Assembly (NCBI GenBank): GCA_977017645.1
Contig: OZ360245.1
Location: 38,068,001-38,132,000, forward strand
DNA length: 64,000 nt
Direction of reading: 5' to 3'
From: Torpedo marmorata
Taxonomy: Eukaryota
Every line of letters starts with the position of its first letter. Position 1 is the stretch's first letter. The notes under the pieces are model-generated. The model searched no databases and was not told where the DNA came from. It saw nothing but the letters and a program-made list of their open reading frames with translations. Positions 1-64,000 of this stretch are shown in pieces. The position numbers were made by a program, and so were the translations under genes.

Positions 1-1049
1 GTGCTGTTCAAGAAGCTGCAAACTCTAGGACTCTGTACCCCACTCTGCAACTGGATCCTTGACTTTCTCATCGGAAGACCCCAGTCAGTACGAATTGGAA
101 ACAACGTCTCCTCCTCACTGATTATCAACACAGGCGCACCCCAAGGATGCTTGCTTAGCCCACTGCTCTACTCGTTATACCCCCATGACTGTGGCCAGAG
201 ACAATTCCAATGCCATCTACAAGTTTGCCGATGACACCACAGTTGTTGGCAGAATCACAAACGGCAATGAGGAAGCGTACAGGAGGGAGATAAATCTGCT
301 CGTTGAATGGTGTAATGACAACAACCTTGCGCTCAATGTCAGCAAAACCAAGGAGATGATTGTGGACCAGGAGGAAGTCAGGGGAACACGACGCAGTCCT
401 CATCGAGGGCTCAGTATTGGAGAGGGTCAAGAACTTCAAATTCCTGGGTGTCAACATCTCCGAGGATCTGTCCTGGAGCCTCCACGTTGATGCAATCTCA
501 AAGAAGGCTCACCAGTGGCTATACTTTGTGAGGTGTCTGAGGAGATTCGGTATGTCACCGAAGACTCTCGTAAACTTCTACAGGTGTACCGTGGAGAGCA
601 TTCTGGCTGGTTGCATCTCTGCCTGGTATGGAGACGCCAACTCCCAGGACAAGAATAAACTCCAGAGGGTTGTTAACTCGGCCTGTGACATCACAGGCAC
701 CAGACTTCACTCCATCAAGGACATCTACACGAGGCGGTGTCTTAAAAAAGCAGCCTCTATCCTCAAAGATGCCTAACTCCCAGGCCATGCCCTCTTCACT
801 CTGCTACCATCGGGAAAAAGGTACAGGAGCCTAAAGACGAGCACTCAACGGCACAAGGACAGCTTCTTCCCCACTGCCATCAGATTCCTGAATAATCAAT
901 GAACCAAAGACACTGCCTTACTTTTCGTGCACGATATATTTTTTTATAGTAATGTCGTAAGATGGTTATAATATGAATGTTTGCACTATGATGCTGCTGC
1001 AAAACACCGAATTTCATGACTTGTTCATGACAATAAATTCTGATTCTGA
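1..1049 (+). mobile_element. Rex1/Babar-type non-LTR retrotransposon, 3' part (RT plus C-terminal domain), frameshifted; runs off the window edge
   Basis: Split ORFs 1..234, 185..490 and 360..776 give [27 protein letters not shown] and KKAHQWLYFVRCLRRFG. Ends in AATAAA followed by an (ATTCTG)n tail. Nearly identical to the copy at 48036-48992. Confidence 0.85.
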
Positions 1050-1453
1050 AAATAATTTTGTCACAAGGCCCAAAGCTTAATGTGCAACAAAAGAGGCATT
1101 ACTTGATGAATATCATGATGTGATTGGCAGAAGAAGTTGACGCATGAGGGTTGGACTTCAATCACTGTGCGAGAATCAGGATCTCCAGGTTCATATCGGG
1201 GCATAGTTGCGTGTGGGTGGGTGCTATCCAGTCAGAAATGGTGATGGGGACTTGGGCAGCAAGCAATGTTGCTAACTTTAAAACGCTGCTACCTAAAGCA
1301 TTATCCAGCATTCTGCATGATCTGCAGGTCCCTTTTGAGTATTCAGAAGTAAAACACGAAAATCTGTAGACACCGTGGTTGAAGTAAAAAACACAGATGC
1401 TGGAGAAACTCAGCAGGTCAAACAGTGTCTTTTATGTAGCAAAGGTAGAAATA

Positions 1454-1494
1454 CATAACCGACGTTTCGGGCTTGAGCCCTTCATCAAAGTATG
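1454..1494 (-). ncRNA. Minimal type I hammerhead ribozyme motif (Penelope terminal repeat)
   Basis: Reverse complement reads CAUACU-UUGAUGA-A-GGGC UCAA GCCC-GAAACGUC-GGUUAUG, identical to 6806-6846. Confidence 0.75.
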
Positions 1495-1683
1495 AGAAAA
1501 TGCCGGCAGGCGTCCGAACAAAAGAGTGAGGGGGGGAAGGGGGGGGGTAGCAAAGGCAGGAGATGATAGGTGGAGAAAGGAGGGAGGGGACAGCAGAAAA
1601 GAGGGGGAGGAGGGATGGCTGGGTGGGTGGAGAAAAACAGGAAGGACAGGTGAGGGTGGAGGGGAAGGAAACGACAAGCAGGT

Positions 1684-2954
1684 TTAGTGGAAAGCAGAAA
1701 AGTCAATGTTAATGCCATCTGGCTGGAGAGTGCCCAGACGGAAAATGAGATGTTGTTCCTCCAATTTGCGGGTAGTCTGGGTGGGATAGTACATAAGGCC
1801 ATGGACAGACATGTGAGTGTGGGAGTGTGACCCGGAATTGAAATGGTTGGCTACTGGGAGGTCGCTGTTGTTGCGGACGGAGAGGAGGTGCTCAGCAAAG
1901 CGGTCTCCCAATCTCCGATGTAGAGAAAGCCACAAAGGGAGCACCGGATGCAGTAAATAAGTTCTCTGGATGTACAAGTGAAGTGTAGTTTCACTTGGAA
2001 GGCCTGTTTGGGGCCCTGGACCGTGGGGAGGGGGGAGGTGTGGGCGTAGGTGTTGCACCTCCTGCGTTAACAGGGGAAGGTGCCGGGGGTGCGATGGGTG
2101 GGGAGGGATGAGTGCACGAGGGAATCGCGGAGGGAGCGGTCCCTATGGAAGTCCGAGAGGGGAGGAGGAAAAATGTGTCTGGTGGTGGGATCCTGTAGTA
2201 AGTGCCGGAAATTCCGGCGGATAATGTGTTGGATGCGGAGGCTGGTGGGGTGGTAGGTGAGGATGAGGGGGATTCTATGTTTGTTGTGTCTGGGCGCAGA
2301 GGGGGCCAGGGCAGATGAGCGGGAAATGGAGGAGATGCGGGTGAGGGCTGAGTTGATGGTGGTGGAGGGGAAGCCACGTTTGTGGAAAAAGGCAGACGTT
2401 TCAGAAGATCTGGACTGGAACACCTCATCTTGGGAACAGATGCGGCGGAGATGGAGAAATTGAGAGAAGGGGATGGAATCCTTGCAAGGGACTGGGTGTG
2501 AGGAAGTGTAGTCCAGATAGTTGTGGGAGTTGGAGGGTTTGTAGTAAATGTCGATGGAAAGCTTGTCTCCTGAGATGGAGAGAGAGAGATCCAAGAAGGG
2601 GAGAGTGTTATCGGGGATGGACCAGGTGAGTTTGAGATCGTGGTGGAAGTTGGATGTGAAGTGGATGAAGTTGACAAGCTCATCGCGGGTGCATGAGGCA
2701 GCCCCGATGTAGTAATCGATATAATGGAGGAAGAGATGAGGGGTCTTGCCTGTGTAGGCTTGCAGCATGGATTGCTCCACAAAGCCCACAAACAGGCAGG
2801 CGTAGCTGGGACCCATGCGGGTACCCATGGCTACTCCTTTGATTTGGAAGAAGTGGGATGAGTTGAAGGAGAAGTTATTGAGAGTGAGGACAAGTTCTGC
2901 CAGGCGGAGGAGGGTGGTGGTAGAGGGTGACTGGTCGGGTCTTTGGTCCAGGAA
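1684..2954 (-). pseudogene. Inverted, disrupted copy of the Penelope RT/GIY-YIG C-terminal region
   Basis: ORFs 2067..3023 and 1684..2058 match the + copy, but YIDD is changed to YIDY, there is a stop at 2067, and a ~13-bp deletion falls in the YIGETGR motif. Confidence 0.9.
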
Positions 2955-3061
2955 ACGTCGGTTATGTATTTCTACCTTTGCTACATAAAAGACACTGTTT
3001 GACCTGCTGAGTTTCTCCAGCATCTGAATACTACAACAACTCTGTGAAAACTCTTTGAGGG

Positions 3062-4856
3062 ATGCCTACCCTGAAGAAGTTCGCCTTTTCTCTCCGAAGG
3101 GAGTTCTGTGGGATTCTTTGTCACTGCTCCCTATCTGCAACCCCTGCTGCTCTCAAGCTCTACGACCATGTACTCACCCTGACTCGATTCCACAGCCACG
3201 TTGCCTTCCTTGCTACTTGCCTCCACTGCCATCTTGTGCCTCGTGGTTTCCAGCTTCGATTCCAGGCCTCCCAGTTTGGCCCTCGCAAGGATCTCAGGTA
3301 CCTCCACAGCATCGACTGCTGCTCTCTCCGCTTCTCCCAACGACTCCTCCGCACCACCTTCACCTCGATGCGGAGATACCAGCGGCAACTCGCCCTCTCC
3401 CTGCCACAGCTCCGGACCTCGCTGGCCATTGCCCCTCCAATACTACATCCGCCGCCGGATCCATGCGTTCAACCGCCGGCACTACACTCACCTGGCGTCC
3501 ATCAAGAAACGTAACCTTGCCTCCCTCTAGACTGCAGCCTCTGCGACCCTCAATGTGGATCCCTATCTCGGCCCCGACCGCCTGCCCTCTGGAGCTCCCA
3601 AGGCCGCGGCCGCCGACCGGATCCCTGGTCCCGGCCGCCGACTTTTTCCGGAGCTCCCAACGCCACGGCTGCCGACCCGAGCCTGGACCCCGGCTGCCGT
3701 CTCACCGGAGCTTCCAACGCCGCGGCCGCCGATCTGATCCCTGGTGTCGGCCGCTGACTTACCGGAGCTCCCAACGCCACGGCCGTCGACCCGACCCTGG
3801 ACCCCGTCCGCCAACTCACGAGAGCTCCCAATGCCACGGCCGCCGACCCGACCCTGGACAGCGGCCGCCGTCTCACCGGAGCTCCCAACGCCACAGCCGC
3901 CCACTCCTACCCGCGCCCCGGGCTCCGACACGAAGGTAATCCCGACGCTACGGCCGCCCACCCCAGCCCGGACCCCGAGCCTCTACTCACCAGATTTCCC
4001 GATGCCTCCACTGCCGACTCCCGACACAGACTGTTACCTGCTGGAGCCTCCCACGCTGACTGCCACTGGAGTCCTCATCTCGCTACTGGATCCCACTTAC
4101 CTATCCCCCTCACTACTCCTTCCCTATCCTCCTACACCTCTCCCTACTCCACCCCCATCTCCCCCTCTCTGACCCCCTCTCCTCCCCAACCCTTAGACCT
4201 CATCCCTTCCCTTCCCTCCATCCCCCCCTCTCTCTGGCTACCCTCCCTACCCCCCTCTCCCACCCTCCTACCTCCCCCACCTCCCCCAACCCCCAACTCC
4301 CCCCTCCGACCCCCCGACCCCCACTAACACCCCTCCTCCTCCCTCCAACCTCTCCCACCCTCCACCTCCCTCCTCTGACCTCCCCAACACTCCCCCTCCC
4401 CCCAACACCCTCCACAACACCGATGCCCACTCTAACCCCTGCTTGGTTTTTAATATCCCCTCCGACCTTCCCCTCTCTGAGACGGAGTGCTCGGTCCTCA
4501 GTAGAGGCCTCACCTTCGTCCCCCTCTGCTAACACCTCAACGAGTTCCGCGCACGCCATGATGCCGAACTCTTCTTCCGTCGCCTCTGGGCTCACTTCCA
4601 TGACCGTGACTCTCCACCCCCTACCCAAGAACCTTTCTCCCGCTTCAAGCCTTTTCCTTCTTCCTGGACACCTCGCCTTGGCCAGCTGCCCGCTCTGGAC
4701 CTTTTTATTTCCAATTGCCGCCGAGACATCAACCGTTTCAACTTCACCACCCAGCTCTCGTATTCCAACCTCACCTTATCAGAACGCTCTGCCCTCCACT
4801 CTCTCCGCAACAATCCCAACCTCACCATCAAACCCGCAGAAAAGGGCGGTGCGGTT
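3062..4856 (+). pseudogene. Degenerate N-terminal part of the Penelope ORF: HxxFLxxC..LVPRG motif, repeat and Pro-rich spacer, then the LSETECSVLSRGLTFVP pre-RT motif
   Basis: ORF 3062..3514 starts MPTLKKF and contains HSHVAFLATCLHCHLVPRGF. The PLE-typical LSxxExxVLSxGLxFxP motif is readable near 4470-4525. Frameshifts and stops intervene. Confidence 0.7.
3589..3900 (+). repeat. 57-bp GC-rich tandem repeat, about 5.5 units, inside the Penelope ORF
   Basis: Units like ccggagctcccaacgccacggccgccgacccgaccctggacc... start at 3589, 3648, 3705, 3762, 3819 and 3876. Confidence 0.92.
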
Positions 4857-6617
4857 GTGGTCTTTCGCACTGACCTCTACCTTGCCGAGGCCAGTCGACA
4901 GTTCTCAGACACCTCCTCCTTCCGACCACTCCCACAGGACCCCACCACTGCACATCAAGCCACTGTCTCCAACACCATCTCCGACCTCATCACCTGCGGT
5001 CACCTCCCCTCCACAGCCACCAACCTCATTCTCCCCCACCCCCGCACTGCCCGTTTCTACCTTCTACCCAAGATACACAAACCCAACCATCCGGTCAGAC
5101 CCATTGTTTCTGCCTGCTCCTGCCCCACCGAACTAGTTTCATCTTACCTTGACTCCATCTTTTCTCCTCTGGTCCAATCCCTCCCCACCAACATCCGCGA
5201 CACCTCACATGCCATCCATCTCCTCAATGACATCAGATTCCCTGAACCGGACCGCATCATCTTCACCATGGATGTCCAATCCCTTTATACCTCTATCCCC
5301 CACACAGAAGGTCTGAAAGCACTTCGCTTCTTCCTGGACCAAAGACCCGACCAGTCACCCTCTACCACCACCCTCCTCCGCCTGGCAGAACTTGTCCTCA
5401 CTCTCAATAACTTCTCCTTCAACTCCTCCCACTTCCTCCAAATCAAAGGAGTAGCCATGGGTCCCCGCAAGGGTCCCAGCTACGCCTGCCTGTTTGTGGG
5501 CTTTGTGGAGCAATCCATGCTGCAAGCCTACACAGGCAAGACCCCTCATCTCTTCCTCCGTTATATCGACGACTACATCGGGGCTGCCTCATGCACCCGC
5601 GATGAGCTTGTCAACTTCATCCACTTCGCATCCAACCTCCACCACGATCTCAAACTCACCTGGTCCATCCCCGATAACACTCTCCCCTTCCTGGATCTCT
5701 CTCTCTCCATCTCAGGAGACAAGCTTTCCACCGACATTTACTACAAACCCTCCAACTCCCACAACTATCTGGACTACACTTCCTCACACCCTGTCCCCTG
5801 CAAGGATTCCATCCCCTTCTCTCAATTTCTCCGTCTCTGCCGCATTTGTTCCCAAGATGAGGTGTTCCAGTCCAGATCTTCTGAAATGTCTGCCTTTTTC
5901 CACAAACGTGGCTTCCCCTCCACCACCATCAACTCAGCCCTCGCCCGCATCTCCTCCATTTCCCGCTCATCTACCCTGGCCCCCTCTGCCCCCAGACACA
6001 ACAAACATAGAATCCCCCTCATCCTCACCTACCACCCCACCAGCCTCCGCATCCAACACATTATCCGCCGGAATTTCCGGCACTTACTACAGGATCCCAC
6101 CACCAGACACATTTTTCCTTCTCCTCCCCTCTCGGCCTTCCATAGGGACCGCTCCCTCCGCGATTCCCTCGTGCACTCATCCCTCCCCACCCATCGCACC
6201 CCCAGCACCTTCCCCTGTGAACGCAGGAGGTGCAACACCTGTGACCACACCTCCCCCCTCACCACGGTCCAGTGCCCCAAACAGGCCTTCCAAGTGAAAC
6301 TACACTTCACTTGTACATCCAGAGAACTTATTTACTGCATCTGGTGCTCCCTTTGTGGCTTTCTCTACATCGGAGAGACCGGTCGTAGATTGGGAGACCG
6401 CTTTGCTGAGCACCTCCTCTCCGTCCGCAACAACAGCGACCTCCCAGTAGCCAACCATTTAAATTCCAGGTCACACTCCCACACTCACATGTCTGTCCAT
6501 GGCCTTCTGTACTATCCCACCCAGATTACCCGCAAATTGGAGGAACAACATCTCATTTTCCGTCTGGGCACTCTCCAGCCAGATGGCATTAACATTGACT
6601 TTTCTGCTTTCCACTAA
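4857..6617 (+). CDS. Penelope-like reverse transcriptase plus GIY-YIG endonuclease (open C-terminal 586 aa of a disrupted ORF)
   Basis: Motifs FYLLPKIHK, RPIVS, MDVQSLYTSIP, GVAMG and YIDD; Cys-rich linker CERRRCNTC; LIYCIWCSLCGFLYIGETGRRLGDRFAEH; ends LQPDGIN. The Cys linker points to the Neptune clade. Confidence 0.93.
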   Translation: MVFRTDLYLAEASRQFSDTSSFRPLPQDPTTAHQATVSNTISDLITCGHLPSTATNLILPHPRTARFYLLPKIHKPNHPVRPIVSACSCPTELVSSYLDSIFSPLVQSLPTNIRDTSHAIHLLNDIRFPEPDRIIFTMDVQSLYTSIPHTEGLKALRFFLDQRPDQSPSTTTLLRLAELVLTLNNFSFNSSHFLQIKGVAMGPRKGPSYACLFVGFVEQSMLQAYTGKTPHLFLRYIDDYIGAASCTRDELVNFIHFASNLHHDLKLTWSIPDNTLPFLDLSLSISGDKLSTDIYYKPSNSHNYLDYTSSHPVPCKDSIPFSQFLRLCRICSQDEVFQSRSSEMSAFFHKRGFPSTTINSALARISSISRSSTLAPSAPRHNKHRIPLILTYHPTSLRIQHIIRRNFRHLLQDPTTRHIFPSPPLSAFHRDRSLRDSLVHSSLPTHRTPSTFPCERRRCNTCDHTSPLTTVQCPKQAFQVKLHFTCTSRELIYCIWCSLCGFLYIGETGRRLGDRFAEHLLSVRNNSDLPVANHLNSRSHSHTHMSVHGLLYYPTQITRKLEEQHLIFRLGTLQPDGINIDFSAFH

Positions 6618-6805
6618 ACCTGCTTGTCGTTTCCTTCCCTCCCCCTTCACCTGTCCTTCCTGTTTTTCTCCACCCACCCAGCCATCCCTCCTCCCCCTCT
6701 TTGCTGCTGTCCCCTCCCTCCTTTCTCCACCTATCATCTCCTGCCTTTGCCACCCCCCACCTTCCCCCTCTCACTCTTTTGTTCGGACGCCTGCCGGCAT
6801 TTTCT

Positions 6806-6846
6806 CATACTTTGATGAAGGGCTCAAGCCCGAAACGTCGGTTATG
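6806..6846 (+). ncRNA. Minimal type I hammerhead ribozyme motif; predicted cleavage after C6839
   Basis: catac-tttgatga-a-gggc-tcaa-gccc-gaaacgtc-ggttatg: (C/U)UGAUGA and GAAA cores, a 4-bp stem II, palindromic ACGU in place of stem III, and stem I cauacu/gguuaug. Confidence 0.78.
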
Positions 6847-7885
6847 TATTTCTACCTTTGCTACATAAAAGACACTGTTTGACCTGCTGAGTGTCTGCAG
6901 CATCTGTGTTTTATACCCCTTTGAGTATTGCTGAAGTACATTTTGCCGTGAAGACGAGTTCATGCATGAGTGACCAATACCATCAGAGAGCAACATGTGT
7001 GGGGAGGGAATTTCCTGGAGGTCATGTCCAGTGGGTGCATTGCATTAAATTGGATGCCACTGCATTTGTCCAGGCATCTTTGTGCATTTTAGCACATCAC
7101 GTACACGGAGGTATCAAAAGCAAAATCACAAACTTCGTGGTAAATACCCGATCATATTCAGCAACACGTTTTTTCTGATGAAATACTGTTGCACTGCTTC
7201 TCATGATAGAATTTCGAGCCCCCATTCACACCTTCCCCTGTGCTGTCCTAACTTATTTCAGACAATTAGCAGTGGAGATATTACAATTGATTTAACAATC
7301 CCCAGGCTAGTCGAGGCCAATAATACAGCCAGAATTTCTTCTCCTGATCAATATCCAATGTCTTTGAAATTGTTGGATTGGATATTATGAAAGGGCAACA
7401 GGCTAAGCAGTGTTGCTCCTTCAACCATTGAATAATCTTATTGATGCATCTTTTGAGGTTCATACTGTGTAAAACTACAAGTAATTACTTGGATCAGGAA
7501 CTGAATAGATGCAAGCGTCATTGAGACTACAACTGAATGATAGTCACTGAATTCAACATTTGCTGGCAAGAGTATAATGGGCCAAACGGTTTGGCTTTTC
7601 ATGAATTTTCATGATTTTGATTTCTATGAATGGTGGGGGGACTGTGGGAAGTTGAAACATCATTGGGTACCCTGCATAAATACAGCAGTATTCGAAATAC
7701 CTTTTTCATTGCAATCATGGCTGATTACTCGAGTGTCTTCCAGGAGGCATGAATTTCCTGGCCACTGATGTTGGCAACCAGGAAAAACTTACTGCTTTAA
7801 ATTTCCCACCATACTAATGAATGAAAGGTAGGATTTTCACGATGGGTAAACTATGGAAGATAATTCTCAGTGATAACTGAGTGAT

Positions 7886-8203
7886 ACCATAAGTGCTCTG
7901 TGATTATTAAGGGATTGCTTAAGGTGGTATGTGGGTGGAAAGAAAAAGGTTTGAAAACCACTGTTTTAATCGTACCTAATTGACTCGTTATGTGCACATT
8001 TTCATAACTCCAAAGGAAATGGGCCAATGACAATTTTTCTCAGCAAAATATTTCAGTAACAATTGGGTCTGGAGCAGTGGTTCTCAACCTTCCCTTCCCA
8101 CTCACATACCACCTTAAGCAATCCCTTACCAATCAGAGCATTTATGGCATAGGGATTGCTTAAGGTGGAATGTGAGTTTAGGGGGGGAATTTGAAAACCA
8201 CTG
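7886..8203. mobile_element. Composite hAT/Charlie-like MITE: complete palindromic unit 8075-8203 plus half unit 7886-7963
   Basis: Termini cagtggttctcaa...ttgaaaaccactg; internal arms ccaccttaagcaatccct / agggattgcttaaggtgg. Confidence 0.7.
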
Positions 8204-8919
8204 AGATAGGCTGAGGAGGCTCTGTTGTAAGGAGAGGAAATCTCAGAACCATCAGATCATGGGGCATTTTGATAAGTGTATACAGGATCATGTTTCAAAG
8301 TAAATGGTGTAAAATGGTCAAAAAGGAGCAGTGCAAAATTAAATATGTGGGAGATTTAAGGAGAGATTGCCATCACCGGCAGAAGTGAACTGGTGCCCAG
8401 GGAGTGAAGTGGAAAGGTTGGTGCTGAATTCAGGATTCTTATCCATCCTGTAATACAGAGAAAATCATCTTAAATATTTCCTCTTCCTATTCCTACAATA
8501 TCCTTGGGAGTCCACTTTCTTTTCATCTGCACATGGTATCTTGGCAGCAGTATCCTGAGAACACAGGTTATTACCAGTTTACCTTTGTTTTCTCTGATCT
8601 GTCACAATGTTTGTCCACAGAAGTTGCCCCTATCTAAGTAATTGGGGAAGTTGGCAACCCAGAAGCAATATCGTCCCTTAGATGAGCTACTAACAATGTG
8701 TTCATCCCATTGCTAAAATTGCTCATTTCAACCTTGGTCGGGTTACCTGCTTCCACTCTCTTCCATCCCATTGTTACTTGTACTCTTCTTCAAAGACTGT
8801 CCTGGATTCTCTCCCATTGTGCATTCTCTTTAAACTTGAGCTCATCTAAAACTAAATGCTAGTTGCCAGTTTCCGAGTTTTCCTCTCCTACATACTAACC
8901 AACAATAGCACCTAGCATG

Positions 8920-9230
8920 CTAAGGTTTTAAATAATGTTTATTTTTACTGACAAATCCCTTCCATTACTCCACTGACCCTAACTCAGTAACCTCTTCCTT
9001 CCAACTCTTTGTATTCTCTGCAATTTTCCAATTCTGATCTCTTCATTGTTTCTAAAAGAAATCACACTCCTATGCTTCCAATTCATAACTCTTTTCCCAA
9101 ATTTCCATGCCTCTCCATTTTGACCCACTCCTTAAACCTTCCCTAATATCTCCATTTGTAATCCAGCATCAGATCTTATCAGAGAACACTTCTGTAAACC
9201 TTGGCAGATTTTAGTACTTTTCAGGTGCCA
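8920..9230 (+). mobile_element. Highly diverged L2 LINE 3' remnant
   Basis: Resembles by eye the end of an L2 ORF2 (tttaaaat...aaatccct) and its 3' UTR. Confidence 0.35.
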
Positions 9231-9454
9231 TGTAGGTCATTGTTCATCTTATCCCCTTTCTCAATAGAATTGTGACTAATTTATTGAATCAGCATCAAGA
9301 GACTTGGCCTGATCCAGAGATCAAATGCACTAAAATCACAAAGGTTTTTATTAATTTAAGATAGTCAACCTATTTGGAATAAATTGCTGCCATCAGCATA
9401 AATAACCATAAAGCCACTGGATTGTAGTCAAACCCATGAGGGTCACCGATGTCC

Positions 9455-10180
9455 ATCCGTAGTACAGTTTGTAGAGCTGCCACATCACAGTGCCACAAAC
9501 TAGGGTTCAATCCTGACTTCAGATGCTGCCTGTGTGCAGTTTGAACATTCTCCTTGTAAAAGTGTGTGTTTTCAAGTCAAGTTTCTTGTCATCTGATTGT
9601 ACAAGTACAACCCAAAGAAACAGCGTTCTCCGGTCCTCGGTGCAAAAACATGCAGACATACAACCAGACATAATACATATACAGACAAATAATACATATG
9701 CAGGACAAGTATTATATCTATAAAAATAAATAAAAAAAATTGTTTTGTACAAATGAGAGTCTCGGATGGTTAGTGTGAGCAGTTCCTTTGGTCGTTCAGC
9801 ATTCTCACTGCCCGTGGGAAGAAGCTGTTCCTCAGCCTGGTGGTGTTGGCTCTGATAATCCTGTATCTCTTCCCCGACGGGAGTAGCTGAAAGATGCTGT
9901 GTGCGGGGTGGAAGGGGTCCTCAATGATTTTGCGCGCCCTCTTCAGACAACCAGGTGTTTCCGTTTCCTCCCACGTCTCAAAGACATGTGGGTTGGTAAG
10001 TTGATTGGCCACATTTAATTGTCCCTGATGTGTTGGTGCGCAGTAGAATCCAGGGGGGAGGTGAAGATATTGGTAGAATTTAAAAAATGGGATTAATGTG
10101 GGGTTAATGTAAATGAGTGGTTGATTTTTTTTTTGTACAGACACAATGGGCTGAATGGCCTGCTATACAATCTCCATGAC
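9455..10180 (+). mobile_element. tRNA-derived V-SINE/HE1-like SINE interrupted by a LINE fragment
   Basis: B-box-like ggttcaatcc, V-domain gtttgaacattctcc...gtttcctcccac, and CR1-type tail gggctgaatggcctg. Confidence 0.65.
9571..9950 (-). mobile_element. Rex1/Babar-type LINE 3' fragment, (CTTGA)n-tailed subfamily, nested in a SINE
   Basis: Translates to CLKRARKIIEDPFHPAHSIFQLLPSGKRYR...RNSFFPRAVRMLN; tail tcaagtcaag on the + strand. Confidence 0.8.
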
Positions 10181-11692
10181 CAAACCTTACCCATCTGGCT
10201 TGCATAAGTCTCCAGACCCACCAATTGTCATTAACTCCAGTTCAACAACAGTTAGAGATGGACAATAAATACTGGCGCTGGTCAGCAACATTCACATCCC
10301 AATAGACGAGCTGCTCATGAAATGCCCTCTTAGTTCATGGGACTTCGGACCACGGACGCTTCACTCCAAACTCGATCACAAAGAGGCCAGGGGGGTGAAT
10401 GAATGTCATGAGGTGGGGAGACCACATGATCAAATCTCTCGGCAATTCTTAAAACTCTTGAAAAGTTGCATCAACTATACCGAGACGTAGAATATGACCG
10501 AACAGTACAGGACCTTCGGCCCACGATGTTGTTCCGACCTACGAGACGTTGCGTCCGTTGTCAGGCTGAGATGCAGGACGAGGTGTTACAATCCCTGAAG
10601 TTTCCGTATTGGTTAGATGGATCCTCTCTCATCGATTCGTTTTTGGGGTTTCCAATCTGTGAGACACTTGTGGAACGGCCAGCTCGGTTGTTAAGGTGCA
10701 GACGTTGCTTCATGGTTGGTCCTTTGTTTTACCCTCGTCTCCGTTGCGTATTGAAGCAGCACATTGCCAAGACGTTCAGAAAATGCAAACTACTTCTTTT
10801 TAAACTCTGCACATCGCATCAATCTGAGTCAGGCTCACTCTGTGACAGTGTGAGGCAGAAGCAATCAATAAAACGCAATTTACTTAACTGTTAAACTGCA
10901 GTAAATCCGAAGCCTCCCGTTTTTTTAAACCCACCCCTCTCTGTTCCTCCTTCCTCTCTCCCCACCCCTCTTGCATTAGCTCGCTGGCTGCAGGTACTGT
11001 CTCCGAGGAGCCCCGCCCCAACTCTGTCATCTGCAAATGCTTTGTTACGGCACGGATTTTTGTTTTAAGTGAGATCACCGCCTCAACGTTTGATGAGTCT
11101 GGTCTAGTCACCGAAAAGCCTGCAAGAGACTCCAGTCTTTGCGATCCGTGGCAGTGCAAATTAGCTTCAGCCTGCTTCGGGTTCAGCACAAAACAGGATT
11201 GGTGTGCGAGTGCTGTTAAGCATGAACAGTTGCAGTTTCAGAGAGGCTTATCATGGGAATTAGGTGTATCCGTGGAGAGGGACAGAGTAATCTAATACGA
11301 GGTGACCTTTTGTTGGCTCAAATTTGACTTGCTGTTGTGTTATCGGTCAGAGCAATAACAAGCGTTGCCATCTGTGTGACTGGGGATTAACTGGGGAAAT
11401 TGTACACCACTGATCGCATGCTGAAAGGAAGCCGCTGTGTAGACGAGAGAGCCAGGCTGTCTGGAGGGCCACTCAGATGCCTGCTTGCAGCTTGAAACCA
11501 GTTGGTCTTCACCATCCATTCGCGGGGCTCTTGTGTACCAGAGGATTTCTGTGCGGTTGCCGGCGTGTCCGATTCCAGCGCTCCTCCACAGCGCTCTTTA
11601 TCAGTACACTAGCATAGCTGTTTGGGCATCGGGGAGAGAAACAGTTACTTTGGACAGGGAATATTCTTGGAGCTCTGCTCATTTCTGGATGT

Positions 11693-11724
<32 letters not shown>

Positions 11725-11737
11725 CATATATATATGT
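11693..11737. repeat. (TA)n microsatellite
   Basis: tatatatatatatatatatatttatatatatacatatatatg. Confidence 0.9.
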
Positions 11738-14700
11738 ATCTGTTAACACACAAATGCATCATTTCGATTGAGATCTTGGGATGTACATTGGGATCTGAGA
11801 CTTGCAGTGCTCTCTTCGGCGGTGAGTCTGAATTCTTACTCAAATCAGTACATTCAAATAACAAATAAAATGCATGCAAGTTCCGAAAGCAAAGCGTTGC
11901 CCCTCTTGTTCGCCGTAAACCCACCTCTTCTATGTGTTGTCAAGACCCCGTCCGGTGTTATAGCACCGAAAAACGTTGAACATAAGACGCGTTATGCACT
12001 GTGGCTGAGGAATAACTGTTTCCGATCTGTCCCGAATACTGGGGAAAGGGTGGAGGTTAGATTAACTCTAAAACATATCCTGAATCGCCTTGATCGCTTC
12101 TGCTACATATTTTTGTGTGGGTGGGGTGGGGGGGGGGGGTTATCGCTATTTCAGAAAGGAATTCATCCATAACAGGGATGGTAGAATTGACGAAACGGTC
12201 TATTTGGAAGGATTTGCCGCCGCCGTAACATTTGTATGTACTTTAGTGCACGCGTTATCGGCATTTGTTCGCTGCTGTACATTTGGCGGATGGGGCGAAA
12301 ATGTGCAGATTTTTCATTGCAAGTGGAAGAGTTCTGTCAAAGAGTAATCCGAACAGCCAACCTCTGTACAAGTGCAAACTGCACTTTCTCCGAATGAATT
12401 ATGAAATTGTTCTTCAGATCGGGTCGTGCCGTCAGCGACAACTGTTGTAACGAGAGTGCAGGGAATGACTTTGAGGAACAGAAATTACAACCTGACACCT
12501 AATGATTCATTAATTCTGCAATGAATGGAAGAGAATGTTGAAGAAATTCTTGAAGCCTTTTATCACAGTTCTCGCTAATCGCACTCTGGCTCTTCCTGTA
12601 GAGCCCCGTTGAAATGGAGGGGGAAAATTGTCCGTAATAAAGATGGAGTTTAAAAGATTTACTGTGTGGCGGTCAGGGTTAAGCAGCCAGTGCAGCGGCA
12701 CTTCATCATGCAAGAGACATTGGAGATTATCTGCTCTGCTTGGATGCATTATCATAAAAAGTGATTTAAAACTGATTGATGCAAATGGTTCTGAGTTCTT
12801 TTTTTAAAAAATCATTAATGGACTCATTCAGTGGCCAGAGGCAGTGATTAAGGCTGTCACTTCGGGGCAGCTCATTAAAGGCAAAGGTGGAACAGTTGGA
12901 GGGAGTCGTCGGTTTTCAGATCGGATGTTTCAAAGATAAACCCCACCACCTCACGGGTTGCTGAGGGATTTTAGCATCTGCCAAACAAATTACAGTATGT
13001 TTGATATCTTGAGACTGGCACGCTGGACCTGGTCTTATTCTGACGGGGGGGCACAATAGGTCAGATCAGCATCCCTGCTGATCTGAGTGCTGTGCAAGTG
13101 TGAAATGGCAGGCCGAGCTGAAGGACGCCGTTGACAGGAATCGGGGCATGATGTTTAATTTCTTCCTGCATGAAGGGATGGGATTGGGAAGTAAAACCTT
13201 AACTTTAGTCTTCTGGCCAAAGCACACACTGATGCCATCTTCCCCAGTTTTTCCTCAGGTTTGTTTTAAATAGAGACATCTCACTACAAAGAAAGAAACG
13301 TGCAAACTGCGTTTCAAATGCAATTAATGCTACAAATTTATGCAGGCAAAACAAAGTCTTACGTGCTATTTACAACGGATAGAGAGGATTCGATATTTCC
13401 TAAATTGCAGACTCGCTCAGTATTGAACGCGGGATTTTTGATTTCCACCTCAGTGCGCTCGTACTTGATAAATGAACAACCATCCATTTCTACAGACTCT
13501 GCGACAGTAATCGTGCACCATCTGCATAATAGAGGTCGAGTTGTGAGATTGTATATTCCGGTATTTGCACAGTGCTCGATGCCATTTCTCAACCTAAGAG
13601 TCCTTTTCCAGTGCTGCTTCTGTGCGTCCTGACCAGCAATCGTGTGAGGGGGAAGTCTCCCGTGCAGGCAATGAAAGAAATCTGCTGCAAGGTTTCGAAC
13701 TCACCAAAGATACCAATGCTAGCGGACTCTTTGAACTGCAAATAACACGACTCTACTGAGACCAATTTCATAAAAATTTGAAGCCTGTTTTTATTGGCCA
13801 TTAAAGCAACCTTTATTTTATAAGGGAATGTTGCAGTAATTGCTTTTTACCAAGAGTACTTGAAAGAGAAGCCATTCTGGTGTTGTCCGCCGGGATTCAA
13901 TGGCGCAATTAATTTTGCTCCATCTGTTCTTGGGACTTTAAAGGAAAATGGATTTTTTTTGGATGTTGAGTGTATTTTAATGAAGAAGATAAAGCGTGGC
14001 GTTGATGCCCCACAGGCTTGGTGCAGTGAGTTCAAATTATTGCTTAGTCTGTCAGGACTGGCTGCTCCCTCCGAGGCTGACATGACAGGCAGCCAGGGTC
14101 TGCCCTAAAGTGTGCCATTCTCGGTGACAAACGGCCGCTTGGCTTCTGGTAAGACGCTATTAAAATGTCATTCTCGAATGACGAAGAGTCCAGGTGGGTC
14201 CCTGCTGGACACAAGATGCTTTCACTTCGAGCTGATGTCTCACCACAGGACTTTATCAGCACCGCACCGTCCTATTGATACTGTTTTCACATCTTATTAC
14301 CAGGCAGGGGAGGGAGGGAGGGGGGAATCTGCTCTGCTGCTTCATAGTCCATTATCTTTAAGCGTAGTGGTTCAAGGATAAAGCTTTATTGCTTTGAAGC
14401 TTTATTCAGTCAGTGGCATTGGCTTCGAAGGCAATTCTTTATCCTACAATCTTTCTTTATAATAAAGGCCGTTTCATTGACCGCTGCTACTTGTAACTTT
14501 AATAACTATTTCCAAAGAGCCATTCAGTTTACCGCACATGTTATTGAACATGCCACCAGAAATTCAATTTTCCTGGTCAATCCCTCTGTAAATTACAGAA
14601 GACCTTTCTACTGAAGGGTCATAACATTTGGTTCTACTAATGCAATGTTCAATGTAAGAATTCTTTTTTAAATTAATTTGTTGGAGATTTATGCAGCACA

Positions 14701-17700
14701 AGGTCTAATTTGGAGCATAATGATATTTAATGTTCCGTTTTTATAGTTTATCAGCACAGAAAATAGCGTTTATCTGTTAAAAAAAAAACTGAACTGATTT
14801 TGTTTTCATATTGATCACTGAGCACATTCCCTAATGAAAGAACTAAAGCCGTTTCCGTTCCGTTCCCAATTCCAATAATAAAAATACATTTGAAATCCAT
14901 TAATACAATTTGAAATATTTGCGCAGATCACTTGTCAGGAACTCAGTTGATTCTCGAAAAGTGTCTCCAGTTTCTCTTTTGTAAGATGTGAAGGTGAGTT
15001 CAGAGCAGTGCCCCTTTACATTTCATCTGGACATGCTAATTTGATAAGGCAGCGTGAAACTTTCAGTAAAGTGTAGACTTTATGCCCTTGTTAGTTCCCA
15101 GTTACATTCACCTATTTCAGAGAAGCCTTTGGAATGAAATCTTTTGGCTGTACTTAGTTTAATAGCAGAGCAGCTTGTGGCTTGAAGGTTAATTGGTAAT
15201 CTATTTAATTATTAGATCTCAGTACTCCTTAATAAATATTTGCTGTCAAACTACAATGCACTGCAATTGGCCGTGACAAGCCAAACGCTTTAGCGTGTTG
15301 ATTTCCTTTGAGTGTGGCTGGGGCATAATAGTGAAAGAATGTGCATAAATGGGTTATAAGTGCCTCTCTGCTGGCTTACTTGCTCCCTTCCAAGGTGCAA
15401 GGTTCAGTGCCCCTGACATTGCTGCTGATATGTTAAATATTTATTGTATCTTCGGGAATCTCATCACTGCATAATGTTAAAACAGAGTGCCCAAAATTCA
15501 CCTCATGAACATGTCATGTGCTGTAACGAACAACATCCTTGAGGCTATTTTGTGAAGTTTATAACCTCACTGGAAATGCCAGCATATCTGTGAGTCGCAT
15601 TCAAACCCCTGTCCTACTCTTTCCTTTCTGCCTCAAAAACCACCCCATTTGCCTTTTAATCTGCCACTGAGAAAACGTTCAAGGTGTGTGCAGTTGGATA
15701 TTTAACAGAATGGTACTGTGAGGATGTTTTGGGAACAATGCTGAGAGCTTTTGTAGATTTATTTTAACCTCATATTGCATTGAAATTGGACAAAATTTCA
15801 GCACCTTGTATATCTTGAGGATGTCCCAGATCATTTCAGTCCATGCCAGATTTTGTGAAATAGCAGCTAATTTATGTCAACAATGATAGAAATTGAGTAT
15901 TTTAGAAATAGAAGGGTAAAGCATTTGTTCCAAAATGTGATAGGATTCGTATCCAATTGTGGAAAAGATGTTTTTCTCTTCTATGTGGCTTTACACGTAT
16001 TTATTTGACTAGCTTTACTAATTCAAAATGGTGATAATAGAGGTTGGGACAAGTGTGTAAATGAATTTAAGATTCATCTGTGCACCTTGGCTCGTATTCA
16101 TGTTAAAGCAACACTTATGGAGGACCATCGATCAGTACTACTTGGAATTATTTCACTCATACCGAACACCTTCACATCTCCAGAGAAATATTGACACCAT
16201 TTACCACTCAAAAATTTTCAGCATTATGATGAGTTTTTTTTCCCGAGTAAGAGAACTACAGCAACCTAATGGCTATGAATGCTCTCATTGGGAGGATGAA
16301 CAATGTGGACGCATTAATGTTTAACTTCTGCCTGCCTTCTTCGATTATATGACTGAACAGCACTTTGCAACAATTCAATGAGTCTTTTTTGTAACTGGTA
16401 AGAATAAACCAATAATTCACAACTTTTTAAAAATCACAGCATTGTTTATCTTTAATGTGTCAGCACACAGGTTTACCAACTTTACAATGATTCCTCTTTC
16501 ATTTTCCATATGAGCTTTCCCGATTATAAAGGCATCCTGTGCTTTTGAATAGTGATATTGCAATGCTGAATCTTGAATGACAATAGTAAGCTTTACCTGG
16601 AGTCCAGAGAAGTGTTTTATTTTGAGATAGCCTGCTAGTTTGCAGCCATTGGTGGTAAATATGTAGCACAGTGATAGCTGCTGACCATAGTGCAGACTGA
16701 AAATGGTTCTTTTGCCCGCAGCATAATCCTGTAAACATTAAAATCCTTTGTCTCCTGCTGTACAAATCTGGATTTTATTTTGATTATATTCCATCGTGCC
16801 AAGAAAATTGTTGTTTTTTCTAAACCATTCCACCGCTAAAATCAACCTTATTTTAACTGTGTAAAAAAAAATTGAAAGTTTGCTATGCTCTGTATACTGT
16901 CAGCCAAACAAAAAAGGGTAAACATAAATTTACATCTAAATTTAGGCTTCAACTGGAAAATCAAGCAGACAGTAATCAGTCTGGCCTTGTTTTCTTAGGC
17001 ATGTTGGACCTTTTTTGCCTTGTACTTGGCCTCCTTCCATGCTGTTTCCCATTTTAACATTTACAGAGCTCAAGGCCCCTTAATTAATGCCACCCGACCC
17101 GCGTATGTCACTCCACTTGGACTTCCAACACCTCCACACCGAGAGCCCTGCACCCGTCTCCTCTGCACAAGGGATCCTGAGCCAGGAAACCATGCAAACT
17201 GCTCTCTGCGATCTGAGCCAAACTCCCCCAAATGAAATCTTTGAATATTGAGCTGTAAGCCGACTCCCAGAATTATCTATCAAATCAATCATTCGGCTCT
17301 ATCCATGGTGCTATCAATCTACTGATCCCATCTACTTTATATTGTAATGCAGCAAAATCACACCGTTCCAATTTTCAACTGATGTTTCATCTTTATTTGT
17401 TTCTGACCCATGTTGCTTACCGCCTTTACTTTAAAATACGAGTTTACATTAAGATCTATACACATTCATCAATTTTTTTAGAACTTTAAGAAAAAATGCT
17501 TTTAATTTAGATGCTCTACTGAAAATATGATCTCTATTCAATCTAAGTCAATAGCTTTGATATAGTACAATGTGTAATGTGGCAAATGTTCCTATTACTA
17601 AATCATTCCTTCCTTCACCATGAACAATGCCATAAAAGATCTGCAAGTAATAGAAACATTGTTTATAGCTCATACCATTGCATATTTGACTAAGTACTCT

Positions 17701-17999
17701 TGTACTAATTCTGTTTCATCTAAACAGGAATGTTATGTCTCTGATTAATTTTGTTGTTGTCCAGGTTATTTCTTCTTGCTTTATTCTTATTATAAGATTA
17801 GTTCTGCTATAATCCTCTAGCAGGTACTGTTGTTTCCTCAGTTACTACTTGCTTTCATGTACTGCGGCAATAACGGTACAGCTAAAAGTTGGATTTGCAT
17901 CATATTGGGCAGCCTTAAAGGTCCATGAAAGGTGTGGGGTTCCTTGTTCGTCTTTCAGAAATTTCAACACAAAAAAATCTCCACTAACACCCACCATCG

Positions 18000-18567
18000 C
18001 TGGATAAATAAATACTTCTTAATATTATGTAATATTTCTGTGTTCGGCACAGAAGTGCATAAAGCTGAGATAAATCAACACATTAAATTCTGTGATGTGT
18101 ACCTACTGAGAGAGTATTAAGGTTATGTTAACCCATGGCCCTATCTGTCGTCTGAGCAATCCATGACGTTATTTAAAGAAGGATAGCAAGATTATCAGTT
18201 TCATACCAACCAGCATTACTAGAACAGGATTAGCAATCATAATGGCATTGATGCTTTTTGGGAGCTGGCAGTGTGGAAATTAGCTGTCACTTATTCTACA
18301 CTACGACAGTAACTGCAGCACAATATTGCTTGATTATAAAGTGGTTAGGTTATCTTGAGGTGTGAAATGTTACACCAATCCAAGTTCTTTTTAAAAAAAT
18401 ACATTTAAAATGTTCCTGTCATTTATAAAACAAATCATTCAACTTTGAAGGTAATATTACTGGATAAATAAATAATATTATGTAATATATCTGTGTTTGG
18501 CACAGAAGTGCATAAAGCTGCGATAAATCATCACATCGTGGCATTAAATTCTGTGATGTGTAGCTAC
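18000..18567 (+). repeat. ~107-bp direct duplication (18000-18106 and 18460-18567)
   Basis: Both copies read ctggataaataaata...aatattatgtaatat.tctgtgtt.ggcacagaagtgcataaagctg.gataaatca...cattaaattctgtgatgtgta.ctac. Confidence 0.9.
18140..18392 (+). mobile_element. Diverged DeuSINE (SacSINE1/AmnSINE1-like) remnant
   Basis: ccatgacgttatttaaagaagga...tgggagctggcagtgtggaaattagctg...ctacactacgacagtaact...caagttcttttt follows the Deu-domain/3' tail consensus as I recall it. Confidence 0.55.
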
Positions 18568-19691
18568 CACTCAGTGTTTTAACTACCTACCATCTGTCAT
18601 GTTCTTCAATAGGTGCTTCAGCACAGAAAACAGCTGGCACTGAACTGAGTCCTGATAAACTATCTCCAGACTAGTTCAGCCATTGAGCAATTTTTTTGCT
18701 GTAAATATTAAATAAATGAATGCCTATAAAGTCGTTAACCTAAATGAACAAATGGTCTTTTACTACATTGCAACCATTTTTAACTGTTCAGATTACAGTG
18801 CAGCAGAGTTGGATGACAAGAGTAAAAAGATTATAACTGCACATCATATTTACTAATATATAGTTAGGAAAGGTGTCTGAATTCAGAATATTCAGACTGG
18901 CTTGTTGATTGGCCTAATCCTGTCGCTATGGTGAGCTGGAAACATTCAAAACAGCTTGGATTTTCGGTTTAAACTTTATGCAAAAGTGGAAATGAATAGA
19001 GGTTTGGATTAGATTGATTTAAGAGGCATTTATTGTAGAATGAAGTTTTGATGTTTTCAAACCAATTCCGACACTGAGGAATTGTCACCACAGTTACCAA
19101 CACTACCAATGAGAGCAATGGGGCACTGATATTCATGACCCAGTGCCTTTGATTGACCAACCACCAATGTTCCCTTCATCTAGACAATGTGCCTTTTGTC
19201 TTCTTTTGGGGTGTGTTGGTCACTGTGGGAGAGGCGAGGAGGAAAAGAAATAATCTCAGCTACGATCAAGGCAACAATCAATTATGCCGGTGTCTGCATG
19301 TCTACCATGACATCATAATGTTGCTGACTGCTTTTTGTTTCAGTTGTAAACCATTATGAATTGAAACAGTATTTTTATTTACCTTTGCGGGAGGCTAACT
19401 TGAGAAAATAGCAGTGTTTATTTCAATGAAACTGTTGCATTCGTTATTTTTTTCTTATTTGTCCGAGAGCGACCCATGAAAGGATGTTAAAACCGAATCT
19501 TTCTGCTGTACACCAACAGCCCCTGAAAGCAACAACAATCATCAAAAACTAGTCAACAGCTGAGGCGCTGGTTAGCGGCAAATCAGAGTTAATGAGTTTA
19601 CAAGTAAGGCTTTGAATGTGCAATTGGAGTGCGGGCGTGGAGAGGATTTGTCGCTGTGCCTTCCCCTCCCCTCGCTCACTCAGCCACTCAC

Positions 19692-19867
19692 CTTGGAGGC
19701 GGCTTCTCGCCTCACACTGGGCAGCAGGTGCGAGGCATCCTCGCCTTGCTCAAATGGTTATTAGCTGATGATGAGCGAGACAAATCTCCGGTCATCCATC
19801 CAACTGCGAGGCTTCGGAGGTCATCGAATCCAGCATTCCCGGGAGAGCAAGAGATTATATAGTTTAC
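19692..19867 (-). other. Candidate non-coding exon (176 nt)
   Basis: Minus-strand acceptor cttttcaatttcagtttgcag|G and donor AAG|GTGAGT. Stop codons in all three frames. Confidence 0.3.
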
Positions 19868-20649
19868 CTGCAAACTGAAATTGAAAAGATCTTCAGGAGA
19901 GGGGAGTCCTGTCAAACACATCACGCTGAGGCACTTATTGTTATTTTATCGCTCTTTGTCGACAGCACAGGCAAAGGAAGAAAAAGGCTTTCATGTTTAT
20001 TCAGGGGGGTTTGGGGGAGTGAAAATCCGCAGGGTTTGATGCACGCTCTGGAATCCTCTCAGTTGCACATTTTTGGGAGAGTCCCGAAACTGCAACAGAT
20101 TTAACTTTGTCTCGCATTTACTGCAAATTTCATTTTATAGACCCCATAAATAATATACAAAAGCCACAGGCTTCATTGCGCCGTGTAGCTGCGGACCCTG
20201 TAATAACTTAAACATGTCAGATTCGGATGCCTGGAGACACAATCTCAGTGCTGGGCTGCCAGCAACACAATGGAGATTTTCTTTTACAGGCTGCAATGTG
20301 ACGTTATTAGTCACCTACCTGCCATGGTATATCACACTCGCATTCTGTTCAATCCTCGAGCACCAATTTACGGATCGTGTAACGCAGAATGTTTTTTTTA
20401 AATCGCGGCGAATTTCTGCATGGAGCCCCCGAATCTGAAGAAGATGAAAAAAGAAGGGCGATGCTGTCCTTACAACTTGTCCAATTAAAAATAGGACCAT
20501 TTACTTGAGAGCTGACGATGCTACATTTAGCATCGGTCATTTTAAAATCTCCAGAATATACGTGTGTGTACAGTGCTAAATCTTTTCATATTCCTAGTGT
20601 CGTGTTGGTGCGTATTTTGTTATTATGTCATTGTACCGCGTAGAGTTAA

Positions 20650-20925
20650 CTATTTATTGCACCATTGCCACAAATGTATCCACCTCCCAGTGTTTCTCCC
20701 CTTTCTTTTGTTGGAGAGACTTCCCCTCGGTCTCAGCCCCTCAATGTCCAGTGGTGGATCCTCGACTGTGGTCCTTCCTCACAGAGCTCTTGCGTTGTTA
20801 GCTGCACAAAGTCTCAGTGGGTCCCTCACCATGTACTCCTGCAGGCTGGAATGTGCCAGTGGGCAGCATTCCCTCACTGACATCTCTCTGTGCTGGAAGA
20901 CCAATACGTCTTGGGCAGGCCAAAG
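20650..20925 (-). mobile_element. L1/Tx1-clade LINE 3' fragment
   Basis: Minus strand translates VLVFQHREMSVRECCPLAHSSLQEYMVRDPLRLCAANNARAL*GRTTV, like Tx1 ORF2 C-termini, followed by a 3' UTR and AATAAA. A related UTR piece lies near 51115-51370. Confidence 0.65.
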
Positions 20926-21721
20926 AGAAATCACGTCTATGTAATGACATTTTCCAGCAATCTGTCAGTGACTCTCTATGGGTTCATGGTTCTTCAAGTG
21001 CTCATGCAAGCACTTTTTAAGTGCGGTGAGGATTTTGCCTCCCAACACACCAGGCATTCTGTTCCAGAATCACGATGTTCTGTGGATGAAATAATGTCCT
21101 AATTTCCTCTCTTCCCCATCTCTTAATTGCTTTAAGTTTGTTTTTTTTAAAAAATATTTTATTTTAAATTTTTTAATTTTTCACAGTAATACAACATACG
21201 TATTATACATTATTAATTCTAGTACATAGAAAAACATAATTTGTATTACAGTGTATCCAACCCCTCTCATAGCCCACCCTCTATAAAGTTGCCCACCCTC
21301 CACCCTTCCCCTCCCTTAATTCCCTCCCCTTCTAAAAACTAAAAGAAAAAATAGAAAAGGGTATTAATATTTCTTATCCAATATAACTGAACGGATCGCT
21401 GCTGGGTCCACGGCTCGACGCGTGGTATTCAACAGTATTTATTCTTTAAGTTTAAGTTTGTTGACCTGGTTTTGATTGCTCAGTGAAAGGAAATGGGTCC
21501 TTCTAATTTACTGTATTCAAATCCCCCATAATTTTATAGACTAGTTAAAATTCTTGTTTTTCCCTCGTTCTAAAAAAGACAAACCTGGTCAATCCAGTTT
21601 TTGCCCATTGATAAATTTTACGTGTTCTTTTATTATTTTTTTATTTCTTCTACACTCCCTCCAGTTCAGTCACATCTTTCATTTATCCATGTTAGCAGAA
21701 TTGTACTGTCTGCGCTGTAAA

Positions 21722-21953
21722 TTTTTTAAAATTTAGACATACAGCACGGTAACAGGCCATTTCGGCCCACGAGTCCGTGCCGCCCAATTTTACACCCAAT
21801 TAACCTACACCCTCGGTATGTTTCAAACGGTGGGTTGAAACCGGAGCCCCCGGGGAAAAATCCACGGGGAGAACGTACAAACTCCTTAGAACCCCGGTCC
21901 CGATCGCTAGCGCTGTAAAGGCGTTGTGCTAACTGCTACGCCAACCGTGCCGC
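21722..21953 (-). mobile_element. Young tRNA-derived V-SINE/HE1-like SINE
   Basis: Head gcggcacggttggcgtagc, V-domain, and CR1-like tail gggccgaaatggcctgttaccgtgctgtatgtctaaa. Confidence 0.85.
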
Positions 21954-22028
21954 TGTGTAGTTGTAGCATTGCTCCTCTGCAATAGAGAAGACTGAAAAAT
22001 TATGCTTATTTCCCTCACCCCCGCACAC

Positions 22029-22082
22029 GTGTGTGTGTGTGTGTGTGTGTGTGTATGTATAACACACACAACACACACACCC
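22029..22082. repeat. (GT)n followed by (CA)n microsatellite
   Basis: Read directly from the sequence. Confidence 0.85.
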
Positions 22083-22832
22083 ACCCACCCCCCTTCCCTT
22101 GCTTTTTTAGCAGTCTGGGATGCATTTCATCTGAGTCTGAAGATTTGTCCGCTTTCCTAGATGTTAAACTGCATAAATTAATCCTTACTTACTCTGCTCA
22201 CGCCCGAATTTAAATTTTAAATTATGATGGTAGAATTTGAGGTCCCACTTTAAGATGATTTTTCCAGGCTGATGCATTGCCACCTGTTCCTTGGGCAGTA
22301 CTTTCCCTCAGCTCGCCCTAGGTGTGTGCTTTTGGAGAGCAAATAAAGGAAATCAAAATTTGTGTATTTTGTGTACCTGACAAAAAAAGGAATCTTCAAT
22401 CTTTAGCTTGGTAATACTCATACAAAGATGCATTGCCTTATTACTTCTGTTGGAGATAGAAACTCTGATGGAGAGTGTGAACCTGGTGGAGATGACTGCT
22501 TAATCTAATTGTAGAAGTCAGTAAAGCAGTTCTTTGTTTCATAGCATGTGTAGACCTTGCAGGCACTGGAGAATGCCTTGTACCCAGGACCCATTGCAGA
22601 CCACAATTGACTGCAATTTTGTCACTTAACTAAGCAATGAAACTATCTATTACAATGCAGATGTTTATGGGGTCACTAAACAGCTTCTATCATGACTTCC
22701 ACTTCTTTCACCACAGACTGCCAGCCCTTCCCCAATTCCTATTGCAATTAAGAAAAAACTTCTGTAGTGCTGTTGTATGATTTGCCTCAGAGATGACTCA
22801 GCAGGTCAGGCAGCATCTGTCAGACATAGTTA

Positions 22833-23023
22833 AAGGTAAAGGTTCCATTATTGTCACGTAATACTACATTTAGAATGTTACATACATGAAATTCTTTAAT
22901 TTTTGTCTACTGTAAGGCAGACAGAGGGTCGCTATTTTGTCCAGCGCCCCTCACAGAAACCTACAGCACCTGGTGTTCCTTGGCGGTCTCCCCTCCAAGT
23001 ACTGACCAGTCATGTGCCTGCTT
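22833..23023 (-). mobile_element. 5S rRNA-derived SINE (SINE3-type), 5'-truncated
   Basis: Minus strand matches the 5S rRNA 3' half (taagcagg...ctggtcagtacttggaggggagaccgcc...ccaggtgctgtagg), then a ~125-nt body ending in an ACCTTT repeat tail. Second copy at 61755-61952. Confidence 0.85.
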
Positions 23024-23662
23024 AACTTTCAGGTTGACAATTCATCAGGTGTGCATGACAGAGGTTCCTTTGGATGACTAATAGTGTAGATGTTAATATC
23101 CTGGTGAAATTCTGCTATTTACAATTTTCCAAACAGAGAGCGATTCATAGACTTAAACATCAGCTATGTGTGGGGGGTGGCGGGGGAGGGGGGGTGGTGT
23201 AAGGGAACATGTTGATACAGCCTTCCTTGTCCTTTCACAGGTTGTCATTTTGTTGGTTACATTCCCAGTTCTGTGACATTCTGTGCAAAAGCTATGGAAA
23301 AATGAGAGTTGACAGGAATTTCAGTCAAAATCCAAAATAATTAGCAGTAATTAATGGAGAAATAAATCTTTTAAAATAACTGAAAAAAGATGTTGTTGCA
23401 ACTGTTGGTGCTGCAGTTAAATCATTAAATGAAGAGTCATGCTGTTCAAAGATACTGGCAATAGTCAACGTTTTACTGGTATAAAATTAAACTATATATT
23501 ATTCATTGGTTTAAAATCATTCAATTCAGGGCATAACATGAAATAATCTAACAGCCATAATTTATTATGCATTGTCCTTTCTTTGTTTTTTTTAATAAAA
23601 CCATCTATGGCCATTCCTGGCAGAGTCCGATCATGCTCCTATGAAGCCACCTTACAATATTA

Positions 23663-24199
23663 TCAGAATCAGAATTTATTGTCATGAACAAGTCACGAAA
23701 TTCATTGTTTTGCAGCAGCATCAACAGTGCAAACATTTCTATAAACCACCTTACAAAATAAAAAAAAATGCAAGAAAAAAAAAGTAAGGTAGTGTCTATG
23801 GTTCATTGTTCATTCAGGAATCTGATGGCAGAGGGGAAGAAGCTGTCCTTGTGCCGCTGAGTGCTCATCTTCAGGCTCCTGCACCTTTTTCCCGATGGTA
23901 GCAGAGTGAAGAGGGCATGGCCTGGGTGGTGGGGGTCCTTGAGGATAGCGGCTGCTTTCTTAAGACACCGCCTCTTGTCGATGTCCTCGATGGAATGAAG
24001 ACTGGTGCCCGTGATGTTGCAGGCCGTGTTAACAACCCTCTGGAGCTTTTTCTTGTCCTGAGCGTTGGCATTTCCGTACCAGACTGTGATGCAACAAGCC
24101 AGAATGCTCTCCACAGTACACCTGTAGAAGTTTTTGAGAGACTTTGGTGACATACTGAATCTCCTCAAACTCCTTACAAAGTATAGCCGTGGGCAAGCC
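23663..24199 (-). mobile_element. Rex1/Babar-type LINE 3' fragment
   Basis: ORF 23803..24201 reads RLYFVRSLRRF...DSFFPSAIRFLNEQ; (ATTCTG)n tail. Confidence 0.87.
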
Positions 24200-24321
24200 A
24201 CAGGGCACTAAATAAATCCAGGTTGCAATGCTGAGCCTTGCTATTAAGAATGATGGAAGTGAAATTCCAAAGACCAAGTGCAAGAATTGGCCCTTCCCTG
24301 TGGCTGAGAGGAGACTTTTCA

Positions 24322-24582
24322 ATTTTTAAAAAAATTTAGACATATAGCACGGTAACAGGCCATTTTGGCCCACGAGTCCATGCTGCCCAATTTACACCCA
24401 ATTATCCTACAACCCCCGGTACGTTTCGAATGGTGGGAGGAAACCGGGGCCCCCGGGGAAAACCCACACAGACACGGGGAGAACATACAAACTCCTTACA
24501 GACAGCGTGGGATTTGAACCCCGGTCCCGATCGCTGGCGCTGTAAAGGCATTGCGCTAACCACTACGCCAACCGTGCTGCCC
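24322..24582 (-). mobile_element. Young V-SINE/HE1-like SINE
   Basis: Near-identical to 21722-21953, with B-box ggttcaaatcc. Confidence 0.87.
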
Positions 24583-25094
24583 TGAGTACATTGAAACACC
24601 TTGTTCAATGTACTTAAGCTTTTGTTACATAGTGACCAAAGCAATTCTTTTCAATAACAGTTTTCAACAGATAGCAAGGTAAAAATGCTGCATAAATAAC
24701 TGGAACTCCTAATGGGAGTAAACGTCTTGGACGTTGAGATGTTTTGAACCTGAAGGTTGGTGAAGGCAGTGGGGTACATGAAAGTGGCGACAGCATTTAT
24801 CACACAATTAAACTGATTTTCATTGAACTGCAAGACTGTCACTGACGGGAATAGACTGAGACTAATCCGTTTTGTTGCTAGCTGATTAAACACATCTCAA
24901 CATCAATGCCAAAAGAAAATGCTTTCTGTGAGTTATTGTGAGTGTAATCCTTTCAACTTCATCTCACAAAATCAAAAGTATTTGGAATGGTTTTTTTCTT
25001 AACTGATTGCTTTTCATTGATACCACTTAAATATACGGTAGTTATGCTCATTTATTTTTACAATGTGTGCTTCAATAGCAGTTTTGATATCTTG

Positions 25095-25690
25095 CCCGAG
25101 AAAGGATGAACTTGCCATGGAGGAAATGCAACAAATACTAACCAGAATGAGTCCTGAGAAGACTGATTTGAGGAGATTAAATTTGTGTTTGCTGCAGTAT
25201 CCAAAGACAAACGGGTTAGTAATTGGTCACATGGGTGTAATTGGGTTGCAAAGGCTCATGGGCCGAAAGGGCCTGTTACCATGCTGTATCTCTTTAAAAA
25301 ATAGAGGAATGAGAGAGGATCGATTTGAAAGTTACAAAATATTGTCAGGGCTCGACGTGTAAGATGGGGGAAGGATGCTGTGGGGCCCTGAATGAGGGTC
25401 ACATCATCATGTTCCATGGCAAGAAATTTAGGACTGAGATGACAGAATTTTCTTCACTCAGAGGGTGGTAAACCCGTGGAATTCTGTATAGCAGCCAGCT
25501 ATGAAGGTCAAGCTATTGAACATATTTCAGAAGGAGATAGATTGCTGGACAGAAAAAGTACCTTGGGATATGGGGAAAGAATGGAAATATGGTATTGAGG
25601 TGGAGGATCAGCCTTGATCATTCTGAAAGGCAGGATGGGCTCAAAGGGCTGAATGGCCTGCTGCTGCTCCTATCTTCCATTTCTATGTTA
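25095..25690 (+). mobile_element. Old CR1 LINE 3' fragment with a nested SINE 3' half (~25200-25298)
   Basis: gaatgagagaggatcgatttgaaa, ttcttcactcagagggtggt, and tail gggctgaatggcctgctgctgctcctat. Confidence 0.7.
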
Positions 25691-26287
25691 TGTTTAATAA
25701 TATCTGAATATTTAGAGCATTAAATCATGCATCTATAATTTTAGCAAAAATACTGTGTAGATTGAACACTGCAATTACTGAGCATTAGAATTTAGAGAAA
25801 GCATTAGTTGCCAGTTTCTCCACAACAAGCTGGACGCTTGGAGGTCCCACTTCACATTCTTTCTGGTTAAACTGTTCTGCGAAAACAAAGGAGAGCCCAG
25901 AGGATTAAAGAGAAGCATAGACGTAAGAAAGTTGCCAGCTAATGCAGCTAAGTACAATGTTGGTTCTGTTGATTGATTCTTCTTGCTGTTTCAGACACCA
26001 GTAATTGCAGTGGATAATAGATTAATGGCCCTGAGTGTTAACAAACAATGTCTTTAATAGAATGTTGTTCTGACAAAATAGGAGTATGTGAACACTAACT
26101 TCAAATTAAAATGGATTTTGAATTTCTTCAGTATTGCACATTAGCGCAGAATGTGTATGGTTATTATAAATGTAACAGCTAATGGAATCTTTTTCCAGTT
26201 CTGAAGAGTTAGGGATAAACAGCAAATTCGACACTGCTGTTTTTACATATGGGACAACTGATTATGCTTGCTTTTCTGTGACAATTA

Positions 26288-26901
26288 CACTGGACAACGA
26301 AGATTTTGTTTCCTGAACACTTTTGGGTGTATTTTATGGATTTTGGGCTGCTGATCATGAAAATCACCTTAAAGTTTTCCTATCACGTACCATTTTTTAG
26401 ATACAACCTATTTTTGCAATTTCCTGTCATATTTTAAATCTGCTTCAAGCATACAAAACCATGAAGTGCAACATGTCATTGAAAATTCATTTTCTGCATT
26501 CGCACTTGGACTTCTTCCCTGCTGATCTTGGTGCAGTCAGTGACGAACATGGTGAAAGGTGTCACCAGGACACTGCGATCATGGAAAAGCGGTATCAGGG
26601 CAACTGGAATCCATCAATGCTGCCTGACTATTGTTGGACACTGACACGAGAGGCATCAGATACTGAGTACAAACGACAATCAGCGGCAAAACATTTTTAG
26701 GTCAATTGAACTAACGCAATGTGTGAGCATCATTATGCGATTAAACATGCTAAATTCAATAAAAGTTCAATTAATGTTTCTCCAACTTCCTATGTGATGC
26801 AGTAAATCTGAAATTATCTTTGTGTTCAGCTTGAAGTTGTCTATCATAATCCCAATTTATTTTCAGGAAGCAAACGTTTTTTTAAAATTTGTTGCCCAGT
26901 G
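26288..26901 (+). mobile_element. Non-autonomous Chapaev3-like (CMC superfamily) DNA transposon retaining the transposase C-terminus
   Basis: TIRs cactggacaac / gttgcccagtg; TTA on both sides (26285-87 and 26902-04); ORF 26461..26700 reads MSLKIHFLHSHLDFFPADLGAVSDEHGERCHQD...EKRYQGNWNPSMLPDYCWTL. Confidence 0.8.
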
Positions 26902-27349
26902 TTATTAGTCATTTTCTTCCAACTGACTTATGTGGATGGTATACTGCTAATGCCTGAATTATTTTGGCAATTGTCAGACAAAATACCTTAATGGAAACAT
27001 TATGAAAAGGCAATTTATGAGCCATTTTAAAATATACTTTCAATTAATATTGGACTTGGAGGAAAGATAAAATAACCACTTTCTCAGACCTCAGAAGAGC
27101 AAACAATTCAATTCTATCATCTTGAGGTGGAGTAAATCCAAGATGCATTGTGTTGTTGTTTAATCTTTTGTGTAGGTTACATAGTTGTTGGTTATCCTGA
27201 TGTTTTATTTGCATCAATATTCTGCGTTCTATTTGTTAATTGATCAAAAATTAAATAGCTTGAGCCTTATTCGTTGCAATGTGGTATGTTTCAACAATGA
27301 AGAAAAATATGTGTTTCTGCAATGTTTTTGATACAGTAAATCATCTAGT

Positions 27350-27715
27350 TCATTGTGACGCTGAGATGTGTTAGGTATGAGGGCAAATGCAAGGAAGTTG
27401 ATTTAAGAAGCACCTGAGGGGAAATGAGAGGTGGGAATGTTTAGAAAGAAAGAACGAGTGCTGAGGACTCAGGCATCTGAAGGAAGTGCAGGAGAGCAGA
27501 ACCCGAGGAAGCTGGCGATCTCAAAGGCTTGTATGGCTTGGAGGAGGCTTCAGAGATTGAGCGTGTATGAGACCATGGAGGGATTGGGAAACTAGGATGA
27601 GAATTTTAAAATTACATTATTGAGCTAGAAACAAACATAGATGAATGAGTTCAGCATGGTGGATAAGCAATGTCAGTAGGAATGAGATCAGCAGAGCTTA
27701 GAGCAAACACAAACT
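27350..27715 (-). mobile_element. Old L2 LINE fragment
   Basis: Minus strand gives NFKILILVSQSLHGL, matching the L2 ORF2 motif FKILILVFKSLHGL. Confidence 0.55.
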
Positions 27716-27741
27716 TAGATTTTAAAATGGGAAGCTGACCA

Positions 27742-28620
27742 GTTGTGGACAGCGAGGAAGGCTTTCAAAGCTTGCAGAGGGATCTGGACCAACTGGAAAA
27801 ATGGGCCAGAAAATGGCAGATGGAATTTAATGGAGACAAGTGTGAGGTTTTCCATTTTGGAAGGACAAACCAAGGTAGGACATACACAGTAAATGGTAGG
27901 GCACTGAGGAATGTGGAGGAACAAAGGGATCTGGCAATACAGATACATAATTCCCTGAAAGTGGCATCACAGGTAGATAGGGTTGTAAAGAAAGATTTTG
28001 GCATCTTGGCCTTCATAAATCAAAATATTGAGTACAGGAGTTGGGATGTTATGGTGAGGTTGTGTAAGACATTGGTGAGGCCAAATTTGGAATATTGTGT
28101 GCAGTTCTGGTCGCCAAACTACAGGAAGGATATCAGTAAGATTGAAAGAGTGCAGAGAAGATTTACTAGGATGTTGCCGGGTCTTCAGGAGTTGAGTTAC
28201 AGGGAAAGATTAAACAGGTTAGGACTTTATTCCTTGGAGTGTAGAAGAATGAGGGGAGATTTGATAGCGGTTTACAAAATTATGAGGGGTATAGACAGAG
28301 TAAATGCAAGTAGGCTCTTTCCACTTAGATTAGAAGAGATAAATACGAGAGGACATGGCTTTAGGGTGAAAGGGGAAAGGTTTAGGGGGAACATTAGGAG
28401 GAACTTCTTCACTCAGAGAGTGGTGGGAGTGTGGAACGAGCTGCCATCTGACGTGGTAAATGCGGGCTCACTCTTAAGTTTTAAGAATAACTCGGATGGG
28501 AGAGGTCTGCAGGGTTATGGACTGGGTGCAGGTCAATGGGACTAGCGGAATAATATTTCGGCACAGACTAGAAGGGCTGAATGGCCTGTTTTTCTGTGCT
28601 GCAGTGTTCTATGGTTCTAT
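27742..28620 (+). mobile_element. CR1 (HER1-like) LINE, 5'-truncated; 266-aa open ORF2 end
   Basis: LQRDLDQLEKWARKWQMEFN, LVRPNLEYCVQFWSP, RRMRGDLI, TRGH and FFTQRVVGVWNELP; tail gttctatggttctatg. Confidence 0.92.
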
Positions 28621-29754
28621 GAAGCATTGAAGTCGTCAATGTTAGAAGATGTTAAGGAGTTGGCGTGGGCAATCATTGTTTCTGTGTGGAGAAGTGATTT
28701 GAAGCTTTTCTCAGTGTCAGGAAAGTCTTCAAGGTGTTGAATGGTTGGAAGGTCGGCCAAACCTCAGACAAATGCCACACAGCAAGGAGTGAAGATGATG
28801 GCGGGGAACACTGTACTGGGTGTCAACAAAATTGGAGTTTTAATCTCCCCTGCATTTTGGACCAAAGATTTGGACATTCAGTACTGGATGGTTGGCTCAC
28901 TGTGTGGCATAACAGAGATAATGGAGGTAGTTGAGATGTTTCCAACAAATGGAACATAACTAAGAAACCGAGAAAGGGGAGGCAGGGAGGATAAATCCTT
29001 CAGAGAACACCAGCAATTGTGCAGCAAAAAAGGATAAGAAGTTAGAGAAGGCCTGTCTTGCTGGACAGAGAGATGTGGCCGGAGTGAGGTGCGGAGAACC
29101 ATCTCAAAGGCAGGTGGAAAATGAAAGACTGAATTTACAGTATGCAAGTAGGTGATAATTTGTAGGGAATTATTCCCATTCTCACTTGTATCTGGAGACA
29201 TACCTCATCTTTCATCTTTAATTGCAATATGAGGTACTGCAAGAATGTTTTGACCTTTTGATTCTATCCAAAGATAGGTAGATATTCAAATCTAGTAGCA
29301 ATAATGGTTTTAGCGTAGTTGAGTCCAATGAGGACAATTTTCATCAGGTCTTTGTTTCTTGCAATTTCTCCTTGAACAAAAATAATGAAGTGTTTCATCT
29401 TTTTGTAACAGAATTGCTTTGAGATTTTGAACTCTGAATTTCTGAATTGTCAGTTGCAGATTAATTTGTGTAGAAATCTATTGTCTACTCCATTACATCT
29501 GTGTTTATATTGTGTAGTAGGGATGAGTGAACAAGGCTTGGTTCCAAATTTCTATTTTGTTCAGTTCAAATAACTCTCATCAACCCGAGCTTAATTTAGA
29601 TCAAAGCCATTCAATTTCATGAAGCACTCAATGTTCCAGGTAAAACTGGCAAGGTTCCAATAGCCAACCTGCTAATCATTCTACTGGTTTAGAGAACAGA
29701 AAAATATGCCAAATTTGAAACTGAATCCAACCCAAGTAAGTCGGGGTAATTCAA

Positions 29755-31122
29755 AGAACCATAGAACATTACAGCACAGAAACAGGCCCTTCAGCCCTTC
29801 TTGTCTGTGCCAAACAAAATGGTAGGGCACTGAGGAGGGCGGTAGAACAGAGGGATCTGGGAATACAGATACATAATTCCCTGAAAGTGGCGTCACAGGT
29901 AGATAGGCAGTGGCGGATTAACTACCACCCGGGCCCTAGGCTAAGCTTTAGTAAGGCCCCCCTGACCTTGCCCCACGGCCCCAACCCTTCGTTGAACAGA
30001 ATAAAGTGAAATTGTTCCATTTATTAGCCTTTATATGCCCTCACATGTGCTGGGAAATCACCAGTTGGTGTTTGGTTGGAGGAGGGGAGGAAAAACTTCA
30101 TTAAAATCAAACAAAACTTTACCTTACAGAAGCCGTCTGCTAGCCCCGAATAATTTGAAAAGTCTGTTAGTTACAAAAGGATAAATAAAATCAGTTCTAA
30201 AAAAACAGTCTCGATACAAAATAACACAGGAGAAGGGAGAGTCTTTTTTAAAAAAGTAAACCGCCCGTGAGCGACGCTGCATGAGCCGAGCTCTGCTGCA
30301 GGAGTCAGACCTCAGACTCGCACGCGCGTACAAACGCGAGCATTGATTGACAGGTAGCATTGGGACTGGCGGAGCCCGAATTGATAGATGGGACCGAGAT
30401 CCCACTGCTGATTGACAGATGAATGCGGTACTTCCGCGAGCCTTGATTGACGGGTGGACCCAGGACTAACGTGAGCCCATATTGACAAGTGGTTACATTG
30501 GTGTACCAGTGGTTGTGACGAGCCCCCTTACCTTCCGCGCCCCTGGGCTTCAGCCTACTCAGCCTAATGGTTAATCCGCCACTGTAGATAGGGTTGTAAA
30601 GAGAGCTTTGGCATATTGGCCTTCATCAATCAAAGTATTGAGTATAGGATGTTATGGTAAAGTTGTATAAAACATTGGTGGGGCCAAATTTTGACTATTG
30701 TGTGCAGTTATGGTCACCTAACTACAGGAACAATATCAATAAGATTGAAAGAGTGCAGAGATTTACTGGAATGTTGCTCAGACTTCAGGAACGAGTTACA
30801 GGGAAAGGTTAAACAGGTTAGGACTTTATTTCCTGGAACATAGAAGAATGAGGGGAGATTTGATAAAGTACAGTATACAAAATTATGAGGGGTATAGGGA
30901 GAGTAAAAGTATGAGGGCTTTTTCCACTGAGGGTGGGTGAGATACAAACTAGAGGACATGGGTTAAGGGTGAAAGTGGAAAAGTTAAGGGGGAACTTCTT
31001 CACACAGAGAGTGGTGGGGGTGTGGAATGAGCAGCTAGCTGAAGTGGTGAATGCAGGCTCAATTTTAACACTTAAGAAGAATTTGGACAGGTACATGGAT
31101 GGGAGAGGTATGGAGGGCTATG
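29755..31122. mobile_element. CR1 LINE with its 3' tail inverted (29755-29814, -) relative to the body (29817-31122, +), interrupted by a hAT element
   Basis: The body aligns with 27890-28520 and the tail is the reverse complement of 28557-28620. Confidence 0.82.
29908..30584. mobile_element. Non-autonomous hAT transposon (677 bp)
   Basis: 15-bp perfect TIRs cagtggcggattaac / gttaatccgccactg and 8-bp TSD tagatagg (29900-07, 30585-92). The empty site is visible in the paralogous CR1 near 27970. Confidence 0.93.
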
Positions 31123-32019
31123 CTTTGCCTTTTTAGCTCAGCTCCAGACTTGACCTTGTGATAACCCACAATGCTCTTTGTGCTGCATGAAAGCACAAGG
31201 ACAGTTTATTCGGGCTCTGTTTGAAATGCAAATGTGTCTGATGTACAAAGATGGAGTAATTTGGACTTTGGCAAGGTTACTGGAAGCTGCCAGGCAGGCT
31301 TCACATCTGTTTACCCAAACTGGCAAAACTCATAGGTTTAAAGAGTGTCACAAGTTATGGTCATCCCAGGGCTTCATGGAGGAAATGTTCGAACATAAGA
31401 AATAGGAGGAGGAGTAGGCCATCTGGCCCATCGAACCTGCTCCGACATCCAATAAAAATCATGGCTGATCTGGCTGTGCACTCTGCTTCACTTCCGCCCC
31501 TGTACCCCATAACTGTTAATTTCCCCATTATTCAAAAAAATAAAATTCCTAAATTGATTTCAAGGTTGTTTTCCCCTGTTTGTTGAATAATAGTGTTCAT
31601 AACTTGAAATCTAGGAAAAATCTTCCACTCTGCACGGCGCAGTTAAGGTTAATTTCAAGGTAATTTGTGGATTCAATCATATTGTGTGGTTAAGAGTACA
31701 TAATAGATTTCCAAAATTGGATGGCTTCATTAATTGACAGTCAATCTGTAACACAAGTTTCACAGATTTATTATTCTGCTCCTATATCAACCACTATATT
31801 ATTTGATCTTTTATTTGCAAAATGCATTTGGTTGGGAGATAGAGTAAAATAATCTTGTGTGCTGTTAACTAAATTTACATCAATCTCCATGTCATAATCA
31901 TTGTGTAGTATATCATGACTACCAGAAAATCATGGTAAGTATGTTTACAAAGTATATGGCTGACAGGAACTGGCCATTCAACCCAACGTAATCCAGGCCA
32001 GCATTTGCTAATGATAAGT

Positions 32020-32172
32020 GTAAAGCACAAAAGTCTGCAGACACCGTGATTGAAGTAAAAACACAAAGCTGGAGAAACTCAGCAGGTCAAACGTTGGTTA
32101 TGTATCTTTATCTTTGCTATATAAAGTGCACTGTTTGACCTGCTGAGTTTCTCCAGCATTGTGCTTTTACTT
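32020..32172. mobile_element. Fold-back Penelope-terminus derivative
   Basis: Inverted arms gctggagaaactcagcaggtcaaac / gtttgacctgctgagtttctccagc; junction at the hammerhead motif aaacgttggttatg. Confidence 0.8.
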
Positions 32173-33957
32173 TGATAATGAATTTATTGTTACATACAAT
32201 GTACGTGTGCACCCAAAATTCTACCATGTATCTACGCGAGGCTCACTGAGTTTAGATTGTCACTCTGAATCAGTCTCAGGACAACGAAAGGCCATTAGCT
32301 GTGCAATACCCTTCAAATGGCTAAAGCAAGAAATATATTCAACAGAACCTACCCTTGGGCAAGTAGTTAGGACTTGGTGTAACCACCGATTCTTACAAGC
32401 GGCAAATGTAGACCATAAACTTTAACAGCCAGCTCAAAAATGAAAGAACTTTCTCCCACAGATTGCACTGCTTTAGAGATCAATTCATGATTTTTTTTTT
32501 GGAGAATAGTGACATTTTAACAGTGGATTTCATTGTGATTGAAATGGTTTCTTTGAAACAACTACCATTACATACCTGCTCCTTGTCAAACCGTTACAAT
32601 TACTTTCCTTTCCAATCGCCTTTGAGAGCTACCTATTTATCATCATTATCAACCTCTTCTGTCAATCTTTTCCCCATATCTTCGCCGAAAATCTCTCAAA
32701 TATTAAATAAATTTAATTTTAAATGTGTCTAAAATCATAGATTCTCTGTGTATTTCATGGCCGTGTGACCGTTTAACTGTTGTTCTTACATGTGTATAGT
32801 AGTCCCGTTCTTCAAATGATCATCTCCCTTCAGTGCTGCGAAAGCCATACTTCGCTTTTTTTCAGTGCTGTTCTAGATCTTTCCAAATCCCTAATTTTAC
32901 TACATCCTGTTCAGCAGTATTGTTCATTCACTTCCTAATGATGTGCATGCTGCCACCAACACAAGCATTCCCACAACTACCCACTTTGCACTTTAAGTAA
33001 GGTGATAATGAACTCAAAAGAATTGTGCTTTTTGTCCCCTTTCCTTCCCTCTCTCGCTCTAACTCACACCCAGTGCTGAGGGGAGTGAGGGTAGAGATCA
33101 GAATTATGTTTCCACAGAATAAGCCCGACTTGGCAACAAGAGCTGCAGGCCCTGCACTTTAGATTACTCGGTAGATGTGATTCACACTGGATCAATTTGT
33201 CATCATACAAAATGAAACTAATTACTTCCTTGGGAAAAATTTCTTGAGAATTGTACCTAGTTATTGGCAGTCTCTATTGAGACAATGCCCCAGAACCTGA
33301 CGTGAGCTGGGAGGCTGAAGCAAAATTGGTTGTGGAAATAAATTCTTCGCATTTAAACCGATAATTTCGTCTGAATTGAATTTTATTTTAATTCCTGAGA
33401 GATCTACAACATGAACAAGTGAGATCAACTTTATTTTCTAATGTAAGGTCTAATCTTGCAGATGAATGCTTAATTTTCCTTATTGTAATAATGTTCTGAA
33501 GCAGATCAGGTAAATTATGTCGGAGAAACATTCTTTCTGAAAAGGGTGCCTTCAATAATCAACACCAATTATGGGCTTATGGCTATTTTTCAAGTGGTTA
33601 TTGTTTCAACAGCATTGACCCAGTCTCTGCAGACTAGGCCACCATTATTTTCCCCTTTCTCTATTCCTTTTCACACCTATTTTGCAGAGTTCCAGGTTGA
33701 ACAAAACCTTGATTTTTAAGGTTATAATGCTTGAGTTCAAATTCTCCATGATCATGCTCTTCTTTCTTGTCTAACCAGATCTACAACCATCCAAAGTCTA
33801 TGCACTGAATTGGCTTTGGCCTCATGTTACCATAGCATTCACCTGGCTACTGTTTGTGCCCGATGCCTTCAGTCATAGTTGTCTAAAAACACTGAAATAC
33901 CCTTCCAAGATCACTTTCATCTGTGTTGCTCATTATAAGCAAACTTCTTTAAGCAAT

Positions 33958-34120
33958 AAAAACACAAAAATGCTGGAGGAACTCAGCAGGTCACACAGCG
34001 TCCATTGGAGGTAAAGATATATGACCAAAGTTCCAGGCCCTCCTTCGAGACCTGCTGAGTTCCTCCAGCATTTTTGTGTTTTTACTACAATTACAGTGCC
34101 TGCAGACTTTCATGTTTCAC
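33958..34120. mobile_element. Fold-back Penelope-terminus derivative with 12-bp TSD
   Basis: Arms aaaaacacaaaaatgctggaggaactcagcaggtc and its reverse complement; flanks tctttaagcaat / tctgtaagcaat. Confidence 0.78.
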
Positions 34121-36044
34121 TCTGTAAGCAATCTTTGGTCTACCATTTTAGTTTGTGTCAAAGTGTCAAATTTGGTCAAATAATGCTCCCCGGAAGCAAC
34201 TCAAGGTCATTTACTTATTTAAAGACAATATATAAATCAAGGTTTATGGCTGGTTAACGTTGATATCACCTTCACCAATATTTCCATTTGTGAAATTCAG
34301 GCAGGGTCAAGTAGAGCTAGACCTTATTGCAACCAGCAAACCTTGCTGGATGGAGATTACAGCTCCGATAGCTCTTGAAATTTTAATACGTCTCAGACTT
34401 CTTCACCTGCACCATGGAACTCAGAAGTCTGAGACTTGCTGAACGGCAGAAGGGTGGTAGGTTATGATGCTGCTGCAAGGCTTGATTCCCCGTGGAATCC
34501 AGTGGAGGAGCTCAGTCTCGCCAAAAATCCCCAGCACTCAGTGGGGGAATCATCTGTCTGCATCAAGTCAGACGAGTTTAGGATTCAGAATCACATTGAT
34601 TTCATTGTGGATTCTAAATCTGCAGATTTCAAAGCAGTTATTTTTAATTATTTTAGTTTAATGCTTTTAAGTATTTATGTGATTTACTATTTTAATTTAT
34701 AAAAACTAAAATATTTTTAATAATGTTTTTAATTTTATACATTTAATGTTTTTGAATGACTCTGAGTGTCATAAATCCACTCTCGGCTTTGACACAAGAC
34801 TTAGCTTTCTCTTCCCTCGAAGCCGACCTTGGGAATTCCGGGCCCCAAGGCCCTGTTGCTTCTGAGAGCCCACACTTGAGTCAAGTGTGTGGAGGGGTAT
34901 TGAATGTGTCCAGCCAGTGGATTACTGATCCACTCTTCCAATGGAGACATCACATCTCGAAGGCAGCGGCCAATATTTGATCAGTGGGAATTGTTTGAAT
35001 ACAATTGGTGAAATGTCAGCTGTACATCAGATTCCTAAATCCACTTTGTTTTGGAAAGAGTTTGAAATAAAAACTTGTGCTTTTATAATTGCAGTTTTCA
35101 CAATATCGTATCGCTTTAAAGCCAATCGTGTACTTCTAAAGTTTTGACAGTGTTGGTGTGACAGAGCACACAATGAGATGATGGAGGAATTTGGTGGAAC
35201 AAGCAGAATCCCAACAGTAAATCACGAAAATCTGTAGACCTCAACATTTTGGTTTCGACCCTTTATCAAGACTAAAACCCCTTTTGACCATTTCTCCCAT
35301 AGATGCTGTTCCTCCAGCATCTCATTGTTTGCTCAAGATTGCAACATCTACAGTTTTGGTGTTTCTCCTTTCTCTTGGAATGATGGAAACATATTTGTCA
35401 ATTTAAGTTGCAAATCCATAGAAATAACAATAAGATATTCTGTGTTGTTTTGTTCGTGCTGAAGGGATGACGCTTGGGATCACTTCTCTGCTCCACTTTG
35501 AGAGCTTTTCAGAGGTGCAGGTGCTGAGGTGTTGGTTAATAAGTAGAATCTTCACAGAAGCAATAGTTCAGAACATAAGGTTTTAAGCCTGTTTGTTGAG
35601 GTGAAAACTAGTTTTGACCAGATTTTATTTATTTTGGCATTTCTATTAAAATTCAACATATCCACCAGCAAAGTTTTTGCAAAAATGTTTAAATTGAAAA
35701 AAAAATGTTGAGTGGGTTAAGCAGATGGTTGTTCAAAATCCAGAAAACAATCAGGGCCAATATAACATTTGGTGCAAAGGAAAGGTGTTTTTGATAAATT
35801 TCTTATCCATTGTTCAGGATGAATTGCCCCTTTTCTGCTTAGTTTAAAGAAGTGGAGTTAATCTGGGTGACAATAACGCCTGTTTGTTTACAAAGCTCTG
35901 CTGTTTTGCCATAGCTAAATTGGTTTTAAGTGCTTGATGTAAAAAGTTGGCTCTCCATTCTGAATCCTTTCACAAAATCTGTTGTCTCTTTAGTGTTTGC
36001 CATTTCATTATCCAGGAAGTGCTGCTTGGGTGAAAGAGAAGTAT

Positions 36045-36200
36045 GGGCATATCTGTCTGTCAGATAGCCTGATAACATGCTGTAGGGGCTTTCAAAGTCT
36101 TGCTTTTCGCTGAAAAGGCATTAGCCCACTGATAACAATCTTGTCTAAGTGTGGCTGATACCTACCATCAGCCTCAAGTGATGGCTGATCTTATCATTGC
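36045..36200. promoter_or_regulatory. Cluster of GATA motifs, candidate enhancer
   Basis: AGATAG (36062), TGATAA (36070, 36130), CTTATCA (36190) plus near-matches within ~150 bp of non-repetitive DNA. Confidence 0.3.
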
Positions 36201-38294
36201 CTTTAAGTCCCATTTGTGCTTTCTTTTTATTTAAAGTCACCATTTGCTGTTCGGCCATTGGAAATTGCATCTGAAAAAAAATCAAAGCCTCCTGGTATAC
36301 ACCTCTCAATCTTTCAAACCATAGCCTATTCTGACATTTAAGGTGAGATGTGTGGTTGCGTTTTTCATTGCATTTAATATAGTGACAACTGGTCCTAACT
36401 CATGCAGTGCAGGAGTAATTAGTGTCATTTGATTAAATGCATCTCATTGAAGACAAAAACAAATTACAATAGCACTGTCATCTGAGACAGAACCCTCCTC
36501 TCAGCATTCTGGATGTATTTGCATGAATTGCTAGTAGGAGATTAAATTGTTCCTATTTGAAGATTGCTTTATTTTAAGTTATCCCGGTTGCCACCTTTGA
36601 GACTGAAAGCCCAGTTTGTTTCCCACAGAAATGTACTGCTTGCAATCGAGAAACAGTTAACACTGGGTCAGAAGGTGGTGGGATGTTAACGGAATTAAAG
36701 ACAAATAGCTTTGTATGGTTTACTCTTTCACTGTCATATTGCAACTCAGCTGGAAGTTGATGATGAAAACTAATCCGTTGCTATAAAGTAAGCAGTTATC
36801 TCTGTGTTCATTGAGGTAAATCCAATCATTTAAAAGGTGGTGCCTTGCACAAGTGAAGAAAAGGCTTCAAATCAAACAAAATAAACTGTCCGTTTTTTAC
36901 AACACTACAGGCAGCCAGAGTGGAAATGATAGGGTGATTTCACTGTCAATCAAACTTGCTGAGCACACTGCTATAAGTGACAAAATTGATTTTATGCACA
37001 GAATTTTCTGGGGAAATTGCTCAGATTCTACTTGGAGAAGTTGTTGTAGCTTATAAAAAGATGTCTTAACAAAAGGAAAACATGGCAGACGCTGGAAAGC
37101 TGAAATTAAACTCAATGCAGGAAGTACTCAGCAGGTGGGGCAGCATCTTTGGTGAGAGAAGCATAGTTCATGTTGTGTCTGATTATCTCGCTATATTTGC
37201 TTCCTGACCTGCTGATTATTTTTGTGTTATTTTCTGATTGCTAATCAAATGACTTTGTGGAGTGGTGGGTTGTTTGCTTTGAGTTGCATGCCTTTCTTAA
37301 TCTTCCACTTCATTGGTTCACATTGTTCCAGTTAAATAAAAAACCCTGTCTAGAAATTAGACCATTATTATTTGGTAATGCCCAATTGCATTCCTGAAAG
37401 AACATGGTGAAATTGACAAAAACTGAGAGAAATAACATCAGGCTGATTTTCAGCCAGAACACTGGAGGGTTAAGGGCTGGGTACAGGTCAGTGGGACTAG
37501 GAAAAAAAATGGTTCAGCACAGACTAGAGGGGCTGAGGTGGCCTGTTTCTGTGCTGTAATTGTTCTATGGTTCTAACACACACTGAAAGGGATTTACACT
37601 GTTCCATACTCAGTTGCTGAAATGAGAAGGGAGTGTTTCCAATGGCAGACAAATAGCAGCGCACACCTATGATGCCATGGAAGAGAGAGGCTGCAGGTGA
37701 GAGCAGAGAAGAGAGACTGCAGGAGAGAGGGGAGGAGACTGCGAGAGGCGGCAGGAGAGAGGGGAAAAGAGAGGCTGAAAATCCCTTATTGAGTTTATGG
37801 CAGGGGAGAGGTAACAGACATATTTCGGGCCAACAGAAGTGGCGTCTGGAAGGAAGTGGCTCCAGCTGTCTCCTTCAGATATGAGAATCCCCATTCACTC
37901 CATCAATGCTGAAGTAATTTACATGCAGGAAGGGTGAGCTGCACACTGCTCTGACACTGCTCACAGGAAGCATTTCAGGAGTGGGCGACAGATGTTGATG
38001 TATCATGATCAAAGGAAGGTGTGAGGGGTCATTATGCATCATCTAAAATCTCTTGGCAGATTGCATGTGAACCAGCCTGGTTCTAAGGATTGGAATATGG
38101 AGAAACTCACTTTGGGGCCCATGGTTTTTCAGGTGGCTTCTGAAAAGTGTCTATCATGGAAATCCTAGTCTTTGCCTGTCTCCACCACACTGCTGTAAGA
38201 TGCAATGGTGTTTGCTGGGATTTTCCTTTGGTAGCCTTCTTTGTTCTCCAGCTCCACTTGCTTGACTTGGAAAGCTTAATTTGTAAATTTGAGT

Positions 38295-38560
38295 GCACAG
38301 AAACACAGGAGGCTGTAGAAGGTGGCCAGCCTAGCCAAGTCCATCACAGGCACTGGACGCCCCATCCATTGAAGACATCGACGTGTGGCGCTGCCTCAAC
38401 AAGGCATCCAACATCTTGAAGGACCCCCATCACTCTGGTCATGATCTCTTTTTGCTTCTGCCTTCAGACAGAAGCCTGAAGCCCAGTCCCTCTGGGGTTT
38501 TCAACAACCATTTGGCTCTTGAACCTCCCCAAACTGCCCTAACTATAAATTACTCCAGGA
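38295..38560 (+). mobile_element. Old Rex1/Babar-type LINE 3' remnant
   Basis: WRCLNKASNILKDPHHSGHDLFLLLPS. Confidence 0.7.
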
Positions 38561-39579
38561 CTATCAAAAGATGAGCCTACACAATTGAAATCTGCATTAA
38601 GTTTGTTTATTTATCATGTTATATCTAGTACAGTGAGGATAATTGTTTTGCGAGTAGTCTAAGAGGTCAACTCTAACATTCATGCAGGTGTTGAAAGTAG
38701 AAGAGCACAATTTACAGAGTCTTGAGTTATAATGAATAAAAGTCAATTAGTACCAAGCAACAGTGAATATTTACCTATCGTTTTTATTTATTATCTCTTT
38801 TTCTGACATAGCGAATTATGGCAAGTTAATTTATACTATTGTTGGTGTATCATTTGTACCTGTGTGGCTGCTGCAAGTAAGAATGTTGGTCACCTGCACA
38901 TTGTACTCATGTATATGACAACAACCTCTCATATCATATCCTATTCTCTGCTCTTCAGCCTCGGTGTCTGGTCCTTAAGGCACCAGGCCCACATGCTTCC
39001 TCTTCACCAGGTGCTTTCTAAATCATGTAGCACACAGAAGACAGTGGTGAAGTCTTCGCATATGCGTATACTGCAGGGCTCTCTCAGACCAATGCAGGCA
39101 CAAGAATCTCAGTCTTAGAAGAGCAGTGGGAATTGCCATGACCATTCTGGTGCTTGTATAACTCTCACTAGTGAGTAGCTGCAGAACGACTATGTATTGG
39201 AGGGAGGAGACTGGGAAGGAGTTCCTCAGGATTCATATCTCTGGGCAGTGCTGGCCGTCCAAAAGATCCAACAACTTGAGGTCTCCCTCAGCATTGAATG
39301 GATTGTGCGCTTTCGGGAAAAATGCTCCACCATCAGGAAGACCATCAAATGACCCAATCTTTCTTCATAACTACCATGGTCTTCCAACAGTACTAAATTG
39401 AATGGATATCATCCTCAATTTCAACCACAAAATTCAGAAATAACAAAGGGCAGTGACATTTAGTTTCTACGTTTGTGATTTCAGGACTGGACCAACCCCT
39501 ACGATTGAGGGAGAGTGGGGGTTAGTTTGAGGATACACCACATTGTGTTTTCCAGAATTAATGCTCTTCACTTCAAGTA

Positions 39580-39806
39580 TACGGCATGGTTAGCACAAAG
39601 CTATTACAGCACCAGCGACCCGGGTTCACATCCAGCGTTCTCTGTAAGGAGTTTGTACATTCTCCCCGTGTCTGCGTGGGTTTTCCCCGGGTGCTCTGGT
39701 TTCCTCCTACCCTTCAAAACGTACGGGGTTGTAGGCTAATTCGGTGTAAATGGGCGGCATGGCCTCTTGGGCTTGAAGGGCCTGTTACAGTGCTGTACGT
39801 CTAGTT
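39580..39806 (+). mobile_element. V-SINE/HE1-like SINE
   Basis: V-domain ggagtttgtacattctccccgtgtctgcgtgggttttccccgggtgctctggtttcctc. Confidence 0.82.
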
Positions 39807-40886
39807 TAAAAGAAAATTATAGATCTCCATGATATTTCCTGATTAACCTGAAATCGTTCTCTCATCCCACTGAAAGCTAAATAATCTGAAGGAAAATTAT
39901 GCTCAGATGGAAATAAAATGTAAACATAATAAGCAGATGTAAAAGTAGATAGGCTGATTGGTTCGAGCTTGTGGCATGCTGGCATGGGCAGAAATGGTGA
40001 GATTTGAAAATGGTTGATGGAATCCAATTTGTAGAGACTCCCATACACTGTATGCTCTTGAAATAGTCTTTGAAAGATAAAATCAGATGGGGAAAGCTTT
40101 ATTAATGAATATTGAACTAATTAGAATGAGGGAGTTAGTCACTGCGTGTTAGATAACTGTTTCACATTCACTCTTGGGATGATATAAAAATAGATAGGTT
40201 TTAAATGAATTTGGCACCTTTGATGGCTTAATCAGTTCACCAGTATAACTGTGGTCAATGAGTTAAGGCATTTACACATTAATTGATTGGAAATGCTCTT
40301 GTGTGCTCCAAGGCAATTGCTAATTGCAGCAGGTAAATGCCCCAGATCGAAGAGCGATATAATAAATAATTATGAAGTTCTGAAAAGATGGCAAGAAATG
40401 AGCTGCAATTTAAGATGGGAATTAGCAATTGATAAAACCACCCACTGAGGCTGTCTCTGTTGCCTTAAATTGCCTTTAAAATTCTTAATTTCCCAAAGCA
40501 AATAGTTTCTGCACTGAAGGATGATGGCAAGGATTAGACGTGCATCCAGTTGACATTTGCTGTGGGTGTATTTTCAGAATGAAATTGATGACCTTTGAGC
40601 TGCCAAGAATGAGGAGGTGTTAAGATCTTAAAAGTGACTGCATCTCAGCACTATTCAACATTGACAGACAGCCTGAATAACATTTTCGCCAACATTTGTC
40701 TTCCAAATTGCATAATGTAAAATATTTATAAAACATGTGTGGAAGTGAATTTAAAAGACATTTTAAAGTCACTGTTTAAAGTATTCATATTTATGCAAAT
40801 TCAGAAACATGGAGATGAAGGCAGGCGGGTGGTTGTTGGTCTGGAATCTCAGTGGTGGGATGCAGGGCTTGCCTCCCTTTTCTGGT

Positions 40887-41123
40887 AAAACACAAAAGTC
40901 TGCAGACACCGTGATTGAAGTAAAAACACAATGCTGGAGAATCTCAGCAGGTCAAACAGTGTCCTTTATATAGCAAAGATAATATAACCAACGTTTTGGG
41001 CTTGAGCCTTTCATCAAGGTATGATAAAGGACTTAAGCCCGAAGCGTTGGTTATGTATCTTTATCTTTGCTATATCAAGTACTCTGTTTGACCTGCTGAG
41101 TTTCTCCAGCATTGTGTTTTTAG
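40887..41123. mobile_element. Palindromic Penelope-terminus derivative with two back-to-back degenerate hammerheads and a perfect 14-bp TSD
   Basis: TSD ctcccttttctggt at 40873-40886 and 41124-41137; ~100-bp inverted arms meet at ...catcaaggtatgataaagg... Confidence 0.88.
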
Positions 41124-41429
41124 CTCCCTTTTCTGGTTTCTTTTATAAGCTCAATGCTGAATAGGATTTAATAGTGAAGGATGAACAAAGTTTGGAATGA
41201 TCTTGGTTTGATCTTTGTGTTTGCTAGGAGTGCAAAGCAGGATCTGGTACTTGCAGGTATCCAAGTGCGTCCAGTGTAAATTGAACCATCAATGTCAAAC
41301 CTAACAATAACAAGGGAAGTGTCAGATGTTCTGGCATTATAGATACAAATCCTCGTTCCAGGAGCCAATGAACAGTTTCAAGTAAATTTCTATTTTATAC
41401 AGAGGCTGTCCTACTTTGTAAATGTTCTG

Positions 41430-42222
41430 CTTTGCTTGAGTTATATTCTGTTTTATAATCTGGCCTCCTTCCTTGAGAAAGGATAAACAGTAAAACTCCT
41501 GTTATCCGGAATTCAAGCAACCGGCAGCCTCAAGCAACCATCAAAAAAATCACGGAAAATAAATACCGGTAGGTAAAAAATACGGCTTTAAAATTGGCAC
41601 GCCTCGCCGTTAGTTCGCCAAGCCACGCAACATGCAGTCTCAAGCAACCGGAAAATTCACTTACCCGGCATCTACCAATCCCCATAGGTGCTGGATACCA
41701 AGGGTTTTACTGTACTGGCTTTGGAGGTGGTGCAGAGGATTTTCATCAGGTTGATTCTGGAGACGTGGGGGTTAGCCTATGAAGAGAGATTGAGTTGCCT
41801 GGGACTATAATCACTGGAATTCAGAAGAATGAGGGAGACTCTTAATGAAGCATATAAATTCATGGAAGGGATAGACAAGATAAGGGCGGGAAGTTGTTTC
41901 CATTTTTAGTTGAGACTATAACCAATGGTCATAAGCCTCAAGATTCGGGAGAATAGATTTAAAATGGAGATGAGGAAGAACTGCTTTTCCTAGAGTAGTA
42001 CTGAATTTGTGGAATTCTCTGCCCAAGGAAGCAGTGGAGGCTGCCTCATTAAATGCATTTAAGGCACAGATAGATTTTTGCACATTTAGGGAATGAAGGG
42101 TTCTGGGGAAAAGGCAGGTTGGTGGAGCTGAGTCCAAGGCCAGATCATCCATGATCTTATAAGATGGCAGAGTAGGCTCGACGGGCCATATGGTCTATTC
42201 CTGATTCTATTTCTTATGTTCT
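41430..42222 (+). mobile_element. CR1 LINE 3' fragment interrupted by a MITE
   Basis: ttcagaagaatgagggagactc, gaatttgtggaattctctgccc, and tail ggctcgacgggccatatggtctattcctg. Confidence 0.8.
41488..41712. mobile_element. Tc1/mariner (Tigger/pogo-like) MITE
   Basis: Termini cagtaaaactc...gggttttactg followed by TA; same family as 45120-45334. Confidence 0.82.
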
Positions 42223-42424
42223 TTGCACAGTGGTGCCATGAGGCATTTGACTCCTTCAGATAGATCTTGTGTACCTGATCTATTCTGAGCATTGTGTTGT
42301 TAGTCAAAGTCTGCCTGGGTATTTGGGAATCTTGACATTTAACAAAGTTACACGTTCAAGTGTGAGATGTTTCTGTCATTTCTCTTTTAATTCATTCCGT
42401 TCTATTCATTTTCCATGGCTACAA

Positions 42425-42760
42425 ACTGTGTATCTGACCAGGTAGATGTTGAGATGCTTTCACTGGTGGGAGAGTGACGAACCTGGGGACATAGCTACAA
42501 GATAAGGGGCAGGTCATTTAATACTGAGGTGCATAGAAATTCCTTCTCAGAGGCTAGTGAATCTCTAGAACTCTCTGCTCCTGAGAGTGGCAGAGGGTCA
42601 GATCACTGGATATATTTAAGTCAGAGATAGATAAATATTTGAAAGGTTGAGGGTTATGAAGAACCTGGACAGAAGAGGAGTTGAGGCAATGACCGTAATG
42701 AACGGGTGGACAGGCTTGAGGGGCCTGTTGGTCTGCTTCTGTTCCTATTGTGTTCTTATG
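42425..42760 (+). mobile_element. Old CR1 3' fragment
   Basis: ggggacatagctacaagataaggggcaggtcattta...ggcttgaggggcc...ttcctat. Confidence 0.7.
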
Positions 42761-42867
42761 TACATTTTATACAAAATGGCAACAAAAATATGTAATCTTG
42801 AGTTTTTCATTGAATCCTGTGGTAATGGAAATACTGCATGGTTCTTGAAAACATAGTAAACATGAAA

Positions 42868-43132
42868 GGGCGGCATGGTTGTCGTAGCGTAGTGGTTTGC
42901 GCAACGCCTTTACAGCGCCAGCGATCGGGACTGGACCAGGGTTCGAATCCCGCGCTGTCTGTAAGGAGTTTGTACGTTCTCCCTGTGTCTGCCTGGGTTT
43001 TCTCCGGGGGCTCCGGTTTCCTCCCACCGTTCAACAAAAAAACGTACCAGTTGTGTTGGTTAATGGGGTGTAAATTGGGTGGCACGGATGCGGGGGCCGA
43101 AATGGCCTGCTACCGTGCTGTATGTCTAAAAA
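42868..43132 (+). mobile_element. Young V-SINE/HE1-like SINE
   Basis: A-box-like gtagcgtagtgg, B-box ggttcgaatcc, V-domain and CR1-type tail. Confidence 0.87.
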
Positions 43133-43253
43133 ATAATAATTTTTTAAAAAAGATACCGCTGGTCACTTTTGCACGACATAATGTCGTACAAACAAATCAC
43201 AGATCTTTTTTTCTGCTATCTTCTTGCTGTATAGAAATGGACAATTTTTGCGT

Positions 43254-43366
43254 ATACCTTGAAGAAGCTTAGGCCCGAAACGTCGGTAATATATCTTTAC
43301 CTTCTTATGGATGCAACATCTTTGTGTTTTTACTACAAGTCATATGCAGACTTTCGTGTTTCACTC
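43254..43366 (+). mobile_element. Solo Penelope terminus with a degenerate hammerhead
   Basis: ataccttgaagaagcttaggcccgaaacgtcggtaat...gcagactttcgtgtttcact. Confidence 0.65.
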
Positions 43367-43849
43367 ATTTTGGGGGATTCTGCCCAGTTTCCATTGATTA
43401 TGGTTCAGTGTGTTTCCACTAGAAAGAAGATTGTTGATAAGTTGGAGATACCAAAGATTTTTAAAAAACTGTGTTTGTAACTTTTTAATGTTTTTTTCTG
43501 TTTATTCAATCCTGGGGTTCAGATTTCGCTGGCAAATGCCTTCCTCCCTGATCGCTGTTGAGAAGGCAGTGGTATAATTAATAAATTGGAAAATTGTTTC
43601 AGAAAAAAACTCCTTGTCTAAATGACTGATAGGATATATTTTCACACAGGAAAAGTGTGAGGTATTTATAAATCTTTATAAATCTTCTTCTGTTTCGTCA
43701 GAATGGAGAGGCAGGGGCCTGCTGGAAGACATCTGTCAGATCCAGTGTCAGGATTTAGGATTGCATTTATTTTTTACTGGAAATTTTTAAGATTTGGTGA
43801 TTTATAAACACAAATAAATCCAGCAACCTGATTAGAGCAATTATAGTTA

Positions 43850-44627
43850 AACAAGAAAGTCTGCAGATGCTGTGATTGTAGTTGATACACAAAAATGATG
43901 GAGAAACTCAGCAGGTCACGCAGCGATCTTTACGTGGCAAACATACATGTGATGTTTCTTTTTATTGTAATAAAGAAACTTGGGTTCTTTTAAAACAACT
44001 ATACTTTATTAGCTATCGACTCAAGACCACGTGGAGGCATCCATCTTGAATCCAACTGAAGCTGCCACAAATTAGTCTCCGACTCCCTCTAGTGGTCAGG
44101 AGGATCACTAGCACTCTATCATTAAAATACATAACAAATGTTTCGAGCCTGAGCCCTTCGTCAAGGTATGGGCAAAAATGTTGGGGGGAGGACCACGGGC
44201 CCACAGGCCAGAGGTTATATGTGGATATGGGTGGGAGGGCAGAAGAGATAAAAGCTGTGAAGTGAGTACACATCACGTTCTGCCTGGGCACTCTCCAACT
44301 AGACGGTATTAGCATTGACTTCTCCACTTTCCATCAGGCCCCTCCACAGTCTGGCTCTCTTTCCCTATCCCTCTGTCTCCTTTCCTCCAGCTCTCCACCC
44401 CCTTCCCTCACTTCTCAGTTGTTTTTCCCTTCGGCCCTACCACCCATATCCACTTATGTCCTCTTACCTGTGGGCCTGTGCTCTTCCCCCTGCCCCTCCC
44501 CCATCATTTTATTCAGGCAACCACCCCCCCCCCCCATGCTTTTTGCTCATACCTCGATGAGGGGCTCAGGCCCGAAACGTTGGTTATGTATCTTTGCTAC
44601 ATAAAGAAGTCTGCATGACCTGCTGAG
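43850..44627. mobile_element. Inverted Penelope derivative: minus-strand terminus fused to plus-strand ORF end, 3' UTR and hammerhead (44548-44588); 18-bp TSD
   Basis: HITFCLGTLQLDGISIDFSTFH near 44270-44335; catacctcgatgaggggctcaggcccgaaacgttggttatg; flanks ttagagcaattatagtta / ttagagcaattgcagtta. Confidence 0.82.
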
Positions 44628-45119
44628 TTAGAGCAATTGCAGTTATGTTTCCTCATAAAAAAGACCGTTTTTCACAGTTAAATGCAAGAAATTGGACATG
44701 TCACAGCCTTTCTTTCTACCTTTGGTGAGACACCTCGATAGCTTGGGGAATTTGTGAACTGCTGAACAGTGATTTTCAATCACAGGGCACACTGAAGCAA
44801 AATTTCCAGACATGCACATGAGGAAACTGCAAATCAACAGAAGTTTGAATAGCAGCAGTGTGGTTGAATCTGCCAAGGAAAGTCTTGTTATCACAGAATA
44901 AAAATATTAAATTTTGTCCCTCAAGCTAACAGCATTGTTTTAATTAACATTTTTATTTAGTTTAATCCCACTTTAATCTCACAATCTTAAGAAAATTTTC
45001 AAGCAAATGTTTATTCCTTTTTAAAATAATTTTAGGTGTTTAACAACAGAAGTCTTTGGGTAATATGGAGTATAAAGTTTATATTTTGTTTTAGGTCCCT
45101 GATATATCATTTCAATATA

Positions 45120-45334
45120 CAGTAAAACCCACGTTATCCGGAATTCAAGCAACCGGCAGCCTCAAGCAAATGGTAAAAAATTGTGGAAAATAAATAGATT
45201 AAAAAAAGTTTTAAAATTGGCGCACCTCGCCGTTAGTTCGCCAATCACCCAACACGCACTCTCAAGCAACCGGAAAATTCACTTATCCGGCATCTACCAA
45301 TCCCCATAGGGGCCGGATATCAGGGGTTTCACTG
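45120..45334. mobile_element. Tc1/mariner (Tigger/pogo-like) MITE
   Basis: TA|cagtaaaaccc...ggggtttcactg|TA. Confidence 0.87.
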
Positions 45335-45419
45335 TATCTGTTATCAGCTGCTGTTACATTTAAGGTCCTTTTATAGTGAAAATTAGCGATTTGTAAAGAC
45401 AGGTTTCCTCTGCCTTTAA

Positions 45420-46215
45420 GACGCTCCACTTACCTCCATAAAAGGTCCAAAGGAGGATTGGCTGGTCCAACTTGCTCCACGTTCCCTCCTCCTAGGGCGG
45501 TAGTGTCAGAGGTGGAGTGACTTCGCTCCACCTCCTGCGTAAAAGGATTGCAGCTGAAAGCGGCTCCAAACAGGAAGGTAAGATGATTGACGTCACGCTG
45601 ACAGCCCCGTCGCCCCGCTGCGCTGTCACAGAGCGGCTGGTGGAGATGTCAGGCTGCGCTCGCTCACTCCGCCATGCTCCCTCACGCCACTCCCCCGCCC
45701 CGCTCCCTCACGCTGCCCGCTCCCTCACGCCGCCCCTTGGACCGAATGGCCATGACTCTGCAGGCTCCTGGCAGAGGCACCGCTTCATTCAACGCTGGGT
45801 GTACGGGGCTTGCAGATTCCGTGAACTGCGCAGCGGGGCTGTCGGGATGGAGCGGGGCGGTGGGATCGGTGTGGGTCTGATAGGGGGGAGATGCGGCAAG
45901 AGGAAGGGGGAATGGTAGGGAGGGGAATGGAGAGGGAGGGGAATGGAGGAGGAAGGGAGTGGGGTGGCGGGACTGTCAGGCAGCGGAGCAGGGGGGCTGT
46001 CAGGCAGCGGGGCGGGGGGCTGTCAGGCAGCAGGGCTCAGGCAGCGGGGCGGGGGGCTGTCAGGCAGCGGGGTGGCGGGGCTGTCAGGCAGCGGGGCTCA
46101 GGCAGCGGGGCGGGGGGCTGTCGCAGGGCGGCCGCTGCTATGCTGCACATCCCGCCCCCTTTTTCCCTGGGAAGCCGGCGCGCTGCTCTGGGCTACATAA
46201 AAGGACTGCGCTATC
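45420..46215. promoter_or_regulatory. CpG island / candidate bidirectional promoter
   Basis: Sharp rise in GC and CpG content; ATTGG (45457), GGGCGG, full CRE TGACGTCA (45588-95); minus-strand donor GAG|GTAAGT at 45434/45433 and plus-strand donor AAG|GTAAGA at 45577/45578. Confidence 0.6.
45961..46125 (+). repeat. G-rich minisatellite with a ~23-24 bp unit (ggggcggggggctgtcaggcagc) and shorter variants
   Basis: Read directly: five ctgtcaggcagc and two ctcaggcagc units. Confidence 0.88.
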
Positions 46216-46559
46216 CGCCTTTTCCATCCTCTGCATAAAAGGTAAATTTTCCTTTTTTTAAAAATTTGAGCAGGCGATAATGCGGCTTTTGTACATAAAA
46301 ACCCCTTGAGATTACTGTGGAGACATAGTCAGCATTGAAACACCTTTCTGACCAAGTCCAGAAGACATAGCATTCAATAAGTTGATGAGGCATTTCGGTA
46401 GACTAATCAGTAGGTAGATGTCATCTATTGGAGTTGGGCTATGTTAGTAGAGTGTAGTGTGCCAAAGTTTCACTAAGGGAAGTTCTGCTGAAGCTAGTGA
46501 GCCCAGCAATCCTCAGATGATGAGTTTTTAAAGTTAAAACATCTTCTCTTGATATCTTC

Positions 46560-46739
46560 GACACAAAAATGCTGGAGAAACTCAGCAAGTCATGCAGCGT
46601 TCTTTCTGTAGCAAAGATGAAGACACATAACCAACATTTCGGGCCTGAGCCTTGATGAAGAATGCTGCGTGACCTGCTGAGTTTCTCCAGCATTTTTATG
46701 TAAACTACAATCATGGCGTCTGCAGATTTTCTTGTTCAA
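46560..46739. mobile_element. Fold-back Penelope-terminus derivative with a perfect 17-bp TSD
   Basis: TSD cttctcttgatatcttc at 46543-46559 and 46740-46756; arms join inside hammerhead sequence (tttcgggcctgagccttgatgaag). Confidence 0.88.
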
Positions 46740-48035
46740 CTTCTCTTGATATCTTCTTGCACAAAAACAATAAACCACCGATTTTGAAAATACTCCAGTG
46801 CAGAAGAAATATTTTGCTTCAGATAGGAATTACACTTGACTTGCCGAATTTTTAAGTGTGCTCTCAGTACATGGGACAGCTTTGTTATTTTATGGTTTTC
46901 TCCTTCAAGGATCATTTAGGTCCAGAGACATTTGAGCTTTTTGTGACAGTGAGCTCCTGATTTTGCTTTGCATTCAGGTGAGGGAGCCAGGACTACAAGA
47001 AAAACAATGTGTAACCAGGTATATTTTGACCGGGAGGAAAGAACAAAGTCAAGCAATAAGAGATTGGACAGTCGGACATGGCATGATGTTAGCCTGCTGG
47101 GAGGTTGAGGTGCAACAGAAGATGATCTGTTCTGCCTGGAACACAAGGGTCTCTTCTTGTCTCCATCGTTGTTGCTTGAGAAAGTCAGATTCTCACACCT
47201 GTTAATCATCCTTCGTTCACTCATGGCCTTGTGCGTGAGATTTTATGTTCTGCAATAAAGACATTTAATTTAGATTCAGCTCCATCATAAGTAATTAAGT
47301 GGGCTGATGTGCAACCCCACAAACTTTTTTTTGTGAAGGAGTCCCTGAAAATCCTGATCCAAGCGTTTTTTACTGGCAGTTACACAATGCCGCCTTCAGT
47401 ATTGTGCAGTATTAAGATGAAAAGCGCATTGCTGCGTTCAGTTGCTTATTCTTTTCTAACATAGTTCACTGACCCAAGAATGGAAAATTAGAGCAAACAA
47501 TTCCATGGCCGTTTCTGAGACACGTTGGGCCTGACTTTCCTTCACAGAAATGCTGGAGGAACTCACCAGGTCTCACAGCGTCCATAGGAGGTAAAGACAC
47601 AAACCCTAATCTGTACCTCATTGCATTTATATTTCATTATAAATGGGAATATGGGTTAACGCAGTTTTGCCATCCAAGAGGCATTGTCACTTATTCAGAA
47701 TGATAAACAATTGCTCATATCTTTTCACTAACTTGTTGAATTCCAGAATGTTTTGCACAAACCCAGAGACTGGCCAACAACCCGAAACAAATTTAATTAT
47801 AGATCTATGACATGCAAAATTAAAGAGCTGGACTGAAATTGCAGGGGATGTGTGTTTTGTGTAATTAAATTGCACAAATGTGAAAGCAAGTTAGCAACAT
47901 TGATTTGAAACCATTATTGTTTAAGGACTGAAGGAATAAGGATCTTTTTCAAGGTGACAATCCCCTCTTATCTTTAAGGGTATGATTTGGTATAATTATT
48001 GGAATTTATTGGACCTGCCATAAAAGTAACATGCT

Positions 48036-48992
48036 TCTCCTCCTCACTGATTATCAACACAGGCGCACCCTAAGGATGCGTGCTTAGCCCACTGCTCTAC
48101 TCGTTATACACCCATGACTGTGGGGCCAGGCACAATTCCAATGCCATCTACAAGTTTGCCGATGACACCATAGTTGTCGGCAGAATCACAAATGGCAATG
48201 AGGAAGCATACAGGAGGGAGATAGATCAGCTCGTTGAATGGTGTAACGACAACAACCTTGCGCTCAACGTCAGCAAAACCAAGGAGCTGATTGTGGACTT
48301 CAGGAGGAAGTCAGGGGAACACGACCCAGTCCTCATCGAGGGCTCAGTAGTGGAGAGGGTCAAGAACTTTAAATTCCTGGGTGTCAACATCTCGATGGAT
48401 CTGTTCTGGAGCCTCCACGTTGATGCAATCACAAAGAAGGCTCACCAGCGGCTATACTTTGTGAGGTGTCTGAGGAGATTCGGTATGTCACCGAAGACTC
48501 TCGTAAACTTCTACAGGTGTACCGTGGAGAGCATTCTGGCTGGTTGCATCACTGCCTGGTATGGAGGCGCCAACTCTCTGGACAAGAATAAACTCCAGAG
48601 GGTTGTTAACTCGGCCTGTGACATCACAGGCACCAGACTTCACTCCATCGAGGACATCTACACGAGGCGGTGTCTTAAAAAAGCAGCCTCTATCCTCAAA
48701 GACCCCCACCACCCAAGCCATGCCCTCTTCACTCTGCTACCAGCGGGAAAAAGGTACAGGAGCCTAAAGATGAGCAGTCAATGGCACAAGGACAGCTTCT
48801 TCCCCGCTGCCATCAGATTCCTGAATAATCAATGAACCAAAGACACTGTCTTACTTTTTGTGCAGTATTATTTATTGATATTTTTATAGTAATTTCATAA
48901 GATGGTTATAATGTGAATGTTTGCACTATGATGCTGCTGCAAAACACCGAATTTCATGACTTGTTCATGACAATAAATTCTGATTCTGATTC
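48036..48992 (+). mobile_element. Rex1/Babar-type LINE, 5'-truncated; 251-aa open RT C-terminal ORF (48080..48835)
   Basis: YKFADDT, FKFLGVNIS, KKAHQRLYFVRCLRRFG; (ATTCTG)n tail. Confidence 0.9.
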
Positions 48993-51416
48993 ATTGCTCT
49001 CGCTCTCTTTCATTTCCAAACTTTGCCCAATCCATAAGTAACTTGAAAGACCAAATAAAATGAGTTAATGAACTCTGAAATGGGAATACAATTGTTTCAC
49101 TAAACCAAACTCCATCTCTCTGGCTAGTTAAAGAAATTAAGGTTAAAGAGAGTGGCATCCGACATCCCTTAAAAATGTTCCATTTGAGGAAAGTAACAAA
49201 TCGTTAGAAATTGGATGTTATTAGTTATATGCACACCATGTTAAAGGGCCCTTGTTCAAATGGACGAATGTTCTTAGGAGGTTCGGGAAACAGTGACTGT
49301 CAAATGTGTGCGGTACAACGATGGAGGATATGCATGGATGATTGATTTCAGGACTGCCCTCCAACTAAATGGTTCTCACAGGCCTCATTCCCGTTCTGAA
49401 AAAAAAATAAACAATTGGTTGATACTGACACTTGCCAGGGGAAAAGAGTAGAGTTTGATGGTTGATGGAGTGTGTATTTAAAATTGACAATTATTCAGCA
49501 ATAATTCATGCATTTTTATTTTACACTCATTTGATCATTCATATCTTACTTTCCATTCATTTGAAGAATATTCCCACTGAACATGATAAACATTCCCCTT
49601 GGGAAGGTAGACTAATTTCAATCTACTGGCTTGCACACAGTTCAGATACCGGTGAACTCCCTGTGAAGTCTCTGAGCTTGATTCCAACAAGCTGACCTTT
49701 TAACAGCTTGTGGAACAAAATGATTAGTCTATAGCTCAGCACAGTGTGGTTCAGTCACATCTGTTTGAAACGACAAAGAGAGCACTTGACAGCCATTTAG
49801 CTGGAAATGTTGCAGGTTCCCAAGTTGGTCTGAGAGTAATTTCATTGATGATGGATTTGGACATCGTAAGTGAGTGGATAGATGGGTTAAGAAAGAAAGA
49901 ACCAGCAGGTGAAATTATACCTTTTAAAAACATAAGTAGGTCGTCCAGAAATTAAGCTATTCCAGTCACTGACCAATGTAGATTGCAAGATAAATTCAAA
50001 TACCGAGGCTAAAAAATTAAGAAGTGAAAAATATGTATGTCTTTCGATTTTGATGGATGGGAACCCAGGATGTTTTGTAGGCAGAAAATCTGAAATAATA
50101 ACAGAGAATGCTAGAAATAATCAGCAGGTCAGGCAGCATCCAGTAAGAAAGAAAACAGAGTTAATGTTTCCACCAGAAAATAGTATTATCAGAAATGTCT
50201 TTTTATTATTTTTTTGTGGAAATAGACTCAATTGAAATTTTTGAATTTTGTCTGCAGTATTACATTATTTTGTGTTGGATATAAACATGTACACATAGTG
50301 AAAGTTTTAAGAATTGTCAACAATGCTCTGATGTGTAATTTATTGGTCTCAGTCAGTGTTGTAAGCATCAAACTTGGAATGTGGAATAACTTAGAAAACA
50401 TTGTGTTGGTGTAAATTAAATTCAGTATCCTCAAAAGTTGGATGATGTAAATCTGAAGCATCTTTGACATCTGACACAAAATTGGAAGAGGTTTTCGGAA
50501 GCTGATAATGTGCTATCACACGTCAAATAACACCATCCCCTAACCCCCACTCTTTCAGAGATGAACAGATGTTCCGAAAGAAATGAGAGTTGCCCATCAA
50601 GTGCACAAGAGATACTTAGCTTGGAACTCGTTTGTTCAAGCTGCTTTCGTGCTTTCGGTGTTAGCAGTTAACAGGTTCAAGAGCTGACACAGCATTTGTT
50701 AAAGGCATTGATTGGATGAAGGCCAAGTAAGAGAGATGGTTGTGACAGCCAATCAGTTAACTGGTGTGCAGATAGTGATGCTGAAGCAGCTGCTGTATGA
50801 AGGGCTCTGTCTTGCAGATATAAATACAATGCAACTCTGCAGGATATCAGTGAGCGTTGATGGGAATCGCAGAAATCGTATTCTTGAAATAATCTGAAAG
50901 TTTGTATCTTTCTATCACTCTTCTTCTTCCACATTGAGGTAGTGTTGAGTTGGAGGGTGCAGACCAGAATGCCGGATGTCGTACGGAAACTGGAGAGATT
51001 GGACTCTGATGGTTCATGTGTGGATTCAGTGCATGTGAATTCGCCCGCGGCAACAGAGGTAGCATAATGGGGAATGTGGGAGTTGTGTTGGGAGGTTGAG
51101 GACAGTTGATTTCTTTAATAGAGATTATTTCACACAAAAAAACATGTAAAAAATAAACTTTATACACAATAAAAAAAATATAAAGGAAAACAGTGCAAAT
51201 TCCTTTTACATTTTAGTGCCATGTTCATATTTACATTTTGTTACTGTACATTGTAGTGTTAACCATTGATTTTACTACAAACCACCTTTGCTTCCAATGT
51301 GGCCTCCTGGTGTTACTCCCCCCACTGGTCTCAATCTCTCAATGCCCATTAGCAGAAAAGACTATGATCCTTGGCAGACAAAAAACAATGATCATTTAGG
51401 ACAGTGTACAAAAGTA

Positions 51417-51490
51417 CAGCAGGTCACACAGCATCCATAGGAAGTAAAAGGCAGTCGACGTTTAGGATCTGAGCTCTTCATCAGGAATGT
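51417..51490 (-). mobile_element. Penelope terminus fragment with a degenerate hammerhead (canonical CUGAUGA core)
   Basis: Reverse complement cattcctgatgaagagctcagatcctaaacgtcgac; GAAA is mutated to TAAA. Confidence 0.55.
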
Positions 51491-52014
51491 TGAAAATCAG
51501 GAAGACGTCTTGTTTACCTCCGATCATTTGGTGCTGCCTGGGAATTGTAATTTGCTGCACTGGAAACAGACTCCCGTAGATTCACATTTTACTTTGTGTG
51601 TCTGAACAAGAAAGTAGATCTGTCACAGAGTGACTTGGAGGCTCTTTGACTGCTGTTGTCACGTTGTAATGTCACTGCTTTTGGAAGCTTGGCTGTAGCC
51701 AACGAACCAGGGAGTTTGTGGGGTGAGGTGGTGTGCCGGGGAATTGCAGGGTCCAGGAAATTAATTGAACCCACAAAGTGCATCCTGCTGTCCCTGGAGG
51801 GCTGCGTTATGGCAACTGAGATGAAATCTGAGGATTGTTGTGGGAATATTTTCTGTGCTTGTTAAATGATGGCTGTTACTTCGAAGACAGCGTGGCAGGA
51901 TAAGGAAACAGCCTCACTGTTGACTTACTTCTTTTCCTTTTCTTTATTCGTTATTGGAATGTGTTCGAGACCGGAAATAAAATCGGAGAGGTGCACTTTA
52001 TCAGAATGTGGTAG

Positions 52015-52355
52015 ATGCAGCACAGTGGCGTGGCTGGGAGAGCTCCAGCAATCTGGGTTGTATCCTGACCAAGGCTGCTGCTTTTGTGGGTTTGCATGGT
52101 TTTCCCTGTGGGTTTCCCCCAGGTACTCCAACTTCCTCCCAAGTCCCAAAGACAAGCAGATTGGTAGATTAATTGACTGCAGTACATTGTTCCTCGTACA
52201 TTGGTGATTGGAAGAACCTGGGGTGAGTTGTTGGGAATGAGGAGGAGAATAAAAAGTGAATTAATCTAATTAATCAAGTATTGGTATAAATGGGTGCTTG
52301 ATGTTTCAGCCCAGACTTAATGGCCAAAGTGTCTGTTTCTGTGCTGTATCTCTCA
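52015..52355 (+). mobile_element. Older V-SINE-like SINE
   Basis: gggtttgcatggttttccctgtgggtttcccccaggtactccaacttcctccc...cccaaagac, and tail ctgtttctgtgctgtatctctc. Confidence 0.7.
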
Positions 52356-52357
52356 TT

Positions 52358-53157
52358 AGCCCTTTTCACACTGGCTAACGTGTAACAATGAACAGGTTAA
52401 AGAAGCCGTTTTTGCCGTTCACACTGGACCACTGTTAACTGGTTCTCTGCGTCCTTTCACACTCACCACCAAGCATCCCTGGGGAGAGGGGCGCCTATCC
52501 TCCACCGGTGACATCTGAGTGAAGCATCGAGCGAAGGCGGACCTGCCCTCCCAGAATTCCATGCGGCAGAGAAACCCCTCCATGAGTGCTCTGTGCATAC
52601 AGCCCTTTCTCTGTTGCATGGAATTCTGGGAGGGCAGGTCCACCATCGCTCTCTCTCTCTCTCTCTCTCTCTCCCTCTCTCTTTATTGCCGCAACCACTT
52701 TCCCAGGTCCTTTATAAATTTATAAAGATTTATATAGGTCGGCACAACAACAGGGGCTGAAGGGCTCATACTGTGCTGTACATAATGCTTAATTATGTTA
52801 TAATTAGGCATGATTAATTTTGTTTAAATACAAGATCATAATACATTGATCAGGATTTAGTAAATTGAATACAAAGTTTATACCTTTTTAATCTTTTGTT
52901 TCCTTCACATTCCTGCACTCACGCAAAAACGTCATCAACGTGTCACTACTTTGTCCCTGGATAGTCCGTGTCCCTTTCACACTGGGTTAATCGGCACGCA
53001 GGTGTCAGATGACCCCGGGGATGATGCACCCTACCTAGGCGGTCCATCCCCAGGGTGATTTGACACCTGCGTGCCAATTCGGGAGCGTTCACACTGGCCC
53101 CTTAACCGGTATATTGGTCGTTAATTACTAGGATAAGGTGCCAGTGTGAAATGGGGT
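52358..53157. mobile_element. PIF/Harbinger-like MITE with two long internal hairpins
   Basis: TIRs agcccttttcacactggc / gccagtgtgaaatggggt; repeated subterminal ttcacact motifs; hairpins at 52539-52641 and 52993-53075. Confidence 0.7.
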
Positions 53158-53432
53158 TTTGATTCTGTGACTGTGACAGATACATATAATAAAATGGTCA
53201 GGTGAAAAGAATGAAAAGGACAAAAAAATGTTGAATTGTTTGATATGCACATTGCCGGTGATTAACTTGAATGGCCCAGGAATGAGTTGTTAACTCCAAC
53301 ATGAGTCAAACCAGTGCTTGCTACAATAGCTTGACATTACCAGTACTGCATGGAGGCATTTCTTTGATAAAAGGTGATCTGGAGACTTGGGTCCAGACTC
53401 TTATGTCCGTCATCCATCAGGAACATCAGTTG

Positions 53433-53958
53433 CAGTTATGTTTTTTACATATAACTAACGATATTTTTCCGTCGACATTTCACACTTACCTTCCGGAGTG
53501 GCCGTTCACACAGGAACGACCAAAACTCCAAAATTCGGGATCTCACCATGCGTTTACACTAAATATCTGAGTTGCGGTATTTACGTAGGCTGGACGTGGG
53601 TCACCACTGCGTCGACCATGACGCAGACACTGCGTGCGACGTACAGCGTCACTGCATCGACGTCGTCAGTGACGTGTATCATCTGCATCTGCATTTAAAA
53701 ATCCCGCGCTGCATGGTTGCGCGCCTTACGCGTCATCGCGCGTCATCAAACGTCATATTCATTAGCCCCTTGCTGCCGATCGCCTGCAGTTGCGTTTAGA
53801 CTGCAGGCGATCCGCGAAACTTTCTAGGGGTCCAGGAGGTAAAATATTGGATCGGAAATGAGTCATTTTTTCCGTTCCGATCCTTTTACACAGCCTGCGT
53901 TCCGGAATTTTGGGAATAAAATTCTGGAACTCAGCGGCTGTGTAAAAAAACATAACTG
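53433..53958. mobile_element. CpG-rich TIR element (probably a Harbinger-like MITE)
   Basis: Inverted ends cagttatgttttttaca / tgtaaaaaaacataactg; internal tt(c/t)acac motifs; perfect 13-bp hairpin at 53778-53812. Confidence 0.6.
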
Positions 53959-54660
53959 ATACAATCTTAAGGGGAAAAATGAAGAGCCTTTGGAAAGGCT
54001 TACTTTTACTTCACTGCATTTACTATAGAGCTTTGAACCTTCTGTGAAACGTGGTTGCAATGTTCAACCACCAGAAACTCCCCGCAGAGTTCATTCTGTC
54101 AGACTCGTGAAGAAGGGAGCCTTATGAATGAATGAAAGTGACAAAACCGAGACACTGATGGTTCTCCACGGGGACTGGAGATGGCACAGGACTTCAAAGC
54201 CTGCAGACATCCAGATCTGGGAGCTCTTTTCCTTTCAGATCCAACTCTGTAAGGCTCTAGAGGGAGCTCGGGGGAGGGAGGTGATTCAGATTGTATTTCA
54301 CAGAGATTGGACAAGTAATGACTTGTTTCCGCTGCAGTTACTGGCCCTTTGAGGAAGATTTAAGTCGAAGTTTGGTACGTGGAACGGAGATTTTAGCCAG
54401 CTTTAGCAGAGAGTGGAGGAACACAGAAACCGTGCCAAATGAAAGCAGGCCCAGTACATTGTAACCCTTTGTTTGCCAGTTCAGCAATAGATTTCCAGTT
54501 TTTAATGAAGTCAAAGCTTGTTAAGCATGTAGAAAACAGGAGGTTTTGCAATTAATATATTAAAATACATATTTGTCGGGAGCGGAAATGAGAATTTACC
54601 ATGAGATGTAAGAGACATTAAATAGTACATGTCTGCCAATTTCTTTTTGTTCCTCAACAA

Positions 54661-57600
54661 GAATCAGAATCAGAATTTATTGTCATGAACAAGTCACAAA
54701 ATTCGGTGATTTGCGGCTGCATCATAGTGCAGACCTTCATATTATAAACCATCTTACAACAATAAATATATTTTTAAAAAATAGTGCAAGAAAAGTAAGG
54801 CAGTGTCTTTGGTTCATTGATTATTCAGGAATCTGATGGCAGCGGGGAAGAAGCTGTCCTTGTGCCGTTGAGTGCTCATCTTTAGGCTCCTGTACCTTTT
54901 TCCCAATAGTAGCAGAGTGAAGAGGGCATGGCCTAGGTGGTGGGGGTCTTTGAGAATAGAGGCTGCTTTTTTAAGACACCGCCTCATGTAGATATCCTCG
55001 ATGGAGTGAAGTCTGGTGCCTGTGATGTCGCAGGCCGAGTTAACAACCCGCTGGAGTTTTTTCTTGTCCTGAGATTTGGCGCCTCCATACCAGACAGTGA
55101 TGCAACCAGCCAGAATGCTCTCCACGGTACACCTGTAGAAGTTTTTGAGAGTCTTCGGTGACATACCGAATCTCCTCAAACATCTCACAAAGTAAAGCCG
55201 CTGGCGAGCCTTCTTCGTGATTGCATCAACATGGAGGCTCCAGGACAGATCCTCGGAGATGTTGACACCCAGGAATTTGAAGTTCTTGACCCTCTCCACT
55301 ACTGAGCCCTCGATGAGGACTGGGTCGTGTTCCCCTGACTTCCTCCTGAAGTCCACAATCATCTCCTTAGTTTTGCTAACTTTGAGCGCAAGGTTGTTGG
55401 TGTGACACCACTCAACGAGCTGATCTATCTCCCTCCTGTACGCTTCCTCATTGCCATTTGTGATTCTGCTGACAACTGTGGTGTCTTCGGCAAATTTGTA
55501 GATAGCATTGGAATTGTGCCTGGCCACACAGTCATGGGTGTATAATGAGTAGAGCAGTGGGCTAAACATGCATCCTTGGGGTGCGCCTGTGTTGATAATC
55601 AGTGAGGAGGATATTGTTTCCAATTCGTACTGACTGTGGTCTTCCAATGAGAAAGTTAAGGATCCAGTTGCAGAGTGGGGTACAGAGGCCTAGAGTTTGT
55701 AGCTTCTTGACCAGCACTGAGGGAATAATGGTATTGAAGGCTGAGCTGTAGTCGATGAAGAGCAGCTGTATGTATGAATTGCTGTTTTCAAGGTGATCCA
55801 GAGCTGAGTGGAGAGCCAGTCATATTGCATTTGGTGTGGAGTGATTGTGACGATAGGCGAATTGCAGTGGGTCCAGATCTTTGCTTAGGTACGTGTTAAT
55901 TCTGGCCATGACCAACCTCTCAAAGCATTTCATCACAACAGAAGTTAGTGCTACTAGGCGATAGTCGTTGAGGCAGCTCACACTGCTCTTCTTGGGCACC
56001 GGGATGATTGATACCTTTTTGAAGCAGGTGGGAACCTCTGACTGCAGCAATGAGAGGTTGAAAATGTCCGTGAACACTCCGGCTAGTTGGTTGGCGCAAG
56101 ATTTTCAGTACTCTGCCAGGTACGCCGTCAGGGCCTGACGCCTTGCGAGGGTTCACCCTCTTGAATGATATTCTGACATCGTTCTCAGAGACAGATATCA
56201 CAGGGTCCTCAGCCTTTTCAGGGATTCTAGTAGGCACTGTTTGGTTCTTCTTCTCAAACGGGCATAGAAGCTGTTCAGCTCATCGGGTAATGAAGCATCA
56301 CAGCCATCTATGGTGTTCGCCCTCGCTTTGTAAGCTGTAATGGCCTGCACTCCCTGCCATAGCTGGCGTGTATCTGTCTCTGTCTAGCGGAATTGCCACT
56401 TTGCTTCAGAGATGACCTTCCGTAGGTTGTACCTGGTCTTCTTGTAGAGATCTAGATCCCCGGCTTTAAAAACCCTTGTTCTCGCCCTCAGCAGGTTGCG
56501 AATCCTCTGATTCATCCAGGGCTTCTGGTTGGGGAACACCCGTTATTTGCGCGTGGGCACACACTCGTCCACGCAGGTCTTGATGAAGTCGATGACACCT
56601 GTAGCATATTCATTCAAGTCTATGGATGAGTTCTTGAATATGTTCTAGTCCACCGATTCAAGGCAGTCCTGCAGACGCTCCTCCGCCACCCTCGACCATA
56701 CTTTCACCGTTTTCACTACTGGTGCTGTGGTCCTCAGTCTCTGCTTGTACGCCGGGAGTAGAAGTACAGCCAGATGATCAGACTTGCCGAAGTGCGGTCG
56801 TGGTATGGCTCGGTAGGCGTTCTTCATGGTGGTGTAGCAGTGGTCGAGTGTGTTGGCTCCCCTGGTCTCGCGTGTGATGTGTTAATGGTAGTATGTCAGA
56901 GACTTCTTCAGGTTGGCCTGATTGAAGTCCCCTACAATGATCGGGAAGGCATCAGGATGTGCTGTCTTATGGCTGTTAATCACAGTGCTCAGTCCCTCCA
57001 GTGCCAGCCTGACGTTAGCCTGGGGCGGAATGTCCACTGCGACCAGGATGATTGCAGTGAATTCTCTCGGCAGGTAGTCTGGGCGGCACTTGATCGGCAG
57101 ATGTTCCAGGTCGGGGGAGCAGGACTGGGACATGACCGTCACGTCTTTGCACCACGATGAATTGATGATGACACAAACGCCGCGTCCCCTGGTTTTTCCA
57201 GACGCCGGTGTTCGGTCAGCGCGATGGAGGGTGTAGCCCATGGGCTGCAGCGCCGTGTCCGGAATGTCCGCGTTTTGCCATGTTTCTGTAAAGCACATCA
57301 GACAGCACTCCCTGATGTCTCTCTGATGTTGAGGTCTGGCTTGGAGTTCATCAAGTTTGTTCTCCAAGAATTGTACGTTGGCCAGGAGGATGGTAGGGAG
57401 CGGAAGCCTCAGGGCCCGGCGTCTCAGCTTAACCTGTAGCCCCCCTCTGCGTCCACGTGGTCGGGTCTTCTTTACATGGCCCGTGGGTCTGCTGCTGGTA
57501 GTTCCCGCGGTGTTTAAATGGTCTGTGCGATGTCCCTTTAAATCTCCCGCGATGTTAAATGTACTGAGCGTCTGCTGTTTGCGACTCCCGCGAAGTTTAA

Positions 57601-57866
57601 ATGGCCCGATCGCTGGCTGTTTAAAACTCCCGTGGTGTTGAACTTGCCTGAGCGCCGGCTGTTTAAAGGTCCCGCGGCCCGACGGAGACTGCCGATTCTT
57701 CCAATTCCGAGGTCTTCCAGCGATCTTAGGACATCCTTATTCACGGGTAAGTTTTATTTTATGGTTCTGGATCTGGGGTTGAATTTTAGTAGTTCTGAAC
57801 GGGAATATTTGATCATTCCCGTCAGAGCTGCACGCAAAGAGTCGCCACTGTAAGGCGCCATCTTGG
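54661..57866 (-). mobile_element. Near full-length Rex1/Babar-type LINE (APE endonuclease + RT), disrupted
   Basis: 5' end ccaagatggcgcc; APE motifs CFTETW, GRGVC, IVGDFN and SDH; RT motifs [28 protein letters not shown] and GAPQG; (ATTCTG)n tail; multiple frameshifts. Confidence 0.92.
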
Positions 57867-58774
57867 AACAATTTGGGGTAACCAAGTCACTTTACATGGA
57901 AAACAAGAGTCAGACTTCTTGAAAGGAACTGACCCCTTGCTCTTTCATCTCAACTCTGAAACAAGTCCAGAGCCCTTTGGGAACATTTTGAATTTAAATA
58001 TATCACCAAATCTGGGCTCACGAAATATATGATTACATTTGCCCTGAAGCAAAACTGAAATTATGAACCATTGGTAATTGTATTTTGATTGTACTGAAAG
58101 ATATTTAAAACTGCTCTCAACTTGAACCAATGTAAAACATTGTACAAGTCCCCACAGGGACTCCAACCTAATTTTGACTTGGATTTGGGTTATCTGAATA
58201 CGGCCATGCTACACAAAACTAATTATCAGTGATGCTAGTTAATGGGCCATGTCTATTTTCAAGTTGCTTGATGTGTATATCTAAAAGCTGCAAATTAAGC
58301 GTTGTCCCTCTGAGCTTCCAAACATGTGGCCAAGATCAGTTTACAATTCCTGTGGTCTCACTGATCCTTAATCTCGATAGTCTACAAGGCATTTTGTTGC
58401 ACGCAAAGTGTCTGCTGCACTTAGCCATACAACAACCAACCCTTACTTTTCAGATTGCTTTATTGTAGGTGGTTCTTTGAGGAAGTTAGCTATCTCGGCA
58501 GGGGATTTGAAAAAAAGATGTTTCTTAATTTATTTAATCCTGATCAGGAAAGAAAGTCTGCATTTATGTATGTTTTCTGGACTCCCTAATGTGTTCCACG
58601 GTGAGTGAAGAACTTTAGAAGTTGCTGTTACATTGTAGGAAATCCTGCTTCCAATTTGAATGCAGCAAGTTCTTACAAATAACAGACCAATAACAAATAT
58701 TGGCCAAGACTCAATGGATGATATGAAAAAAAATCAAAAAAGATGGAGATGCCAGAAATCTAAAATAAAAACCG

Positions 58775-59600
58775 AAAATGTTCAATGTGAGTTTATGGTC
58801 GTATACATTAGTACAATGTACCAATGCACCAAAATTCTTACTTGCTGGAATCAAACAGGCACATAAGATACACCAACTACTACTATAGTAAACATTTAAA
58901 TCACCACAAAAAGACAGAAAAAGAGATAATTAATATAAAAGGATAAATGTTCACAGTTGCAGTTAATGCAAGAATAAAAAAGGCAGCGAAGTTTCAGGAG
59001 TGCACACAGGGTAGTTTATGGTTTGGGTTACAATACATAAAACATAGAACGTTACAACACAGTACAGGCCCTTCAGCCCACGATGTTGTGCCGACCCAAA
59101 GTGGAGGGAGGTTCAAGTGAATGATAGCTGTTGGATTAAAAACTGTTCTTGAACCTGGAGGTGCTGGACTTCAGGCTGCGGTACCTTCTACCATTGTGAC
59201 CAGGGTCATAGGGATCCTTTATGATGTTGGCAATGCTCTTAAGGCAGCACCTCATGTTGATGCTATCAATGGATGGGAGGGCAAGGACGTGCGATGGACT
59301 TGGCTAGGTTTGCTACTTTCTGAGCCTTCTGCCTTCCTGGGCACTTGAGTTTCCTAACCAGTCTGTGATGGAACCAGTCAGTCTATTTTCCACAATACAC
59401 ATGTTGAAGTTCAATGGAGTATTTGCTGATGTGCCAAATCTCCTCAGACTTCTGAGAAAACAGAAGTGTTGCTGTGCCTTCTTCAGAATTGCCTCGATGT
59501 GCTGCCTCCAGGAGAGGTCCTCCGATGTGTGGCCTCCCAGGAACTTGAAGGTATGAATTCTCTCCACCACCGTCCCATCAATGAAGACAGGTGCGTGATT
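58775..59600 (-). mobile_element. Old Rex1/Babar-type LINE 3' remnant, with a CR1/SINE tail nested at ~59040-59098
   Basis: VERIHTFKFLGGHTSEDLSWRQHIEAILKKAQQHFCFLRSLRRFG. Confidence 0.72.
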
Positions 59601-59785
59601 CCTCGGCTGCAGATACTCAGCCCATCAGTCTGCATCTCTGGTAAGAGAAACAGAGCTTTGACCTGAAACGTTAGCTCTGTTTCTCTTCTCACAGATGCAG
59701 CCTGACCTACAGAGTATTTCCAGGATTTTGTTTTTATTCCATGGATGATATCCCTGCTTTTCCAACAGTGTAATGGAACCTTTTA

Positions 59786-60142
59786 CAGTAGAAGTCCTAA
59801 AATCCGGACTGCTCAGGGATTGGGTCGGTCCGGATTTTCGGGATTCTCGGGCAGTACTTTAAAAACTTAAATTTAAGGTGGAATAAAGAAGAGATAAACA
59901 GGTAAATTTTGATAGTTTATTCATTTGCAAATACAGTATGCTTCATTTATCAAAACAAGCAGTTTTAAAGAAAAATAAAGTCAACAAGCGTGGTCGCATG
60001 TTGCCACTGTGCATCTGTGGCGTTTACACATGCATGCACGCACACAATAGCCCGCTAAATTTAAAAAGTCTGAGAGTTTTCGAAAAGTCCGGATTCTCGG
60101 GTGGTCCAGATTTCTGGCATCCGGATTTTTAGACTTCTACTG
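59786..60142. mobile_element. Tc1/mariner (Tigger-like) MITE
   Basis: TA|cagtagaagtcctaaaatccgga ... tccggatttttagacttctactg|TA. Confidence 0.87.
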
Positions 60143-61199
60143 TATCTTCTGCTCAGGGAACAGGTTTAAGGGCTCATCTGAAATGCAGCAATCGTGCTGT
60201 TTCCCAACTGCATTGTTGGGTTAGTTGAGGGTTCTGTGCTCACACCTCCGATGGGCAAGTTGGAAATATCAGGAGTATCATGTTGCTTCATTTTAATGAC
60301 GATGAGGTGTCTGGAAATGTCAATCATCAGAACGTTTAGGAACAGAACAGCATTTCTGATATGTTGGCAAAGATTGGCTTAATAACTCCTGATGTTGACA
60401 GGTGTGTTGGTTTAGCAATGGTGCTGGAACATAGTCTGTTACGATTTCACTCTAAAATATTCCCATAATTAGGACTTCCATGGAAAACAGAGTTCCCTGA
60501 ATTTTTTCGATAGTGAGTTCTCGATTAACATTTTTAACTATCCCTTGTTTCGACCTGTCAGTCGCCACGTTCAATGAGTTATTTCTGCGCGTAACTCGAC
60601 TCTCAGAAGCTGAATATTTGTCTGCAAGGATTTCTTTCTTCCAAGCCAGTAATCTTTATTGATGGCATTCCTTTTAAAAGCATTGTGTAGGGAGAAAATA
60701 GTGAAATAACTGCATTCGATTTCAGTGAATATCTTGGAGGCATTTTTCGAACATTATCACAAGATGCATGTTGGACTGTATCAGGTTTCCTGTCTGTCGG
60801 CTGCACTGGCCTGTGGATCAGAACATGAAATCACATGAGCGCAGCAGAAGGGTGTTAATACCTTTGAGGTTTCAATCCAAAAGAACAGTTGATGATATAT
60901 TTTGTAAAGACCAACCTTTTCAAGGTTCAGCTTGGTAATTTCCATGACGAGATGATTTCTCCTTTTTCTTGATTACTAATACATTCTGACAGCCCAACCA
61001 CCAACATAGAAATAAATTCCCTCCCCCACTGCCTCACTGTGGCCGCAAGTGTTCCATCTCCAGGGCCAGTTGCAACAACCCTGCAAGTCATCTTCTGAGT
61101 CTTTTAAGTCTGAAATCATTGCTGCCCAGAAGAATAAGATCAATGAGAAAATGGCTGAGTACACTTGAATTAAGAGTACTTTGACAATATTTGAGTATG

Positions 61200-61575
61200 A
61201 ACTAATAAGCAAGGAGAAATTAAGCAGCCGAGACTTAAAGTGTCCGAAGTCTAGAAGAATGGGAAGTGAAACAGGCAACATTTTCACTCGCCTTGACCGA
61301 CTAGATGCAGAGTTCATGTTACCCTCAGCAAGGGTGTCCAGGGGACAGCCTTTTGGGACTCGGCTGAGAAGAAACTTCTTCATCTGGGTAGTGGAAAATC
61401 TTCGGAATTGTCCACCCAAGTAGGCTGTGAACACTTAGTGTCTGGGTCTTTCCAGGATAGAGTTTGATTGAACTTTGAATATTAAAAAGGAAGGACGTGC
61501 TTTTAGTACAGGAAACTAGTGCTGGAGGAAGAGCTTCGGAATGATCTCATTGAATACTGGGGCAGGTGTGAGTAG
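61200..61575 (+). mobile_element. Old CR1 3' remnant
   Basis: FGTRLRRNFFIWVVENLRNCPP resembles the CR1 motif RRNFFTQRVVNLWNSLP. Confidence 0.6.
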
Positions 61576-61754
61576 ACAACCGATCTCACACCAACTAGAC
61601 GGGGAAATAAATCATTGATCCTTAAGAGCCATTGGGTTTGAATCCTGGAACTCCACGTTTAACTGAAAGCACGATTACCATGTAATTGCAGAGATTAAAA
61701 ACTGCGGATTACCCCAGGCAACTAAGCACGGGCATTGTAGGGAGGCAAATAAAT

Positions 61755-61952
61755 TAAAGGTTAAAGGTTCCATTATTGTCACGTAATACTACATTTAGAA
61801 TGTAACATACATGAAATTCTTTAATTTTTGTCTACCGTAAGACTTGACAGAGAGTCGCTACTTTGTCCAGCGCCCCTCACAGAAACCTACAGCACCTGGT
61901 GTTCCCTAGGCGGTCTCCCCTCCAAGTACTGACCAGTCCTGCGCCTGCTCAG
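61755..61952 (-). mobile_element. 5S rRNA-derived SINE (SINE3-type), second copy
   Basis: Reverse complement ctgagcaggcgcaggactggtcagtacttggaggggagaccgcctagggaacaccaggtgctgtaggtttc matches the 5S 3' half; body nearly identical to 22833-23023. Confidence 0.87.
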
Positions 61953-62299
61953 ACAATCCCAATCGTATTGAGGCTATTGGTGCTGTTCAAGTAAACACCA
62001 CCTTTACAGTATTTACATATAAGGAACTAGAACTCCACAGATCGTCACAGATATAATTTCACCAGCTATGTTAGATCAATCTACCAATTAATAATTCAAT
62101 ATCGTAAATGCACAGAGTTGATGGAATATTGCAGATTTTATTCCAAATTACCCTCAAAGAGTGGGTGTGTACAATGTAGTCTTCTGAAGATTTTACTGAT
62201 GGTATCTTCAAAGCAGTGCTGATTTGAAAAGGCATGCTGGTGCTTCATTGGCTACGATCACCAGGTCAACGGGAGATAAATGAAAATCCCAAAAAAGCA

Positions 62300-62445
62300 G
62301 CAATTGCTGAAAATCTGAAATAAAAACAGAAAAACGCTGGAGGGTTCTGACAGACAACCTCTGACCTGAAACATTGATTTGTTCCTTTACACAGATGCTG
62401 TCTGACTTGCTACGTGTTTCCAGCATTTTTCCATTTCTATTTCAG
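62300..62445. mobile_element. Ancient fold-back Penelope-terminus relic (similar relics near 37085-37240, 50085-50170 and 59660-59740)
   Basis: Arms tctgaaataaaaacagaaaaacgctgg / ccagcatttttccatttctatttcaga; internal acctgaaacattg and gatgctgtctgacttgct. Confidence 0.55.
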
Positions 62446-63869
62446 ACTGAAGTTAAGGTCGTTACCAAGTTCGAGTCACGGGAAAGCTGTGCTGAATGCG
62501 ACAGAGTGTGCACATAACTGCAGCCTCTTTTTTTTGGAAGCTCATACTGGGACACTCGAGTCCAGCTGTGAATAAACATGTTTCAGGGCAATTGGAGAGC
62601 CTGCCATTCAAGTTCACCATTAGCCGCACATGTTACCCACTGACCTGAATTCTCTCAGTGAAAGTCATCACGTACATCTCTGTTTCAGCAGACCTTGTGG
62701 GGAAGAGTATAGCCCATCATGCACAAGACAGCAGGAATTCCATGCTTCTGTTGCTGTTTTTTTTGGCCTCACACGCGCGCTGCCCACCTCCCTGTAATTA
62801 GTAGGGCAACCTGCCTCTCAATGCATAATTAGCACTGCAGTGGTATTTTGCTTTTGTAACACTTAATCAAGTCAATTTAAAAACATGTTTTCAGTAAACC
62901 TTACAAGAACTTGCATCAGAAAACATTGTACACATACTCAAAGTGCTTATTCACATGCAGTTTAATGTTTTAAAGATAACATTTTAACATGTAGATTTAA
63001 AATATTTCACAAAGTTCTCTGATATTTAATGTTTGCTATTTATTTTGACACAACAGTTAATTTCATAGGAATGATTTTTAAATATGTTAATAATCCAAAA
63101 TTGATATCGTGAAAATAAACCATTGATCTCAGGAGTAGCTCCTTCAGACAGCCTCTGCATTGATTTCCTCAACAAATCGTCTTGCAAAAACAATCTGATA
63201 ATTTGTGGTTTACAGATTTCCTGTGACTGTGCATTTAGTTTGTGTTTTGATTTTCCAATCCATTCTATTCATTTTTTTTTATTGTGGAGTAACAATCTGG
63301 TATGCTTGCACTCACCGTGGGTGGAGGTTTACATATTTCAGACAATTTATTCCTTGTTCCAAGGGGGAAAAGATGTATCCTTCATTTGAAAGGAGTTGGT
63401 TTCAAAATGTGTCTAGTTTCAAGTAAAATTTGTTCCTCGAACATCTACGTGGACCTCTTGATGACTGGAGTTATTCCAACTCAACCAGTGCGGATCTTGA
63501 GCATGAGTTCATTCTTTGCCCATGTACGAGTTGATTTATGTTGGTTTCTGTTCCAGCAACATCTTGACATTTAAAAAAAAAAGTCTTCCCTGATTTCAAA
63601 TGTGACTTCATCCCTCTCCTCGCTCTGCAGCTTTCAAACTGCTTGAAATCTCTTCTCCTCTCCAATTCTGGCTTCTTCCGTCACTCTTATATTAATTGCT
63701 CGACAACTGGTGCCCTAAGATCTGAATTTTCCACCTTCAAACTCCTCATCTCAGTTTAAGATTATCATTTTGGAGTAAACTGTTGTAATAGTTTCTGATC
63801 ATTTTCTTACATGGCTCAGTGAGTTTTACATCAAAGTGTACTCCAATCACCACTACTCCTGTACTCCTC

Positions 63870-64000
63870 CACCATCAGACTCCTCAACGACAGACTCATT
63901 TAAGGACTCTTACTTGTGCACTTTATTGATTTTCTTTTGTTCTCTCTGCATTGCACAGTCAGTTTGTTTACATTCATTATCTGTTTACAGTTCTTTTATT
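63870..64000 (+). mobile_element. Rex1/Babar-type LINE 3' end fragment
   Basis: ccaccatcagactcctcaac (TIRLLN) followed by a 3' UTR-like tract with ttgcac motifs. Confidence 0.5.

Follow-up and report, generated by a model that had tools for sequence, protein, structure and literature searches.

Inverted insertions of an abundant Penelope-like element in Torpedo marmorata pair one long end with one short end

The window analysed here, 64,000 nt of Torpedo marmorata contig OZ360245.1 (GCA_977017645.1; positions 38,068,001 to 38,132,000, forward strand), holds a 5.6-kb Penelope-like element (PLE) of parent type, five palindromic insertions made of two outward-pointing copies of the PLE 3′ terminus, and two single stubs (Table 1). 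All five pairs lie where an initial annotation had placed them; the four target site duplications (TSDs) it listed were recovered at palindromes 2, 3 and 5 and element 4, and the remaining palindrome has a weaker one. TSD scores of the five palindromes and the 5.6-kb element were 8, 9, 11, 12, 14 and 17, while random 45-nt flank pairs scored at least 9 in 11/1000 and at least 8 in 34/1000 cases. In line with the long-end/short-end asymmetry noted initially, the tail of ~38 nt occurs at one end only in 6/6. The description of the insertions as tiny fails for 43850-44627, which comprises ~600 bp of PLE sequence and a 177-bp unrelated insert. Contigs from four runs of related organisms span unique flank into the insertions at 32020, 33958, 40887 and 43850, which are therefore common to these organisms; no empty orthologous site was found among the matches listed for such contigs.

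Table 1. PLE-derived features of the window
Feature	Position	Strand	Remark
5.6-kb parent-type element, inverted long arm	1345..2954	-	1.6 kb
Min-hammerhead in this arm	1488	-
5.6-kb element, sense arm	2952..6915	+	near-full-length, partial 5′ pLTR; inner (short) site at end
5.6-kb element, TSD	1330-1343/6916-6929		13/14 match
694-aa open frame	4533..6617	+	RT, CX4CxxC linker, GIY-YIG endonuclease with CxxC
Palindrome 1, long arm	32020..32092	-	tail-bearing; extends ~78 nt into PLE 3′ end
Palindrome 1, short arm	32089..32172	+	begins within hammerhead, stops at inner site
Palindrome 1, TSD	32004-32014/32171-32181		10/11 match, weak
Palindrome 2, short arm	33958..34035	-	older subfamily
Palindrome 2, long arm	34043..34120	+
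Palindrome 2, TSD	33946-33957/34121-34132		11/12 match
Palindrome 3, long arm	40885..41023	-	ends at hammerhead 5′ edge
Palindrome 3, short arm	41022..41123	+
Palindrome 3, TSD	40873-40886/41124-41137		14/14 match
Element 4, long arm	43846..44265	-	split by 177-bp unrelated insert, 43946-44121
Element 4, long-arm hammerhead motif	44164	-
Element 4, short arm	44270..44629	+	stops ~20 nt short of usual inner site
Element 4, short-arm hammerhead motif	44554
Element 4, TSD	43832-43849/44628-44645		16/18 match
Palindrome 5, short arm	46560..46656	-
Palindrome 5, long arm	46658..46739	+
Palindrome 5, TSD	46543-46559/46740-46756		17/17 match
Single long-ended PLE stub	43244..43366	+	internally deleted
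Single short-ended PLE stub	47543..47604	-

The 694-aa frame joins RT to a C-terminal GIY-YIG endonuclease, the arrangement of endonuclease-positive PLEs. Its Pfam matches to RVT_1 (E=6.6e-6) and GIY-YIG (E=0.0023) both fall below the Pfam cut-off, and in the Atlas it clusters with RT/GIY-YIG at 0.98. The frame carries CERRRCNTC as linker and CIWCSLC as the CxxC within GIY-YIG; judged by these CX2-5CxxC linker and CxxC motifs, as defined in PMC8557442, the predicted protein is of the Neptune/Nematis type. The layout is likewise that of a PLE, with a pLTR or partial tandem, an inverted truncated copy, a 30-40-bp tail and a TSD. Tandem copies (L018, L002, L126) have tails that run on into the 5′ region. 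The inner and outer end sites are imperfect direct repeats flanking the tail and lie ~35 nt upstream of the first ATG.

As expected of a PLE, a minimal hammerhead is predicted by descriptor in the pLTR, with a core reading UUGAUGA or UCGAUGA (retrozymes: CUGANGA); the unpaired base before stem II and the palindromic ACGU of min-HHRs are common to the hammerheads here. The palindromes themselves had been called hammerhead-bearing, which is mostly wrong: with a relaxed descriptor, the motif, with a U3 core variant, was intact only in 43850-44627, where both arms carry it, and at both ends of the 5.6-kb element. By eye, the 40887 palindrome retains two decayed copies, and those at 32020, 33958 and 46560 lack the hammerhead 5′ core. 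An Rfam search of 40700-47000 returned no hammerhead match, and folding of hammerhead plus tail RNA gave no significant z-scores. Rfam also reported below-threshold miRNA matches. A 2014 paper described Schistosoma min-HHR pairs on opposite strands, 100-700 bp apart.

PLE ends were bimodal: a profile scan of 564 kb of contiguous DNA gave 80 matches of at least 30 bits, of which 34 reached the outer site and the majority of the rest stopped 24-44 columns before it. Young copies collected with a tail-neutral query were long-ended in 14/30 and short-ended in 16/30 cases. Single copies with 9-16-bp TSDs end either way, so each site is also used alone; many other single copies have no detectable TSD. 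Inverted insertions followed a stricter pattern. All 36 with TSD support had exactly one long end, with no long/long and no short/short pair. They had been gathered without regard to the tail, from blocks (17/17, six of them in the window), the tail-neutral query (12/12) and hammerhead-pattern loci (7/7). Outside the window the count was 30/30, with a chance of ~1e-9 under independent 50:50 site choice. One-long-one-short pairing of TSD-supported inverted insertions is a strict rule that this genome adds.

The block count derives from 87 outward pairs tested. It leaves out six pairs whose repeat scored at least 8 but lay away from the ends, eight adjacent pairs without a scored TSD (long/short by eye), and two apparent homotypic neighbours (B59 17243-17929 and B1 33393-34727), whose arms come from different subfamilies and have no TSD. 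Also left out were L108 (long/short, no scored TSD), L171, L178, L190 and L196 (TSD unclear) and every locus from tail-biased queries. The inner site is a preference, because the second end lies deeper in L016, L181, L197 and the window's 43850 insertion, and in L118 a short end is paired with an internally primed inversion.

A MITE of a DNA transposon would share the short inverted-repeat shape with a TSD; however, the arms derive from the 3′ end of an element that encodes RT, the termini are unequal by ~38 nt, and TSDs vary between 9 and 19 bp, where equal TIRs and a fixed short TSD would be expected. We give this origin practically no credence.

Arm lengths form a continuum between ~60 bp and kilobases. 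At 19 young loci (approximate block rows set aside), the short arm reached further 5′ in 11 and the long arm in 7; in L123, for instance, the long arm extends to -67 and the short arm to -931, and the short arm of the 5.6-kb element also holds sequence missing from the long arm. The 5′ reach of the two arms agreed within 25% at 7/19 loci, a weak excess over the 15% expected (p=0.014; Spearman 0.06). As neither arm is nested in the other at 11/19 loci, simple fold-back copying is excluded. The initial term fold-back suits the DNA shape but not the mechanism. A snap-back, in which a single cDNA would fold onto itself and serve as its own template as far as the inner site, would account for variants shared between arms and is compatible with the 7/19 loci where the long arm reaches further. 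Yet it cannot make the other 11, or the 5.6-kb element, where sequence is confined to the short arm while the long arm has the tail. Ruled out as a general route by the non-nested arms, it is very improbable.

The two arms of an insertion nevertheless resemble each other. Within 21 elements, 12 private variants were shared in 10,009 overlapped positions, vs. 5 in 158,045 between elements (1.2 vs. 0.03 per kb). Thirty small palindromes resembling palindrome 3 shared 45 minor variants internally, a number reached by 0/10,000 permutations. Comparison of arms at 28 intermediate-frequency sites gave 19 agreements and 19 disagreements within elements, vs. 101 and 806 between elements. Gene conversion between arms could also produce shared variants, and four variants confined to the short arm of L102 could reflect two source RNAs or recurrent decay. 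The continuous arm lengths, differing junctions and arm-shared private variants together indicate that each insertion was built afresh at integration.

A competing account derives the inverted arm from self-priming, for which an antisense template may have served, or from a template switch in a branched intermediate; the tail asymmetry would be set when the PLE endonuclease cleaves the element's own pLTR at the inner site. Each insertion would then have a single tail, and its arms a common origin. We regard it as unlikely: the 11/19 non-nested loci require two separate copying events, short-ended single copies carry clean TSDs, and direct in vitro mapping has placed RT starts at both boundaries of the tail (PMC11167929).

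Junctions bear on whether the palindromes propagate as such. The initial annotation took shared junctions as a sign of a propagating family and unique ones as a sign of de novo priming. Those of young insertions all differ, as de novo priming predicts; the 30 palindrome 3 look-alikes, 25 of them with 9-19-bp TSDs, fall into ~18 junction types, two of which recur six times each, but on different haplotypes and with concordant arms. These recurrences, the end-to-end matches at 85-89% of the best 40 of 3,559 palindrome 3 candidates (self match 100%) and the older subfamily's excess of 5′ boundaries at the hammerhead edge would suit a non-autonomous palindromic mini-element, a retrozyme- or SINE-like RNA copied as a unit with its junction kept. 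We consider this improbable. Apart from one CpG there are no arm-specific fixed differences, and a shared junction together with arm-specific mutations was not seen. Even inside one junction type, sharing within elements exceeds long-long and short-short sharing (2.5 vs. 0.73/0.60; 1.0 vs. 0.20/0.13), sizes run on to kilobases, and three of five palindromes lack the hammerhead core. No head-to-tail array occurs at these loci, where non-LTR retrozymes would show head-to-tail units, all carrying an intact type I hammerhead; the arms are head to head, with the motif intact in 1/5. The suggested retrozyme-like palindromic RNA mobilised in trans likewise fits poorly with variable junctions and arm lengths, and with arms closer within than across insertions.

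The 5′ boundary was explored through exact-match counts in this very abundant element (63,370 exact matches to one 30-mer). Across two 2-nt steps, matches of the older 'CC' subfamily fell from 12,384 to 10,158 to 8,849 (by 18% and 13%), whereas the young 'TT' subfamily lost 3.7% over the second step. Among 23 lost matches inspected, 10 or 11 were true 5′ boundaries and the others point variants. A hard transcription-start boundary at ATAC was rejected, as the fall is graded without a hard stop; given this gradation and the contribution of point variants, ATAC is a soft hotspot in one subfamily.

We favour, as the probable explanation, that the palindromes are 5′-truncated inverted insertions of an abundant endonuclease-positive PLE, each made afresh by double target-primed reverse transcription. 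The RT-GIY-YIG protein would nick both target strands ~11-18 bp apart, and each 3′-OH would prime RT on PLE RNA, the outer site at the tail end serving one and the inner site, ~38 nt upstream, the other. Both cDNAs would end independently of each other, and head-to-head joining, with a junction that shows little microhomology, none, or a short filler, would precede fill-in; we infer this order of steps. Double priming with fill-in would yield both the TSD and the long/short asymmetry, and a nick priming alone a plain 5′-truncated copy with either end. Tiny palindromes would form the short end of the size spectrum, and a preferred stop at the hammerhead 5′ edge in one older subfamily would add to their number. 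Both primings would use a single RNA, or several from one source locus; each site would prime once, probably on one RNA. The initial proposal of stereotyped double priming with a fixed internal site ~35-40 nt inside fits every test run, with the inner site softened to a preference. It comes close to the in vitro result of PMC11167929, in which both strands are cut and extended and two RT starts bracket the tail. The bimodal ends, their strict pairing, the TSDs, the variable junctions, the non-nested arms and the shared variants were all observed in this genome; two start sites and both-strand extension were demonstrated in vitro for another PLE clade.

More tentatively, and with rather less confidence than doubt, PLE integration may be an obligately asymmetric twin reaction on one RNA, with tiny palindromes and solo pLTRs as run-off products. 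A dimer would engage both nicked strands and use each site once: one RT would start from the inner site, and its partner, starting from the outer, would follow and displace the first cDNA. Loading on the 5′ pLTR copy of a transcript beginning at the hammerhead 5′ edge, where TCATAC provides what we take to be an initiator-like context, would give rise to the 150-250-bp palindromes and solo pLTRs. If true, a single mechanism would cover inverted pLTRs, the one-sided tail and tiny palindromes.

The route to inverted, one-tailed PLE insertions has been called undefined (PMC8557442), and the two start sites of the 2024 in vitro study were not tied to the two strands (PMC11167929). A genome with tens of thousands of copies is a natural dataset for PLE integration, on which it places three constraints: 0/36 homotypic end pairs, non-nested arms, and arms of one source. 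The stumps are liable to be taken for MITEs or miRNA hairpins and are better annotated as PLE insertion products.

In L1 twin priming, the second nicked strand primes on the RNA, leaving a 5′ inversion inside the TSD. L118 and L023 resemble its non-overlapping inversions, whereas the second priming here mostly falls at a fixed site beside the first, so that one stretch of sequence is copied into both arms, which overlap. Retrozymes consist of non-autonomous units in head-to-tail tandem, in contrast to these head-to-head palindromes, mostly without intact ribozyme and with no lineage of their own. PAc, a Poseidon element of the lizard Anolis, encodes a protein that, modelled as a dimer, likewise cuts and extends both strands in vitro with RT starts at two sites bracketing the tail and the hammerhead dispensable for insertion (Frangieh et al. 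2024, PMC11167929). No difference in start site was seen between the strands, and that text addresses neither the pairing of the two sites nor inverted insertions. PAc/Poseidon lacks the CX2-5CxxC linker of our ORF, and its start sites lie 111-118 nt into the ORF, vs. ~35 nt before the first ATG here. Canonical endonuclease-positive PLE insertions share the inverted 5′-truncated copy beside a sense copy, the 30-40-bp tail confined to one end, a TSD, partial tandems, and RT with C-terminal GIY-YIG (Arkhipova et al. 2013, PMC3846280; Craig et al. 2021, PMC8557442). The palindromes are the short end of this spectrum, not the separate family initially proposed. They differ in TSDs of mostly 11-18 bp (8-10 bp in the rotifer cases of PMC3846280), in very high copy number, in the many insertions of only 150-300 bp, and in a one-end tail that is optional or frequent in the canonical cases (PMC3846280, PMC8557442) but present in 36/36 here. 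The layout of inverted truncated copy, one-end tail and TSD is already known for the PLE class; the present genome contributes the strict long/short rule.

Self-comparison of the window (G000:C59:38068001–38132000, in a genome of 6.2 Gb) and a terminus profile recovered the 5.6-kb Penelope-like element (PLE) and all five palindromes of the initial annotation, here named by their starts (32020, 33958, 40887, 43850 and 46560), as outward-facing pairs of the Penelope 3′ terminus. The four target-site duplications (TSDs) reported there were reproduced (matches of 11/12, 14/14, 16/18 and 17/17), and two further ones flank 32020 (10/11) and the 5.6-kb element (13/14); a score of 9 was attained by 11 of 1000 random flank pairs. 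The proposed asymmetry also held, as all six elements possess one long end, bearing a ~38-nt tail (0 to −5, counted from the outer end), and one tail-less short end (about −36 to −43, but −62 in 43850). The palindromes are real and of a known kind of structure, and their first description is right except for the hammerheads: a relaxed minimal-hammerhead descriptor matched both arms of 43850 and the 5.6-kb element, but none of the other four palindromes, with decayed copies in 40887 and the 5′ core missing from 32020, 33958 and 46560. The long arm of 43850 harbors an unrelated 177-bp insert, for which no second match was found within ~1 Mb of fetched DNA.

Within the 5.6-kb element, the coding frame, whose Pfam matches fall below cut-off, contains the CX4CxxC linker described as a mark of Neptune and Nematis elements in PMC8557442. 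One 30-nt hammerhead pattern had 63,370 exact genome matches. PLE terminus density was very uneven, with a hit about every 4 kb on C59, the contig bearing the window, versus zero in ~137 kb of two other contigs (C1:100056000–100100000 and C5:100007000–100100000, G000). The outer (long) and inner (short) end sites are imperfect direct repeats ~38 nt apart, and in tandem copies the tail continues into the 5′ region, with an ATG ~35 nt further on. The 5′ terminal repeat (pLTR) of the 5.6-kb element is tail-less and abuts the 5′ region, with a short repeated TCTG at the join (window 3020–3030), unlike the tandem copies L002, L018 and L126, which retain the tail. At the 5.6-kb element, the TSD end matches several bases of element sequence beyond the long end (window 1330–1350/6916–6929), hinting at primer–template microhomology. 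L171:384–651 (G000:C1 near 40771870–40772140) holds at least 7.7 perfect copies of the 35-bp tail that separates the start sites, arrayed head to tail and extending past the fetched stretch; their 100% identity suggests that a minisatellite-like expansion occurred recently, with the pair of direct repeats as its seed.

Features in the window (LINE, CR1-like and endonuclease-like rows: further retrotransposon remains, named by eye)
Feature	Window position	Remark
LINE copy, RT frame	1–1049	three copies 91–94% identical
LINE copy, RT frame	48036–48992	
LINE copy, RT frame	54661–55717	
5.6-kb PLE	~1345–6915	
RT + GIY-YIG frame	4533–6617	in 5.6-kb element
CR1-like RT frame	27739–28545	
Palindrome 43850	43850–44627	
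Insert in long arm of 43850	43946–44121	177 bp
Endonuclease-like frame	56882–57736	

The pairing of one long with one short end extended well beyond the window. Contiguous sampling of 564 kb (364 kb on C59, window included, and 100 kb each on C1 and C5) yielded 87 outward pairs, 17 of which were supported by a TSD adjoining both ends (15 at a score of at least 9, null 0.3%; 2 at score 8, null 1.9%); all 17 were long plus short, six being the window's own. A query ending before the tail retrieved 30 young loci (14 long-ended, 16 short-ended), including 12 TSD-supported inversions with both ends visible, again all long plus short. Forty loci chosen by hammerhead pattern added seven inversions, five long plus short and two combining a long with a deeper end. 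Exactly one long end was therefore present in 36 of 36 cases, 30 of them outside the window; for those 30, independent 50:50 choice would produce such a result about once in a billion. By eye, the rule is visible in much older subfamilies, too. L118 is an exception in kind, joining a short end to an internally primed, non-overlapping inversion within a 15-bp TSD; L023 resembles it, but lacks a TSD.

The palindromes are the short extreme of a continuum of inverted insertions. Those of young copies have arms from ~55 bp to over 2 kb and TSDs of 13–19 bp, and every junction is different; an origin as MITEs can practically be dismissed. In a crude exact-match walk, junctions overlapped by 0–4 nt in 8 of 19 loci and carried apparent fillers of 2–60 nt in the other 11. 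Non-inverted, 5′-truncated copies with a TSD also occur, terminating at the outer or inner site, as do many non-inverted copies without one. Short tandem duplications of element sequence lie at the 5′ junction in L020:75–273 (a 30-bp unit in 6.6 copies immediately after the TSD), L019:725–811 and L003:1070–1126, suggesting stuttering or repeated re-priming by the telomerase-related RT.

Although the tail is found only on the long arm, the short arm extends further 5′ in 11 of 19 young loci. In these the arms are not nested, and therefore neither is a copy of the other, which makes simple snap-back very improbable. Judged from their sequences, the arms are nevertheless kin, as two separate copyings of a single source would make them. 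In 21 young elements, private variants were shared within elements 12 times in 10,009 overlapped positions and between elements 5 times in 158,045 (divergence 4.7% versus 5.9%). Among 30 look-alikes of palindrome 40887, 45 minor variants were common to both arms of an element, a number attained in none of 10,000 permutations, and 9 of 29 doubletons fell inside one element (1.7% expected). As counter-evidence, arms agreed 19 times and disagreed 19 times at 28 intermediate-frequency sites (101 and 806 between elements), and four variants are confined to the short arm in L102. Gene conversion between arms may also have produced shared variants.

These look-alikes, end-to-end matches from the best 40 scored of 3,559 candidates, bear on the earlier proposal of a retrozyme-like palindromic RNA mobilised in trans. 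Of the 30, 25 have a TSD of their own (9–19 bp; null 0.9%), and by eye the set falls into ~18 junction types. Two of these recurred six times each, but on different haplotypes, with both arms in agreement, and within each type, sharing inside elements exceeded long–long and short–short sharing. Propagation of such an RNA is accordingly improbable, and the suggested check for shared junctions revealed no propagating family. The recurrences reflect a soft hotspot of 5′ boundaries in the older subfamily, where 28.5% of 12,384 matches were lost over 4 nt at the hammerhead's 5′ edge, compared with just 3.7% over the step tested in the young subfamily. Ten or 11 of 23 inspected losses were true 5′ boundaries, four being solo pLTR stubs next to a TSD, and 5 of 19 arms passing this edge terminated within the next ~50 nt. 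Transcription starting there would be one explanation; short self-complementarity around the hammerhead core may be another. In L071–L100, decay of the first CpG in the stem III region of the hammerhead was arm-biased, in the sense of affecting the same DNA strand (C>T in 11 short versus 4 long arms; G>A in 14 long versus 3 short arms, though this long-arm half may stem from query bias).

We consider stereotyped double priming, as the initial annotation had proposed, the probable origin of these insertions. Both target strands would be nicked in a staggered fashion, each nick priming reverse transcription, one at the outer and the other at the inner site; head-to-head joining of the resulting cDNAs and fill-in would follow. 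The template could be one RNA or two of one source; most simply, a single RNA would serve both primings, which would explain why each site is used once. Endonuclease resolution or self-priming, the latter put forward for Penelope in PMC3846280, is unlikely, though the strongest competitor.

Typical Penelope is described as combining direct pLTRs with an inverted pLTR, a TSD and a 31-bp tail on one inverted end (PMC3846280); an inverted truncated copy has been depicted, with the tail often at a single end and the cycle termed undefined (PMC8557442); RT has been shown to start at two sites on either side of the tail, with both strands extended (PMC11167929); and minimal hammerheads were defined, with mention of opposite-strand pairs 100–700 bp apart (PMC4209133). 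The available text of a 2026 retrozyme preprint mentions neither palindromes nor tail. In the freely accessible literature, no paper was found with a count of long/short pairs or a test of whether the arms are kin; palindromic stubs may already be catalogued in subscription papers or repeat databases. What these insertions add is a strict pairing of ends, together with arms that are not nested and share a source; these points narrow an open mechanistic question to one that direct experiment can address.
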